Virus record (IMG/VR): IMGVR_UViG_3300032116_012976
Length of the DNA stretch: 64,000 bases
From: a virus
Lineage: Duplodnaviria > Heunggongvirae > Uroviricota > Caudoviricetes
Strand: one strand, 5' to 3'
A program made the translations under genes and the position numbers. Numbering within the stretch: the stretch's first letter is position 1; each line of letters begins with the position of its first letter. The notes under the pieces were generated by a model that was not told the DNA's origin, did no database searches, and worked only from the letters and a program-made list of their open reading frames with translations. Of the stretch, positions 1 through 64,000 are shown piece after piece.

Positions 1-1
1 C

Positions 2-304
2 AAAATACGAAGCATAAACTGTGTCAATTCGTTTGGTTGGCGATCCTATGTCATACACAGCATCAATTGAAGGCATGATGGAACTATTGGCCTGAATGTT
101 TCCAATACCATTGGCAGCCAGCACCAAATTGGAATTAAGACCGTTGACAGAAATTACATTGTTGGCAATAACAACATTGCTGCCAACAGGACCTGCGGCA
201 TAAATTTCTGTAAAATTGTCATTTACAGCATCGAATGCATCACGCAACGGCTCGCCCGTGCCATCATTGGCCGCGGCGCCGGTGTCAATTATTTGTTGTG
301 CCAT
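2..304 (-). CDS. Virion structural protein (baseplate/fibre-type), 5' part only, runs off the window
   Basis: Not in ORF track. Manual translation from ATG at 304: MAQQIIDTGAAANDGTGEPLRDAFDAVNDNFTEIY..., matching the DGTG-x-x-LR-x-AF-x-x-x-N-x-NF N-terminal motif of T4-like baseplate/fibre proteins. GTAAATA box at 327-333 and AGAGGA RBS upstream. Confidence 0.75.
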   Translation of the reverse strand, partial: MAQQIIDTGAAANDGTGEPLRDAFDAVNDNFTEIYAAGPVGSNVVIANNVISVNGLNSNLVLAANGIGNIQANSSIMPSIDAVYDIGSPTKRIDTVYASYF

Positions 305-354
305 AGGTTTACAGGATCCTCTGGTGTATTTACCATAAGACCCAGTTTACCGTT

Positions 355-1869
355 TTAGGCAACTTTGGTGAAAGTAAGGTAAGAACCTGTTTTAGCGGTT
401 ATTATACCGGTGGAATTTTGCAATCTCAAGGTCACTGCGGTATCTACTGTGTTGAAGAAAGTACCCGAAATTCTCAGTGTTCTAGCAACGGTGCCGGTGC
501 TGGCATAAGTGGTTGCCACGTCATCACTTGTGGTTTTTGTAGCTGTGGCAAATGCAGACGTACCAGTGGTTTGAGTTTCTGTAGTGAAGTTACAGGTGCC
601 TGATGAAAAATTAACGCTTGGAGAAATGGTCATTGATCCGTCTGGGACCAGTGTAACATAACTCACAAAAGAATATCGATTGTTAGCAGCGGCTGTAAAT
701 GTCAATGTTCCAATGTTGGCCGGGGTAGCTGAAGAAATTGGAGCATCGCTAGATTGCACAACAAAATTTGGTACTCCAATACCGTTACCAGTCAGCAGGG
801 TTCCAATACTGACGTTGGCGCCAGAAACATTTGATGTGATAACTGCGTTTCCAGCATTGACATTGGCTGTCAAGCTGGCTGTGGTACCAATAAACACGTT
901 GCCGCTGGTAATGTTACCAGTTGATGTGATAACACCTTGGCTGACCAAATTACCACCTGTAACGTTGCCAGTTGTGCTGATGCCGCCGGCTCCTGCGCCA
1001 ATTGCACCAACACTGATCAAATTGCCGCCGGTGATGTTACCTGTAGCTGTTATCAATCCAGCTGTGGCCACATTACCACCAGTTACATTGCCCGTGGCTG
1101 TTACCAACCCGGCTGTGCTTAGATTGCCGCCATCTATGTTGCCAACTATGGTCAATGTGCTGGATCCGTACATGGTGCCACTAACTGCAAATGTGTGCAA
1201 TGGTGCAGTGTTGGCAATACCAACGTTGCCAGATGCTCCAATGATAGCAATACGAGTGGCTGCTGTGGTGTTGGCTGTTTGAATTAAAATATTGGCATTG
1301 CCAAGAGAGTCGGAGTACACAGCTCTGATGGCAGCGGTAACTCTAGATCCTGGTGCTGCATCAGATGTAAACCATTCAATTGCTCCAATGTTGGCACCAA
1401 CTGTGGTAATAGCAGTATTTGCATCAGAAAAACGCAGAATTCTGTCTGTAGTTGCACCTGAAGTATAACTTAAAATAATATTGCTTGATGCAACAATATT
1501 TCCACCACTGACATTGCCTGTTGCTGAAATCAATCCAGCAGTTAATACGTTACCGCCTGTGACATTGCCAGTCACAGATTCTGTTCCTGTGATAACCACA
1601 CCAGTGGTTGACCAAACTGCCACATTGGACACACCACCTACTGAAATTACTGCATTGCCACTGGCAGTGGGAATAGCAATACTGGTGGTTCCGTTAAAGA
1701 TATTATCGCCAGAAATATTACCTGTGAGTGCGGCATTGCCAGTCACTGAAAGGTTACCGTTGATCACAACCGTGGCTGCATTGGCTGTCAAGCCTTCAAA
1801 AGTTACTGTGTCGGTATTTCCTACGGATTGGAATACCAAATTGCCTGCGACACGATTGTAGGTAGTCAT
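355..1869 (-). CDS. Tail fibre / fibre-like structural protein (504 aa, G/N/T/V-rich)
   Basis: Repeated (T)GN(V/I)TGGN(L/V) motifs, a SGNVGIANTAP fibre motif and a beta-rich C-terminus; ATAAATA box at 1887-1893 and AAAGGA RBS. Confidence 0.7.
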   Translation of the reverse strand: MTTYNRVAGNLVFQSVGNTDTVTFEGLTANAATVVINGNLSVTGNAALTGNISGDNIFNGTTSIAIPTASGNAVISVGGVSNVAVWSTTGVVITGTESVTGNVTGGNVLTAGLISATGNVSGGNIVASSNIILSYTSGATTDRILRFSDANTAITTVGANIGAIEWFTSDAAPGSRVTAAIRAVYSDSLGNANILIQTANTTAATRIAIIGASGNVGIANTAPLHTFAVSGTMYGSSTLTIVGNIDGGNLSTAGLVTATGNVTGGNVATAGLITATGNITGGNLISVGAIGAGAGGISTTGNVTGGNLVSQGVITSTGNITSGNVFIGTTASLTANVNAGNAVITSNVSGANVSIGTLLTGNGIGVPNFVVQSSDAPISSATPANIGTLTFTAAANNRYSFVSYVTLVPDGSMTISPSVNFSSGTCNFTTETQTTGTSAFATATKTTSDDVATTYASTGTVARTLRISGTFFNTVDTAVTLRLQNSTGIITAKTGSYLTFTKVA

Positions 1870-2457
1870 TTAAAGATCCTTTGTGTTATTTATGCGGTTT
1901 TGAAAGTCTTCCATTTGCATGGCAGCTAGATTTTTAATGCCCCGTAACTCAGCAATTGCCGCTGTGGTTTTGCCCATTACCCGGAAAAATCCAACGTCTG
2001 GAAAGTCCTTGCACACTCTTTGCAGTTGTTTGACCCAATTTCCTGTGTAAGTTGGGCGGGCAGAGCTTTTTTTATAGAACTCAGTGTCTGCGTACACATT
2101 GTTAAATCGGTCCCCGGCTGTGGGACCCATATCAAATCCAATGAGATACACTGCACGATTTTGATCTATAGCCGCAAGAGCCACTGCAATGGGTCCTGAA
2201 CTGAATCCAAAATAATCATCCGGGACTCTATGTGCTCCTAGTCCCGGTATGGGTTTTCGAGTGTACATCCTGTGTTCACTGGCATATCCACTGTGTTGAA
2301 TGGATTCGCTAATGGGCTTGTCTGTGCTGACCAAAACCGTGGGTGCAAATTCTCGATACAATGCATTACATCCATAGATTGGACCAAGCTCTTTGAGAGT
2401 TTGCAAATTCAATTCTAACCGACTGACACCATTGCCTAATACAAAACCAAAACTCAT
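1870..2457 (-). CDS. GT-A-variant nucleotide-sugar-binding protein (Cst-II/GT42 or MptE/DUF115-like fold)
   Basis: FVLGNGVSR...YGCNALYR...VYLIGFD parallels the IAGNGPS...RCN...IYL-x-G-x-D pattern of Cst-II-type sialyltransferases and the MptE-like family. Confidence 0.55.
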   Translation of the reverse strand: MSFGFVLGNGVSRLELNLQTLKELGPIYGCNALYREFAPTVLVSTDKPISESIQHSGYASEHRMYTRKPIPGLGAHRVPDDYFGFSSGPIAVALAAIDQNRAVYLIGFDMGPTAGDRFNNVYADTEFYKKSSARPTYTGNWVKQLQRVCKDFPDVGFFRVMGKTTAAIAELRGIKNLAAMQMEDFQNRINNTKDL

Positions 2458-2489
2458 AAAAAATCCTCCTAGTAGTTATCTAGGAGGAT
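2458..2489 (-). terminator. Intrinsic terminator-like hairpin with a late-promoter box in the loop and an RBS in the 3' arm
   Basis: Perfect 10-bp inverted repeat ATCCTCCTAG (2463-2472) / CTAGGAGGAT (2480-2489) with a 7-nt loop (ATAACTA on the minus strand), followed on the minus strand by a T-run and then ATG at 2457. Confidence 0.75.
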
Positions 2490-2505
2490 CCAGGGGTTAA
2501 ATCAA

Positions 2506-3291
2506 TTAAGAAGTAACGTTGTCAACAATGGCCAAGTCAAGCAGATTTTGTTGTCCGCTTTGTACTGTGCCTGAGTTTGCTGCACCAGTGGTACCTGATT
2601 TGATAACTGTACCTTCGTCTGTAAAGAAGTTGGTTGCATAACGCTTGTCAGCCACAACGCTGGCAGGGTCATAGTTTGCGCCGCCAGTCCAATCCAACAA
2701 GAACTTGTTGGTCAATTTGGAGATAGTAGTAGCAGTAGAATCAGTAACTGTAAATGTGATAGCCATCAATCCAGCTGCTGGAGTAGTGTCATCGGCCAGT
2801 ACACAAACACCCACTGAGAATGCTGCGCCGTTGCCAGATCCACCAACAGAAGTTGCTGTGAAAATTGTGCCTAATCCAAAGTTACTAGGAGCACCGGCTG
2901 CGGTCCAGTTAGTTGTTGTTCCAACAACACTAATTTGATATGCTTGCCCAACTACAAAACTGCCGTCGTTAACGCCATTGGCATCACCAACTAGGTATTT
3001 GTGTGAACCTTTTTGACGGATAATATATCCATTAGCAACGCCAATACCGCTGCCGTCAGGGGCTGCAATGTTCACAATTACGTCAATTCTAGGATTGGTT
3101 GCCGAAGGCGTATCAGTGGGGGCTGCACCACCCACCACGCCAAGATATTCAGTAGCACTGAGTGTGTCGCCTGTGTTGGTCACAGGGGCAGTTAATGATC
3201 CAAAATTTGGAAAGCCAATGTCAACGCTAACGGCTGCGCCGCCGTTGCCTGAACCAGTGCTTGTTTTTTGTATTTTAAGAGGACGTCCCAT
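2506..3291 (-). CDS. Putative virion structural protein (261 aa, MGRPLK N-terminus)
   Basis: G/T/A-rich composition, strong AAGGAG RBS, upstream ATAAATA late box at 3380-3386, located among structural genes. Confidence 0.6.
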   Translation of the reverse strand: MGRPLKIQKTSTGSGNGGAAVSVDIGFPNFGSLTAPVTNTGDTLSATEYLGVVGGAAPTDTPSATNPRIDVIVNIAAPDGSGIGVANGYIIRQKGSHKYLVGDANGVNDGSFVVGQAYQISVVGTTTNWTAAGAPSNFGLGTIFTATSVGGSGNGAAFSVGVCVLADDTTPAAGLMAITFTVTDSTATTISKLTNKFLLDWTGGANYDPASVVADKRYATNFFTDEGTVIKSGTTGAANSGTVQSGQQNLLDLAIVDNVTS

Positions 3292-3371
3292 TTTTGTTTC
3301 TCCTTACAGAAGTCCGATGCGAGTTCTAGTCGCTACGCGGCGGGTTAAACCGCATAAAACACCGTATTGTG

Positions 3372-3400
3372 TTGACAAGTATTTATGGAAATGTTAGAAT
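3372..3400 (+). promoter_or_regulatory. Host sigma70-type promoter for the TPR-glycosyltransferase gene
   Basis: TTGACA (3372-3377), 17-bp spacer, TG-n-TAGAAT (3392-3400). Overlaps a divergent late box on the minus strand. Confidence 0.75.
3380..3386 (-). promoter_or_regulatory. T4-type late promoter box (ATAAATA)
   Basis: One of about 15 (A/G/T)TAA(A/C/G)TA boxes placed just upstream of structural genes; resembles the T4 gp55 consensus TATAAATA. Confidence 0.65.
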
Positions 3401-3427
3401 GTAGTCATATAGCCATTAAATAGTACC

Positions 3428-4579
3428 ATGGAAACTGATTTTTTAATTTCACAAGGCAACCAACATCGAGCTGACCGACAATACGGTGAAGCCCTGCAAT
3501 GTTATGCATTGGCATTTGCCAAAGACATGGATTCAGCAGCGGCATTCAACAACTACGGCAATGTCATGCGAGAAATTGGACATCCTCAACGAGCCATACC
3601 GTTCTTGCAACATGCTGTTCTCTTGGATCCAAATAACGTAACTGCTAGATTCAATTTGGCAGTGGCACTGTTGTTGATGGGCGACTACACCAATGGATGG
3701 CCAGCTTATGAAGCCAGATGGCAATACGAACATCTTGCTGGCACTGAACCCAAACACCAACAGCCTCGCTGGCGTGGCGAAGATCTCAAAGACAAAACTA
3801 TTCTTGTGGTAGGCGAACAAGGCCACGGAGACAACATTCAGTTTTGCAGATTCTTGTACAACTTGCATGTGGCTGGAGCAAAAATCAAGCTTCAGGTTAC
3901 CGACGGATTGATTCCTTTGTTGCAATCTAGCGACGTCATTCAGCAGTTGGGAACATACACTGACGACATGGGTGAGTTTGATTATTGGATTCCTATCATG
4001 AGCATCCCTGGCATACTTGGAGTAACGTTGGAAAATTTGCCCAGGCCAGTGAACTATCTCAACGTAGATCAAGGCCGTCAGCAAGAGTGGTTGCAGATAC
4101 TGGGTCCTAAAACCCGCATGCGTGTGGGTTTTTGTTGGAGTGGGCGCAGAGATTCTTGGCTTAATCAACACAAGAGTGTGCCGTTCCCTGTAATGCTGGA
4201 CATGATCAAATCTAATCCTCAATACGAATGGATCAATTTGCAAGTTGACGCCGATCCTGAAGAAGAAGAAGCAGCCTTGCTTGAAGCAGGAGTGCAGGCC
4301 TATCCTGGCAGCGTTAAAAGTTTTGTAGACACTGCGGCATTAATTATGGCCATGGACGTTGTTATTGGCGTAGACACTGCTGTGTCACACTTGAGTGGCG
4401 CATTAGGTCGGCCCACATGGATAATGCTACAAAAATTCAGCACAGACTGGCGTTGGTTGTTGAATCAAGATTCTAGTCCTTGGTATTCAACTGCTAGACT
4501 TTTTAGACAAGAAAACTTTGATGACTGGACAGCAGTTACCAAAAAAGTCAGCCAATATCTAGGGTGGATGAAAGTTTAA
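3428..4579 (+). CDS. TPR-repeat protein fused to a GT-B (GT9/heptosyltransferase-like) glycosyltransferase domain
   Basis: N-terminal TPRs (AAAFNNYGNVMREIG..., ARFNLAVALLLMG), then EQGHGDNIQF, RVGFCWSG, DVVIGVDTAVSHLSGALGRPTW and DWRW motifs typical of TPR-GT9 proteins. Confidence 0.85.
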   Translation: METDFLISQGNQHRADRQYGEALQCYALAFAKDMDSAAAFNNYGNVMREIGHPQRAIPFLQHAVLLDPNNVTARFNLAVALLLMGDYTNGWPAYEARWQYEHLAGTEPKHQQPRWRGEDLKDKTILVVGEQGHGDNIQFCRFLYNLHVAGAKIKLQVTDGLIPLLQSSDVIQQLGTYTDDMGEFDYWIPIMSIPGILGVTLENLPRPVNYLNVDQGRQQEWLQILGPKTRMRVGFCWSGRRDSWLNQHKSVPFPVMLDMIKSNPQYEWINLQVDADPEEEEAALLEAGVQAYPGSVKSFVDTAALIMAMDVVIGVDTAVSHLSGALGRPTWIMLQKFSTDWRWLLNQDSSPWYSTARLFRQENFDDWTAVTKKVSQYLGWMKV

Positions 4580-4842
4580 TTTAGATCTTGCCAGGCGCCA
4601 ACTACGCCATTATATCCACGAAATTTACCTGTGTTAATGTTGTAGTAAATCAAGCCTGCTACACCTGCAGGATCAGCTACCAATCCTAATAACTGCATAG
4701 TACTGGAAGTAGTTTTGCCAACCGCACTGACATTGCCTACATTTATAATGTCGTTATTACTTAAATTAAGATTGTCACCAACTGCTATTTCTTCAATTTG
4801 ACTGCTCGCTGAGTTGACAACCAGCGGAATTCGATTAGCCAT
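4576..4842 (-). CDS. Small structural protein (88 aa)
   Basis: MANRIPLVVN start and a C-terminal G-x-IYYN-x-x-TGKFRGYNG-x-x-W motif seen at fibre-protein ends; ATAAATA box 4 nt before the ATG. Confidence 0.6.
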   Translation of the reverse strand: MANRIPLVVNSASSQIEEIAVGDNLNLSNNDIINVGNVSAVGKTTSSTMQLLGLVADPAGVAGLIYYNINTGKFRGYNGVVGAWQDLN

Positions 4843-4861
4843 GAATTATTTATCAGAGGAC

Positions 4862-4887
4862 AAAAAAGCACCCCTCGGGTGCTTTTT
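4862..4887 (-). terminator. Rho-independent terminator downstream of the major capsid gene (possibly bidirectional)
   Basis: AAAAAGCACCC-CTC-GGGTGCTTTTT: GC stem flanked by A- and T-runs on both sides. Confidence 0.85.
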
Positions 4888-4919
4888 CGTTCCTTCCCAT
4901 CCCTGGGTTGGTTCTCTGA

Positions 4920-6116
4920 TTAGGAGAATGACAAGTTAGATACTGCGATCTCACCCACATAGTCACCGGCGTTACCGAATGACGATGCAGTGTTGGTCAA
5001 CTCAATGTAACCATAACGTGTCATGAATGACACCACTGGTTCAAAGGTTGATGGATCCAACACAACACCACTGCTCATCAACGGAATGTATGGGCAGTAG
5101 AATGCAGGAGCGTCAGCTTCTGAAGAGCCTTTGTAGCCAACCAGAACTGGAGTTGTATCGCTGGCATAGCTGTCAACGAACACACGCATAGCGCCGTTTA
5201 ATGTGCCAACAAACTTGGTGTTTGTAGGTGCTTCGAAGGTGCCTTCTGTGGTACGAGCAAAAGCTGAAGTTGTTGCTGATTGCAACACTGTCAGAGCAGC
5301 TGAACTCACAACAGCGTAGTTACCAGCGCCACGACGAGTACGTTGGGCGATCAAGTTAGCAACACGGTTGATCAAAACTGCCAATGCGGCATGTTCGTCA
5401 CCAACGAATGTAGCTGTACCTGAAACGGTAGCTTGGTTGTATGTGAACTCAGTGGATGCCAATGAGCGCAAGCTCAAAAGAATCTCTTGGTCGATTTCAG
5501 CGGTAATCTCTTGAGCCAGAGCAGCCATGATTTCTGCTTCAACGTCAATACCATGCATGGCTTGTGCGTCTTGTGCAGATTCAAAAGTCCAGCGAGCTTG
5601 CAGCTTGCGGGTCTTGGCTTCAACAGCTTGTTTCAAGATTTGAACGCTGATTTGCTTACCGCCGGTACCTTCCATGCTGGCTGTTGAGCCGCCGGTGTAG
5701 GTAGTAGCTGTAGCTGTGCCTGCTGGCACAGTAGAGTAAGCAGTTGCAATTGTGAATGGGCTCAATGCTTCTTGACCAGCTGTAACGCTTGTAGCGGCAG
5801 CTGAGTTGTCAGTCAAGCTGTTGGCGTAACGCACACGCAAGGTGTGAATTTGGCCAACTGGGCCTGTCATGGGCTGAACGCCAACCAACTCGTTAGCAAT
5901 AACGGTAGGCATAACACGACGAATCACTGGCAGAATCACACGGTTAAGTGTGGCGATGTTGCCAGAAACAGTACTTCCAGAAGAAGCATTCTCTTTCAAA
6001 TAGCGACGAGTATTCTCAAGAATAACTTTCATGCTATTGCGTTTGGTGCCTTGGAGGCCTTCTAACAGGGCCTCTTTGGTCTCATCCCAACGACTTTCTA
6101 ATAGATCTTGTGACAT
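4920..6116 (-). CDS. gp23: Major capsid protein, T4 gp23 family
   Basis: LIPVIRR-type motif (VILPVIRRVMPTVIANELVGVQPMTGPVGQIHTLR), VEAKTRKLQARWTFESAQD, EITAEIDQEI, FYCPYIPL and FMTRYG; AGGAG RBS. Confidence 0.97.
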   Translation of the reverse strand: MSQDLLESRWDETKEALLEGLQGTKRNSMKVILENTRRYLKENASSGSTVSGNIATLNRVILPVIRRVMPTVIANELVGVQPMTGPVGQIHTLRVRYANSLTDNSAAATSVTAGQEALSPFTIATAYSTVPAGTATATTYTGGSTASMEGTGGKQISVQILKQAVEAKTRKLQARWTFESAQDAQAMHGIDVEAEIMAALAQEITAEIDQEILLSLRSLASTEFTYNQATVSGTATFVGDEHAALAVLINRVANLIAQRTRRGAGNYAVVSSAALTVLQSATTSAFARTTEGTFEAPTNTKFVGTLNGAMRVFVDSYASDTTPVLVGYKGSSEADAPAFYCPYIPLMSSGVVLDPSTFEPVVSFMTRYGYIELTNTASSFGNAGDYVGEIAVSNLSFS

Positions 6117-6135
6117 TTAAGTCTCCTAAAAAATT

Positions 6136-7230
6136 TTAAAGCCCTGCCAGGCGCTTCAAGTCAATCACATTGCTGCGATCTTCCTGGGCGGTCTGCTGGT
6201 TCGAAACATTTTTATCACCAGTAACTGCGGTGACGTTTTCTGTGATCACTTTATGGGCTTTCACGGAACGGTCTTCCAACACTGCTGGTAGATACTTTTC
6301 AAAAGCGTTTTTCAAACGGTTAGTTTGGACGCTTTCGAGCAAATTACGCATGACTTCTTGCTTTTCCTTGTTCAAGGGACGTAGCAATTCATCCAATGAG
6401 CTGTCACGCTCATTAGATTCTTTAATCATACGCAGTTCGCGCTCTTTATTCTCAACCAGGACTTTTGCTTTCATGGTGAGTTTAATTGCCTCAGACAATT
6501 TCTTGTCCTTGTGCGCAATTGTGTTATGCAACTTACGAACTTCGGCTTTCTCATTCAAGTGAGTAGCACCAAATTCGGTAGCATATGCTTCAAAGATACG
6601 ACGACCAAAATTGTTCTCGCGAGCAACTTTGATGTCTTCTTGCAACTGGTTTAATTCAGCCTTAAGATGTTTGCTAACAGCCTGGCTCATTTTGTTGGCA
6701 CTTTCTTTAACAAATCGTGCTTTCAAAGTTTCAAGTTTGTTACGTGCTTCACTAACTAAACGCACTTTGGTTTCCACCAAGTCACGTTTGTCAGCAGCAA
6801 ATTCTTGAATTTCTTTTGCCAATGCATGCACCACGAAGTTCTCAAGTTTTGCAACTCCTTCTGTGTGCATCTTACGGTCTTTGCGCAGTTCAGAAATTTC
6901 TTCAGCAAGTTTAGTAACCAAGAAGCTGTTAAACTTAGTGGCTGACTCTTTCATCTTGTGTTGAAACTTCACACGGTCTTCAGCCAATGCTTGCTTTTCA
7001 GTAGCAATGCTGGCTAATTCTCCTGCGAGACCTTCTGTTACCATCTTATCTAGGGCTTCTACCATCACTGTTTTGTCATGCTCATAGCGTTGTGCAAACT
7101 CCTCGCGAAGTTCTGCACGCACAATCTCACGAGCTTCTGTCAGTTTAGATTCCCAAGCTTCGTTGAGTTCTTTACTAACATCTTCGTTGATTAATCCGCT
7201 GTCAAGCAATGGTTTAATAGCATCAAACAT
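6136..7230 (-). CDS. gp22: Prohead core scaffolding protein (gp22-like)
   Basis: 364-aa E/K-rich coiled-coil protein between protease and MCP in T4 order; includes GRRIFEAYATEF. Confidence 0.85.
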   Translation of the reverse strand: MFDAIKPLLDSGLINEDVSKELNEAWESKLTEAREIVRAELREEFAQRYEHDKTVMVEALDKMVTEGLAGELASIATEKQALAEDRVKFQHKMKESATKFNSFLVTKLAEEISELRKDRKMHTEGVAKLENFVVHALAKEIQEFAADKRDLVETKVRLVSEARNKLETLKARFVKESANKMSQAVSKHLKAELNQLQEDIKVARENNFGRRIFEAYATEFGATHLNEKAEVRKLHNTIAHKDKKLSEAIKLTMKAKVLVENKERELRMIKESNERDSSLDELLRPLNKEKQEVMRNLLESVQTNRLKNAFEKYLPAVLEDRSVKAHKVITENVTAVTGDKNVSNQQTAQEDRSNVIDLKRLAGL

Positions 7231-7242
7231 GCCTGGTTCTCC

Positions 7243-7881
7243 TTAGATTTTGAGTTCTCGGATAAGGCGTTTAACCTCACCTGCGAGATACTTCTTCACT
7301 TTGTCGTCCTGACCAGACTCTCTAGCCATCTCTAAGATCTTATGACCGTTTCTCATATTCATGAGACCTTCATAGATTGCTGTAGGATACGCATTAGGAG
7401 CACTGGGTTGGGCAACCACATCTATAGTGACTATTTCAAAGTCACTTACATGTCCGGTTCTGTCATCGACATTACCTGATCCACGACTGCTAACACCCAG
7501 CTTCACGCCTGATGTCAACAGAGTCTTTATCAATTCACCCATTGGGGTTGGCAGAATTTTCAACTTGCCGCAACCGGCATGTCCGTCCATCCACATGCCT
7601 TCAACTGTGTGACACACACGATCTAAATTGATTTTTAAATCATCTGGATGGTCCACTTCACCTAAAACGGAGTTACCGTCACGGATCTGCTCGTTGATAG
7701 TTTCTACTGCTTTGATAATTTCGTGTCGGGGGTAGATACGCTCATTTGCATTGCGCTTGTCGCCTTCAATGCAGATGCCTTTGAGATAGAGATGCTTTTT
7801 GCCGCCAACATCAGCTTCTTCCAAAACTTGGATGTTGGCCTGGCTAAAAGTAAGATCTTCTCTTAGGTACTTAGATGACAT
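7243..7881 (-). CDS. gp21: Prohead maturation protease (gp21, peptidase S77/U9 type)
   Basis: NANERIYP, LGEVDHP, KLKILPTPMG, LGVSSRGSG and DVVAQPSAPNAY motifs. Confidence 0.95.
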   Translation of the reverse strand: MSSKYLREDLTFSQANIQVLEEADVGGKKHLYLKGICIEGDKRNANERIYPRHEIIKAVETINEQIRDGNSVLGEVDHPDDLKINLDRVCHTVEGMWMDGHAGCGKLKILPTPMGELIKTLLTSGVKLGVSSRGSGNVDDRTGHVSDFEIVTIDVVAQPSAPNAYPTAIYEGLMNMRNGHKILEMARESGQDDKVKKYLAGEVKRLIRELKI

Positions 7882-7885
7882 CTAA

Positions 7886-8767
7886 TTAACCCTTACGACC
7901 GCTTGGTAGTGGGCTTTTGGTGTTTACACCACTGGCTTGACTCTTTACAGGCGCAGGAGCAGCAGATTTAAATGCTTTCTTTCCAGCGTCTTGAGTGGGA
8001 GTTACGCCAAGTTCTTTTACTGTATTACGATATGCGGCACTGTCATGCACGCCGCCCATGCTGGTGCCAGTGTGTACTGGCTTGCTGGCCATACCAGCTG
8101 CACCTGAGTTAAATGCTACAGGACCTGCTTTGCCGTTGCCTTGTTCAGCGGTAACTGGCTTTGGGGCTGCTTTCATGCTGATGGCTTCCATCATGCCTGG
8201 TTCCATTTCGCCTGTGTCGTCCATTTCAATGGCATCGCCACCTTCTTCGGGACCAAACCCGTCGCCGTCGCCCATGTCACCCATGTCGTCGCCGCCCATC
8301 AAGCCTTCAAACTCGGCCATCAACTCATCTAGTTTGTCTTCTAGATTCATAACGTCATCTTTGGTTGCTGGCTCATCGCTGCCGCCCATGTCGTCACCGC
8401 CCATGTCGTCACCGCCCATGTCGTCGCCGCCAAAATCTCCGCCTTCGTCATCATCGCCCATGTCATCATCGCCTTCGGCTTCCATGCTCATGTCTTGTTC
8501 TTCGTCAGCTTCAATTTCGTCAATTAAATCATCGCTAGCATCGCCGCCCATTGCACCTTCGTCGAGTTCTTCGTCGTCAGTTTCTTCGTCGTCGGAATCG
8601 TCAGCTTCGTTTACTTCTGCTTCGTCAAGGTCTTCATCAGCCTCTTCTTGCATTAGATTTTCGTAGATTTCACGGCTTTTGGCCACCACGATGTCATGGA
8701 AAAGCTCGCGAGCTTTTTGGTCTTCGTCGTTGATCACGTATTCAATCAACTGTTCAAATTTGTTCAT
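7886..8767 (-). CDS. Highly acidic prohead core/internal protein (T4 gp67/68 position)
   Basis: About 200 aa of D/E/G/M-rich sequence followed by a P/A/K-rich tail; lies between portal and protease; TAGGAG RBS, GTAAATA box at 8800-8806. Confidence 0.65.
   Translation of the reverse strand: MNKFEQLIEYVINDEDQKARELFHDIVVAKSREIYENLMQEEADEDLDEAEVNEADDSDDEETDDEELDEGAMGGDASDDLIDEIEADEEQDMSMEAEGDDDMGDDDEGGDFGGDDMGGDDMGGDDMGGSDEPATKDDVMNLEDKLDELMAEFEGLMGGDDMGDMGDGDGFGPEEGGDAIEMDDTGEMEPGMMEAISMKAAPKPVTAEQGNGKAGPVAFNSGAAGMASKPVHTGTSMGGVHDSAAYRNTVKELGVTPTQDAGKKAFKSAAPAPVKSQASGVNTKSPLPSGRKG
8382..8431. repeat. 15-nt tandem repeat (3.3 copies) encoding GGDDM
   Basis: CCGCCCATGTCGTC(A/G) at 8382, 8397 and 8412; degenerate copies near 8271-8298 and 8456-8470. 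Confidence 0.9.
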
Positions 8768-8859
8768 AAGGGAAAACTCCTATAGGTAAAGTGTGCTGTT
8801 ATTTACATAACAACCAAAAACTCTGCTGTTTAAGGAGTCAAAATGGCGATAAATGCCAA

Positions 8860-9078
8860 TTAAGCCATTGGGGCTGGGGGAGGTGAGTATTGTTGGCGCA
8901 CTAGTTTGAGTTTTTCTTTGTACTCAAATGCACGGACGTCATTCATTTTTCTCAACTTGTTTAGTTGTCTCAAAGTCAAACGAGTTTTGCGCAGATCACC
9001 CAGTTGCGGTTGACTGTTGTCTTGCGATAGATCTTGATAGGCCTCAGGATCTTTTTTGAAAAATTCTTGTAGCAGCAT
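8860..9078 (-). CDS. Small head-module protein (72 aa)
   Basis: Basic helix RKTRLTLRQLNKLRKMND; TATAAATA box 5 nt upstream of the ATG; immediately downstream of portal. Confidence 0.75.
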   Translation of the reverse strand: MLLQEFFKKDPEAYQDLSQDNSQPQLGDLRKTRLTLRQLNKLRKMNDVRAFEYKEKLKLVRQQYSPPPAPMA

Positions 9079-9086
9079 GATTATAT

Positions 9087-10847
9087 TTATACTCCGCCAG
9101 GTGCAGCCCCAGGTGCAGCCGCGCCAGGGCCAACCATTTCGCCTGCGCCAGGCTGTTGCATTTGCCCAATTTCTTCGCCAGTGGTAATATCAGTTTCCAT
9201 GCCGCCAGGCGTGATACCCACAGAACGTAAGTCAGCACCGCCTGAATTTTGCATTTCAGGGCTATCACGTTCTTCTCGCCAGAGTTCTTCGTTTTCTTTG
9301 ATTTCGTCTTCACTCAATCCCAAGAAACGCTGTAGCATAAAACGTTTTGACATGTAAGGCAGTTGCTCCATGGCTGTGAATGCTTGAATTCTTGTGTTGT
9401 CTAGTTCGCTTTGACGATAACTTGCAAAGTTTTGAGGCGGTGAAAACTTCAAATTAAACAGGCTAGAGTCTATGTTAAACCCACGCCATTTCAAAAACAT
9501 CTTGAATTCGTCGTCTAATTTTTGTGAAATATGCCCTTGCAAACGCTCACAATACTGGTTGAATCTGTACTCTTGTATAAGAGCTGTGCCTACTTTTCCG
9601 TCTGAAAAAGCACGGTCTGAATCGTCAGGACCAGTGGGCAAATAGCTCGATGGCACACGCAGACCACGGGCCATTTTGTTGTTAAAGTACTTTAAGTCGT
9701 CAATTTCGCCTAGGTTTTGACCGCCTGGCAATGTCTCAACTGAGCTTCCGCGGCCGTCTTGTCCTTGTGGGAAAAAGTAGTCTTCGTTGATTGACAGTGG
9801 ATTGTAACTGCTATCCATCATGTTGGCTCCGCCACCTGATACCGTGGGGATTCTACGTTGATGCATTTCGTTTTTAACACGTTCCACAAACGCCATGGCC
9901 AAGTGTGATGGCATGTTGCCTACGTCAATTTTAAAGATTCGTCGTTCAGGAGCACGGCTCACACGATAAATCAAGATTGCATCTTCCAGCAGTTCTTTTT
10001 GCTTGAATACTTTGTAAATCTGTTCTAGTACACTGCGTCCAAACGGCCAAAATACGTCTAGGCCTTCGTTCAAGCTCATGTGTATCACATGCTTGGCATC
10101 TAAACAAGTTTCGTTCATGGCAGTCATAAAGCGACTGTTGCCCACGCCGCCACCTGACCCACCATTGGGCATGGTGTAGTTGGCAGCGCCAGATACACTG
10201 CCTGTCACAGGATTGGTCATGTAGTCTGTGGTGGTCTTTGCTGCCACAGTCATGTTTTGGAAGTTGGGGTTGATGTCACGGATCACATATTGTTCAGGAC
10301 GTTTGCCTTCAGATTCGTTCACAATAACTCTAGCAACTTTGGTCATGTCAACCCAGTACATTTCAAATGTTTCTGGATCACGCACAAACACCTGATCACC
10401 ATACTTGATGGTGTTACGGAACAGTTTAAATATGCGCTGATCTAGTTTGTTCAGCTTGACCCACTGTTGCAGTTGTTTTTTAATGATGTCAACTTCGTGG
10501 TCTGTGGGTGTTTCGTTGTATTGAATGTCAAACGGGGTGGCGTTTGACTCGTTGATCTGTGTGGAAAACTCAGCAATAATATCCAAGCAGGCATTGATCT
10601 CTGAGTCCATGTCCATGTTCTCATACTGATTGTAACGCTCTACTCTGTTGGGATGGCCTGAATAAACTTCGGGCAATCTGCTGGCATAGTTTCGAAAAGT
10701 AAAATCATTTATCATCGAATCAGAGCCGTCGTTTTTGCCGTAGTTGGACAATCCAAATTGATTTTGTCCAGAAATTGGACTCATCACTCCGGATGTGTCT
10801 GCAACTTTGAAATATTTGCGCCAGCCTTGTTGTTTGGGTTCTGCCAT
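9087..10847 (-). CDS. gp20: Portal vertex protein, T4 gp20 family
   Basis: LLEDAILIYRVSRAPERRIFKIDVGNMP, EDYFFP...GSSVETLPGGQNLGEIDDLKYF and ARGLRVPSSYL are gp20 hallmarks. Confidence 0.97.
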   Translation of the reverse strand: MAEPKQQGWRKYFKVADTSGVMSPISGQNQFGLSNYGKNDGSDSMINDFTFRNYASRLPEVYSGHPNRVERYNQYENMDMDSEINACLDIIAEFSTQINESNATPFDIQYNETPTDHEVDIIKKQLQQWVKLNKLDQRIFKLFRNTIKYGDQVFVRDPETFEMYWVDMTKVARVIVNESEGKRPEQYVIRDINPNFQNMTVAAKTTTDYMTNPVTGSVSGAANYTMPNGGSGGGVGNSRFMTAMNETCLDAKHVIHMSLNEGLDVFWPFGRSVLEQIYKVFKQKELLEDAILIYRVSRAPERRIFKIDVGNMPSHLAMAFVERVKNEMHQRRIPTVSGGGANMMDSSYNPLSINEDYFFPQGQDGRGSSVETLPGGQNLGEIDDLKYFNNKMARGLRVPSSYLPTGPDDSDRAFSDGKVGTALIQEYRFNQYCERLQGHISQKLDDEFKMFLKWRGFNIDSSLFNLKFSPPQNFASYRQSELDNTRIQAFTAMEQLPYMSKRFMLQRFLGLSEDEIKENEELWREERDSPEMQNSGGADLRSVGITPGGMETDITTGEEIGQMQQPGAGEMVGPGAAAPGAAPGGV

Positions 10848-10863
10848 GGTTGTTTATTTACCG

Positions 10864-13800
10864 TTAGTTTGCACTCACCTGGAGTATCTTCTTGCTGATG
10901 TCGTTGGCTTCACTCTGCTTGGCAATTAGTGCATCAATGCCGGCAATCAGCGCATCTGTTTCTGGGGAAGCGTTTTCTTTGGCTATTTTATTTGCCATTT
11001 CTGTTCCCAATACTGTCATAGCTTCTTTGAACTCTGCAAACATTAAATCAAATGCTTCTTTCTGATTCACACCGTTTTCGGCCACAATATCATTCAATCG
11101 TTGACCTAATAGGGGGCCTGCGCCGTCAAACATTTGAGTGCCTATTTTCATAATATTAGTATCAAAATTTGTTGCAATGCCTGAATTTATAATTTCTTTC
11201 CAGGTTGCTGGATCAGTGATGGTTTGTGATGCTTTATCAAAAGCCCCCATGGCTGTTGCAATTTCTTTAACTGCGGCAAGATCAGTACTTACTGCTCCTG
11301 TATTGTAACCCGTATATTGATTGTAGCCCATGACTGATGGGCCAATGCCGCCTTCGGCCATTACATCTTTGAAATCCAGCTTGATCGGAATTGGCTTGGA
11401 TATATTCAGTGGAATTTCTTTGCCATCCATGGGAATCACAGCTTCTGGACCTTTTTCACCAATCAACGCCAGTGTGGCTTTGTCCACCATGCCGCCATCA
11501 CCAAATGCCGGGATCTGTGCATGGAAGTGGCCACCTGTGGCATTTTTAGTGGCGTTGTGGTACTCATCTATAGCAAGACTGGCTCCTGACTGTTTGAGCC
11601 AACTAACAATGCTTGCACCTTCTTCTCGTGTGGGCTTTTTGTTCAGCACAAAGTCCATGGCCTGGCCTTTGGTATGCAAGCTATTTGGACTTTTTTCATT
11701 GTGGAATTGATCGTTAAATCCTGTAAATGCTGAAAATCCAGGCACTAGACTTTGAACATTTTTAGCCAGCTCAATCAGCTTAGGGCTGATTGCCGCGCCT
11801 TCAGCTTGTACATCACGATTGGGATCAAATTTGAGGCCCATGGACAACAAATTGTTTTCATTGGCAGTTTTCATGCCTTGGCCGCCACCTGGGCTAACAC
11901 CGCTACCTCCGCCCATGCCCCCAGCTGGTGGTGCTGCTGGAATTTTTAGGCCAGTGCCTCCACCCATGCCTGGCGCACCGCCTGAACCCGCAGAACCACT
12001 TTGTTCAGATTGTTCTTGCAGTAGCTCTAAGTTTTCACCCAATATCTGGGTGACACTGTCAAGATATTTTTTGTGAAAATCCACAAACTCTTTTGTGCGT
12101 TTGGTGTCTTGATCAGTGTAACGTTCAATGCGTTGTATGTCTGTCAAAGTATCACGTTGAGCTACAATTACTGATTCTGTTGTTTTTTTGTTTTTATCGT
12201 TTAGCTCGTCAACAGATCTCAGTATTGCTTGATATGTGCTACCAACGTTTTGTGTGGTTCTCAAATTGTTAGTCAGTTCGTCATTGGTGTTAGTAACCAC
12301 AGTTACAGAACTGCCCATCACTTGAGATATCATATCAACACTGACTTGTCCTGAAGATACAGAAGAAGCCATTGACTCAAACATCTTGCTTAGTTTGTCA
12401 TTGTTTATAATTTTTCCTGATTGCTCAGGCACCATGAGCTCTGGACCACGTTCGCCCACAATGTAGGGATTTCGTCTGCTGACAGGTCCGCCAGCGGCAC
12501 GCCCAGGAGGAGTTAATGCGGTACCTAATGCATCAGCGCCCATGCCTAAATATTTGCCAAGAACACTACCAAGGGCAGTGGCAATATATGGGCCAATCTT
12601 TCCACCTATAGCGGCTCCAGCCACAGTGCCCGCAGGTCCAAAAAGAGAGCCAACTATTCCACCTGCATAAGTACCAGCTATTTTACCACCCGCCGCACCA
12701 GCTAATGCACCAACACCAGTTCCAACCATTTCACTGCCGCCAGATCTGTAAAATCCGCCCATGCCGTCTTTTTGTGTGGCTTCTACCACATCAACAGTTT
12801 TACCAACAATGAATCCTAGTTTTTCGGCAATCCAGTCTGTGAGTTTGACCATTTGTTTCATAAACTTGTCCATCACTGGTTGCAGTTCTTTAAATGCAGT
12901 GGCAATAGGTTCAGTAACTCCGACCAAAGATTTGCTCATGGCAATGGCAGTGCTGATTGATTGCGACACTGTGGTCTCAAATTTTTCATTGGCATTGCGC
13001 TGCATTTCACGCAGTTCAGCCATGGCCCGAGTGTTGGCATCACCCAGGCCACTCATCTGTTTGTTTTGTTCAACGACAATTTCAGCAGCTATCTTACTGA
13101 TGTCTTGCTGGGCAAAAATAGCCAGTTTTTGTCCCTGTGCATAATCAATTGCAAAATCATTCAACAGGCCCAGCTGAGCCGTAAAGTTCAAGTCCTTATT
13201 GAATTGGCCAATTGAGGTACCAATTTGTTTGACAGCTTGATTGGCATCAATTTGACCTGACTGCAATGCTTCACTTGATTGCATCAACTGACCTTGAGTG
13301 CTGATCACGCCCTTGACAGCAGCATCGCTGGTAAGAGCTCCAGATTGAATGTCTCTAAATGCTTGTCCTAACTCTGGAGCCTGCTTGCTCAACATAAGAT
13401 TAGCTCTCATCAGTTGATCAGCAGCAGCCATTTGTTGAGGATCCTTGGTCGCTCGCATGGCATCCAGCTTGGCACGGAATCTCTGTTCGCTGAGAGCAGA
13501 TTCCATTTGCTTTTCAATTTCTTGACGTTGCATGCCTGTGAGCTTGCTGAGGCCGTCCATTTCAACAAGATATTTTCTAGCACCAGTAGCCAGTTCTTGG
13601 TTGGTTTTGTTTTGACTCTGACCAATCAAAGTTTGCAGTCTCAAATAGCCAGCTGTTCCTTCAATCTGATCTTCCAGACTGATACCAGCTGCCTCTAAGC
13701 TGACCCGGAAAGGCTTCATGGCCGCACCAATGTTGGCAAATGCCTGACGTCCTTCAAATGCTGTGCCTTTGAACAAGGCCAATTCTGCGCTGTTGGCTGC

Positions 13801-14340
13801 TACTGCATTGGTGTATACACCCAGCTCTTTCATGCTCAAGCCAAGCTTCTTGGCGTCGCGGAAGATGCCCATCATGCCATCTGAACCAGCCAGGCCAGCT
13901 TTGGCCATTTTGGTATTGGCAGCAAACAAGTTGTCGGCCATGTCGTTGGCCGCCTGAGTCATCTTAATACTAGCGCCAACTGCGGCTGTGCCCAGACCAA
14001 TTAGAGCTTTGATCAAGAACCCGCCAGGCACCAAGAAAGTCAACGCAGCACCGGCTGCGGTAACTGCTTTGCTCATGCTGTCAAGTGAACTGTTAAATGC
14101 TGCGGCGCCTTTTTGGCCATCGTACATGGCTTTGCCGGCTGCAAGACCTGCACCTGCTAGGTTTCCCAGCGCACCTGCTGTTAACGCACTGGCCTTGTCA
14201 AGTTCTTTTGCTCGACGGAAACTTCCTGCTGCCAGTGCTGCCTGGGTATCTTCAGTAACTCGCCCAAAATTTCTAAGGTCGTCAGAAACTCGTGCTATGA
14301 CTTCAGCCATTTCTTGTGATGCTTGATTTACGTCCGCCAT
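10864..14340 (-). CDS. Tape-measure-like protein with glycine-zipper segments and an M15-type Zn peptidase domain
   Basis: Long A/Q-rich helical N-half; two TMP-type motifs (RAAGGPV...IVGERGPEL; FGDGGMV...IGEKGPEAVIP); SLHTKGQAMDF...GGHFHA; divergent from the gp26-like chaperone gene. Confidence 0.75.
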   Translation of the reverse strand: MADVNQASQEMAEVIARVSDDLRNFGRVTEDTQAALAAGSFRRAKELDKASALTAGALGNLAGAGLAAGKAMYDGQKGAAAFNSSLDSMSKAVTAAGAALTFLVPGGFLIKALIGLGTAAVGASIKMTQAANDMADNLFAANTKMAKAGLAGSDGMMGIFRDAKKLGLSMKELGVYTNAVAANSAELALFKGTAFEGRQAFANIGAAMKPFRVSLEAAGISLEDQIEGTAGYLRLQTLIGQSQNKTNQELATGARKYLVEMDGLSKLTGMQRQEIEKQMESALSEQRFRAKLDAMRATKDPQQMAAADQLMRANLMLSKQAPELGQAFRDIQSGALTSDAAVKGVISTQGQLMQSSEALQSGQIDANQAVKQIGTSIGQFNKDLNFTAQLGLLNDFAIDYAQGQKLAIFAQQDISKIAAEIVVEQNKQMSGLGDANTRAMAELREMQRNANEKFETTVSQSISTAIAMSKSLVGVTEPIATAFKELQPVMDKFMKQMVKLTDWIAEKLGFIVGKTVDVVEATQKDGMGGFYRSGGSEMVGTGVGALAGAAGGKIAGTYAGGIVGSLFGPAGTVAGAAIGGKIGPYIATALGSVLGKYLGMGADALGTALTPPGRAAGGPVSRRNPYIVGERGPELMVPEQSGKIINNDKLSKMFESMASSVSSGQVSVDMISQVMGSSVTVVTNTNDELTNNLRTTQNVGSTYQAILRSVDELNDKNKKTTESVIVAQRDTLTDIQRIERYTDQDTKRTKEFVDFHKKYLDSVTQILGENLELLQEQSEQSGSAGSGGAPGMGGGTGLKIPAAPPAGGMGGGSGVSPGGGQGMKTANENNLLSMGLKFDPNRDVQAEGAAISPKLIELAKNVQSLVPGFSAFTGFNDQFHNEKSPNSLHTKGQAMDFVLNKKPTREEGASIVSWLKQSGASLAIDEYHNATKNATGGHFHAQIPAFGDGGMVDKATLALIGEKGPEAVIPMDGKEIPLNISKPIPIKLDFKDVMAEGGIGPSVMGYNQYTGYNTGAVSTDLAAVKEIATAMGAFDKASQTITDPATWKEIINSGIATNFDTNIMKIGTQMFDGAGPLLGQRLNDIVAENGVNQKEAFDLMFAEFKEAMTVLGTEMANKIAKENASPETDALIAGIDALIAKQSEANDISKKILQVSAN

Positions 14341-14351
14341 TGAAAAACACC

Positions 14352-14373
14352 TATAAGTAGAAGTATATTTATG
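14352..14373. promoter_or_regulatory. Face-to-face overlapping late boxes for the TMP-like gene (-) and gp26-like gene (+)
   Basis: TATAAGTA on + at 14352-14359 and CATAAATA on - at 14366-14373, within a 41-nt intergenic gap. Confidence 0.55.
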
Positions 14374-14381
14374 GGTACACT

Positions 14382-15227
14382 ATGAACCAAAATCACAATC
14401 CACTTAGACAATTTTTTAGACAACCAGCAATTTACTTGCGGTTGCCCAGCCAGGGCAAATACTGGCCCGAAGGCAGCTTAGACGTGCCTCAAAACGGTGA
14501 GCTGCCTGTTTATCCCATGACAGCCATTGACGAAATCACCTATCGCACGCCAGATGCGCTGTTTAGCGGGCAAGCTGTGGTCAATGTAATACACAGTTGT
14601 GTGCCGTCAATTAAGAATGCCTGGCATGCTCCTGTGGCAGATTTGAATTCTATCCTAGTTGCTATTCGTATTGCCAGCTACGGGCATGAGCTTGAAATTG
14701 AAACTACATGTCCTGCTTGCAAACACATTGAGAGTTTTGCGTTAGACTTGCGCAATGCACTGGATCAGTTGACCATGCCGGACTTTTCTGCCACAGTAAC
14801 TTATGGTGATTTGGAAATTTATTTTCATCCCATGAGTTACGAAAAGCAAAATGAAATCAATCTTGAGCAGTTTGAAAATCAACGCATGATGCGCAACATC
14901 AGCATGGATACTGAGCTCACCGAAGACGAAAAGTTACAAAAACTAGCAGAAGTGATGAAAATACTAACTCAGCTGACCATGCGAGCTCTCAAGTACTCAA
15001 TTTCAGCAATTCGTACACCAAATGCTGTTGTGTCAGAGACTGAGCACATTGATGAATTTTTGCAAAACTGCGATCGTCAAATTTTTGTTGCTGTTAGAGA
15101 TCACGCAGTTGACTTGCGCAATCGTACAGAACTGAAACCTGTGCATCTCACTTGCAGTGAATGCAATCACGAACATGATCAAGCACTAAATCTGGATCTT
15201 ACAAATTTTTTCGAAGCCGCCTCCTGA
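14382..15227 (+). CDS. gp26: Baseplate hub assembly protein / tail assembly chaperone, T4 gp26-like
   Basis: PMTAIDEI-type motif, LVAIRIASYG, CPAC and C-terminal CSECNH Zn motifs, ends ...LTNFF. Confidence 0.75.
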   Translation: MNQNHNPLRQFFRQPAIYLRLPSQGKYWPEGSLDVPQNGELPVYPMTAIDEITYRTPDALFSGQAVVNVIHSCVPSIKNAWHAPVADLNSILVAIRIASYGHELEIETTCPACKHIESFALDLRNALDQLTMPDFSATVTYGDLEIYFHPMSYEKQNEINLEQFENQRMMRNISMDTELTEDEKLQKLAEVMKILTQLTMRALKYSISAIRTPNAVVSETEHIDEFLQNCDRQIFVAVRDHAVDLRNRTELKPVHLTCSECNHEHDQALNLDLTNFFEAAS

Positions 15228-15442
15228 TCCTCCCAGTAGAGGAAATTGGCGAGTACATTGACAGCCTTGATCAGGAGGCCAACGCAATTAGATCAAACAG
15301 TTTAAGATTGGCTTGGTTAATGCGCGGCGGACTCACCTACGATCAGGTGTTGGCACTAAGTTTCACTGAAAGAAAAATGATCAGCAAGATAGCCGAAGAA
15401 AACATGGAAACCACCAACAAAACTAAACTGCCGTATTTCTAA
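15209..15442 (+). CDS. gp51/gpE'-like extension in the -1 frame, probably expressed by programmed frameshift from gp26
   Basis: Not in ORF track. The -1 frame is open from 15179 to TAA at 15442 (FRSRLLILPVEEIGEYIDSLDQEANAIRSNSLRLAWLMRGGLTYDQVLALSFTERKMISKIAEENMETTNKTKLPYF) with no ATG before 15320 and no RBS; slippery A_AAT_TTT_TTC at 15203-15212. Confidence 0.65.
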   Translation, partial: FRSRLLILPVEEIGEYIDSLDQEANAIRSNSLRLAWLMRGGLTYDQVLALSFTERKMISKIAEENMETTNKTKLPYF

Positions 15443-15942
15443 TGGACTTAGATACAGTTAAACAAGATATTGAAAACTGGATTGTGAACTTTGTAGAAGT
15501 TCCACATCCTGCTCTTGGAGGCTGGGCTCCTTGTCCATACGCACGCTCAGCACGCATGAAAAAAAGCTACGATGTACATGTTGGCGTAGATCCTTACTTT
15601 GATCTTAAAAATCGAGCACGATGGGGCATGGGCGATAAGGAAGTTATTATCTATGCTTACGATCCTGTGGAATGGCCATATGAATTGTTCAGTGACAGTT
15701 TGAAAAATGCCAACAAGGAACATTTGTTACGCAACGATCTACTTGCACTAGAGGATCATCCCGCAGACGTTGAGATGGTGAACGGTGTGTGTATGAATCA
15801 AGGCAAGTATGCTCTAGCTCTAGTGCAAAGTCTCAGCGACTTAAACAACAAAGCCAAACTTATGGCTGAGAAGGGATTCTATCACAACTGGCCAGAAGAG
15901 TATCTTGCGGGACTGTTTGAACATCGTAAGGATCCAAGATGA
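15442..15942 (+). CDS. Hypothetical protein, DUF1415-like (CPYA motif)
   Basis: W-I-x-x-F-V...GWAPCPYA resembles the CPFA motif of DUF1415; TAATG coupling to the upstream frame. Confidence 0.5.
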   Translation: MDLDTVKQDIENWIVNFVEVPHPALGGWAPCPYARSARMKKSYDVHVGVDPYFDLKNRARWGMGDKEVIIYAYDPVEWPYELFSDSLKNANKEHLLRNDLLALEDHPADVEMVNGVCMNQGKYALALVQSLSDLNNKAKLMAEKGFYHNWPEEYLAGLFEHRKDPR

Positions 15943-16373
15943 GCTATCAGTTTGCCAGAATCGATCTCAGCCAGACCAACTACACACCAAATGTAAAGTG
16001 GGAGTATTTGCGTGAGCCCAACATCAAACAGCTAAACTCTATCTACAGAGACTATTGCAAATACAAACATTTTGCAAGTGTGATGCCTATATTTGACTGT
16101 CGTTACACAGACCCAATGACAGATGTAATAGGATATTACGATCAAAATCGATTGGTTGCATTCAGTTTGATCCGACGCTATGATGATCATAACGCACTGT
16201 GCGATCAATTTGCATGGAACTACAACAATCCTAAACTACGGTTGGGAATTGAAACAATGAAAACAGAGTGTGCTATCTACAAGGAACGAGGATTCCAATA
16301 CTTGTATCTTGAGCAAGCACACCTATACAAATCCAACATGGACGGATTTGAAATACTAGGACCACTGGAGTAA
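15939..16373 (+). CDS. GNAT-fold protein resembling the C-terminal domain of arginyl/aspartyl-tRNA-protein transferases (ATE_C/Bpt)
   Basis: IGYYDQNRLVAFS...FAWNY...KLRLGIETMKTECAIYKERGFQYLYL parallels the ATE_C pattern G-x-LVAV...FYD...RSLG...EI...G-x-x-YLYL. Confidence 0.6.
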   Translation: MSYQFARIDLSQTNYTPNVKWEYLREPNIKQLNSIYRDYCKYKHFASVMPIFDCRYTDPMTDVIGYYDQNRLVAFSLIRRYDDHNALCDQFAWNYNNPKLRLGIETMKTECAIYKERGFQYLYLEQAHLYKSNMDGFEILGPLE

Positions 16374-16375
16374 CT

Positions 16376-16711
16376 ATGGATTTATATACAATTTGGGCAG
16401 ACAAAGAAGGCGACATCTCAGACTTAGACTGGGTCAACGGAATGAAAAGTTTCTTTGATCATTTGATATCAGAAGACAAGATGGTAGACTATCGTATCAC
16501 AAGATGCAAGATGGGATTCCGTTCAATTGCGGACATGCCTGAATGGATGATTATCATGGAGTTCCGAGACATGGGTCAAATGGACTCGGCTTTCAAACGA
16601 GTAGCACCGCTTGAGGGTGAACTTGAAGTCAAACACAAGTCATTCAATCAATTTGTGTCAGGCAATATTCAACATGCTTTATTTAGAGACTGGCCAGACA
16701 CATTTGTATGA
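16376..16711 (+). CDS. DUF6614-like dimeric alpha-beta barrel protein
   Basis: YTIWAD...FFDHL...YRITRCKMGF...EWMIIMEF...QMDSAF...ALFRDWPD. Confidence 0.55.
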   Translation: MDLYTIWADKEGDISDLDWVNGMKSFFDHLISEDKMVDYRITRCKMGFRSIADMPEWMIIMEFRDMGQMDSAFKRVAPLEGELEVKHKSFNQFVSGNIQHALFRDWPDTFV

Positions 16712-17232
16712 ACATCCTCGATCATGTACCTGTAGTACCTGATTGGCCCAAACCAGGTATTAACTTTTTTGACGTAACTGGCATTCTTGCCAATCCAGAA
16801 GCATTTGATTACTGCTGTGGATGGTTAAAGCATCAAGCACATTGGTATAATGCTTCCAGTCTTGTGGCTGTGGAAAGCCGTGGCTTTGTGTTTGCGGCAC
16901 CTGTAGCAAGACAATTAGGACTTCCACTAATCCTAGTACGTAAACGTGGCAAATTGCCCGGCCCCACAATACAACACAGCTATCAAACTGAATACAGCAC
17001 TGATACCATTGAAATGCACCCACACGCTCCAGTAGGCGCACATCCATTGATTGTGGATGACTTGCTAGCCACTGGAGGCACTATAATGGCCACAGCAAAT
17101 CTAATTCGCAGTCATTGGATTGACACTAAAATTTCTGCTGCTGTGATTATAAACTTGCAGAACTTGCCTGGAGGGACAGCATTGACTCGGCACAATATTA
17201 TGTGGGAAGGAATGGTCAATGTTGATGAATGA
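16708..17232 (+). CDS. apt: Adenine phosphoribosyltransferase
   Basis: WPKPGINFFDV, ESRGF, VRKRGKLPG and the PRPP-binding motif IVDDLLATGGT. Confidence 0.92.
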   Translation: MNILDHVPVVPDWPKPGINFFDVTGILANPEAFDYCCGWLKHQAHWYNASSLVAVESRGFVFAAPVARQLGLPLILVRKRGKLPGPTIQHSYQTEYSTDTIEMHPHAPVGAHPLIVDDLLATGGTIMATANLIRSHWIDTKISAAVIINLQNLPGGTALTRHNIMWEGMVNVDE

Positions 17233-17761
17233 TATTATTTTAATAGCTATTCGAGCAGAAGCACCAGATCTCAGCCACATGATGAACTTGTTTTACACTG
17301 GTGTGGGCAAGGTTAACGCTGCCATCACTGCCAGTGAAGTTATCACAAAGTATCGTCCCCGGCGTATCATTAACTTTGGCACAGCTGGTGGTATAACAGT
17401 CGCACCAGGATTCTATCAATGCACTCAGTTTGTGCAAAGAGACATGACTTGTGAAGCATTAGGGTGTACCCCAGGACAAACACCTTTTGAAACTAGCACA
17501 CACATTGGCAACTCTACTGGCTTAACTTGCAGTACTGGTGACAACTTTGTGATGAATCCCATACTACAAATACCAGCAGATGTTGTAGACATGGAAGCCT
17601 ATGCCATTGCCAAAGCATGCGAGAAATATGGAGTTGAGTTTGTGTGTTGGAAATACATCAGCGATCAAGCCAACCAACACGCACACAATGATTGGCAACA
17701 ACAAGTTGCTCAAGGACAATCACATTATGTCAACAAACTCAAAGAGTTAAACTTATTATAA
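17225..17761 (+). CDS. mtnN: 5'-methylthioadenosine/S-adenosylhomocysteine nucleosidase (PNP_UDP_1 family)
   Basis: TGVGKVNAA, INFGTAGG, STGDNFV, DMEAYAIAKAC and KYISD motifs; start taken at ATG 17225 (track gives 17219). Confidence 0.88.
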   Translation: MNDIILIAIRAEAPDLSHMMNLFYTGVGKVNAAITASEVITKYRPRRIINFGTAGGITVAPGFYQCTQFVQRDMTCEALGCTPGQTPFETSTHIGNSTGLTCSTGDNFVMNPILQIPADVVDMEAYAIAKACEKYGVEFVCWKYISDQANQHAHNDWQQQVAQGQSHYVNKLKELNLL

Positions 17762-26600: not shown

Positions 26601-26633
26601 TACTTATTGTAGCAGATTTACAACACTTGTCAA
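26601..26633 (-). promoter_or_regulatory. Sigma70 promoter plus overlapping late box upstream of gp55
   Basis: Minus strand TTGACA (26628-26633), 16-bp spacer ending TGc, TACAAT (26606-26611), overlapping ATAAGTA (26601-26607). Confidence 0.7.
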
Positions 26634-26688
26634 CCTCTTGTTAAACTATGCCGTTTTTATCAGCAATAAATAAGGTATAGGAACAACA

Positions 26689-28005
26689 ATGGCTACTACA
26701 AATTCACCAGCTGAACAAAATCCTGCAACAGACCCAGAGCTGCCGCAACCGGCTGCCCCAGAAACCATTGAGTCTCGTAATCCAGCACCAGTCGGAGATG
26801 AAGGATTAGATGCAACCAACGAAGCTGAATTGGCACAGCTACGTGAAGCAGAAGGCGTTGCAGTTTTTGCACCATCACCGGTGTTCGCATCAGGCGATGA
26901 AGCAATAGATGCAGCCAATGAAGCTGAATTGGCACAGTTACGTGAAGCAGAAGGTCGTGCAATATTTGCACCAGCACCGGCGTCAGCATCAGGCGATGAA
27001 GCATTAGATGCAACCAACGAAGCTGAATTGGCACAGCTACGTGAAGCAGAAGGTCGTGCAATATTTGGACCAGCACCAGTAGCAACTGGCGACGCAGCAT
27101 TATTGGCAGCAACCGAAGCTGCAGAATCTGCGCAGGCTGCCAATGTTGATCCCAATGATTTTGAAGCGGCAGCTGGCGCAGCCGCACAATCACAACTGCG
27201 TGATCAATTCACACTGCAACAGCGATTTAACACATCCTCGCAAGGCGATTGGCGTGTGAGACTGAGATTGGCTCCAGGTGCAAAATATCTCTACAAAGCA
27301 GAAGATCCTGGCATTTTACGCCCATTGGTTCCCACAGATGGAATAATTTTTCCCTACACGCCAACAATATCAACTCAGTACTCAGCCAAGTACGACAGTT
27401 ACAATCTCACACACTCAAACTATCGTGGATACTTTTATCAAAGCAGTCAAGTTGGTGATATAACTGTTACTGGAACATTCACAGCACAAGACACTGCTGA
27501 AGCTGAATATTTGCTGGCGGTAATACACTTTTTCCGTTCAGTTACAAAAATGTTTTATGGCAAAGATCCGCAACGTGGCTCACCGCCACCATTGGTTGAG
27601 CTGTCTGGATTTGGCGAATATCAATTCAACAACCATCCTTGTTTGGTTGCCAGTTTCAATTATACCTTGCCCAATAACGTTGATTACATACAGGTCAAGC
27701 CTAACAATCAAGGCTTAAACATGTCTGAGAGAACACCTAAAGTTTCAAGTTCTCCAGCTTCTACTATTGAAAGTGTGTTACGAAGACTAACAACTTCTCA
27801 TTTACCAAAAGGTGCGCAAGGAACGCCAGCAGACTTGGGTGTGGTACGCAACACAGTAAATGGACTGGGCCAAACAACTTATGTTCCTACCAAGATAGAA
27901 ATATCAGTTGTGTTGCATCCACTACAAACTCGACAGCAAGTCAGCCAAGGATTCAGTCTAGAAAACTTTGCCAAAGGTAACTTACTCAAAGGAGGATTCT
28001 GGTAA
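26689..28005 (+). CDS. Tail-tube initiator / baseplate tube-like protein with an N-terminal acidic repeat extension
   Basis: C-terminal IFPYTPTI...THSNY...ITVTGTFTAQ...FFRSVTKMFYG...PP tube-like domain; first gene of the baseplate cluster; ATAAATA at 26666-26672. Confidence 0.65.
   Translation: MATTNSPAEQNPATDPELPQPAAPETIESRNPAPVGDEGLDATNEAELAQLREAEGVAVFAPSPVFASGDEAIDAANEAELAQLREAEGRAIFAPAPASASGDEALDATNEAELAQLREAEGRAIFGPAPVATGDAALLAATEAAESAQAANVDPNDFEAAAGAAAQSQLRDQFTLQQRFNTSSQGDWRVRLRLAPGAKYLYKAEDPGILRPLVPTDGIIFPYTPTISTQYSAKYDSYNLTHSNYRGYFYQSSQVGDITVTGTFTAQDTAEAEYLLAVIHFFRSVTKMFYGKDPQRGSPPPLVELSGFGEYQFNNHPCLVASFNYTLPNNVDYIQVKPNNQGLNMSERTPKVSSSPASTIESVLRRLTTSHLPKGAQGTPADLGVVRNTVNGLGQTTYVPTKIEISVVLHPLQTRQQVSQGFSLENFAKGNLLKGGFW
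26780..27125 (+). repeat. 99-nt tandem repeat (3 full copies plus 1 degenerate) encoding a 33-aa acidic helix
   Basis: Equivalent positions at 26869, 26968 and 27067; near-identical core GATGCA(A/G)CCAA(C/T)GAAGCTGAATTGGCACAG(C/T)TACGTGAAGCAGAAGG. Confidence 0.92.
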
Positions 28006-28307
28006 TGGCCACAAACTACGATGCAACCAGTCCTTACTATCAAACTGGGTACTCGCAATTTTTCTTGGATGTCATGGTCAACAGACCTATTCCCAAAGAA
28101 ACTGATGATATTTTGTTCACTATAAATTTAACCTATCAGTACAGACCCGACATGTTGGCCTATGACTTGTATGGCGTGCCAGGTCTTTGGTGGGTGTTTT
28201 ATCAACGCAATCCAAACACGCTGACAAAACCTCCACTGGATTTTGCTGTAGGAACACAAATTTATCTTCCCAAAGAGTCAACACTAAAATCTACATTGGG
28301 GTACTAA
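28005..28307 (+). CDS. Baseplate wedge gp53-like / LysM-type protein
   Basis: YRPDMLAYDLYG...LWWVFYQRNP...IYLP motif. Confidence 0.75.
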   Translation: MATNYDATSPYYQTGYSQFFLDVMVNRPIPKETDDILFTINLTYQYRPDMLAYDLYGVPGLWWVFYQRNPNTLTKPPLDFAVGTQIYLPKESTLKSTLGY

Positions 28308-28310
28308 CAC

Positions 28311-31019
28311 ATGGCCACAACCGCAGACGTTCCAGTTACTTCCAATGCTGGTGGAGGAGATCAAAATACCAATCCTCCAGTAAAAACACTAATTCAAACA
28401 CAAGCCACAAACGGAGATTCTCGTGGTATTAACATATACACGGAAGATGGCACATTATCAAATTTCAGAAGAAATCCTGAAACAGGAGATTTATATAATG
28501 CTGCTGGCCTGCCTGGCGGCGTTGATTTAAAAACTGAACCAGGTGTTGGCGCCAATGACAACAATCCTGCACCAAGCACAGTCAACACACAGGCCACAGT
28601 AAATGCCACAAGTCCCACTAACGAACTGATCAAGCCGCAGCCTAATGTACTAGATAAGTTTTCAAGCTATACCTATCAAGCATCAGTGTACTTGATGTCT
28701 AACGCACAGTATGCAGCATATCAACTGTCTGAGAAAAAAACAATTAACGGTTATAATTTGCTGTTTCAAACTGGTGGAGCCCCCAACAACATTGGCGGTC
28801 CCCAAGGCCCCAAGGCTCCCCAACCACTTGCGTTTGAAGCTGGCCGCAATCCGTTTTTTCCTTACGACTACTACATAGATTCAGTAAAAGTCACCAACAA
28901 ACTGTTTGGCAAAAATACCATGGCAGCACACTCGGTAACTGATTTAAAGTTCACAGTGATTGAGCCAGCCAATATTACCTTGATAGACAACATTTACAAA
29001 GCAGTGCAAGACATAGCACCCAAAGGTGCTGCTGGCGCTGTAAATTATGCGGCAGCAATATATCTCATGGTGATTAGATTTTTTGGTTACGATGCAAATG
29101 GAAATTTACAAACAGTTGGTGTGGCAGATCCAGTCTCTGGATTATCAGACTCTAGTTCTTTGATAGAAAAATATATTCCGTTTAGAATCAAAAATATCAA
29201 CTGGTCTGTGGCAAACAAACTGGTCAGCTATGATTTTGAATGTGCTCCAATTGGTCAGTTGATTGCGGGTGGTACCAAGAGAGGCACCATCCCTGGCGAC
29301 ATAGAACTCACTGGCGCTAGTGTGTCTGACATGCTTAAAGGCCAAGCAGTTTACGGCGAACCTCCTGCTGCTGCCACACCCGGGGCAACAACCACAGCAG
29401 ACCGAACTCAAACAGATGGTCGAGGACGTCGGACTGCTTCCAGTGATTCAAGAGTTCCGCCTAAGGCAACTGCTGCGCCCAACAACAAAAAAACCATTCA
29501 GCGTGGATTAATTGAAGCCATGAATATCGAACAGCAACGATTGGTGTCAACTAACCAGTACACAGTAGCAGATGTATATGAATTGGAATTTGCTAACGGC
29601 GCCGAATTGATTCAAGATGCCACTGTACAAAAACCAGGAACTCCTGTGAACAAATCTGCTACCGCAGTAAGTGCCCCAGTAACAAGCGATACTTCTGCTG
29701 CCAGCCCAGATAAGGGTGCCATGGATACCAAAACCAGAAGTTTTGGTATCACAGCCGGCATGCAAATACTGCAAGCAATTGAACTGATTGTGAGAAACTC
29801 CAGTTATATTACTGATCAAGCAAATTTGATTCTCAACGAAGAAAGCGGCAATCCAGAAGTCAAGCCAGGATCAGAAACGCAAGACTTCAAATGGTTCAAC
29901 ATTTTGATGTCAGCCACTCCGTTGGAGTATGATGAAAAACGCAACGATTTTGCTTATCGAGTAAAATTTATTATTGTGCCTTACTCACCAGCTGAAATGA
30001 AAAGCAGTTACTTTCCTGGAGTAAAGTTTCCAGGCTTGGTCAAACGTTACCCTTGGTGGTTTACCGGAGAAAATACAGCGGTGTTAAGCTACACTGCCAC
30101 TTTCAATAAACTGTACATTCAAACATTAACTGGATCCAGTCCAGAAAATTCAGCTCTGGCCAGTATTAGAAAAACACAGGCTACCAGCATGAGAGAAATT
30201 CCTTTTATATCTGTTCAAAGTCGCAGCACAGAATCTTCTCAAGGAGCAGGCGGCAAAGCCAACGAGCTGGGAGCCAGCGCAGCCGAGTACCTGTACAACC
30301 CATCTGACAATGCCAGTGCCAAGATAAAAATTCTAGGAGATCCTGCCTGGATACAACAAGGATCTGTTGCTGGAGCATTGGATGCAAGTAAAATTTCATA
30401 CTCCCCATTTGCACGAGATGGCACAATAAATTTTGATATCCGTGACGTGCTGTTTGAGTTGGTGTGGCAACGTCCAGAAGACTACAACTTAAACACAGGT
30501 CTTGCCGATCCATATAGCCGTACTGAAAAAATCTACGGTGATCGACAGCCCATTCAAAGTATTGTATACCGAGCAAAAGAAATTGTAAGTAGTTTTAATC
30601 AAGGACGATTTGAACAAGACATTGACGCTACAATTTATTCTGTACCAATCCCACAAAAAACAAACACAGCCACACCTGTGGCCACACCAGAATTTGCCGG
30701 ACAAACTGATGAGTTTGGCGGCGTAGATGAGGCTGTGGCTGCAAACGCCGCAAGAACTGCCGCAGCCACAGTGCGAAAAACCACAGCTACTGGACCAAGA
30801 AATGCTCCAATACCAAGAGGTGGTCCAGGTGTGGCCAGCGACTCATTTGCGCAAGCCGAGCTGGCTAGATTTAGCAACTACACACCCACCCCCTTTAACC
30901 CGTCTGAACCAGTTGTTAGTAATGGGCAGGTGGTTGGAGCTAATACAAATCAAGGTGCAGCTATAATCTTTAGAAATGCCAACCCTCGTGGCACACAAAG
31001 AGGCGCAAGAGAAACTTAA
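28311..31019 (+). CDS. Baseplate hub protein (gp27/tail-hub-like) with low-complexity termini
   Basis: PNVLDKFSSYTY..., YYIDSV, FTVIEP, IKILGDPAWI and S-x-F-x-x-G-x-F-x-Q motifs; located between the LysM and spike genes. Confidence 0.6.
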   Translation: MATTADVPVTSNAGGGDQNTNPPVKTLIQTQATNGDSRGINIYTEDGTLSNFRRNPETGDLYNAAGLPGGVDLKTEPGVGANDNNPAPSTVNTQATVNATSPTNELIKPQPNVLDKFSSYTYQASVYLMSNAQYAAYQLSEKKTINGYNLLFQTGGAPNNIGGPQGPKAPQPLAFEAGRNPFFPYDYYIDSVKVTNKLFGKNTMAAHSVTDLKFTVIEPANITLIDNIYKAVQDIAPKGAAGAVNYAAAIYLMVIRFFGYDANGNLQTVGVADPVSGLSDSSSLIEKYIPFRIKNINWSVANKLVSYDFECAPIGQLIAGGTKRGTIPGDIELTGASVSDMLKGQAVYGEPPAAATPGATTTADRTQTDGRGRRTASSDSRVPPKATAAPNNKKTIQRGLIEAMNIEQQRLVSTNQYTVADVYELEFANGAELIQDATVQKPGTPVNKSATAVSAPVTSDTSAASPDKGAMDTKTRSFGITAGMQILQAIELIVRNSSYITDQANLILNEESGNPEVKPGSETQDFKWFNILMSATPLEYDEKRNDFAYRVKFIIVPYSPAEMKSSYFPGVKFPGLVKRYPWWFTGENTAVLSYTATFNKLYIQTLTGSSPENSALASIRKTQATSMREIPFISVQSRSTESSQGAGGKANELGASAAEYLYNPSDNASAKIKILGDPAWIQQGSVAGALDASKISYSPFARDGTINFDIRDVLFELVWQRPEDYNLNTGLADPYSRTEKIYGDRQPIQSIVYRAKEIVSSFNQGRFEQDIDATIYSVPIPQKTNTATPVATPEFAGQTDEFGGVDEAVAANAARTAAATVRKTTATGPRNAPIPRGGPGVASDSFAQAELARFSNYTPTPFNPSEPVVSNGQVVGANTNQGAAIIFRNANPRGTQRGARET

Positions 31020-31027
31020 GGTAGAAT

Positions 31028-32536
31028 ATGGCAGAAGAAATTGAACGCAGTAGAGGAAGACCGTCAAACTACAAACAAGATCGTGGTGGGGTTCCTGCTG
31101 AGTACGGTCCTTATGTTGGTCGAGTAATGAACAACATTGATCCTGCACGACTTGGAAGACTGCAAGTGTTCATTGAAGCATTCAATGCCGGCAGCAACAA
31201 CCAAGATCAAAGCAAGTGGACCACAGTAAGTTACATGCCTCCGTTTTATGGAGTGACGCCTCCGGGCAAAACAGCTGACAACGATTCAGGTACCTATCCG
31301 GGCAATCCCAACAGCTATGGCATGTGGTTTACTCCTCCTGATCTTGGCCTGCAAGTCATGTGTGTTTTTATCAATGGCGATCGTTCACAAGGTTACTACA
31401 TTGGTGTGTTGCCAGAAAATGGTCTCACACACATGATACCAGCCATTGGCGCTGAAGCAAACTATGTAACAACCAATGTAAATCAAGAATCATATTTTGC
31501 TGAATCACCACTGTTGCCAGTAACAGAACTCAACAGCAACAACAACAAACTAGACAACGCTGGAAGATTTTTTGATCAAGCCAAACCAGTGCAAAGCGTA
31601 GTTGCAGCGTCGTTGTTCCAACAAGGATTGGCCAAGGACACCGAACGCGGACCTATTCGCAGTTCAAGTCAACGTGAAAGCCCGTCAGCAGTGTTTGGCA
31701 TTTCCACACCTGGAACAGCAATTTACCAGGGTGGACTGAAGCCTGCTGACATACGACAAAAACTCAACTCTGGTGCAGTAAAGCCAGCAGAGCTAGAAGT
31801 AATTGGCCGCATGGGCGGACATACATTTGTCATGGACGACGGAGACATCAACGGAAGAAATCAACTGTTCCGCCTGCGTAGCGCCAAAGGTCATCAGTTC
31901 ATGATGAATGACTCTAACAATTTTATCTATCTGATTCATGCCAACGGACAAACTTGGATTGAGTTAGGACAAGAAGGTACCATTGATGTCTACAGCACAA
32001 ACTCAGTAAACGTGCGCAGTCAAGGCGATGTTAACATTCATGCTGATCAAGACATCAACATGTACGCTGGGAGAAATTTTAACATCAAAGCCAAAAACAA
32101 CTTCACAGTTGAAGCTGGAGTAAATGCATCTATTACCGCACAGGCTGATTTAAAGTTGTACAGCAAAGCCACAATTGGTGTAAAGGCCGACGGGACATTG
32201 GCTTTGGAAAGCGCCAGCGGAAGTTGGGCAGCTGGCAGCAGTTTTGTTGTATCAGCCGGCGGGATTGACTTAAATGGGCCTGCTGCTCCAGCAGTAGATG
32301 CACCCAAAGCACTGGAAAAAATCTTGCTAGACTCAACCACGTTCAGCACTTCAAAAGGATGGGAAGTTGAAAAAGACAAATTAGAAACTATTGTGCCTAG
32401 AGCACCCACACACGAACCCTGGCCTTATCACAATGCTGGTGTTGCGTCTGAATTGGACTTTGAAGAAGGCCAGCCTGATCCTCCACCAGGCGCTGAACCT
32501 GTTCCAGCTGGAGTAGAGATTGTGAAAACAGCATGA
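31028..32536 (+). CDS. gp5: Central spike, gp5/VgrG-like (OB-fold plus beta-helix, no lysozyme domain seen)
   Basis: GRVMNNIDPARLGRLQV, YGMWFTPPDLG..V...F..GD..QGYYIG, GHTFVMDDG, beta-helix repeats and HEPWPYH tip. Confidence 0.8.
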   Translation: MAEEIERSRGRPSNYKQDRGGVPAEYGPYVGRVMNNIDPARLGRLQVFIEAFNAGSNNQDQSKWTTVSYMPPFYGVTPPGKTADNDSGTYPGNPNSYGMWFTPPDLGLQVMCVFINGDRSQGYYIGVLPENGLTHMIPAIGAEANYVTTNVNQESYFAESPLLPVTELNSNNNKLDNAGRFFDQAKPVQSVVAASLFQQGLAKDTERGPIRSSSQRESPSAVFGISTPGTAIYQGGLKPADIRQKLNSGAVKPAELEVIGRMGGHTFVMDDGDINGRNQLFRLRSAKGHQFMMNDSNNFIYLIHANGQTWIELGQEGTIDVYSTNSVNVRSQGDVNIHADQDINMYAGRNFNIKAKNNFTVEAGVNASITAQADLKLYSKATIGVKADGTLALESASGSWAAGSSFVVSAGGIDLNGPAAPAVDAPKALEKILLDSTTFSTSKGWEVEKDKLETIVPRAPTHEPWPYHNAGVASELDFEEGQPDPPPGAEPVPAGVEIVKTA

Positions 32537-34023
32537 GTGAATTTAAATTTTCTTTAGATGCGGCTGGAGAAGTATTCACAGTTAAGGCTCCTCCAGGCAT
32601 GACGTTTGATCAGGCCAAAGCTATCTTTGACAAACAAGCAAGTACAGGAAGTCTAACAGGTTTAAAAGTTGGCGATGCGTTGAGTGCAGTCACCCAAGCA
32701 ACACAAGGATTGTCGTCTGCCGCAGCCAGTTTGTCACAAGCTGCCAGTGGTATTGGCGGCACAGTGTCGGGAGCATTGCAAGGTGCATTAAAAAATATTC
32801 CTGGCGGTGTGGCTGGTGCTGCTTCAGGTATTGCTAACAGACTCACTGGTGGCCTTGGTGCACCGGGAATTTTACAAGCAGCTTCAGCATTGCCAAGCAG
32901 CATTGCTGGCGCAGTGAACTCAGGAATAAGTGTAGCTAAACAAACACTTGGCAGCATACAAAGTGCCGCGGCTGGAGCATTGGCTCCAACGGCTGCTATT
33001 GGCATACCAGATTTTGCCAAGCAAGTGCCGGCATTGGGAGGCATTAGTAATCTATCAGTAAGCGAAGTAACTGCCAGTTTGGCGTCTGCATCTCGATCAA
33101 TAGGACAAGTGGCCAATCAAGTTAGCAATTCTATAGGCGTTGGAAAATTTGGGTTTGACGGATCTCAGCTGGAAGCTGCTGGTGTTCTTAAACCTGGCAC
33201 AGTATCACAATTTTTATCCAGTGGCACCAACACATTGACTAGTGTTTTGAAAAGTCCCACGGTGTTTACAGGCAAGGCCGGCATTACCAGCCTAAAAGAT
33301 TTGTTAGGATCATTGCCAAAACAAGAAACCATACAACAAGAATTAATGAGCAATGGGTTAACTGGAGTTCAAGCCCTGGGTATTCCTACAGATAAACTCA
33401 GCGTCGGGGCCTTGGCTGGCACAGCATTAAATGCAGCCAAAAGTATACCCAATACCATGGACTGGGCACAAGGAAAAGCACTGGCCAGTGATGTTAAAAC
33501 TGCACTAAATGAAACAGCACGAAATGCAAGTTTTGCTGTGGATTTTGCAGAGACCAAAGTTGACGATGCAATGAAACAGTTGGCTCTCGGAGAGCCAGTG
33601 TTTGACACAGTAAACAGAGTCACACTAAATGCCGCTGCCATACGGGTAATTGGAAATCCAAAAATACCTCCAGTGGAATATAATAACACACCACCAAAAG
33701 TTACAACATCTGAGCTGGGAATTGAGTTTGGTATTGCTGTTGAACAGACCAATGCTATTCTTGATCAATCTGTTATTACTCTCAGCAAGAGTGATGCAAA
33801 ACGAGCTAGGTTAAACAGTTACGGAAAAGACATTGCAGACCTTGAAAGCTATATCAATGACTATAATGCTGTTGATGGAAGATTGCAAGGACTCCTTCGC
33901 CAGGCCAAACTAGCAAATGATTCGGCCCTTGTGGCCAAAATTGAAAAAGAACAACGACGAATTGCAGAATCAATCAAAGTAACCGAAAGCGCAATTGACG
34001 TGCTTAGACAGAACCTTGCTTGA
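32533..34023 (+). CDS. Hypothetical baseplate-region protein (A/G/S-rich with C-terminal coiled coil)
   Basis: 496-aa ORF coupled to gp5 (ATGA overlap); no family recognised. Confidence 0.6.
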   Translation: MSEFKFSLDAAGEVFTVKAPPGMTFDQAKAIFDKQASTGSLTGLKVGDALSAVTQATQGLSSAAASLSQAASGIGGTVSGALQGALKNIPGGVAGAASGIANRLTGGLGAPGILQAASALPSSIAGAVNSGISVAKQTLGSIQSAAAGALAPTAAIGIPDFAKQVPALGGISNLSVSEVTASLASASRSIGQVANQVSNSIGVGKFGFDGSQLEAAGVLKPGTVSQFLSSGTNTLTSVLKSPTVFTGKAGITSLKDLLGSLPKQETIQQELMSNGLTGVQALGIPTDKLSVGALAGTALNAAKSIPNTMDWAQGKALASDVKTALNETARNASFAVDFAETKVDDAMKQLALGEPVFDTVNRVTLNAAAIRVIGNPKIPPVEYNNTPPKVTTSELGIEFGIAVEQTNAILDQSVITLSKSDAKRARLNSYGKDIADLESYINDYNAVDGRLQGLLRQAKLANDSALVAKIEKEQRRIAESIKVTESAIDVLRQNLA

Positions 34024-34040
34024 GCCGATAAATATTAATT

Positions 34041-34415
34041 ATGACCACATTCATTGGCTTCAACACCATAAATCAATATAAAAAATTTACCTTGGTTGAC
34101 TTTGAGTTAATCAAACGAGATCTGCTGAATGCCTTCAACATCCGTCAAGGTGAATTGCCTGGCCGCCCGCAGTACGGCACTGTGATGTGGGACTATGTGT
34201 TTGAAAATCAAATCACTGAACTGCAACGCAATATTGAAACGGAAGTTCAACGTGTGTGCGGCGGCGATCCAAGAATACAAGTTACGCAAATGGCAGTGTT
34301 TCCTCAAGACAACGGGTTTCTAATACAGTTAGAAATAGCAGTATTGCCAGGAACTGATGCTGAATTTTTAAGTGTGTTCTTTGATAATCAACAACGCAGA
34401 GCCAGCTACGTATAA
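34041..34415 (+). CDS. gp25: Baseplate wedge gp25-like
   Basis: IKRDLLNAFNIRQGELPGRPQYGT..W...FE and DPRI motifs. Confidence 0.85.
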   Translation: MTTFIGFNTINQYKKFTLVDFELIKRDLLNAFNIRQGELPGRPQYGTVMWDYVFENQITELQRNIETEVQRVCGGDPRIQVTQMAVFPQDNGFLIQLEIAVLPGTDAEFLSVFFDNQQRRASYV

Positions 34416-34464
34416 CTGAGCCGTTTTTTCTGGTAATAAATACAAGATCTAAAGGCAAAGAGGC

Positions 34465-37400
34465 ATGGCAAAGACCACAAGACAAACAGCAATATTTGGT
34501 GTAGAAGACTGGAAACAGATCTATCAAACCTATCGTGAAGCTGATTTTCAAAGTTATGACTTTGAAACTCTACGCAAAAGTTTCATTGATTACATACGCC
34601 TCTACTACCCAGAAACTTTCAACGACTACATTGAAAGCTCAGAATTCATTGCGTTACTAGATGTAATTGCATTCATGGGTCAAGCCTTGGCCTTTCGCAC
34701 GGACCTAAACACCAGAGAAAACTATTTAGACACAGCAGAACGCAGAGATTCAGTTGTGCGCCTGGCTAATCTAGTCAGCTATACTGCCAAACGCAACACC
34801 GCGGCCCAGGGATATCTCAAAGTATTCAATGTTACCACAACTGAAAATGTGATCGATTACAACGGAGTGAACTTGAGCAACGTTACTGTGGACTGGGCAG
34901 ATCCAACAAACCCAGACTGGCAAGAACAATTTACCACTATCATTAATGCCGCGTTAGTAGACAGTCAACGCATTGGTCGTCCAGGCAATAGACAAACCAT
35001 ACTGGGTGTGCGCACAGATGAATATGCTGTCAATCTTGTGCCAGGATTCTTACCAGTCATTCCGTATAACGCCACAGTGGACGGGATTTCAATGCCGTTT
35101 GAAGCAATAACTTCAACCAGTGTTGGTCGTGATTACATCTACGAGCCGGCGCCGCAACCAAACACCAGTTTCAATGTGTTGTATCGCAATGACCAACTGG
35201 GTTATCAATCTGCCAATACCGGATACTTTTTTGCATTTAAACAAGGCACGTTACAAAATCAAGACTTCAACTTGGCCGAGCGCATTGCCAACCGCACAGT
35301 AAACATCAACATTGAAGGCGTAAACAACGAAGATCGTTGGTTGTTTCAACTTGACAACGTGGGAAGCATCAGCCGTGAATGGCAATACACAGAAAACATC
35401 TACGTTGGTGCTGCTGAACAACTGACTGGCCTACGATCAATCTATTCCACAACCAGCAGAACAAACGATCAACTTACTATGATATTTGGGGATGGAGTGT
35501 TTTCAGAAATTCCAGTAGGAAATTTCCGTGCCTATGTGCGCAGTTCTAATGGACTGCAATACATTATCAATCCTGAAGAAATGCAAAACGTAGTTTTGCC
35601 TATCAGTTATACTGACCGCAACGGCAATTTGCAAACTATCACCTTTACTTGTGGTATTACTCGTCCAGTAAGCAATGCCCAAGCACGCGAGCCAATTGAT
35701 GAAATCAAACAACGTGCGCCTGCTAGGTACTATACACAAAATCGCATGGTCAATGGTGAAGACTACAACTTGTTTCCTTACACACAGTACAATTCAATTA
35801 TTAAATCTAAAGCATTGAATCGTGCGTCAATTGGAACCAGTCGATATCTTGACTTGGTTGATAATACCGGCAAGTATTCAAGTACCAACAGCTTTGGCAG
35901 CGACGGTGGATTGTGGCAACAAAATATTTTACCAACTATTTTGTTCAGTTGGACCAATCGCAATGAAATTGCTGATGTGATTACCAATCAGGTGCAACCA
36001 CAGTTGACTGAAAGTACCATGCGGCAGTTTTACTATGGGAATTTTCCAAGAAAGTTAATCAACACTTTAGATATCACTTGCACGGCCACAACAATTACAA
36101 CCAATGCAATTACCTGCGCTACTGCTGCATTTTTTGATTATGCTTATGTTGGCATGCCAATCACATTCTCAGGCACAGTGTTTGGTGGCATTACTGCCGA
36201 CTTGCCTTATTATGTGGTCAGTATAAATTCAGTCAACAGTACATTCACTGTAAGCACCACAGCCGGTGGATCAGCAGTTACATTAAGCTCGGCTACAGGC
36301 TCAATGAGTGCAGTTACTACTTTGAGCACAGGCGGAAGCACCTGGAATCAAAGCACCACCTTGGCCAATGAAACCACTGGTTACTTTAAAAACAGTGCAG
36401 GCACACCCATTGCAGTAGGTGATGAATCTACAACCAATTTCTTGTACGCTATTGTTGGTAGCCTGGTACGTTTTGTGCCGCCACCGGGTTACTTTTTTGA
36501 TAAAAACAACAAACTGCAATTGGGCATTCCAACCAAAGCAGAAGAGCGTGTGGAAATTTGGGCCAGCCCCATACGAGTAACTGGCGATGGTATGAACTCA
36601 GGACTGGGTAATCTAATCAATGGGTCAGGGCCAGTCATACTCAATAACTTTGTTCCTACTGGCGCTATTGTAGACACTATTATTCCGTTATTTGTTACAG
36701 ACTTGCCATTGTCGATTGAATCTGCAATGAGTGATCAAATTGCATTGTTTCGTAATTTTGGCCTAGGATACGACAATGACGGATCCATTACAGGTACTCC
36801 GTACTCTTGGTATTTGATTCAATCTACCAACCTGAATCAGGACGCTGCCTGGAGTCAAGAGTACGCTGGTAATACTAGTGGTGCCAACTTAGACTCTTCA
36901 TGGCTGATCCAGTTTGTGGTTCAAAATCAAAATTACACAATTACATTCCGTGGACTTGCATACAACTTTGGATCAGTGTTGCAAACAAGATTCTTCTTCT
37001 ACGACGGTGCGCAAATCTATGACAGCCGCACTGGCACAGTGATCAAAGATTTTATCAATGTGTTAGCAGTCAACACTCAACCAAACTCCAGTGAACCGCT
37101 TGAAGGAGACATTTACATGACCATTACTGGTCAACCAGTTGAAAGCGACGGTTATGTGGATGACTTCCAGGTATTAGTAGGATACAGAGACTCAGACAAT
37201 GATGGTGTGCCAGACAACCCAGACTTCTTTAGTGAAATAGTAGGACCAGCCGGAACCACAGGACCTTATGTGTTTTTACAACAAACTGTGGACTTTGACA
37301 ACCTACAGCGTTATTTGTTGGTTGAAGAAGGCGTGGTAATTTACAGCTACGCCACCCTTGATGATATTGAATTGGTAAAAACTGAATGGTCATCTGGGCA

Positions 37401-38145
37401 GGTATTCTATGCCTACAGCGAAGATGCATTCTATCAATTGAGCTTGACAGTAACAGGAGTGTTGGAACTCAATGCAGTCACAGGATGGATTGCAAGAACA
37501 GGACGACAAAGTTTGTACTATCAGTACAGACACAACAGTCCATTGACCAGTAGAATTGATCCAGGAACAACCAATATCATTGACTTGTATGTGGTCACTT
37601 TGAGTTATTATAATGCCTACCAGAACTGGTTGAAAGATACCACCGGTACAGTCACTGAACCTGAACAACCAACCATTGACGATCTAAGTACAGAATATCA
37701 ACGACTACAAGATTACAAGATGGTGTCAGACAACATTGTGGTCAACTCAGTCAATTTTAAACCGCTGTTCGGACTCAAGGCCGCAGCAACATTGCGTGCC
37801 ACTATCAAAGTGATACGAGCACAAAATTCAACAGCATCAACATCTGAAATCAAAAGCTCAGTACTAGCAGAAATGAACAGTTATTTTTCAATTGACAAAT
37901 GGAACTTTGGTGACACATTTTATTTCTCAGAACTTGCTGCCTACCTGCATCGACAACTTGGCACAATCATCAGTTCTGTAGTACTAGTTCCGTTGGATCC
38001 ACAAAAGAGCTTTGGTGATTTGTACGAAATTCGTTCTCAACCCAATGAGATTTTTGCCAATGCCGCAACCATTGATAACATTGATGTGATTGAAGCATTG
38101 ACCAGTACTAACCTGCGCACAGCAGCAGGCAGCGGAGTAATTTAA
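34465..38145 (+). CDS. gp6: Baseplate wedge gp6-like (extended, 1226 aa)
   Basis: DFETLRKSF, FNDYIESSEF..LLD..A, NYLDTAERRDSV..LA, FGDG, EIKQRAP..Y.TQNRMV..EDY. Confidence 0.88.
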   Translation: MAKTTRQTAIFGVEDWKQIYQTYREADFQSYDFETLRKSFIDYIRLYYPETFNDYIESSEFIALLDVIAFMGQALAFRTDLNTRENYLDTAERRDSVVRLANLVSYTAKRNTAAQGYLKVFNVTTTENVIDYNGVNLSNVTVDWADPTNPDWQEQFTTIINAALVDSQRIGRPGNRQTILGVRTDEYAVNLVPGFLPVIPYNATVDGISMPFEAITSTSVGRDYIYEPAPQPNTSFNVLYRNDQLGYQSANTGYFFAFKQGTLQNQDFNLAERIANRTVNINIEGVNNEDRWLFQLDNVGSISREWQYTENIYVGAAEQLTGLRSIYSTTSRTNDQLTMIFGDGVFSEIPVGNFRAYVRSSNGLQYIINPEEMQNVVLPISYTDRNGNLQTITFTCGITRPVSNAQAREPIDEIKQRAPARYYTQNRMVNGEDYNLFPYTQYNSIIKSKALNRASIGTSRYLDLVDNTGKYSSTNSFGSDGGLWQQNILPTILFSWTNRNEIADVITNQVQPQLTESTMRQFYYGNFPRKLINTLDITCTATTITTNAITCATAAFFDYAYVGMPITFSGTVFGGITADLPYYVVSINSVNSTFTVSTTAGGSAVTLSSATGSMSAVTTLSTGGSTWNQSTTLANETTGYFKNSAGTPIAVGDESTTNFLYAIVGSLVRFVPPPGYFFDKNNKLQLGIPTKAEERVEIWASPIRVTGDGMNSGLGNLINGSGPVILNNFVPTGAIVDTIIPLFVTDLPLSIESAMSDQIALFRNFGLGYDNDGSITGTPYSWYLIQSTNLNQDAAWSQEYAGNTSGANLDSSWLIQFVVQNQNYTITFRGLAYNFGSVLQTRFFFYDGAQIYDSRTGTVIKDFINVLAVNTQPNSSEPLEGDIYMTITGQPVESDGYVDDFQVLVGYRDSDNDGVPDNPDFFSEIVGPAGTTGPYVFLQQTVDFDNLQRYLLVEEGVVIYSYATLDDIELVKTEWSSGQVFYAYSEDAFYQLSLTVTGVLELNAVTGWIARTGRQSLYYQYRHNSPLTSRIDPGTTNIIDLYVVTLSYYNAYQNWLKDTTGTVTEPEQPTIDDLSTEYQRLQDYKMVSDNIVVNSVNFKPLFGLKAAATLRATIKVIRAQNSTASTSEIKSSVLAEMNSYFSIDKWNFGDTFYFSELAAYLHRQLGTIISSVVLVPLDPQKSFGDLYEIRSQPNEIFANAATIDNIDVIEALTSTNLRTAAGSGVI

Positions 38146-41100
38146 TGGCACGAGTACGCTCAGTAGACTTTCTTCCGCAAATTTTTCAAACTGACACTAA
38201 CAAACAGTTTTTAGCGGCCACACTTGATCAACTGATTCAAGAACCTAAATTTAAAAAGACACAAGGCTTCATTGGCCGTACAGTCGGCCCGGGTGTAAAT
38301 CCCAACGACAAGTATGTGGTAGAACCAACAAAAACACGCAGTGATTATCAACTAGAACCAGGAGTGGTCAGTTTAGATCCTGCTGATACCACAACAATTA
38401 AAAATACCATTACCTATCCAGGTATGCTTGATGCATTGGAGTTCCAAGGATCACCAACGCAACGACCAGACAGATTGTTTTCAAGTGATTACTATACTTG
38501 GGATCCGTTTATTAATTTTGATACATTTGTAAACTTCTCTCAGTATTTCTGGTTACCCAATGGACCCAACGCAGTTGACGTTGCGGCCACAGGAGTGCCG
38601 GTAACAGACGACTTTGAAGTCACAAGAGCCAATGGCGTTTATACATTTTCTGGAATATCCGGCGAGAATCCAACTATTGAAGTGGTGCGTGGCGGCAGCT
38701 ATACATTCCAGGTTGCACAAAACTCTACAGAAACTGTAAACTACCGTGTTGGAAATTCTGGTATTTCTGCATATACCATTGACTTCCTCAACAACCCCAC
38801 ACTAACGCTGGCTCGTGGAAACACCTATGTGTTTAATTTGAACTTGCAAGGCGATTTTCCGTTCTGGATCAAAACTGAACAGACACTAGGATCAGCTAAT
38901 CCTTATAACGATGGTGTCAGTCGCAATGGATCAAACTTTGGCCTTGTGACATTTACTGTGCCAAGAAATGCACCAAACACATTGTACTATGTGAGTGGCA
39001 CACAAACTAACATGCGCGGTACGCTGAACATTGTGGATGGAACACCTGGCACTGGTCCAGGATTTTGGATACAAACAGAGCCAGGTGTGTCTGGCAAAAT
39101 TCCTACCACACCCAACATCAGTTCACGTGACGTGTTTGGTGTAACCAACAATGGTGAAGACCTTGGCACAGTGATTTTCAATGTGCCTACAAAAACAGCT
39201 CAGAGTTTTTATTACAATTTGCCAGTGTTCAGTCAAAATGTTGATTTGCTCACAGAACTCAAATTTGAACAAATCAACAATCAACCTCTAGACACGTTCA
39301 TTGAGACCTACGGCGGCATTGACGGAATAACCAGTCTCAACAACAGAACTTTAATTTTTACAAATTCAAACACTGATGCTGAAAGTGGTGGGTGGATTCG
39401 AACCAGTTTCTTTGACCCACTAGAAGCAGGGTCTGCCAATAACGGATTGATTGGCAGCTTTGACACTGAACCATTCTCTTACACAGCAGAAATTGCCCCA
39501 GAAGATAGATATCAACTTTGGCAAATCAACTACGTAGTAAGTGATGGAATTACCTATCTTAGATTGTCTAGAATAGCTACTATTGACAATTTGAACAAAT
39601 GGACCATTAGATATGGCACTGTGTACAGCAGTACCAACTGGTACAAAGATGCCGCAGGTACGTTTAGACAAATCCCTCTGCTGACAGCTTTGTTAAACAC
39701 CTTGTACTATCAAGATGGCACAGATCCAGAAATTTTTGGTACAATTAAACTGTTGGATGAAACAGAAAGTTCTACTCTGTTCATTGATGACATTTTGGGA
39801 CAAAAAAATTACACCAGCCCTAACGGTGTATCTTTTACCAACGGATTAAAAATAGTATTTCGGGGCGATGTTATTCCAGCAAGCTACAGTAGTGGAACAA
39901 TATCTTTTGTTTGCACATCTACCAACGCTGGGTTCAACACAATTAGCACAGCAACCACAGAAGATTTGTATGTTGGTCAACGGGTAGTATTTACTGGCAC
40001 AGTGATTGGAGGATTAGTTGCTGGACAATCGTATTACGTTCAGAGTATTGTAAACTCGTTTCAATTTACGGTATCAAGTGTAGTTGACGGCAGTGCTGTG
40101 ACTCTAACCACAGCCACAGCCGACATGAATGCCACCGCTATCAACTATCGTGAATATTATGTGGCTGGCGTAGGTACTGCTATTGAGTTGTTGCCTGTTA
40201 CAAATTTTGTCACTCCAGAATCTTATGTAATCAATGACAATGATTCTAGCTTGCCAGTGCCTGAAGAATTGGATTATTTCACAATTGATCGTGCAAGTCA
40301 AGACCTTAATTCTTGGACACGTTCAAACCGTTGGTTCCACATTGATGTGATCAATGCTACGGCTGCTTATAACAACACTGTGGCCACACTAGACAACAAC
40401 TATCGTGGCAAACGTCCAATTATTCAATTTCAACCAGACATTAGACTGTTTAACATGGGTACTCAGGGCAAACAACCTGTGGACATAATTGATCAGTTAG
40501 AGACAGATGCATTCTCTAACATTCAAGGATCAACTGGATACTCAGTAGACGGATATACTTTTACAAATGGTACCAGAGTTATTTTTGCTGCTGACGAAGA
40601 TCCAGATGTAAGAGACAAAATTTATGTAGTAGAATTTATTGTGCCTGACACAGTGCCGCCACTGATTGCACAACCTATTATCAATCTCACACTGGCGTCT
40701 GACGGCGAAGTATTGACTGACCAGTCTACACTGTGCTTGTCAGGTGACACGTTGCAAGGATTAACTTTCTGGTATGACGGAGCTGCTTGGATTGAGGCGC
40801 AACAAAAAACTGGAGTTCAACAGGCACCGTTGTTTGACGTGTATGACGCTGATCGAGTTAGTTTTGGTAATCAAGCAAAATATCCCAGCTCAGACTTTAT
40901 TGGTAGCAAACTATTCAGTTATGCAATTGGCGACACAAGAATACTTGATACAGTTTTAAAAATTCCATTACAGTATCTCAGTATCTCCAATGTGGGAGAT
41001 ATTGTGTTTGACAACAACCTCTACAAAGATACATTTGTATACACCAGAGATAACGTATCAGTAACTGTTGCTATTAGCTCTGGCAGTGCTAGAGAATATG

Positions 41101-44100
41101 CTGACAGAACAGCATACACAAGATTAATTGGGTGGCAGAATGCAATTACTACTACCCAAATGTATCAACAATTTAAGTTTACTTACAATACTGGAATATT
41201 AAAATTGGATGTGCCAGTTATTAACCAAACTGGTAATTCTGTACCAGTGGTCAAAGTTTATGTTGGTAGTGTATTCCAAGATCCTACCAAATACACTTAC
41301 GTTGTAAGTGGCAACAATACTACCATTACATTACTCAACACTTATGTAGTGGGTGACATTATTGAAGTTTTGGTTTTAAGCGATCAAATTAGCGCCGCGG
41401 CCTTTTATCAAGTGCCATCTAACCTGCAGAACAACCCGCTTAATGCCAACAGCACCAGCTTTACACTAGGAACCATACGTCAAAACTACGAAAGTATTTG
41501 CGAAAATTTACCAGGCATCCAAGGTGCTATTGCTGGTGCTAACAACACTAGAGACCTTGGCAATATCATTCCTTATGGATTGACTATCCTACAACAAAGT
41601 GCTCCAATGACTTTGGCTGGATATTTCTTGCGCAGTGAAGAATACAACATCTTCAATGCATTGACCTACAACAGTAGAGAATACACTAAGTTTAAAAGTA
41701 TCATGCTGGAAAATGTGACTCAGCAAGAAATCAATTTTCAAACTACTGCTCAAATCTTAGACACTGCTATTGAAGAAATCAATGCTGGTAAAGTAGAAAC
41801 ACAACCATTCTACTGGTCAGACATGCTGCCATCGGGTGCGGTGTATACTGAAAACACCTACACTGTGAGTTTTATTACGTCTAGTGTGTTTGATACTGTG
41901 CAGGTATACAATTATACATCTGCAAATTATTTAGGGTTGAACGTATACCTCAATGATCGTTTGCTCACTCGTGATTTAGAATATTCTGTGGCCACAGACG
42001 GACCTCGTGTGACTATTTTGGTCACACTGTCGGTGGGCGATCAAATTGCCATCAGAGAATATACAAGCACTTATGGCAACTTTGTTCCAAACACTCCTAC
42101 CAAACTTGGTTTGTACCGTGCTTTTAGACCAAGAATTACAGTTCAACAAACCAGTACAGGCGAACAAACAGTACTGATCGGGCACGATGGATCAGTTACA
42201 AAAACATTTGATGACATTAGAGATGATGTGTTGTTGGAATTTGAAACTAGAATTTTTAACAATTTAAAATTAGACGGCAATCCTGTTCCTATGGTGGCAG
42301 CTGATGTTATCCCAGGACAGTTTAGAGACACTGGATTTACCTACAGCGAAGTCAACAATATTTTGTCACAAGATTTTCTTAGCTGGGTGGCCTGGAACAA
42401 ACTTGACTACAACACACAAGACTATCAAGCCAACAATGAGTTTACATGGAACTATAGTGAAGCGCAAAACAAACTCAACAATGATTATTTGTTAGGAGCC
42501 TGGCGCGGTATCTATCGTTACTTTTACGACACTCAACAACCAGAATACACACCTTGGGAAATGCTGGGACTCAGCATCAAACCAGACTGGTGGGATGACA
42601 CCTACGGGCCTGCACCTTACACTGAAGGTAACTTAGTGCTTTGGGACGACATGGAAGCTGGGTATGTCAGAGACCCAGTTGCACCTTATTATCTGCCAAA
42701 ATATGCAAGACCAGGACTGACATCAGTTATTCCCACAGGCGGCGAAGGAGCATTGCTAAGTCCATTTGATTCGGTAGTAGGGACCTGGGATGAAGGACAA
42801 TTCCGTAAGAGTTGGAGCATTGGCGACGGTGGCCCAGTTGAAGCTTCATGGTGGAATTCAAGTTCATATCCGTTTGCAGTCATGCGCCTGTTGGCCTTGA
42901 CACAACCAGCTAAGTTTTTTGCATTGTTTGCTGATCGTGATTTGTATCGCTACCAAGAAGAATTTGGACAATATCTATATGATGACCGGTACAGACTAGA
43001 TGCCAATGGTATTGAAATATACGGCAATGGTGTGAGCAAAGCCAGTTACATTGACTGGATTGTGGACTACAACAGACAATCAGGAATAGATTCAACTGAA
43101 GATTTAACTGCTGACCTGGCCAATCTTGATGTGCGGTTGTGTTATCGCATGGCCAGCTTCTCAGACAAAAAATACATTAAACTTTACACTGAAAAAAGCA
43201 GCCCAGCCAGCACCAATACCAGCTTTTTGATTCCTGACGAAAGTTACAATTTACTGCTGTACAAAAATCAACCATTTGACCGAGCCAGCTACAGTTCAGT
43301 ATTGGTTCAAACAGTGCCAGGCGGCTATGCAGTATTTGGCTACAGTACCACACAGCCTTATTTTAGCATACTGCAAAGTCAAAGCGGAGGGCAATTGCGC
43401 ACCATAACTGTGCTGGACACTAGAATTCAAGTGCCAAAATCTTATACCAATACTGTGGTACAAGTTCCGTATGGATTTATATTTGATACCAAAACAGCAG
43501 TAGTTGACTTTTTGTTGAGTCTGGGCCAATATTTAGAAACTCAAGGTCTTACTTTCACAAACAGAGCCAATGGGTATGAGCTTGACTGGAATCAAATGGC
43601 CAATGAATTTTTGTATTGGGCAGCACAAGGCTGGAGCGATGATGCATTAATTGCATTAAACCCATTGGCATTCCGACTTAGTGTTACTAAGGAACAAGCA
43701 GTTGTTGACTCAATTCAAGCACAAACCAGTGAAAACATTCTACTAGATCAAAATCGTAGAGAGTTGCCTACTCGACAATTGAACATTGTTCGCATTGACA
43801 ACACATTCAGTGTTGAGCCTTTAGCTGATCAAACTCTAAGTTTTATCGACATCAAATATACATCTTACGAACACATGATTGTGTTGGACAATGCAAGTGT
43901 GTTTGGAGACTTGATATACGATCCAGTGACTGGTGCAAGACAAAATCGTTTGAACTTGGTATCCACTACTTCTACCGAATGGAATGGTGCTGTGGACGCA
44001 CAAGGATTTATTCTCAATCAAGACAATGTAGAAGAATGGCAAAATTATAAAATTTACAGCAAAGGTACGATTGTCAAATACAAAGGCACCTATTGGAGCG

Positions 44101-47100
44101 CCATGGCAATTGTTCAGCCTAGCGAGACATTTGACTATAACGAGTGGGTACAAAGTGATTACTCTCAAATTGAATTGGGAATGTTGCCTAACCTTGCAAA
44201 CAAAGCCAATCAGTTGGCCAACAGTTATGATATTAATGCTGCCAACTTAGAAAGTGATAATGATCTATTGAGCTATGGCCTTATTGGCTTTAGACCTCGG
44301 CAGTACATGGCAGCATTAAATTTAGATGATGTGAGTCAGGTAAACATCTATCGACAGTTCTTGGACTCCAAAGGTACTATCCTAAGTGCAGAATTGTTTA
44401 GTCAGGCAGTGTTAGGAAAAGAAACAGGCGACTATAACATTTATGAAAACTGGGCGGTACAACGTGCAGTATACGGAGCCAACGCCAATCGCAGTTATTT
44501 TGAACTGCGATTGAATCGTGCGCTGCTAGATGCCAGCCCAAGTTTGGTGCAGGTAATATTGCCTTTGGAATCCAGCAAAGCTGATCAAACTGTTTTGTTG
44601 GAAAATGTATGGAAAGAAAGTTTTAAACTTACTTCGCCTAACATTCTTCCAACAACAACTGAATTGCCAACAGATACTGCACTTCCATCAGCTGGATATG
44701 TAAATCTTGACGATGCTGACATTACAGCATTTGACATTGATGATCCTGCTAGCCTCGAAGCCAACATTAATAATATCAACGTAGGTACAAGTATTTGGGT
44801 CGCCAAAGTCAATGACTATGATTGGAACATTTACCGAGCTGAGTCAGTACCAGGTACAATCAGTCATGTATGTGATAATTTGAATAACACCAGCCGTGTG
44901 ATTTTTACTGCTGACCACGGACTTGTTGCTGGCAATAGAATTATTATCAGATTTTTTGATACAGAAGTTGATGGTGTATATGATGTGTTGTCTGTTGTTA
45001 ATTTGAACACAATAAACATTGCTTTTAGATTTTTAAGCAATCGAACAGTAGTTAACGGTACTGGCCTAGCGTTTACTTTAAAAACCATGAGAGTAAGTCA
45101 AGCCAGCAATGTAGACACTCTTCCATATGCCAACAGTTTGCTGTTTGGTGCAAAAGTTTGGGTTGACGACAATGGAGATGGTTTGTGGCAAGTGATTGAA
45201 AAACAAAACATTTTCAGCGAAGTTACTTCAATTGCACCAGAGTATCTAGATGCCACAGAGGCATATGGATCAAGCGTATCTCAGGCCACTAATAGATTTG
45301 CTGCTTTAGTCGGCAGCCCAAGATATGGATTTCCAACGTCTGCAAATCCAAAAGGCGGCGTTTACACTTATGTAAGAAGCACAAGCGATGTTTACCAGCC
45401 AGCTAGTCCTGTATCAAGCGGCGATGCGCTATTGACTTTGGATATAACTGGAGCAAGAGCGTATGGTACTTCAGTAAAATTTGGCAACAAAGACTGGGCA
45501 GTTGCAGGAGCACCATTGAGCTTGGGATCAGCCAGTCAAACCAATAACGGCTATGCCTGTGTAATCTATCGTGACACTGGATCTTATTTGCCAGACACCA
45601 ACCCATATTTTAATTGGCAACTGTTGACCACTCCTGGTAGTGTGAGTGCAGACCAAGGAAGATTTGGCTATTCTGTAGCAATGAGTCTTGACGAACGTTG
45701 GATGTACGTTGGTGCACCTGATGTAAACAAAGTGTATGCTTATGGCCGGGTTGACTGGGAAGATCAGTACTTTAGAACTGTAGGCAACGGATCTACAAAA
45801 GTATACTTGATCAATGATTACATCACTATAAGTGCAGCCACACAATTGCGTGTCACAGTTGATGGTGAGATTCAAACGTTGAACACAGATTACACAGTAA
45901 ATGCTGCGTTGAACACAGTGACATTTGTGTCTGCACCTGTAAGTGGATCTGATATTATCATTCGTCGTATTGCATTGCAAGATCTTGATGGCGCTGATTA
46001 TTTCAGTGTAACAGCCACTGGTGGATCGGGATCAGGAGCCTTGTTCACAGTTAGCAGACGTCGCGGAACTGTCACAGTTGGCGTTCAAGATGGCGGTACA
46101 GGTTATACTGTGGGCAATACATTGACTATTCCTGCTACCAGTTTTGGCGGCGGCACAGTGCCAGCCAATGATATTACATTTACGGTGGGCAGTGTAATAA
46201 GTGGTGAAATTATCACTATTAGCACACCATCGTACACACCGCCAGCATTGGCAACTGTATTCTCATTAAATGAATATTTCTATCAAGTTGCACTGACAGA
46301 CAGCACAATATACAGTTTTCAAATTGAAGTTGATGGAGTGCTTCAACGACCAAACATTGACTACACATTTAACACTTCAACCAAAGATGTTACCTTCTTG
46401 AATTCACCAGCCAGTGGCACCAGTATTTTGGCTCGAGCCAAAGACTATTGGTTGTATGTTGACACACTCACTGCTGGCGGTCTAGCTGCTGGCGCTCAAT
46501 TTGGCTACAGCGTGAGTTGTAGTACTGATGGTCGTCAAGTCATGATTGGTGCGCCGTATGCCACTGCTGATGGAGAAACTGAAGCAGGTGTGGTATATGT
46601 GTTTGATCGCAATGTGCAAAAGTTTATCTGGAACAATGATCCAAGCTCGTCAAGTTTCACGGTGCTAGGTACACCAGTTGCGCCGGTGAGTGTGATTGTA
46701 AACAATCAGTTCTTGACCAATCAAAACTCCACCACACAAGATGCAAGCAATACCTTTACGGTCAATGGATCTACTGTGACTGTGAATCTTGCAAGCAATT
46801 TACAATCAGGTGATATTGTTGAAATTGAAACCAATCAGTTTGAACTGTTGCAAATCGTAACACAAGACGCTGTAGCTGAATTTAGCAACTTTGGGCAGAG
46901 TGTTGATCTCTGCAAATACAATTGCAGTCTATACGTTGGCGAACCGCAAAGCAGCATCCAGATTTACAAAGGTGGTGTGGTTGAACGAAGTCTAAATCAA
47001 AGCAGAGTGTATGGTGTAATTACTGCGCTGAATGCCAGTCCTGCCCTCACAGCTGGCAATACTTTGCGGGTGAACAATATGGATGTGGCGGTACCAACAG

Positions 47101-50100
47101 CACCCAACAACACTGTGTCTGGTTTGGCCGCAGCCATTAACGCTGCTGTGCCCAATGTAACAGCCACAGTGACCAGTGGCCTGCTCACACTCAGCGTGAC
47201 AAATTTTGATTCTGCGCCTGCTGGAAACAAACTACAAGTGGCCCCAGGCAGCATAGGAGCAGCATTTGACAGTCTTGGATTTAACACATTTGAATGGACA
47301 CAAACAATTCAAAGCCCGTACCCTGTAAAATTTGCTGGGTTTGGCTCCAGTATCAGCGTTGATGATACTGCAACCACTTTGGTAGTAGGTGCTCCTCGTG
47401 GAACCATGTACTTGATCACAATATTTGATGACTATGTAGAGTTGTTTGATGCAGGTGCAACATCATTCTTTACCACTATAGATCAAAGTGGTGCTGTTTA
47501 CACATATGATTTGTTGAACAGTGCCAACAGTAGCATAACCAATCCAAGCAAGTTTATTTTTGGTAATCAGATTGCCATAACTTCAATTGATTATCTGGAT
47601 CAGTTGGGAGTTTCGGTTGACTACACATCTGGAGTGCTTTGGATGGGCGCACCTGGTACAGACTTCGGGGACAGTAGCAGTAGCAATTACGGTCAAGCTC
47701 ATGTGTGGCAAAATGCCACACGATCACCAGCTTGGGCTCCAATTAGAATTGAACAACCAGTTGTTGATGTGCGTCTGTTAAACAGCGTTTTCTTGTATGA
47801 CAGAATATCATCGGCCACAACAGAATTTTTAGACTTCTTTAATCCATTGCAAGGCAAGATACTTGGTGCTGCTCGTCAGAACATTGATTACATTGGCGCA
47901 GTTGACCCTGGCAGTTACAATGTAGGACCAGTTGGAGTGCGCGGCACCACCTGGGGCGCAGAACATGTGGGAGAAATTTGGTGGGATATCAGTACAGTAA
48001 GATTTATTGATCCCAACCAAGACGATATTGTTTACGCCAGCCGACGTTGGGGACAAGTGTTTCCTGGCAGCTCAATTGATGTGTATCAGTGGATTGTGAG
48101 TTCTGTTCCACCTGCTAACTATGCTGGTCCTGGAACACCTTACAGCATATCTAGTTATACTATCAACACTGTGTTAAGTCGAGATGGCAACTTTAACACT
48201 CAATACTTTTTCTGGGTGCGTGGTATCACTGATGTGGCCACACAGAAAAATAAAACTCTTAGTGCAGCAACTATTTCTCAGTATATTGAAAATCCTCGAT
48301 CAACTGGCATTGCATATCTAGCACCAATTAATTCCAGCACAGTTGCATTATACAATTGTGAAACATTAATTGAAGCTGAAGATACCATACTCCACATTGA
48401 ATTTGATAAAGAACTAACCAATGCCAATGTTCACGTGGAATATGAACTGATAGCTCAAGGGCGTGCTGATGGCTTCTTGAGTGATAATCTCTATAGAAAA
48501 CTACAAGATTCATTCTGCGGAGTTGACACAGCAGGTAATATAGTGCCAGACATTAATCTGGGGCCAGCTGAACGTTACGGAGTACAATTCCGTCCTCGAC
48601 AGTCAATGTTTGTTGATAGATTTGCGGCACTAAAAAATTACATTGTTCGAGCCAATACTGTATTAAAACAGTACACAATAAGTGAAAGCCGTAGCTTTGC
48701 TTTGTTAAACAGTGCTGAACCTGAACTGCCATCTACAACGATAGTTAATGGAGCAACAGTAATTAACTGGAACAAGCGGATACCTAACTTAGAAATTTTA
48801 ACTTATAATTTTGAAGCACCTGGCGGCGACGCCATTGGTTACAAATATCTTGTGGTTAGCGACAGTGACAATCGAGGTCTTTGGACAATTTACACTGTAG
48901 AAGAAAATCCAAACACTGGCAATCCAGAATTGGTATTGAGTCGAGTGCAAAATTATCGCACAACAGACTACTGGAGTTACATTGACTGGTATCGTCCAGG
49001 ATACAATTCCAGTATCAAACCTGTGGCAGAAGTTCCAACTTATTCTAGCTTGGCAACAATATCTGTGACCACAGGAGCCAGCGTAAAAGTAACTGCAAAT
49101 GCACAAGGCAAATTTGAAATTTATCTAAAAACTGATCTTGGATTTGAGCGTGTGGGACTTGAAGATGGAACTATTGCAATTTCTGCAGAAATCTATGATT
49201 ATGCTCTTGGAAGATTTGGATTTGACGTTGAAGTGTTTGATGCACAATACTTTGACCAAGAACCTGTAATTGAAACAAGAAAAATTATCCAAGCTATCAA
49301 TGAAGAATTGTTTGTGGATGATTTGGCCATTGAACGAAATCGCAGTTTGACTTTGATGTTTGACTTTATACTCAGCGAGTTTGCTGCTCCTGAATGGCTG
49401 GTCAAAACATCACTGATTGACGTTGATCACAGAATTCGAGAATTGCTGCCATTCCAGAATTACAGCCGTGACAATCAAGAATTTGTGATTGACTACCTTC
49501 AAGAAGTAAAACCATATCACGTGCAAGTGCGCGAGTTCAATCTCACGTACTTTGGCAACGACTTGTACCAAGGAGATTTAACAGACTTTGACGTTCCAGC
49601 GTTTTATAACACCACATTACCTGTACCACAATATACAAGTCCTATCTTGTTGCCGTACGCACACAGCGCGGCTCAAATTAGTAACACACTAAGTGATACT
49701 GAATCAACTGATCAAATTTGGACAGAGTGGCCTTACAGTCAGTGGTACAACAATTATCTGTTGAGCGTGGAAACAATTGTTGTTACATTCAACGGAACTG
49801 GATACACTACTGCACCTCAGGTTACCATAGTAGGAGATGCGGTAACGCCCGCAGAAGCCACTGCTTTGATTAATTCAGCAGGACAAGTAGTAGCAATCAA
49901 CGTAACCAATCCTGGCAGCGGATACCAAGCAACTCCCGCCATAGTGTTTTCAGGTGGTAACGGCACAGGCGCTCAAGCCTATGCCAACATGATTAACAGA
50001 AACTCAGCTGACTTTGATGCACAAGTTTACAACGTTAACCCTGCGGTAAATTTTGATCAATGGGAAATTGATACCAATAGCAACATACCTCTTACCACGG

Positions 50101-52847
50101 TGAGAGCATTCAAAACAGTAATCAAGTACGACCGTTATCAGTATCAAACATCAGTACAAACTTGGAGTTCTACTGGAATTTACCTCAACGGAACTTTGGT
50201 ACGTTATGATGATCGTGTGTGGAGTGCTGACAGTAGCGACGGAAGTTCAGCTGTGGTTGGCCCTACATTTGATCTTGAAGATTGGGTGGAAGTTGACCCG
50301 GGCACATTGAGTGGTGTAGACCGTACCATGGGCTACTATGTGTCTGGCATTAACTCGCCAGGACTTGAATTGCCTTTGTTGATTGATGGTGTTGACTACC
50401 CAGGAGTTCAAGTGTGGGGTGATTACTTCTTGGGCACAGAAATTGTTGATGCTCAATACGAAAGTGAATTTACAGACATTGAATTAGGGCTACGCAACAC
50501 AGATGTCAATGTAGACGGCGGCGAATTTATTGGGCCTTACGAAGGACATGCGCCAGAAGAATTGGTCAACGGATCAGAGTTTGATACATTGGACATAAGA
50601 GTTTATACTCGACCAGGATCTGACTGGCAAATGGACGGTCATGGATTCCAAATTGGTGTTATCAACTATGTGTACAACCCAGCAACATCTTATATTTTGA
50701 GCTGGAGCGGAGTGGTAGATCATCCAGTGCAAGTACTGGTTAGCAATCAAACGTCAGGGCGTACCATGACATTAGATGTGGATTACTACATCAATTGGGG
50801 CAACGAAACTGTAGAAATTGTTCCTAGCGAAGGATTTGCCACTGATGATGTTGTGAACATTTCAGTATATGAATTAGGTGGCGGCAACCAGTTGTATCGG
50901 GACAACTATACTGGTGCAGAAATTGGAAATTCAGTGATAATTCCAGTAGACGATGCAGAAATCTACACTGTGGCTATTTTTGTCAACGGCGAATCGTCTG
51001 CTGTCCCGTCTTGGGAACCATACTACGATGCAGATGCCTGGAACATTTTGCAAAGTTATCCAATCAACATGGTGGTTATTAATACCAGTGTTTACTACAG
51101 ATCAATACAGGCAGTACCAGAAGGCACTGATATAACTGACACAACGTATTGGGAAGTGTATGTTCCCACATTGTTGACCAAAGTAACTTTGGCCAGTACA
51201 CCCGGCGATGCTGACGGTATCGCATTGGTAGCATTTGGAATTCAAACACCAACACAATACTCATGGTCTACTCCACAAGTTCAATATCAAGTGGTTGATG
51301 CAACAGTGATCAGCACTAGTGGATTTACATTAGATAATTCTGTTGCAGGAACAAATCCTGCCAACATGATTGTAACAGTAAATGGACTGCGCTTGACTCC
51401 CCCAGCTGGCATTGAGTGGCAGGGAGACGACAGCTCAACCAGTTTTGGCCTGCCACAGAGATTGGGAAGTAGCTTTTTACAATCAACTATTAATGCCATA
51501 ACAGATATACAAGTATACAAAAACAGTGAGTTGCAAGTACAGAGCTTTGGTGCAACAGCTGGTGACTATTCTGTAACCAACTGGGACGGATCTAACACTC
51601 CAGGAAGACAAGTGGTGTTCAATGCTGCGCCAGCGGCTGGTGATACAATTTTAATTTCAGTAAGTACCCTGGCTGATTATAGTCTGGCAGGATCGTTATT
51701 GCAACTCAATACAACACCACCATTGGATAGCATAATATCAGTAACCACATTCAATGAAACCACTCAGCAAAGTATTGCCACATTAGTGTTTGTTGGACCA
51801 ATTGTTGAAGGTATTACTATTGCAGAACCCTACGACAGCACTGATTTTGATACTGGATCAGTCAGCGGATTGCCAGGATCGTTTGACTACAGCGCAGGTA
51901 CTGCTATCAGCAAAAATGATTTTTATCTAGATCGTCCAGGCATTGAAGCAGGCAGACTATGGGTAACATTAGATGGTTATCGTTTGTTTGAAGGTCAAGA
52001 TTACACTGTGGTAGACGACTACATAATTTTGGCCAGTGGTGCAATTGGCACATCTCAAATTTTAGCTGTTACAGAATTTACTGAAAGTCTAGTGCCCGAA
52101 GCATCCGCATTCCGCATATTCCAAGACATGCGTGGAGTTCAAGGAACTTACAGAATTACACCAGCAACCACAACCACGCTAACACAACCTTTGTTGGCTG
52201 CTGGCAACACAATTCATGTGGCTGATGCAAACGCATGTGCTGAACCCAATTTGCCAGAAGGTATATTTGGTATAATTACCATCGACGGTGAGCGAATCAT
52301 GTACAGAGAGCGCAATGTGGGCACACATACCTTGACAGGTCTGCGTCGCGGCACAGCAGGAACAGGTGCAGCCGACCATGAAACTGGCGCAGATGTGTAT
52401 GACATGAGCCGCGGCAATTTGTTGGCCGAGCAGTATCAAAACTATGTGGTAAGTGATACCAGTGTTGGCGATGGTTCAACAACAATATTCTATGCCCCAA
52501 GTATTGATATCAGTGACTTTGGTGATTCCAGCAGCATTTACACAGAAACTATAGAAGTATATGTTGGAGGTGTTCGTCAGTATAACTACAGCGATAGTTC
52601 TGTATCAATTGAGCCCGGGCAATATCGTTGGATTGTAACTGATTTTGAACCGCTAGCAATTGAGTTTATTACTGATTCAAACCCAATTGATCCTATGTTA
52701 GCACCTCCTCCAGGCGTGGAAATAACCATATTGCAACGCCGCGGCTTGGGCTGGTACGGAACCGGAATCAAAGTCAATGACGGTTTGGCCCTGCAAGAAA
52801 CTGACACACCGCAGGCAAGGTTCTTGACCGGGCGGAACGGAGCATAA
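38145..52847 (+). CDS. Giant multidomain baseplate/fibre protein (4900 aa; gp7-like position)
   Basis: Single uninterrupted ORF after gp6; FG-GAP-like repeats, about 10 V-x-V-(N/D)-G...DY beta-sandwich repeats, GSGY repeats, and VKPYH motif. Confidence 0.8.
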   Translation: MARVRSVDFLPQIFQTDTNKQFLAATLDQLIQEPKFKKTQGFIGRTVGPGVNPNDKYVVEPTKTRSDYQLEPGVVSLDPADTTTIKNTITYPGMLDALEFQGSPTQRPDRLFSSDYYTWDPFINFDTFVNFSQYFWLPNGPNAVDVAATGVPVTDDFEVTRANGVYTFSGISGENPTIEVVRGGSYTFQVAQNSTETVNYRVGNSGISAYTIDFLNNPTLTLARGNTYVFNLNLQGDFPFWIKTEQTLGSANPYNDGVSRNGSNFGLVTFTVPRNAPNTLYYVSGTQTNMRGTLNIVDGTPGTGPGFWIQTEPGVSGKIPTTPNISSRDVFGVTNNGEDLGTVIFNVPTKTAQSFYYNLPVFSQNVDLLTELKFEQINNQPLDTFIETYGGIDGITSLNNRTLIFTNSNTDAESGGWIRTSFFDPLEAGSANNGLIGSFDTEPFSYTAEIAPEDRYQLWQINYVVSDGITYLRLSRIATIDNLNKWTIRYGTVYSSTNWYKDAAGTFRQIPLLTALLNTLYYQDGTDPEIFGTIKLLDETESSTLFIDDILGQKNYTSPNGVSFTNGLKIVFRGDVIPASYSSGTISFVCTSTNAGFNTISTATTEDLYVGQRVVFTGTVIGGLVAGQSYYVQSIVNSFQFTVSSVVDGSAVTLTTATADMNATAINYREYYVAGVGTAIELLPVTNFVTPESYVINDNDSSLPVPEELDYFTIDRASQDLNSWTRSNRWFHIDVINATAAYNNTVATLDNNYRGKRPIIQFQPDIRLFNMGTQGKQPVDIIDQLETDAFSNIQGSTGYSVDGYTFTNGTRVIFAADEDPDVRDKIYVVEFIVPDTVPPLIAQPIINLTLASDGEVLTDQSTLCLSGDTLQGLTFWYDGAAWIEAQQKTGVQQAPLFDVYDADRVSFGNQAKYPSSDFIGSKLFSYAIGDTRILDTVLKIPLQYLSISNVGDIVFDNNLYKDTFVYTRDNVSVTVAISSGSAREYADRTAYTRLIGWQNAITTTQMYQQFKFTYNTGILKLDVPVINQTGNSVPVVKVYVGSVFQDPTKYTYVVSGNNTTITLLNTYVVGDIIEVLVLSDQISAAAFYQVPSNLQNNPLNANSTSFTLGTIRQNYESICENLPGIQGAIAGANNTRDLGNIIPYGLTILQQSAPMTLAGYFLRSEEYNIFNALTYNSREYTKFKSIMLENVTQQEINFQTTAQILDTAIEEINAGKVETQPFYWSDMLPSGAVYTENTYTVSFITSSVFDTVQVYNYTSANYLGLNVYLNDRLLTRDLEYSVATDGPRVTILVTLSVGDQIAIREYTSTYGNFVPNTPTKLGLYRAFRPRITVQQTSTGEQTVLIGHDGSVTKTFDDIRDDVLLEFETRIFNNLKLDGNPVPMVAADVIPGQFRDTGFTYSEVNNILSQDFLSWVAWNKLDYNTQDYQANNEFTWNYSEAQNKLNNDYLLGAWRGIYRYFYDTQQPEYTPWEMLGLSIKPDWWDDTYGPAPYTEGNLVLWDDMEAGYVRDPVAPYYLPKYARPGLTSVIPTGGEGALLSPFDSVVGTWDEGQFRKSWSIGDGGPVEASWWNSSSYPFAVMRLLALTQPAKFFALFADRDLYRYQEEFGQYLYDDRYRLDANGIEIYGNGVSKASYIDWIVDYNRQSGIDSTEDLTADLANLDVRLCYRMASFSDKKYIKLYTEKSSPASTNTSFLIPDESYNLLLYKNQPFDRASYSSVLVQTVPGGYAVFGYSTTQPYFSILQSQSGGQLRTITVLDTRIQVPKSYTNTVVQVPYGFIFDTKTAVVDFLLSLGQYLETQGLTFTNRANGYELDWNQMANEFLYWAAQGWSDDALIALNPLAFRLSVTKEQAVVDSIQAQTSENILLDQNRRELPTRQLNIVRIDNTFSVEPLADQTLSFIDIKYTSYEHMIVLDNASVFGDLIYDPVTGARQNRLNLVSTTSTEWNGAVDAQGFILNQDNVEEWQNYKIYSKGTIVKYKGTYWSAMAIVQPSETFDYNEWVQSDYSQIELGMLPNLANKANQLANSYDINAANLESDNDLLSYGLIGFRPRQYMAALNLDDVSQVNIYRQFLDSKGTILSAELFSQAVLGKETGDYNIYENWAVQRAVYGANANRSYFELRLNRALLDASPSLVQVILPLESSKADQTVLLENVWKESFKLTSPNILPTTTELPTDTALPSAGYVNLDDADITAFDIDDPASLEANINNINVGTSIWVAKVNDYDWNIYRAESVPGTISHVCDNLNNTSRVIFTADHGLVAGNRIIIRFFDTEVDGVYDVLSVVNLNTINIAFRFLSNRTVVNGTGLAFTLKTMRVSQASNVDTLPYANSLLFGAKVWVDDNGDGLWQVIEKQNIFSEVTSIAPEYLDATEAYGSSVSQATNRFAALVGSPRYGFPTSANPKGGVYTYVRSTSDVYQPASPVSSGDALLTLDITGARAYGTSVKFGNKDWAVAGAPLSLGSASQTNNGYACVIYRDTGSYLPDTNPYFNWQLLTTPGSVSADQGRFGYSVAMSLDERWMYVGAPDVNKVYAYGRVDWEDQYFRTVGNGSTKVYLINDYITISAATQLRVTVDGEIQTLNTDYTVNAALNTVTFVSAPVSGSDIIIRRIALQDLDGADYFSVTATGGSGSGALFTVSRRRGTVTVGVQDGGTGYTVGNTLTIPATSFGGGTVPANDITFTVGSVISGEIITISTPSYTPPALATVFSLNEYFYQVALTDSTIYSFQIEVDGVLQRPNIDYTFNTSTKDVTFLNSPASGTSILARAKDYWLYVDTLTAGGLAAGAQFGYSVSCSTDGRQVMIGAPYATADGETEAGVVYVFDRNVQKFIWNNDPSSSSFTVLGTPVAPVSVIVNNQFLTNQNSTTQDASNTFTVNGSTVTVNLASNLQSGDIVEIETNQFELLQIVTQDAVAEFSNFGQSVDLCKYNCSLYVGEPQSSIQIYKGGVVERSLNQSRVYGVITALNASPALTAGNTLRVNNMDVAVPTAPNNTVSGLAAAINAAVPNVTATVTSGLLTLSVTNFDSAPAGNKLQVAPGSIGAAFDSLGFNTFEWTQTIQSPYPVKFAGFGSSISVDDTATTLVVGAPRGTMYLITIFDDYVELFDAGATSFFTTIDQSGAVYTYDLLNSANSSITNPSKFIFGNQIAITSIDYLDQLGVSVDYTSGVLWMGAPGTDFGDSSSSNYGQAHVWQNATRSPAWAPIRIEQPVVDVRLLNSVFLYDRISSATTEFLDFFNPLQGKILGAARQNIDYIGAVDPGSYNVGPVGVRGTTWGAEHVGEIWWDISTVRFIDPNQDDIVYASRRWGQVFPGSSIDVYQWIVSSVPPANYAGPGTPYSISSYTINTVLSRDGNFNTQYFFWVRGITDVATQKNKTLSAATISQYIENPRSTGIAYLAPINSSTVALYNCETLIEAEDTILHIEFDKELTNANVHVEYELIAQGRADGFLSDNLYRKLQDSFCGVDTAGNIVPDINLGPAERYGVQFRPRQSMFVDRFAALKNYIVRANTVLKQYTISESRSFALLNSAEPELPSTTIVNGATVINWNKRIPNLEILTYNFEAPGGDAIGYKYLVVSDSDNRGLWTIYTVEENPNTGNPELVLSRVQNYRTTDYWSYIDWYRPGYNSSIKPVAEVPTYSSLATISVTTGASVKVTANAQGKFEIYLKTDLGFERVGLEDGTIAISAEIYDYALGRFGFDVEVFDAQYFDQEPVIETRKIIQAINEELFVDDLAIERNRSLTLMFDFILSEFAAPEWLVKTSLIDVDHRIRELLPFQNYSRDNQEFVIDYLQEVKPYHVQVREFNLTYFGNDLYQGDLTDFDVPAFYNTTLPVPQYTSPILLPYAHSAAQISNTLSDTESTDQIWTEWPYSQWYNNYLLSVETIVVTFNGTGYTTAPQVTIVGDAVTPAEATALINSAGQVVAINVTNPGSGYQATPAIVFSGGNGTGAQAYANMINRNSADFDAQVYNVNPAVNFDQWEIDTNSNIPLTTVRAFKTVIKYDRYQYQTSVQTWSSTGIYLNGTLVRYDDRVWSADSSDGSSAVVGPTFDLEDWVEVDPGTLSGVDRTMGYYVSGINSPGLELPLLIDGVDYPGVQVWGDYFLGTEIVDAQYESEFTDIELGLRNTDVNVDGGEFIGPYEGHAPEELVNGSEFDTLDIRVYTRPGSDWQMDGHGFQIGVINYVYNPATSYILSWSGVVDHPVQVLVSNQTSGRTMTLDVDYYINWGNETVEIVPSEGFATDDVVNISVYELGGGNQLYRDNYTGAEIGNSVIIPVDDAEIYTVAIFVNGESSAVPSWEPYYDADAWNILQSYPINMVVINTSVYYRSIQAVPEGTDITDTTYWEVYVPTLLTKVTLASTPGDADGIALVAFGIQTPTQYSWSTPQVQYQVVDATVISTSGFTLDNSVAGTNPANMIVTVNGLRLTPPAGIEWQGDDSSTSFGLPQRLGSSFLQSTINAITDIQVYKNSELQVQSFGATAGDYSVTNWDGSNTPGRQVVFNAAPAAGDTILISVSTLADYSLAGSLLQLNTTPPLDSIISVTTFNETTQQSIATLVFVGPIVEGITIAEPYDSTDFDTGSVSGLPGSFDYSAGTAISKNDFYLDRPGIEAGRLWVTLDGYRLFEGQDYTVVDDYIILASGAIGTSQILAVTEFTESLVPEASAFRIFQDMRGVQGTYRITPATTTTLTQPLLAAGNTIHVADANACAEPNLPEGIFGIITIDGERIMYRERNVGTHTLTGLRRGTAGTGAADHETGADVYDMSRGNLLAEQYQNYVVSDTSVGDGSTTIFYAPSIDISDFGDSSSIYTETIEVYVGGVRQYNYSDSSVSIEPGQYRWIVTDFEPLAIEFITDSNPIDPMLAPPPGVEITILQRRGLGWYGTGIKVNDGLALQETDTPQARFLTGRNGA

Positions 52848-52857
52848 ATAATAGACC

Positions 52858-53007
52858 ATGTCAAATACCGAAGTTAATAAACCTCAGAATCCCAAACCCG
52901 CTGATCCACAGCGCCGCCCAAATGAGCAGGGCACTATTTCTGTGCAGGCTCACATGAGGATTTTTGATCCAAAAACCCAAAAAACTTATGTGGAGGGAAG
53001 AGCATGA
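52858..53007 (+). CDS. Small unannotated protein (49 aa)
   Basis: Manual translation MSNTEVNKPQNPKPADPQRRPNEQGTISVQAHMRIFDPKTQKTYVEGRA; ATAAATA box 7 nt upstream; ATGA overlap with the next gene. Confidence 0.7.
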   Translation: MSNTEVNKPQNPKPADPQRRPNEQGTISVQAHMRIFDPKTQKTYVEGRA

Positions 53008-53609
53008 TAGTACCAGGACTGTGCAAAATTGAAGGATTTGTAAAAATACATGACCCAGTTTCGGGCGAAATTTTACTAGATAAAAAGAACGCAATTCACT
53101 ACGAAAATATATCCATTGCCATGGCCCAAACACTGAGCAATAGAGGACTGGGTAGAATATACGAAATGGCATTTGGCAACGGCGGCAGCTCTGTAGATCC
53201 CACAGGCGTGATCACTTACTTGCCCCCAAATACCACAGGACAAAACGCTGATCTTTATAACGAAACATACGCCAAGGTTGTGGACGATAATGATGCAGCA
53301 GACACTGACCCAACCAATAATAAAATGACAGTGCTACACACATCGGGCACAGTGTACACAGATATCTTGGTAACTTGTTTGCTGGACTACGGCGAACCAC
53401 CAGAACAACAGGCTTTTGATAATTCTACCAATTTCAATGGTGAATTTGTTTTTGACGAACTGGGACTCAAATCCTGGAATGGATCTGCTGACGATTTAAG
53501 ATTGATTACACATGTGATTTTTCACCCTGTGCAAAAGAGCTTGAACCGTCAAATTCAGATTGACTACACACTGCGGATACAGACGCTGAGCAACATAAAC
53601 GCTGTATAA
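53004..53609 (+). CDS. Baseplate/fibre attachment protein (tail-collar-fibre-like)
   Basis: MAFGNGG, FVFDELGL and HPVQKSLNR.I.I.YTLRI motifs; between the giant baseplate protein and fibres. Confidence 0.6.
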   Translation: MIVPGLCKIEGFVKIHDPVSGEILLDKKNAIHYENISIAMAQTLSNRGLGRIYEMAFGNGGSSVDPTGVITYLPPNTTGQNADLYNETYAKVVDDNDAADTDPTNNKMTVLHTSGTVYTDILVTCLLDYGEPPEQQAFDNSTNFNGEFVFDELGLKSWNGSADDLRLITHVIFHPVQKSLNRQIQIDYTLRIQTLSNINAV

Positions 53610-53637
53610 ATATTCGAACTAGGAACAGGTAACTGAC

Positions 53638-55419
53638 ATGGCATATACAATTACACTAACAGACGGCACAGTTTTTGCAACTATTGCTGATGGTGCAACA
53701 AACACCGCAAGCGCAATGACATTAGTGGGCAAAAACTACGCTGGATACGGTCAATTTTTGGACAATAACTTTGTTCGATTGTTGGAAAATGGATCTAACA
53801 CTTCGGCGCCCGCTGCTCCGTTGACCGGACAGTTGTGGTGGGACAAAACCAACAACTTGCTGAAAGTTTACAATGGTTCTGTATTCAAAACTATTAGTGC
53901 TGCCACTGCAAGTTCTAGTGCTCCTGCATCAAACGTCACTGGCGACTTGTGGTATGATACCACTAACCAGCAGCTGAAAGTTTGGACTGGCGCTGCATTT
54001 ATTGTGGTTGGCCCAGCATACAGTGCCAGCCAAGGAACGTCAGGTGCAATTCCTGAAACCATTACAGACTCAGTTGGTGGTACAAAATACATTACCAGTT
54101 TGTATGTAAACAACAACCGTGTGGGTATTGTGTATGATACATCAAGTTTTGTTCCTCAAGCCAGCTTGCAAGCAACATTCCCCACAGTTTATCCTGGCAT
54201 TACATTAACAGCTACTAATAGCCCAATTTTTGCTGGTACTGCAAACAATGCCAGCTACCTTAACAGCTTGACCAGTTCACAATTCATGCGCAGTGATACC
54301 AATACTTCTACCACTGGTATTTTGCGTGTGTTAAACAATTCAGGATTGTTTGTGGGTGCAACCAACGCATTCAGCGTAACACAAAGTTCAAATGATGCAC
54401 AAATCCGCGGAGACATTTCAGGCGGCAATTTGATTATTCAAGCCAACGTGGGCGGAACTATCTACAACGTTGCTAGAGCATTAGGAGGCAATGGAACATT
54501 TGCAGTGGCCAATGCTGCCACAGTTGGCACCACACTTGGCGTTACAGGCAACGTCACAGGCGGTAACGTATTAACAGGCGGATTGGTCTCAGCCACAGGC
54601 AACGTCACAGGCGGTAACGTGATTGCAACCACCTTGGTACAAGGTGTCACAGTCAGTGCCAGCGGAAACGTACAAGCTGGCAACTTGCGTACTACTGGCC
54701 TGGTGTCGGCCACTGGTAACATTGATTCAGCTGGTAACATTGCTGGCACTTTCTTCCTTGGTAACGGCAGCCAGCTCACAGGGTTGAGCGCAGCGGTTAG
54801 CGTGACCAAGATTGTTAACGGATCCACTGAAGCCAACATTGGCGCACCAGGTGGTAACGCCAACATTTCTGTAGGCGGAACAGGAAACGTAGCAGTGTTT
54901 ACAACTTCTGGTGCAATTCTTACAGGCCTAACTGTGCCTAGTATTGACAAGTCTGGCACAAACGCTGTAGGCAACATTGGGTCATCTGTGAATTATTTTA
55001 ACCGTGTGTTTGCCACAGCTACCACAGCCTTGTACGCTGACGTTGCAGAACGTTTTGAAGCAGACGAGTTACTAGAACCAGGCACTGTGGTTGAACTAGG
55101 CGGCACAAAAGAAATCACTCGAGCACGTAAAGATCTAAGCGAAAATGTGTTTGGTGTGATAAGTACTAGACCAGCTTATACCATGAACGGTGGCGCAGGC
55201 GAGGACGATACACATCCTCCAGTTGCAATGACTGGGCGTGTACCAGTTCAAGCAATTGGTGTAATACACAAAGGTGATAGATTGGTCAGCGCAGGCAACG
55301 GTGTTGCTCGTGCTGCACAAGCTGGTGAAGCCACAGCCTTCAATGTAATTGGCCGATCACTAGATAACAAACTAGACGCTGGATTGGGTACAATTGAAGC
55401 TATTGTGACAATAAAATAA
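53638..55419 (+). CDS. Tail fibre with C-terminal intramolecular-chaperone/autocleavage (peptidase G2-like) domain
   Basis: LVGKNYAGYG..N, GQLWWD/GDLWYD repeats, GNVTGGN repeats, and ALYADVAERF...PGTVV...GVIS..P...GRVPV...KGDRLV. Confidence 0.75.
   Translation: MAYTITLTDGTVFATIADGATNTASAMTLVGKNYAGYGQFLDNNFVRLLENGSNTSAPAAPLTGQLWWDKTNNLLKVYNGSVFKTISAATASSSAPASNVTGDLWYDTTNQQLKVWTGAAFIVVGPAYSASQGTSGAIPETITDSVGGTKYITSLYVNNNRVGIVYDTSSFVPQASLQATFPTVYPGITLTATNSPIFAGTANNASYLNSLTSSQFMRSDTNTSTTGILRVLNNSGLFVGATNAFSVTQSSNDAQIRGDISGGNLIIQANVGGTIYNVARALGGNGTFAVANAATVGTTLGVTGNVTGGNVLTGGLVSATGNVTGGNVIATTLVQGVTVSASGNVQAGNLRTTGLVSATGNIDSAGNIAGTFFLGNGSQLTGLSAAVSVTKIVNGSTEANIGAPGGNANISVGGTGNVAVFTTSGAILTGLTVPSIDKSGTNAVGNIGSSVNYFNRVFATATTALYADVAERFEADELLEPGTVVELGGTKEITRARKDLSENVFGVISTRPAYTMNGGAGEDDTHPPVAMTGRVPVQAIGVIHKGDRLVSAGNGVARAAQAGEATAFNVIGRSLDNKLDAGLGTIEAIVTIK
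54544..54620 (+). repeat. 26-nt perfect direct repeat, 51 nt apart (TGNVTGGNV)
   Basis: ACAGGCAACGTCACAGGCGGTAACGT at 54544 and 54595. Confidence 0.9.
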
Positions 55420-55431
55420 CGGGATACAAGA

Positions 55432-56382
55432 ATGACATATTCATCAGGCGGCTTAATTCAGGCCACAGATTACAACGGTTTTGTTAGCACCACTGCTGGC
55501 GCCAACGTTAACGCCACCTGGAACACAACATATGGGCAAACAGCAGTAGGCACAGTGAGTGCTGCTGGCACAGTAACAGCCACACAATGGGCCAGCTTGG
55601 TAAACACTATCAGCTCGCAGGCCAGCCATCAAGGCACTACAATTACTGCCAGAAGTGCTCCGACCACAGGAACTCTTGTGAGTGTGTTGGCAGCAGTAAA
55701 CACTGACCTTACCAATACCTACAACAATCGATATCAAGCTGTGGCTGTTGGCTCGCAGTTTACTGGCTGGAGTGGTACAAATTCTAAAACAGCAGCCACA
55801 TCAGGTGCTACCTGGACTATTACTTTTACTAATACTGTTACCTTTGCATCATCTGCTGCTGCTCAATATTTTTTCAATGCTGGAGGCTTGGTGAAAATTG
55901 ACGTGGCCAAATCAGCAACAGGACAAACAGGCGATCCAGAATGGAATGACTTGGCCTCAACCCTGTGCGGCGATATTTGGATTTCAGGACTGGCATCAGC
56001 TCACTCCATCGCTGGTACATCATACACTGGTGTAACCAAAATTGGCGGAACTGGTACACCAAATACATTGACCACAGGCAACGGTTGGGATGCCCTAACC
56101 GCTGGTGGAGCTGCCGTGATAGTTTACAAACAATTTGCTGACACAGCACCTTACACTGCAAACTTCATTCAGCACTCGCTTGCTAAAAATGCAGGATCAA
56201 CTGCATTGACTATCACCACGCTTTGGTCAGCATCTGACGGCGACCCAATTTCAGGCGGTACGGCTGCTTCAGGTGCAACACCTGGCACAGCGCCTTGTAC
56301 CATTGTGACCTACTATCCACCTAGCACAACATATCTAAGCGCAAGTTGGGGAACCCCTTCAGTCGCCGCAACAACAGCTTAA
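55432..56382 (+). CDS. Virion structural protein (T/A/G-rich, 316 aa)
   Basis: MTYSSGGLIQATDYN start, A.QW..LVN and FFNAGG motifs; follows the fibre gene. Confidence 0.65.
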   Translation: MTYSSGGLIQATDYNGFVSTTAGANVNATWNTTYGQTAVGTVSAAGTVTATQWASLVNTISSQASHQGTTITARSAPTTGTLVSVLAAVNTDLTNTYNNRYQAVAVGSQFTGWSGTNSKTAATSGATWTITFTNTVTFASSAAAQYFFNAGGLVKIDVAKSATGQTGDPEWNDLASTLCGDIWISGLASAHSIAGTSYTGVTKIGGTGTPNTLTTGNGWDALTAGGAAVIVYKQFADTAPYTANFIQHSLAKNAGSTALTITTLWSASDGDPISGGTAASGATPGTAPCTIVTYYPPSTTYLSASWGTPSVAATTA

Positions 56383-56386
56383 CCAA

Positions 56387-56420
56387 AAGGGTTGTAAACC
56401 CTTGCACTCTCTGTTATAAT
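56387..56420 (+). promoter_or_regulatory. Sigma70 promoter embedded in a hairpin; predicted leaderless start at 56426
   Basis: TTGTAA (56392-56397), 17-bp spacer, TG-t-TATAAT (56412-56420); inverted repeat AAGGGTT-GTA-AACCCTT at 56387-56403. Confidence 0.7.
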
Positions 56421-56425
56421 TCAAT

Positions 56426-56731
56426 ATGGATACTGAAAACTTAATTGCTCATGCACGAGCAAGATTTGATCACGCCACCGCCAAACGTATTCTCCGAGAA
56501 AAATACGAAGCACGGATGATCTTTGCGCACGACGGCGGTATGTGGCGTGCTGGCCCTGAACTCATAAACATCTTGGCCACTGTGCCTCCGGGCAATGCAG
56601 TGTTATTGGACTTGTATGAAACTCCTGTACAAGTTAGACCCGAAGAATTGCGTGGTATGGCCATGACTCGCTGGCAAGAGCAAATGAATGCTTGGCTTGC
56701 AGAACACAACAAACTTAGCAAAAAGAGATGA
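56426..56731 (+). CDS. Hypothetical protein (101 aa)
   Basis: First gene of a tightly coupled operon; VLLDLYETPV motif; no family recognised. Confidence 0.7.
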   Translation: MDTENLIAHARARFDHATAKRILREKYEARMIFAHDGGMWRAGPELINILATVPPGNAVLLDLYETPVQVRPEELRGMAMTRWQEQMNAWLAEHNKLSKKR

Positions 56732-57525
56732 CCACTGGCGCACTGATATTTGCTTTTGACAACGAGCAAACTGATTATATTTCTATGGCAGCATGGTCTG
56801 CCAAAAACATACACCGACATCTTGGAATTCCTGTGGCTGTGGTAACTGATTATGAAAACCCGCCAGGCGACTTTGATTATGTCATAAATTCTCAGGCACA
56901 AAGTGGTGGTACCAGATACTTTGAAGATTACAATCAAACTGTGACTTGGCACAATGCTGGTAGAGTAGATGCATATACACTAAGCCCGTGGGAACAGACC
57001 CTGGTACTAGATGCAGACTATGTTGTGGCCAGCTCAGACCTCAAAACTGTTTTGGCATGTGACACAGATTTCATGTGTCACAAAACTGCTGTAAATCTTG
57101 CTGGCGGCCATCCGTTAACAGGACTCAATGTATTTGGACGTCACAACATTCCCATGTATTGGGCCACTGTGATGATGTTTCGACGATCAAACACTGCACA
57201 GTACATTTTTGATTGTATGAACATGATTCGTGACAACTGGCAACACTACAGAGATCTCTATCAGATAGACAAGAAAACTTATAGAAACGACTTTGCGTTG
57301 ACCATCGCCATCGGCATTGTAAGCGGGCACACTGGCTCAGTAGACCAAATTCCCTGGCCCTTGATGACTGCCATGCCCGACACTGTGTTGACCAGTAATA
57401 GCCCAGACTACTACACAATAAATTACATGGACGGTGATCAAAAGCACAAAACTCTGGGTTGGGCAGGTATGGATTTTCACGCCATGGGCAAACGTCATTT
57501 GGAGATGATAATTGCGTCCCATTGA
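56728..57525 (+). CDS. Glycosyltransferase-like protein (GT-A, GT8-like)
   Basis: GALIFAF..., R.DAY.LSPW..TLVLDAD (DxD), YWATVMMF, YRNDFA and FHAMGK. Confidence 0.65.
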   Translation: MTTGALIFAFDNEQTDYISMAAWSAKNIHRHLGIPVAVVTDYENPPGDFDYVINSQAQSGGTRYFEDYNQTVTWHNAGRVDAYTLSPWEQTLVLDADYVVASSDLKTVLACDTDFMCHKTAVNLAGGHPLTGLNVFGRHNIPMYWATVMMFRRSNTAQYIFDCMNMIRDNWQHYRDLYQIDKKTYRNDFALTIAIGIVSGHTGSVDQIPWPLMTAMPDTVLTSNSPDYYTINYMDGDQKHKTLGWAGMDFHAMGKRHLEMIIASH

Positions 57526-58279
57526 TGAACAAGGTTATGTGATACTGGCTGTCAACTCTGACAAAGTTGACTACTTGGATTGTGCTAGAACATTGACCAA
57601 AACAATCAAACGTTGGGATCCAGGTGCAAAGGTTTGTTTGATCACAGATGCCAAGCAAAGCAACGATCCCGTATACGATCACTATCGAGTGATTGACAAT
57701 GTGGATCGTGAAAACCCTTGGGCCAATGATTGGCAGGTATTCAAGAACTCACCGTTTAGGGAAACCATAAAGCTAGAAGCAGACATGCTGATTGTGAGTG
57801 ACATATCGCACTGGTGGACCTTGTTTAGGCATCGTGATGTTGTGGTATCAACTGGTTGCAGAAACTGGCAAGACCAAGTCAGTCTAGCTAGAAACTACAG
57901 ATCAGTGTTTGATGCAAACAACTTACCAGATGTGTACAATGCCATAACTTACTGGCGATTGAGCCTCACAGCTCGAGAGTTCTTTATGTTAGTGCGTGAT
58001 ATATTTGCCAACTGGCCGCAATTCAGGCAACTGTTGAAGTTTGCACCCGAAACAGCAGATACTGATCTAGTGTATGCCATGGCAGCTGAAATAATGGGTG
58101 TAGAACGTGTGACCTTGCCATTTGTTTCATATCCAAAAATTGTACACATGAAACGGCACCACGCTGGCACTGAAACTGAACACTGGGGTCGTGAACTGGT
58201 ATGGGAATATTCAGACTGGCGCCTGCGTATCAACACAGTGGCACAGTGGGGTGCATTTCATTACGGGCGAGGCTGGTGA
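57512..58279 (+). CDS. Glycosyltransferase-like protein, paralogue of the upstream gene
   Basis: GYVILA, SPFRETIKLEAD, DVYNAITYW, TDLVYA and HMK; TTG start. Confidence 0.6.
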   Translation: MRPIDEQGYVILAVNSDKVDYLDCARTLTKTIKRWDPGAKVCLITDAKQSNDPVYDHYRVIDNVDRENPWANDWQVFKNSPFRETIKLEADMLIVSDISHWWTLFRHRDVVVSTGCRNWQDQVSLARNYRSVFDANNLPDVYNAITYWRLSLTAREFFMLVRDIFANWPQFRQLLKFAPETADTDLVYAMAAEIMGVERVTLPFVSYPKIVHMKRHHAGTETEHWGRELVWEYSDWRLRINTVAQWGAFHYGRGW

Positions 58280-58608
58280 TGACACCTGAAGAATTTTTTG
58301 GCGCATTGGAACACATGCCTATGCCTATGCCTGTAACTTATCGACTGTATCACGATGACCAAGGTTGTCCTTTATTTTACAGCATGGAAGGTCTGCCTGG
58401 TACATACATAGAAATTGATCAAGAAACATTTGCCAAAAATTCCACTCGTGTGCGTGTTCGAGATGGAAAAATTGTAGAAACAACTTGGAAAACCACACAA
58501 AAACTTGTACCACAAAATTCAGGCACAATGTGTCATCCTGATGATGTAACTATTGTGGTAAAAGAACACGGCACATATTGGAGCAAACAAACTTATGAAA
58601 CAGATTGA
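58276..58608 (+). CDS. Hypothetical protein (~110 aa)
   Basis: Start moved to GTG/ATG at 58276/58279 (GTGATG overlap with the upstream stop); YRLYHDDQG motif. Confidence 0.65.
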   Translation: MMTPEEFFGALEHMPMPMPVTYRLYHDDQGCPLFYSMEGLPGTYIEIDQETFAKNSTRVRVRDGKIVETTWKTTQKLVPQNSGTMCHPDDVTIVVKEHGTYWSKQTYETD

Positions 58609-59518
58609 CGTTGCAGACTTAGATTGCATATACTTGAGCTATGACGAACCACAACGAGAAGAATTTTGGGTCAAGATTAGGAATATGGTTCCTTGGGCAC
58701 AACGGGTGGATGGCGTTAAAGGGAGCGATGCAGCTCACAAAGCGGCAGCCTCAGCGTCTAGTACGGATAGATTCATTCTCATCGATGGCGACAATCTCCC
58801 CGACCCGGCGTTTTTTAATCAGACACTTGTTTTTCCTAATGAAGAATATGAGAGTGCTGTGTTCCGGTGGCGGGCACGTAACCATATCAACGGACTGATG
58901 TATGGCAATGGTGGCCTGAGCTCTTGGACCAAAGACTTTGTGGGCAACATGCGTACACACGAAGCCACAGATGGTCGCGCAGAAACTGAAGTGGAGTTTT
59001 GCTTTGATCCATTGTACTGGCCCATGCATGACTGCTACTCCAATACCTATCCCAATGGATCACCATTCCATGCCTGGCGTGCAGGGTTCCGTGAAGGTGT
59101 CAAGATGTGCCTGCAACGTGGGCGCCGACCCACAGTGGAAGAATTTAAAAATCAGGTGCTACGTAATCTTGACAACTTGACTATCTGGCACAACATTGGC
59201 ACAGACGTTGATCATGGAGAATGGGCCATTGCTGGCAGCCGCCAAGGCACATACATGACCATGCTCACAAACTGGGATTACAAGCAGGTGCAAGATTTTG
59301 CTGCACTAGAGGCGCTGTGGAATACTGTGAAAGATTCAAACCCTCGCATACTCAGCAATCAACTGGGCCCAGAACTGGGCACACAATTGGATCTTCCAAT
59401 GGGTATATTGGAAGCAGAACAATCAGCGTTCTTCAAATATCACTATCGGTCAGACTGGCGCAATCGTGGTGTTATGACACGCGAGATTGATGTAATTAGA
59501 CAACAAGAAGGATGGTAA
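58595..59518 (+). CDS. Glycosyltransferase-like protein (GT2-like)
   Basis: IYLSYDEP, RVDGVKGSDAAH, FILIDGD, N.INGLMYGNGG and AWRAGFREGVK. Confidence 0.65.
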   Translation: MKQIDVADLDCIYLSYDEPQREEFWVKIRNMVPWAQRVDGVKGSDAAHKAAASASSTDRFILIDGDNLPDPAFFNQTLVFPNEEYESAVFRWRARNHINGLMYGNGGLSSWTKDFVGNMRTHEATDGRAETEVEFCFDPLYWPMHDCYSNTYPNGSPFHAWRAGFREGVKMCLQRGRRPTVEEFKNQVLRNLDNLTIWHNIGTDVDHGEWAIAGSRQGTYMTMLTNWDYKQVQDFAALEALWNTVKDSNPRILSNQLGPELGTQLDLPMGILEAEQSAFFKYHYRSDWRNRGVMTREIDVIRQQEGW

Positions 59519-59519
59519 T

Positions 59520-60440
59520 ATGAAAAAATTAATCGCAACACTTTTGGCCGCACTGGCATTGCATGCTCAGGCAGAAGTAATCACAATCAAGTCTCCATAT
59601 GGCGCACAGCATGCAGGGCATGCAGCATTGTATAAAATTATGGAAAAAGCCAATACTGCTCAAACTCAGTACGACTTTATACTAGAGTTAAAACCTGGTG
59701 CTAACGGAGTGTTAGCACTAAAAGATCTGGATCGTGCGCCAGCTACATCGCTGGGATTAATTCATGCTGGCTATGTGCAGAATACCATGGACAATTTGCT
59801 AAACGAAACAGACTATGTTCCGGTTATGGCTCTTGGCGACGCCTGTTGGTTTGTTGCAAGCAACCAGGGTAATGAACAACAGGGTCTACGCAGTTTATAT
59901 GGTAACCGTTTAGATCTGGTCATGGGCGGTGTTGGCATTGGAACAGCAGCACATTTGACTTCTATGGAGATTGCTGAAAAAATAAATCACCCCATTAGGT
60001 TTGTTAGTTTTAAATCAGGTGCAGAAGCAAATATTGTATTGGCTGGAGAAAACGGAGTACATGTCAGCATGATGTCAAGCAACGAATTTACAAATTTAAA
60101 AACACGGAACCCTCGCTTGCAAAGACTAGCTGTACATTGTGAACGCAGACTGCCCGAAGCTCCGGGAGTTGCTACCACAAAACAACAAGGCATCACAGCA
60201 CCGTATGTCTTTAACACAATTGTGGCCAATGTACACATGCCCGCAACCAAACTACAAGAAATCAAAGTTATATTAAACAATGCTGTGGTTGCAGTTGGTC
60301 AAGATCAAATACTGGCCATGAGCGATTTTAATCCTCCTAATTTTAGAAATCAAAGTGTTGATGACTATCACAAAGAAAAAGTGCGTGTTATGAAAGCAGC
60401 ATTGATCAAACACCGTGCGGCAATTGAGGCTGCAAAATGA
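59520..60440 (+). CDS. Tripartite tricarboxylate transporter substrate-binding protein (TctC/Bug family)
   Basis: Signal peptide, KPGANG, GGVGIGTAAHL, F.SFKSGAEA and P.APGVAT..QQG. Confidence 0.7.
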   Translation: MKKLIATLLAALALHAQAEVITIKSPYGAQHAGHAALYKIMEKANTAQTQYDFILELKPGANGVLALKDLDRAPATSLGLIHAGYVQNTMDNLLNETDYVPVMALGDACWFVASNQGNEQQGLRSLYGNRLDLVMGGVGIGTAAHLTSMEIAEKINHPIRFVSFKSGAEANIVLAGENGVHVSMMSSNEFTNLKTRNPRLQRLAVHCERRLPEAPGVATTKQQGITAPYVFNTIVANVHMPATKLQEIKVILNNAVVAVGQDQILAMSDFNPPNFRNQSVDDYHKEKVRVMKAALIKHRAAIEAAK

Positions 60441-61522
60441 AACGAGTGGTACTGGCTGTCGCTGACCCTTGGAACTATTTTAATCAATGGCCAGGATACA
60501 GCTTGTCCATTATCAATCCAGACGGCGATGCCAACCGCAAACAATATCTCTTAGACAATTTAGACTGGAGTTTGTTGGTCACATCTGATGGCGTACAACA
60601 TCGTGATGGTGGTGATTACGGCGACGAGAAAATGGTAATGTACACTTCAGGCACAACCGGAGATTCAAAGTTTTTTAGTTATTCCACCACTCAGGTACAG
60701 CATGTTGTTGATAACATAATTGCCAGCTACGAATTAACAGCCAATGATCGATTTTTGAGCGTTATGCCACTGTGGCATGGCCACGGACATATCCTAAACT
60801 ATGTTGTTGCAACCGCTGGCATGCAAGTACACCATGTTCGACCGCCTGACTTGAAAAAACAAATAGAATTCAGCCCAACCTGGGTGTCTGCAATTCCTGA
60901 CATACTTAGAGTAATGTCACGCACTCAAAAATTCCCCGACTTGCGATTTGCTAGATCAGCCAGTGTTGCATTGCCCAACCAAGTGTTTGATGATTTAAAA
61001 AGATCATTTAATACCCCAATCATTGAATCGTTTGGCATGTCTGAAGCCTGTAGCCATTGCTTTACCAATCCGTTGTATGGTGAACAACGTATAGGAACCA
61101 TTGGACTTCCTGACGGGATTGACGCAGACATACGCAACGGTAGCTTATGGCTGCGCGGCCCACAATGTCACACATCAGATTGGTTTGATACTGAAGACTT
61201 GGCTGAGCAAGACTCTGCAGGATACTACAAAATACTAGGACGTAGATCAGATCGACTGACCTTGCATGGCATCAAACTAAATCCATTGAGCATAGAAAAT
61301 CAACTGTACAATCACATACCACAACTGGATGAAGTTGTGGTGTTTGGCGAAAACAAAATGATGTGTGTGTACACCGGCAATGTTTTGCCCAATCAAGTGC
61401 GACAAGCATTAACTGATATTTCCACACACTGTAACCCCAAGTTCCTTAAACAAGTTGAAAGCATACCTAAAAATACCGCAGGCAAAGTATCACGTTCACT
61501 GCTAAAGGAAATTTACAATTGA
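60437..61522 (+). CDS. AMP-dependent ligase (ANL/acyl-CoA synthetase family, truncated N-terminus)
   Basis: YTSGTTGDSK, PLWHGHG, ESFGMSEA, TEDLA, GRRSD and KNTAGKVSR. Confidence 0.88.
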   Translation: MKRVVLAVADPWNYFNQWPGYSLSIINPDGDANRKQYLLDNLDWSLLVTSDGVQHRDGGDYGDEKMVMYTSGTTGDSKFFSYSTTQVQHVVDNIIASYELTANDRFLSVMPLWHGHGHILNYVVATAGMQVHHVRPPDLKKQIEFSPTWVSAIPDILRVMSRTQKFPDLRFARSASVALPNQVFDDLKRSFNTPIIESFGMSEACSHCFTNPLYGEQRIGTIGLPDGIDADIRNGSLWLRGPQCHTSDWFDTEDLAEQDSAGYYKILGRRSDRLTLHGIKLNPLSIENQLYNHIPQLDEVVVFGENKMMCVYTGNVLPNQVRQALTDISTHCNPKFLKQVESIPKNTAGKVSRSLLKEIYN

Positions 61523-62229
61523 ATATCCTAGTGAACGGACCCAGTGTGTCACGAGGCCCTGGCAGTTGGCCGTACTTGTTGCAAGAGCACTACAACGCCG
61601 ACCTTGTTAATTTGAGTCAGGCAGGGGCTGGAAATACTTACATTCATGAAACTACCGTGGCTGAACTTGCACAACGATCTTATGATCTAGTGGCAATCAT
61701 GTGGGGAGATCAACAACGACTAGATATCAAAGTAAAAAACATTGATTATTTTCATGATACTATCTACACCAGCAAATTCCAAAAGGCCATGAATGATTGG
61801 CCAGAGAAGATAGTAGAGCCTGTTAACGACCAAGACTATGTGCAAGACAACTGGGTGTTTGGTTGCGGATACATCAATACCAAAGATCCTTGTTTGGTAG
61901 AACTGTTTGATTCGTATTACCAGCATACTGACATTGACTCTCGATACTTTAGCAGTATTATCAAAATGATCAGTCTCCAGGGCGTACTTAAAAATCTTGG
62001 AATAAAATATGTATTTTGCGGCACCCGCACATTGCCTTTGTTAAAACGCTACGAACATTTGTACAATCTATTAGATTGGAATTGTATAATCAATGATTTT
62101 ACTCCCCATCACGTGGCCTACCGGGACAATTGCTGGGAAGCTGATCAACTACACCCTGGCCCGGCCGCACACCAAGAATTTGCCAAACACATGATTGCTC
62201 AACTTCAACAAAGACATATACTTACATAA
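61519..62229 (+). CDS. SGNH/GDSL-fold hydrolase or acyltransferase
   Basis: NGPSVS (block I variant), NLSQAGAGN and DQLHP (DxxH); TTG start. Confidence 0.65.
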   Translation: MNILVNGPSVSRGPGSWPYLLQEHYNADLVNLSQAGAGNTYIHETTVAELAQRSYDLVAIMWGDQQRLDIKVKNIDYFHDTIYTSKFQKAMNDWPEKIVEPVNDQDYVQDNWVFGCGYINTKDPCLVELFDSYYQHTDIDSRYFSSIIKMISLQGVLKNLGIKYVFCGTRTLPLLKRYEHLYNLLDWNCIINDFTPHHVAYRDNCWEADQLHPGPAAHQEFAKHMIAQLQQRHILT

Positions 62230-63215
62230 TGATTAATATTCCGCACATTGATCTTAAGATTTGGAATCCTGAATTCAAAACAATTGAAATTGTGTCAGAG
62301 TTACAACAGCACGGCAATGTGTCTATTGGCATTGACGGCGAAGGCAGTGATTGTGAAACGCTGGGCTTGTATAAACTATTGGATGCAGTATGCAGTAACT
62401 TAGGTTACACACCCGGCGCCATAAGCATACACACTTGCAATCAATTAGAACACCATTCTTGCTATAAAATTATTAAACATCCGCCGTTGTACATACCCAG
62501 CGGGCAACAGTTTGCATCTCAGCACACGCTACCTGAGAAACGCTGGGACGCAATCAAGCACTTTGGAATTTTTGTTGGACGTAGCAGTTGGCAACGATTG
62601 TGGATGGCCAGTCACACATGGAGCAACTACGGCGACATAACCTCCATGACTTATCATTACGATAGTAGCGTCGATTATCATCGCACACACTTGAGCTTTG
62701 ATGAACTAGCATATCAAATAGGATTGCCTAATGCAGTTAACACAGCAGGCAAGTTCATGCAACAATTGCCCATCAAGAACGAATCTGTTGATAGCTATCC
62801 TATACTAACTCCAGCACACTTTGCTATTGCTAAACTGTATCCTGATTTTTTTGTGGAAATAGTATGCGAAACTTTTCTAAGCGGCAACAGCTTTTACCCC
62901 ACGGAAAAAACCTGGAGACCGTTTATATGTCGTACACCGTTTTTGACTCTGGGCCCACGTGGCTTTTTGGCAAACTTACACAAGCTGGGATTTAGAACAT
63001 TCTCTCAGTGGTGGGACGAAAGCTACGACCAAGATGCTGACCTAGACAATGGGCGAATAGCCATCAAGTGTATACAACAAACACAACAACGCTTGAGCAT
63101 ACTCAGCACACAGGAGCTTGAAGGCATGTACATTGACATGAAAGATACTTTAGAACATAACTATCAACACTTCATGCAGTTAAAAGAAACGGACTTTGTA
63201 AAAATATGGCCATGA
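62229..63215 (+). CDS. GT-B/exostosin-like glycan-related protein
   Basis: FVEIVCET...FYPTEKTWRP...PFL..G...L..L..LGF.TF..WWDESYD motif common in phage glycan loci. Confidence 0.5.
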   Translation: MINIPHIDLKIWNPEFKTIEIVSELQQHGNVSIGIDGEGSDCETLGLYKLLDAVCSNLGYTPGAISIHTCNQLEHHSCYKIIKHPPLYIPSGQQFASQHTLPEKRWDAIKHFGIFVGRSSWQRLWMASHTWSNYGDITSMTYHYDSSVDYHRTHLSFDELAYQIGLPNAVNTAGKFMQQLPIKNESVDSYPILTPAHFAIAKLYPDFFVEIVCETFLSGNSFYPTEKTWRPFICRTPFLTLGPRGFLANLHKLGFRTFSQWWDESYDQDADLDNGRIAIKCIQQTQQRLSILSTQELEGMYIDMKDTLEHNYQHFMQLKETDFVKIWP

Positions 63216-64000
63216 ACAAAGGCGATGAAACAGTAGACAACAAGAGTCGGTTCCTAAACTCTGCTGAAAAAATGGCAGAGAACCTAGGCCCTGCGCTGTG
63301 CCTGGCCAAATGGAAGCAAGTGAGCCTGCACCTGCCCACAGGACTTAACAATAGTTGTTACCATCCGCCATTGCACAAGATACCCGTAGAAAACTTAGCT
63401 ACCAATCCAGGATCCTTGCACAACACACCGCACAAGAAAGCGCAACGTGTGATGATGCTACGCAACGAAAAGCCCGCAGAGTGCGAGTACTGCTGGAACA
63501 TGGAAGCGGAAAACAAACTGAGTGACAGGCACTATCGTTCAGGCGAGCCTTGGGCCGCAGTGGACTTTGAAAAGATCCAGAACTCAACAGGAGAAGAAAG
63601 TGACGTTATCCCTAGCTACGTTGAGGTTAATTTTAATAATGTTTGTAATCTCATGTGCAGTTATTGCAGTCCGCAATTCTCTAGCAGCTGGCAACAAGAA
63701 GTGGATCGATCAGGCGGCTACCCTACTGCTCGTGTTCACAATGATCCTGGGCATTTTGGTGGAGATCGCCGGGTTATACCAGTTAGAGAGCATAACCCTT
63801 ATGTAGACGCATTCTGGGAGTGGTGGCCTACTTTGTACCCAGAACTGGTGCATTTCCGCATGACTGGGGGCGAACCCTTGTTAGACAAGAACACATACAG
63901 AGTGTTTGATCATGTGTTGGAGAACCCATCTGCCAAACTACATTTGAATGTAACATCAAACTTCTCAGTGGATGAAAAGTCATGGCAGAAGTACTTGGGG
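63212..64000 (+). CDS. Radical SAM enzyme with N-terminal twitch-like cysteines, partial (runs off window)
   Basis: Not in ORF track. Manual translation from ATG 63212: CLAKW...SCYH...ECEYCW...NVCNLMCSYC...MTGGEPLL. Confidence 0.9.
   Translation, partial: MNKGDETVDNKSRFLNSAEKMAENLGPALCLAKWKQVSLHLPTGLNNSCYHPPLHKIPVENLATNPGSLHNTPHKKAQRVMMLRNEKPAECEYCWNMEAENKLSDRHYRSGEPWAAVDFEKIQNSTGEESDVIPSYVEVNFNNVCNLMCSYCSPQFSSSWQQEVDRSGGYPTARVHNDPGHFGGDRRVIPVREHNPYVDAFWEWWPTLYPELVHFRMTGGEPLLDKNTYRVFDHVLENPSAKLHLNVTSNFSVDEKSWQKYLG

What the first reader, a model, noticed from the sequence alone, without database searches (positions are those of the whole stretch)
15203..15442. Probable programmed -1 frameshift fusing gp26 to a gp51/gpE'-like tail: lambda G/GT logic in a T4-like phage
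Seen: the gp26-like ORF ends ACA AAT TTT TTC GAA GCC GCC TCC TGA, giving two overlapping canonical X_XXY_YYZ heptamers (A_AAT_TTT at 15203-15209, T_TTT_TTC at 15206-15212). A stem-loop starts 5 nt later (CGCC 15218-15221 / GGCG 15248-15251 enclosing TCCTC/GAGGA). The -1 frame is open to 15442, has no RBS or early ATG, and its stop is coupled to the next gene (TAATG). Predicted products are 281 aa and ~353 aa. The gene sits back-to-back with the tape-measure-like gene. Established: lambda G/GT and P2 E/E+E' tail chaperones are made by -1 frameshifting (P2 on a T6 run). Inference: gp26/gp51-like proteins in this group are frameshift-linked tape-measure chaperones, which I do not recall being described for T4-like phages.
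Basis: partly seen in the sequence, partly recalled or inferred. Interest (0 to 1): 0.78.

Follow-up and report, generated by a model that had tools for sequence, protein, structure and literature searches.

The report
Frameshifted gp26/gp51 tail-chaperone gene
One gene of this uncultured giant T4-related phage very probably makes a short and a long form of a baseplate-hub/tail assembly chaperone, because some ribosomes slip back one base at a conserved TTTTTTC; phage T4 encodes the same pair as two genes (26 and 51), and citing papers indicate this logic was already reported for T4-like phages in 2022.

Summary
ORF 14382-15227 (281 aa) belongs to the T4 gp26/gp51 family (PF12322). It ends six codons after an in-frame U_UUU_UUC (15206-15212). 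The -1 frame is open from there to 15442.

All 172 relatives that could be evaluated keep NNT-TTT-TTC, although the preceding amino acid varies. These include RaK2, Serratia BF, Atu_ph07 and PA5oct-like phages. Aeh1 and a cyanophage, inspected by eye, keep it too. The 73-78-aa -1 extension is conserved as protein, and codon periodicity switches frame at the site. Diverse natural proteins of 319-351 aa carry body and extension in one frame.

A stem (15219-15229 with 15269-15279) starts 6 nt after the heptamer. Equivalent stems in relatives are unusually stable and covary.

T4 gp26 and gp51 are paralogues: body only versus body plus C-terminal tail. So short form = gp26-like and long form (353 aa) = gp51-like. 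Homology of the tail to gp51 is moderate (hhalign E about 1e-4).

The idea is not new. Vladimirov, Gautam and Davidson (Virology 2022, not readable here) identified the T4-like tail assembly chaperone genes. This scan also reached the same reading on another genome.

Verdict: real, a new member of a known kind.

The parts
14382..15227 (+). Zero-frame CDS. The short form is 281 aa, a member of the gp26/gp51 family (PF12322 T4_baseplate, phrog_150), with two CxxC pairs and a C-terminal FF motif.
   Evidence: Alignment A1 shows C113, C258, C261, H263, F276 and F277 invariant, T4 gp26 included.
15206..15212 (+). Conserved slippery heptamer U_UUU_UUC (zero-frame codons AAU UUU UUC).
   Evidence: Present in 172 of 172 evaluable relatives. 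The preceding codon always ends in T, although the amino acid varies among N, S, T, D, A, H, V, L and R.
15203..15209 (+). Second overlapping heptamer A_AAU_UUU. It is not conserved and is probably incidental.
   Evidence: Found in only 24 of 92 loci.
15213..15218 (+). 6-nt spacer between the heptamer and the stem.
15219..15229 (+). 5' arm of the long-range stem (GCCUCCUGAUC). It contains the zero-frame stop codon.
   Evidence: The core GCCUCCU pairs fully with its partner in the 40 sequences sharing the window's stem register (pairs 6-12 form in 39-40 of 40; one UA-for-CG and six UA-to-UG variants).
15269..15279 (+). 3' arm of the long-range stem (GAUCAGGAGGC).
   Evidence: The 88 nt after the heptamer fold to a mean of -23.7 kcal/mol, against -14.9 for control windows in the same genes.
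15212..15442 (+). -1 frame extension: 76 codons plus the stop, with base 15212 read twice. Together with 14382-15212 it gives the 353-aa long form.
   Evidence: It is conserved as protein at 26-56% identity. Codon-phase entropy is 0.86/0.53/1.43 in the -1 frame. In-frame natural fusions exist.
10864..14340 (-). Divergent neighbour: a 1158-aa tape-measure-like protein, the presumed client of the chaperone. The T4-type portal gene (9087-10847) follows it.
   Evidence: Weak PHROG tape-measure hits. The same synteny is seen in RaK2 and Serratia BF.
15442..15942 (+). Next gene. Its ATG overlaps the stop of the extension (TAATG).
   Evidence: The TAATG overlap recurs in most relatives.

Best explanation
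Gene 14382-15227 encodes the hub/tail assembly chaperone of the T4 gp26/gp51 family.

Most ribosomes terminate at TGA 15225-15227 and make the 281-aa short form, the counterpart of T4 gp26. A minority slip -1 on U_UUU_UUC (15206-15212), where both Phe-tRNAs can re-pair. The slip is helped by an mRNA stem that begins 6 nt downstream (15219-15229 paired with 15269-15279). These ribosomes continue to TAA 15440-15442 and make a 353-aa long form. Its extra 76 residues form a small helical C-terminal domain, the counterpart of the C-terminal tail of T4 gp51.

Shown by comparison: the recoding site, the conserved -1 protein, the downstream structure, and the existence of single-frame long forms.

Inferred: that slippage is ribosomal, what its efficiency is, and that the two forms act together on the adjacent tape-measure-like protein during hub and tube initiation in the way lambda G and GT do.
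For: (1) The protein is a family member. PF12322 scores 55 bits against a cut-off of 24.5, and phrog_150 matches.

(2) T4 gp26 and gp51 both match the whole of PF12322, and gp51 has an extra C-terminal tail.

(3) NNT-TTT-TTC is present in 172 of 172 evaluable loci, at 28-99% protein identity. The preceding codon is AAT, AGT, ACT, GAT, GCT, CAT, GTT, CTT or CGT. Cyanophage S-RIM8, Aeh1 and Paride, read by eye, keep it as well.

(4) The -1 extension always has 73-78 codons and conserved motifs: FFRxRLL..EEI, WxMRGG and ER..I. Codon-position variability flips to the -1 frame exactly at the site.

(5) A profile of the extension finds 413 proteins. At least 19 of the best 150 are diverse 319-351-aa proteins in which body and extension are in one frame. 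Their junction is xFR rather than FFR, and in the one case whose DNA was read there is no T6 run.

(6) The extension has no consistent start codon. The first ATG falls at extension residue 17, 21 or 39, and a Shine-Dalgarno (SD)-like motif is rare. In 69 of 172 loci the -1 frame opens only 0-3 codons before the heptamer.

(7) A stable stem lies downstream. The window's fold has z -3.4. In 125 of 132 unique relatives a long-range helix starts within 9 nt of the heptamer, against 42% of control windows. Mean energy is -23.7 against -14.9 kcal/mol.

(8) The stem covaries in the sister clade: 86.7% of cells paired against at most 58% when partners are slid, and a covariation score of 0.179 against at most 0.068.

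(9) The S-RIM8 and Aeh1 -1 extensions match the gp51-type family phrog_634 from residue 2 onward (E 2e-30 and 2e-14).

(10) Profile comparison links the extension to the gp51 tail, and the alignment is collinear: E 5e-4, 1e-4 and 3.7e-4.

(11) Literature: gp26 and gp51 are listed as hub assembly chaperones (PMC3004832). T4-like tail assembly chaperone genes with poly-T slippery sites are reported (PMC12846349).
Against: There is no experimental evidence for either product in this phage.

The heptamer alone occurs at chance frequency in the window.

The FF dipeptide is conserved even in T4 gp26, which has no frameshift (TTC TTT). Part of the T-run conservation is therefore a protein constraint.

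An upstream paralogue in L096 keeps AAT TTT TTC although its -1 frame closes at once.

RaK2 and Serratia BF show no significantly stable downstream structure.

The position of the 3' partner of the stem shifts between clades, so there is no single consensus structure.

The link between the window's extension and the gp51 tail is only moderate (hhalign probability 31-58%), and the extension has no PHROG or Pfam hit.

Confidence: 0.75

Rival explanations
1. Transcriptional slippage. RNA polymerase occasionally adds one U in the U6 run. An ordinary ribosome then reads ...N F F R S R..., the same 353-aa protein, without any ribosomal shift.
For: The predicted product is identical. A homopolymer run is the conserved element. 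The title of Vladimirov et al. [quoted passage not shown]
Against: From general knowledge, a run of six is short for efficient polymerase slippage, and known cases use about nine. The run never lengthens in 172 loci. A stable stem that covaries and starts 2-6 nt after the run is the hallmark of ribosomal -1 shifting and has no role in polymerase slippage. PMC10885494 summarises the 'other mechanism' as separate short and long genes, not slippage.
Confidence: 0.12
2. The -1 ORF is an independent small gene started at an internal codon, as databases annotate it. Examples are the 46-aa 'baseplate hub assembly catalyst' in cyanophage S-RIM8, a 59-aa ORF in Serratia BF, and a TTG start at 15308 or an ATG at 15320 in the window.
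For: Gene callers produce such ORFs of 40-98 aa. GenBank records annotate them. AGGAGG at 15273-15278 resembles a Shine-Dalgarno site.
Against: The called starts scatter over extension residues 1-39, and no start position is conserved. Shine-Dalgarno-like motifs upstream of the ATGs are rare. The most conserved N-terminal motif, FFRxRLL..EEI, lies upstream of every candidate start. The coding periodicity begins at the heptamer. phrog_634 aligns to S-RIM8 from extension residue 2, well upstream of the annotated Met. In-frame fusions exist. The AGGAGG is not conserved in the sister clade, but the base pairing is.
Confidence: 0.06
3. Nothing is recoded. The T-run reflects only the conserved FF dipeptide, and the open -1 frame is fortuitous or a remnant.
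For: FF is conserved in T4 gp26, which has no extension. The heptamer occurs at chance frequency in the window.
Against: 172 of 172 loci keep the same codon choice plus a wobble T upstream. The extension is under purifying selection as a protein and keeps a fixed length.
Confidence: 0.02

Closest known systems
Bacteriophage T4 gp26 and gp51 (baseplate hub assembly chaperones; PF12322 T4_baseplate / phrog_150). Vladimirov, Gautam and Davidson (Virology 2022, 566:9-15) identified them as the tail assembly chaperones of T4-like phages.
   Same: Same protein family. Same FF motif at the end of the body. There is a short form without a C-terminal tail and a long form with one. The gene lies next to the tape-measure and hub genes.
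   Different: T4 makes the two forms from two diverged paralogous genes and has no slippery site (gp26 ends TTC TTT GAG TTA CTA TAA). Here one gene makes both forms, so the two share an identical body. The body is larger (281 aa against 208) and the tail longer (76 aa against about 48). Tail homology is only moderately supported.
gp26 plus short 'gp51' of cyanophages (e.g. S-RIM8), and gp26 of Aeromonas phage Aeh1
   Same: The same NNT TTT TTC lies a few codons before the gp26 stop, and the -1 frame continues into the gp51-like tail.
   Different: Those extensions (60-66 aa) match phrog_634 directly, and the window's does not. In the records they are annotated as a separate small gene (S-RIM8) or not at all. 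Aeh1 was reported as lacking gp51 (PMC3037559).
Lambda G/GT and P2 E/E+E' tail assembly chaperones (-1 programmed frameshift; Xu, Hendrix and Duda 2004; Christie et al. 2002)
   Same: The expression logic is the same: an abundant short form, a rare C-terminally extended form made by a -1 slip near the 3' end, a neighbouring tape-measure gene, and a U6-type slippery run as in P2.
   Different: No sequence or fold similarity was detected. The gene is divergent from the tape-measure gene rather than upstream and co-directional. The body is two to three times larger and carries a Cys4-type motif.

Membership tests
T4 gp26/gp51 family (PF12322 T4_baseplate, phrog_150) | Profile match above the curated cut-off over most of the domain | tested here: met
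   PF12322 scores 55.3 bits against a cut-off of 24.5, covering residues 63-278. phrog_150 matches at E 8.8e-18.
T4 gp26/gp51 family (PF12322 T4_baseplate, phrog_150) | Conserved CxxC ... CxxC-H motif and a terminal FF | tested here: met
   Alignment A1 shows C113, C258, C261, H263, F276 and F277 invariant, T4 gp26 included.
T4 gp26/gp51 family (PF12322 T4_baseplate, phrog_150) | Predicted fold shared with annotated baseplate hub assembly proteins | tested here: met
   The test used a proxy, the natural in-frame long form P0141 (pLDDT 89). Its best BFVD hits are 'Baseplate hub assembly protein, T4-like', with E down to 1e-14. The window's own protein was not folded.
gp51-type C-terminal tail (phrog_634; PF28602 in the precomputed tables) | Sequence homology of the -1 extension to the gp51 tail | tested here: inconclusive
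   hhalign gives E 5e-4, 1e-4 and 3.7e-4 with probability 31-58%, and the alignment is collinear. The window's extension has no PHROG or Pfam hit.
Programmed -1 ribosomal frameshift cassette of tail assembly chaperones (lambda G/GT type) | In-frame X_XXY_YYZ heptamer near the 3' end, conserved in relatives | tested here: met
   172 of 172 loci.
Programmed -1 ribosomal frameshift cassette of tail assembly chaperones (lambda G/GT type) | -1 ORF without its own start, conserved as protein | tested here: met
Programmed -1 ribosomal frameshift cassette of tail assembly chaperones (lambda G/GT type) | Downstream stimulatory RNA structure 5-9 nt from the site | tested here: met
   The window's stem starts at +6, z -3.4. 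The region is more stable than control windows. The stem covaries in the sister clade. No such structure is evident in RaK2 or BF.
Programmed -1 ribosomal frameshift cassette of tail assembly chaperones (lambda G/GT type) | Gene immediately upstream of, and co-directional with, the tape-measure gene | tested here: not met
   The gene is adjacent but divergent.
Programmed -1 ribosomal frameshift cassette of tail assembly chaperones (lambda G/GT type) | Homology to gpG, gpE or Phage_TAC protein families | tested here: inconclusive
   No Pfam tail-assembly-chaperone family was hit at E up to 0.01. No chaperone appears in the fold-search lists, which does not exclude one.
Programmed -1 ribosomal frameshift cassette of tail assembly chaperones (lambda G/GT type) | Two products demonstrated, and both absent from virions | not testable with these tools
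   This needs a reporter assay or proteomics.

The most novel reading that the evidence does not exclude
Ribosomal -1 frameshifting at U_UUU_UUC, with a covarying downstream stem, is the ancestral and dominant way of making the gp26/gp51 chaperone pair across the whole T4 superfamily. That includes cyanophages, Aeh1, and the RaK2-, PA5oct- and Atu_ph07-type jumbo phages. On this reading the two-gene arrangement of T4, and the tandem or in-frame forms seen elsewhere, are derived. The many 'short gp51' genes, 'missing gp51' cases and unannotated gaps in databases would then be mis-annotations. If the 2022 paper did not cover the jumbo clades or the RNA structure, those parts would be new.
Probability: 0.3. 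Interest if true: 0.5.

Novelty: new member of a known kind. Interest (0 to 1): 0.35.

Why it matters
The finding gives a correct gene model, join(14382..15212,15212..15442), for a core tail-assembly gene. That gene is mis-annotated in every GenBank record inspected here.
- RaK2, Paride and Aeh1 have an unannotated gap.
- Serratia BF, Atu_ph07, Hallingskeid and cyanophage S-RIM8 have a spurious small ORF.

It ties the long-puzzling T4 gp26/gp51 pair to the general short/long tail-chaperone rule of long-tailed phages. It also offers a very large natural set of variants, more than 130 distinct sequences of slippery site plus stem, for studying how -1 frameshift stimulators evolve. The concept itself appears to have been published in 2022, so the gain is in breadth and annotation, not in principle.

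Tried and rejected
(1) blastn of the locus against the phage collection found nothing. Relatives were reachable only at the protein level.

(2) An alignment-based locus search with the very divergent A1 failed for lack of conserved stretches. It was replaced by A4.

(3) RNAalifold on all 132 extension starts gave no consensus structure, because the 3' partner of the stem shifts between clades. The sequences were therefore analysed by pairing register. The 33 sequences used for the covariation count were chosen by their own minimum-free-energy register, which biases the count towards pairing.

(4) hhalign of the extension profile against the single T4 gp51 sequence gave only 3% probability, at an unrelated place. 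Profile-against-profile comparison was needed.

(5) Sequence search of the PDB with the long-form and gp51 profiles found nothing. Foldseek against the PDB and VIA-align wide gave no convincing match. The best Z was 6.0, for the generic helical C-terminal domain.

(6) Rfam found no family at the site.

(7) The complex prediction of the extension with this phage's tail tube protein (L183:1075-1704) returned no verdict. It says nothing about binding either way.

(8) Vladimirov et al. 2022 could not be read. Its content is known here only from its title and from two citing papers.

(9) A_AAT_TTT was rejected as the functional site because it is not conserved.

(10) The stem was rejected as an intrinsic terminator because no T-run follows it.

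Full report
**What is in the sequence**

The ORF 14382-15227 (plus strand, 281 aa) ends ACA AAT TTT TTC GAA GCC GCC TCC TGA. T_TTT_TTC (15206-15212) and A_AAT_TTT (15203-15209) are both in the X_XXY_YYZ register. The -1 frame is open for 78 codons from 15206 to TAA 15440-15442, and that stop overlaps the next ATG (TAATG). A -1 slip would give a protein of 277+76 = 353 aa with junction ...LTNFF/RSRLL....

TTTTTTC alone is not unusual: 20 copies in the window against 18.7 expected. Only the copy at 15206 lies in frame six codons before the stop of a long ORF with a long open -1 frame.

**Context**

The window is part of a 220.5-kb IMG/VR virus record estimated to be 63% complete, so this is a jumbo phage.

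The protein matches PF12322 T4_baseplate (55 bits, cut-off 24.5) and phrog_150 'baseplate hub'. Upstream and divergent lie a 1158-aa tape-measure-like protein and a T4-type portal. The head genes follow.

The nearest cultured relatives share 26-32% identity: the RaK2, 121Q and GAP32 group, Serratia phage BF, Agrobacterium phage Atu_ph07, XacN1 and PA5oct-like phages. RaK2 and BF have the same order of portal, tape-measure-like gene and gp26.

**Conservation of the recoding site**

I first read the 3' ends in Atu_ph07, BF and RaK2. I then collected 170 further loci from IMG/VR with three scans.

- All 172 loci whose 3' end is present have NNT TTT TTC in the zero frame, with 2-12 sense codons between the heptamer and the stop.
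- The preceding codon is AAT (66), AGT (58), ACT (22), GAT (12), GCT (7), CAT (3), GTT (2), CTT (1) or CGT (1). The amino acid varies but the wobble T never does.
- A_AAT_TTT is present in only 24 of 92 loci.
- The -1 frame then runs for 78 codons in 165 loci, 77 in one and 73 in two.

The same arrangement is seen in PA5oct-like Paride, cyanophage S-RIM8 (AGT TTT TTC GGA TAG) and Aeromonas phage Aeh1 (GAT TTT TTC GAC TGA).

**The extension is a protein, read from the shift site**

Extensions from relatives at 28-62% body identity are 26-56% identical to the window's. They share FFRxRLL..EEI, WxMRGG and ER..I motifs.

In 74 distinct sequences of the window's clade, variability by codon position is highest at zero-frame position 3 upstream of the heptamer. 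After the site it switches to the -1 frame pattern of 0.86/0.53/1.43, with position 2 lowest and position 3 highest.

No start codon is conserved. The first in-frame ATG is at extension residue 17, 21 or 39 (39 in the window), and SD-like motifs are rare. In 69 of 172 loci the -1 frame opens only 0-3 codons before the heptamer.

**Natural single-frame long forms**

A profile of the extension, searched against 1.84 billion cluster representatives, found 413 proteins. Most are fragments of 40-98 aa that gene callers started at assorted codons. At least 19 of the best 150 are proteins of 319-351 aa in which a PF12322 body is fused in frame to the extension.

Their junction reads xFR(S/N)(R/K)(I/L)L, where x is S, N, L, E, T, M, R or Q. 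Every frameshift-type sequence reads FFR. The DNA of one long form (P0141, locus L096) reads AGT AGT TTC AGA at the junction, with no T6 run.

L096 also has a second, upstream PF12322 paralogue of 294 aa without the extension. That gives a two-gene version of the short/long pair.

**Relation to T4**

In T4, gene 26 (208 aa) and gene 51 (249 aa) are adjacent and divergent. Both match the whole of PF12322 (E 9e-64 and 4e-52) and phrog_150. gp51 has about 48 extra C-terminal residues, and these carry a separate Pfam family in the precomputed tables.

T4 gp26 ends ...KEFFELL with TTC TTT, which is not slippery. Gene 25 starts at its stop codon.

The window's extension aligns to the gp51 tail with hhalign E 5e-4 (probability 31%). 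The in-frame long forms align collinearly to gp51 over body plus tail with E 1e-4 (probability 58%). Adding cyanophage and Aeh1 tails gives E 3.7e-4.

The -1 extensions of S-RIM8 and Aeh1 match the gp51-type family phrog_634 directly (2e-30 and 2e-14), starting at extension residue 2. The window's extension matches no PHROG.

So the short form is gp26-like and the long form is gp51-like. For this phage, tail homology is probable but not proven.

Sullivan et al. 2010 noted that cyanophage and vibriophage 'gp51' is only about 20% of the T4 length, and that Aeh1 lacks gp51 (PMC3037559). The present reading explains both: these are -1 extensions of gp26.

**RNA structure**

The minimum-free-energy fold of 15213-15290 pairs GCCUCCUGAUC (15219-15229, which includes the stop codon) with GAUCAGGAGGC (15269-15279), 6 nt after the heptamer. 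The energy is -26.2 kcal/mol, z -3.4.

- In 125 of 132 distinct relatives, the fold has a long-range helix starting within 9 nt of the heptamer, against 42% of 2244 control windows from the same genes.
- Mean energy is -23.7 against -14.9 kcal/mol. The site window is the most stable of its 17 controls in half of the loci.
- In the window's clade the 7-bp core GCCUCCU/AGGAGGC is almost invariant.
- In the sister clade the arms differ (GGCUUUUGAC/GUCAAAAGCC and variants) and covary. 86.7% of cells are paired, against 27-58% when partners are slid. The covariation score is 0.179 against at most 0.068. 31 cells changed on both sides, against 5-9.

Three caveats apply. That set was selected by its own fold register. 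The position of the 3' partner differs between clades, so there is no global consensus. RaK2 and BF show nothing significant.

The structure is the main argument for a ribosomal mechanism rather than a transcriptional one. The SD-like AGGAGG of the 3' arm is not conserved across clades, whereas the pairing is.

**Fold**

AlphaFold2 of the in-frame long form P0141 (19-sequence alignment) gave pLDDT 89 and pTM 0.82. The model has an alpha/beta body followed by helices at 271-280, 284-313, 318-322 and 326-346, which form the extension.

No convincing solved relative was found. BFVD returns T4-like baseplate hub assembly proteins. No similarity to lambda gpG or P2 gpE was detected, which is inconclusive.

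**Function**

The function is inferred, not tested. gp26 and gp51 are listed as hub assembly chaperones, and gp51 is absent from virions (PMC3004832). By analogy with lambda G/GT (general knowledge), the shared body would coat the tape-measure-like protein and the rare tail would dock the complex to hub or tube proteins.

**Prior art**

- PMC10885494 summarises it as: some T4-like phages carry one short gene and one long fusion gene instead of frameshifting.

My other full-text searches found no description for RaK2-type jumbo phages.

This scan had already reached the same reading on another genome (e1-5321358). First readers flagged it on three more genomes.

**Verdict**

The recoding signal is real and very well conserved. 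It is a new member of a known kind, with useful consequences for annotation. Interest is modest.

Noticed in passing
L180 (Aeromonas phage Aeh1, NC_005260) 1899-2081: Aeh1 was reported to lack gp51 (PMC3037559). Its gp26 ends GAT TTT TTC GAC TGA, and the unannotated -1 frame encodes 60 aa that match the gp51-type family phrog_634 (E 2e-14). A stable stem follows the site (z -2.3).
   Followed up: partly
L179 (Synechococcus phage S-RIM8) 1869-2069: The annotated 46-aa 'baseplate hub assembly catalyst' is the 3' part of a 66-codon -1 frame. That frame starts at AGT TTT TTC, at the end of gp26. The family profile aligns from residue 2, upstream of the annotated Met.
   Followed up: partly
L096 411-2389 (Logan contig SRR29078296_1532779): There are tandem PF12322 paralogues. 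The upstream one (294 aa) lacks all four Cys and ends ..NFFTDNK with AAT TTT TTC, but its -1 frame closes after 3 codons. The downstream one (351 aa) carries the extension in frame. This looks like a two-gene solution independent of T4's.
   Followed up: partly
window 15219-15225 and 15273-15279: The 5' arm GCCUCCU has the sequence of the anti-Shine-Dalgarno end of 16S rRNA, and the 3' arm AGGAGGC is Shine-Dalgarno-like. In 14 relatives the same 5' arm pairs with a second AGGAGGC 21 nt further downstream. Whether the ribosome itself interacts with these arms is unexplored.
   Followed up: no
window 15442-17761: Downstream of the chaperone gene lies a run of overlapping small genes. They show a weak DUF6875-like match, a weak match to the C-terminus of arginyl-tRNA-protein transferase (ATE_C, below cut-off), DUF6614, a phosphoribosyltransferase and a PNP_UDP_1 phosphorylase.
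   Followed up: no
window 38145-52847: A single 4900-aa ORF on the plus strand follows a 1226-aa ORF. Neither was examined.
   Followed up: no
L003 (RaK2) 3349-3714; L181 (Paride) 1649-1873; L002 (Serratia BF) 3376-3555; L001 (Atu_ph07) 3445-3567: GenBank records of cultured jumbo phages either leave the extension unannotated or call a short ORF from an internal start. None annotates a joined CDS.
   Followed up: yes
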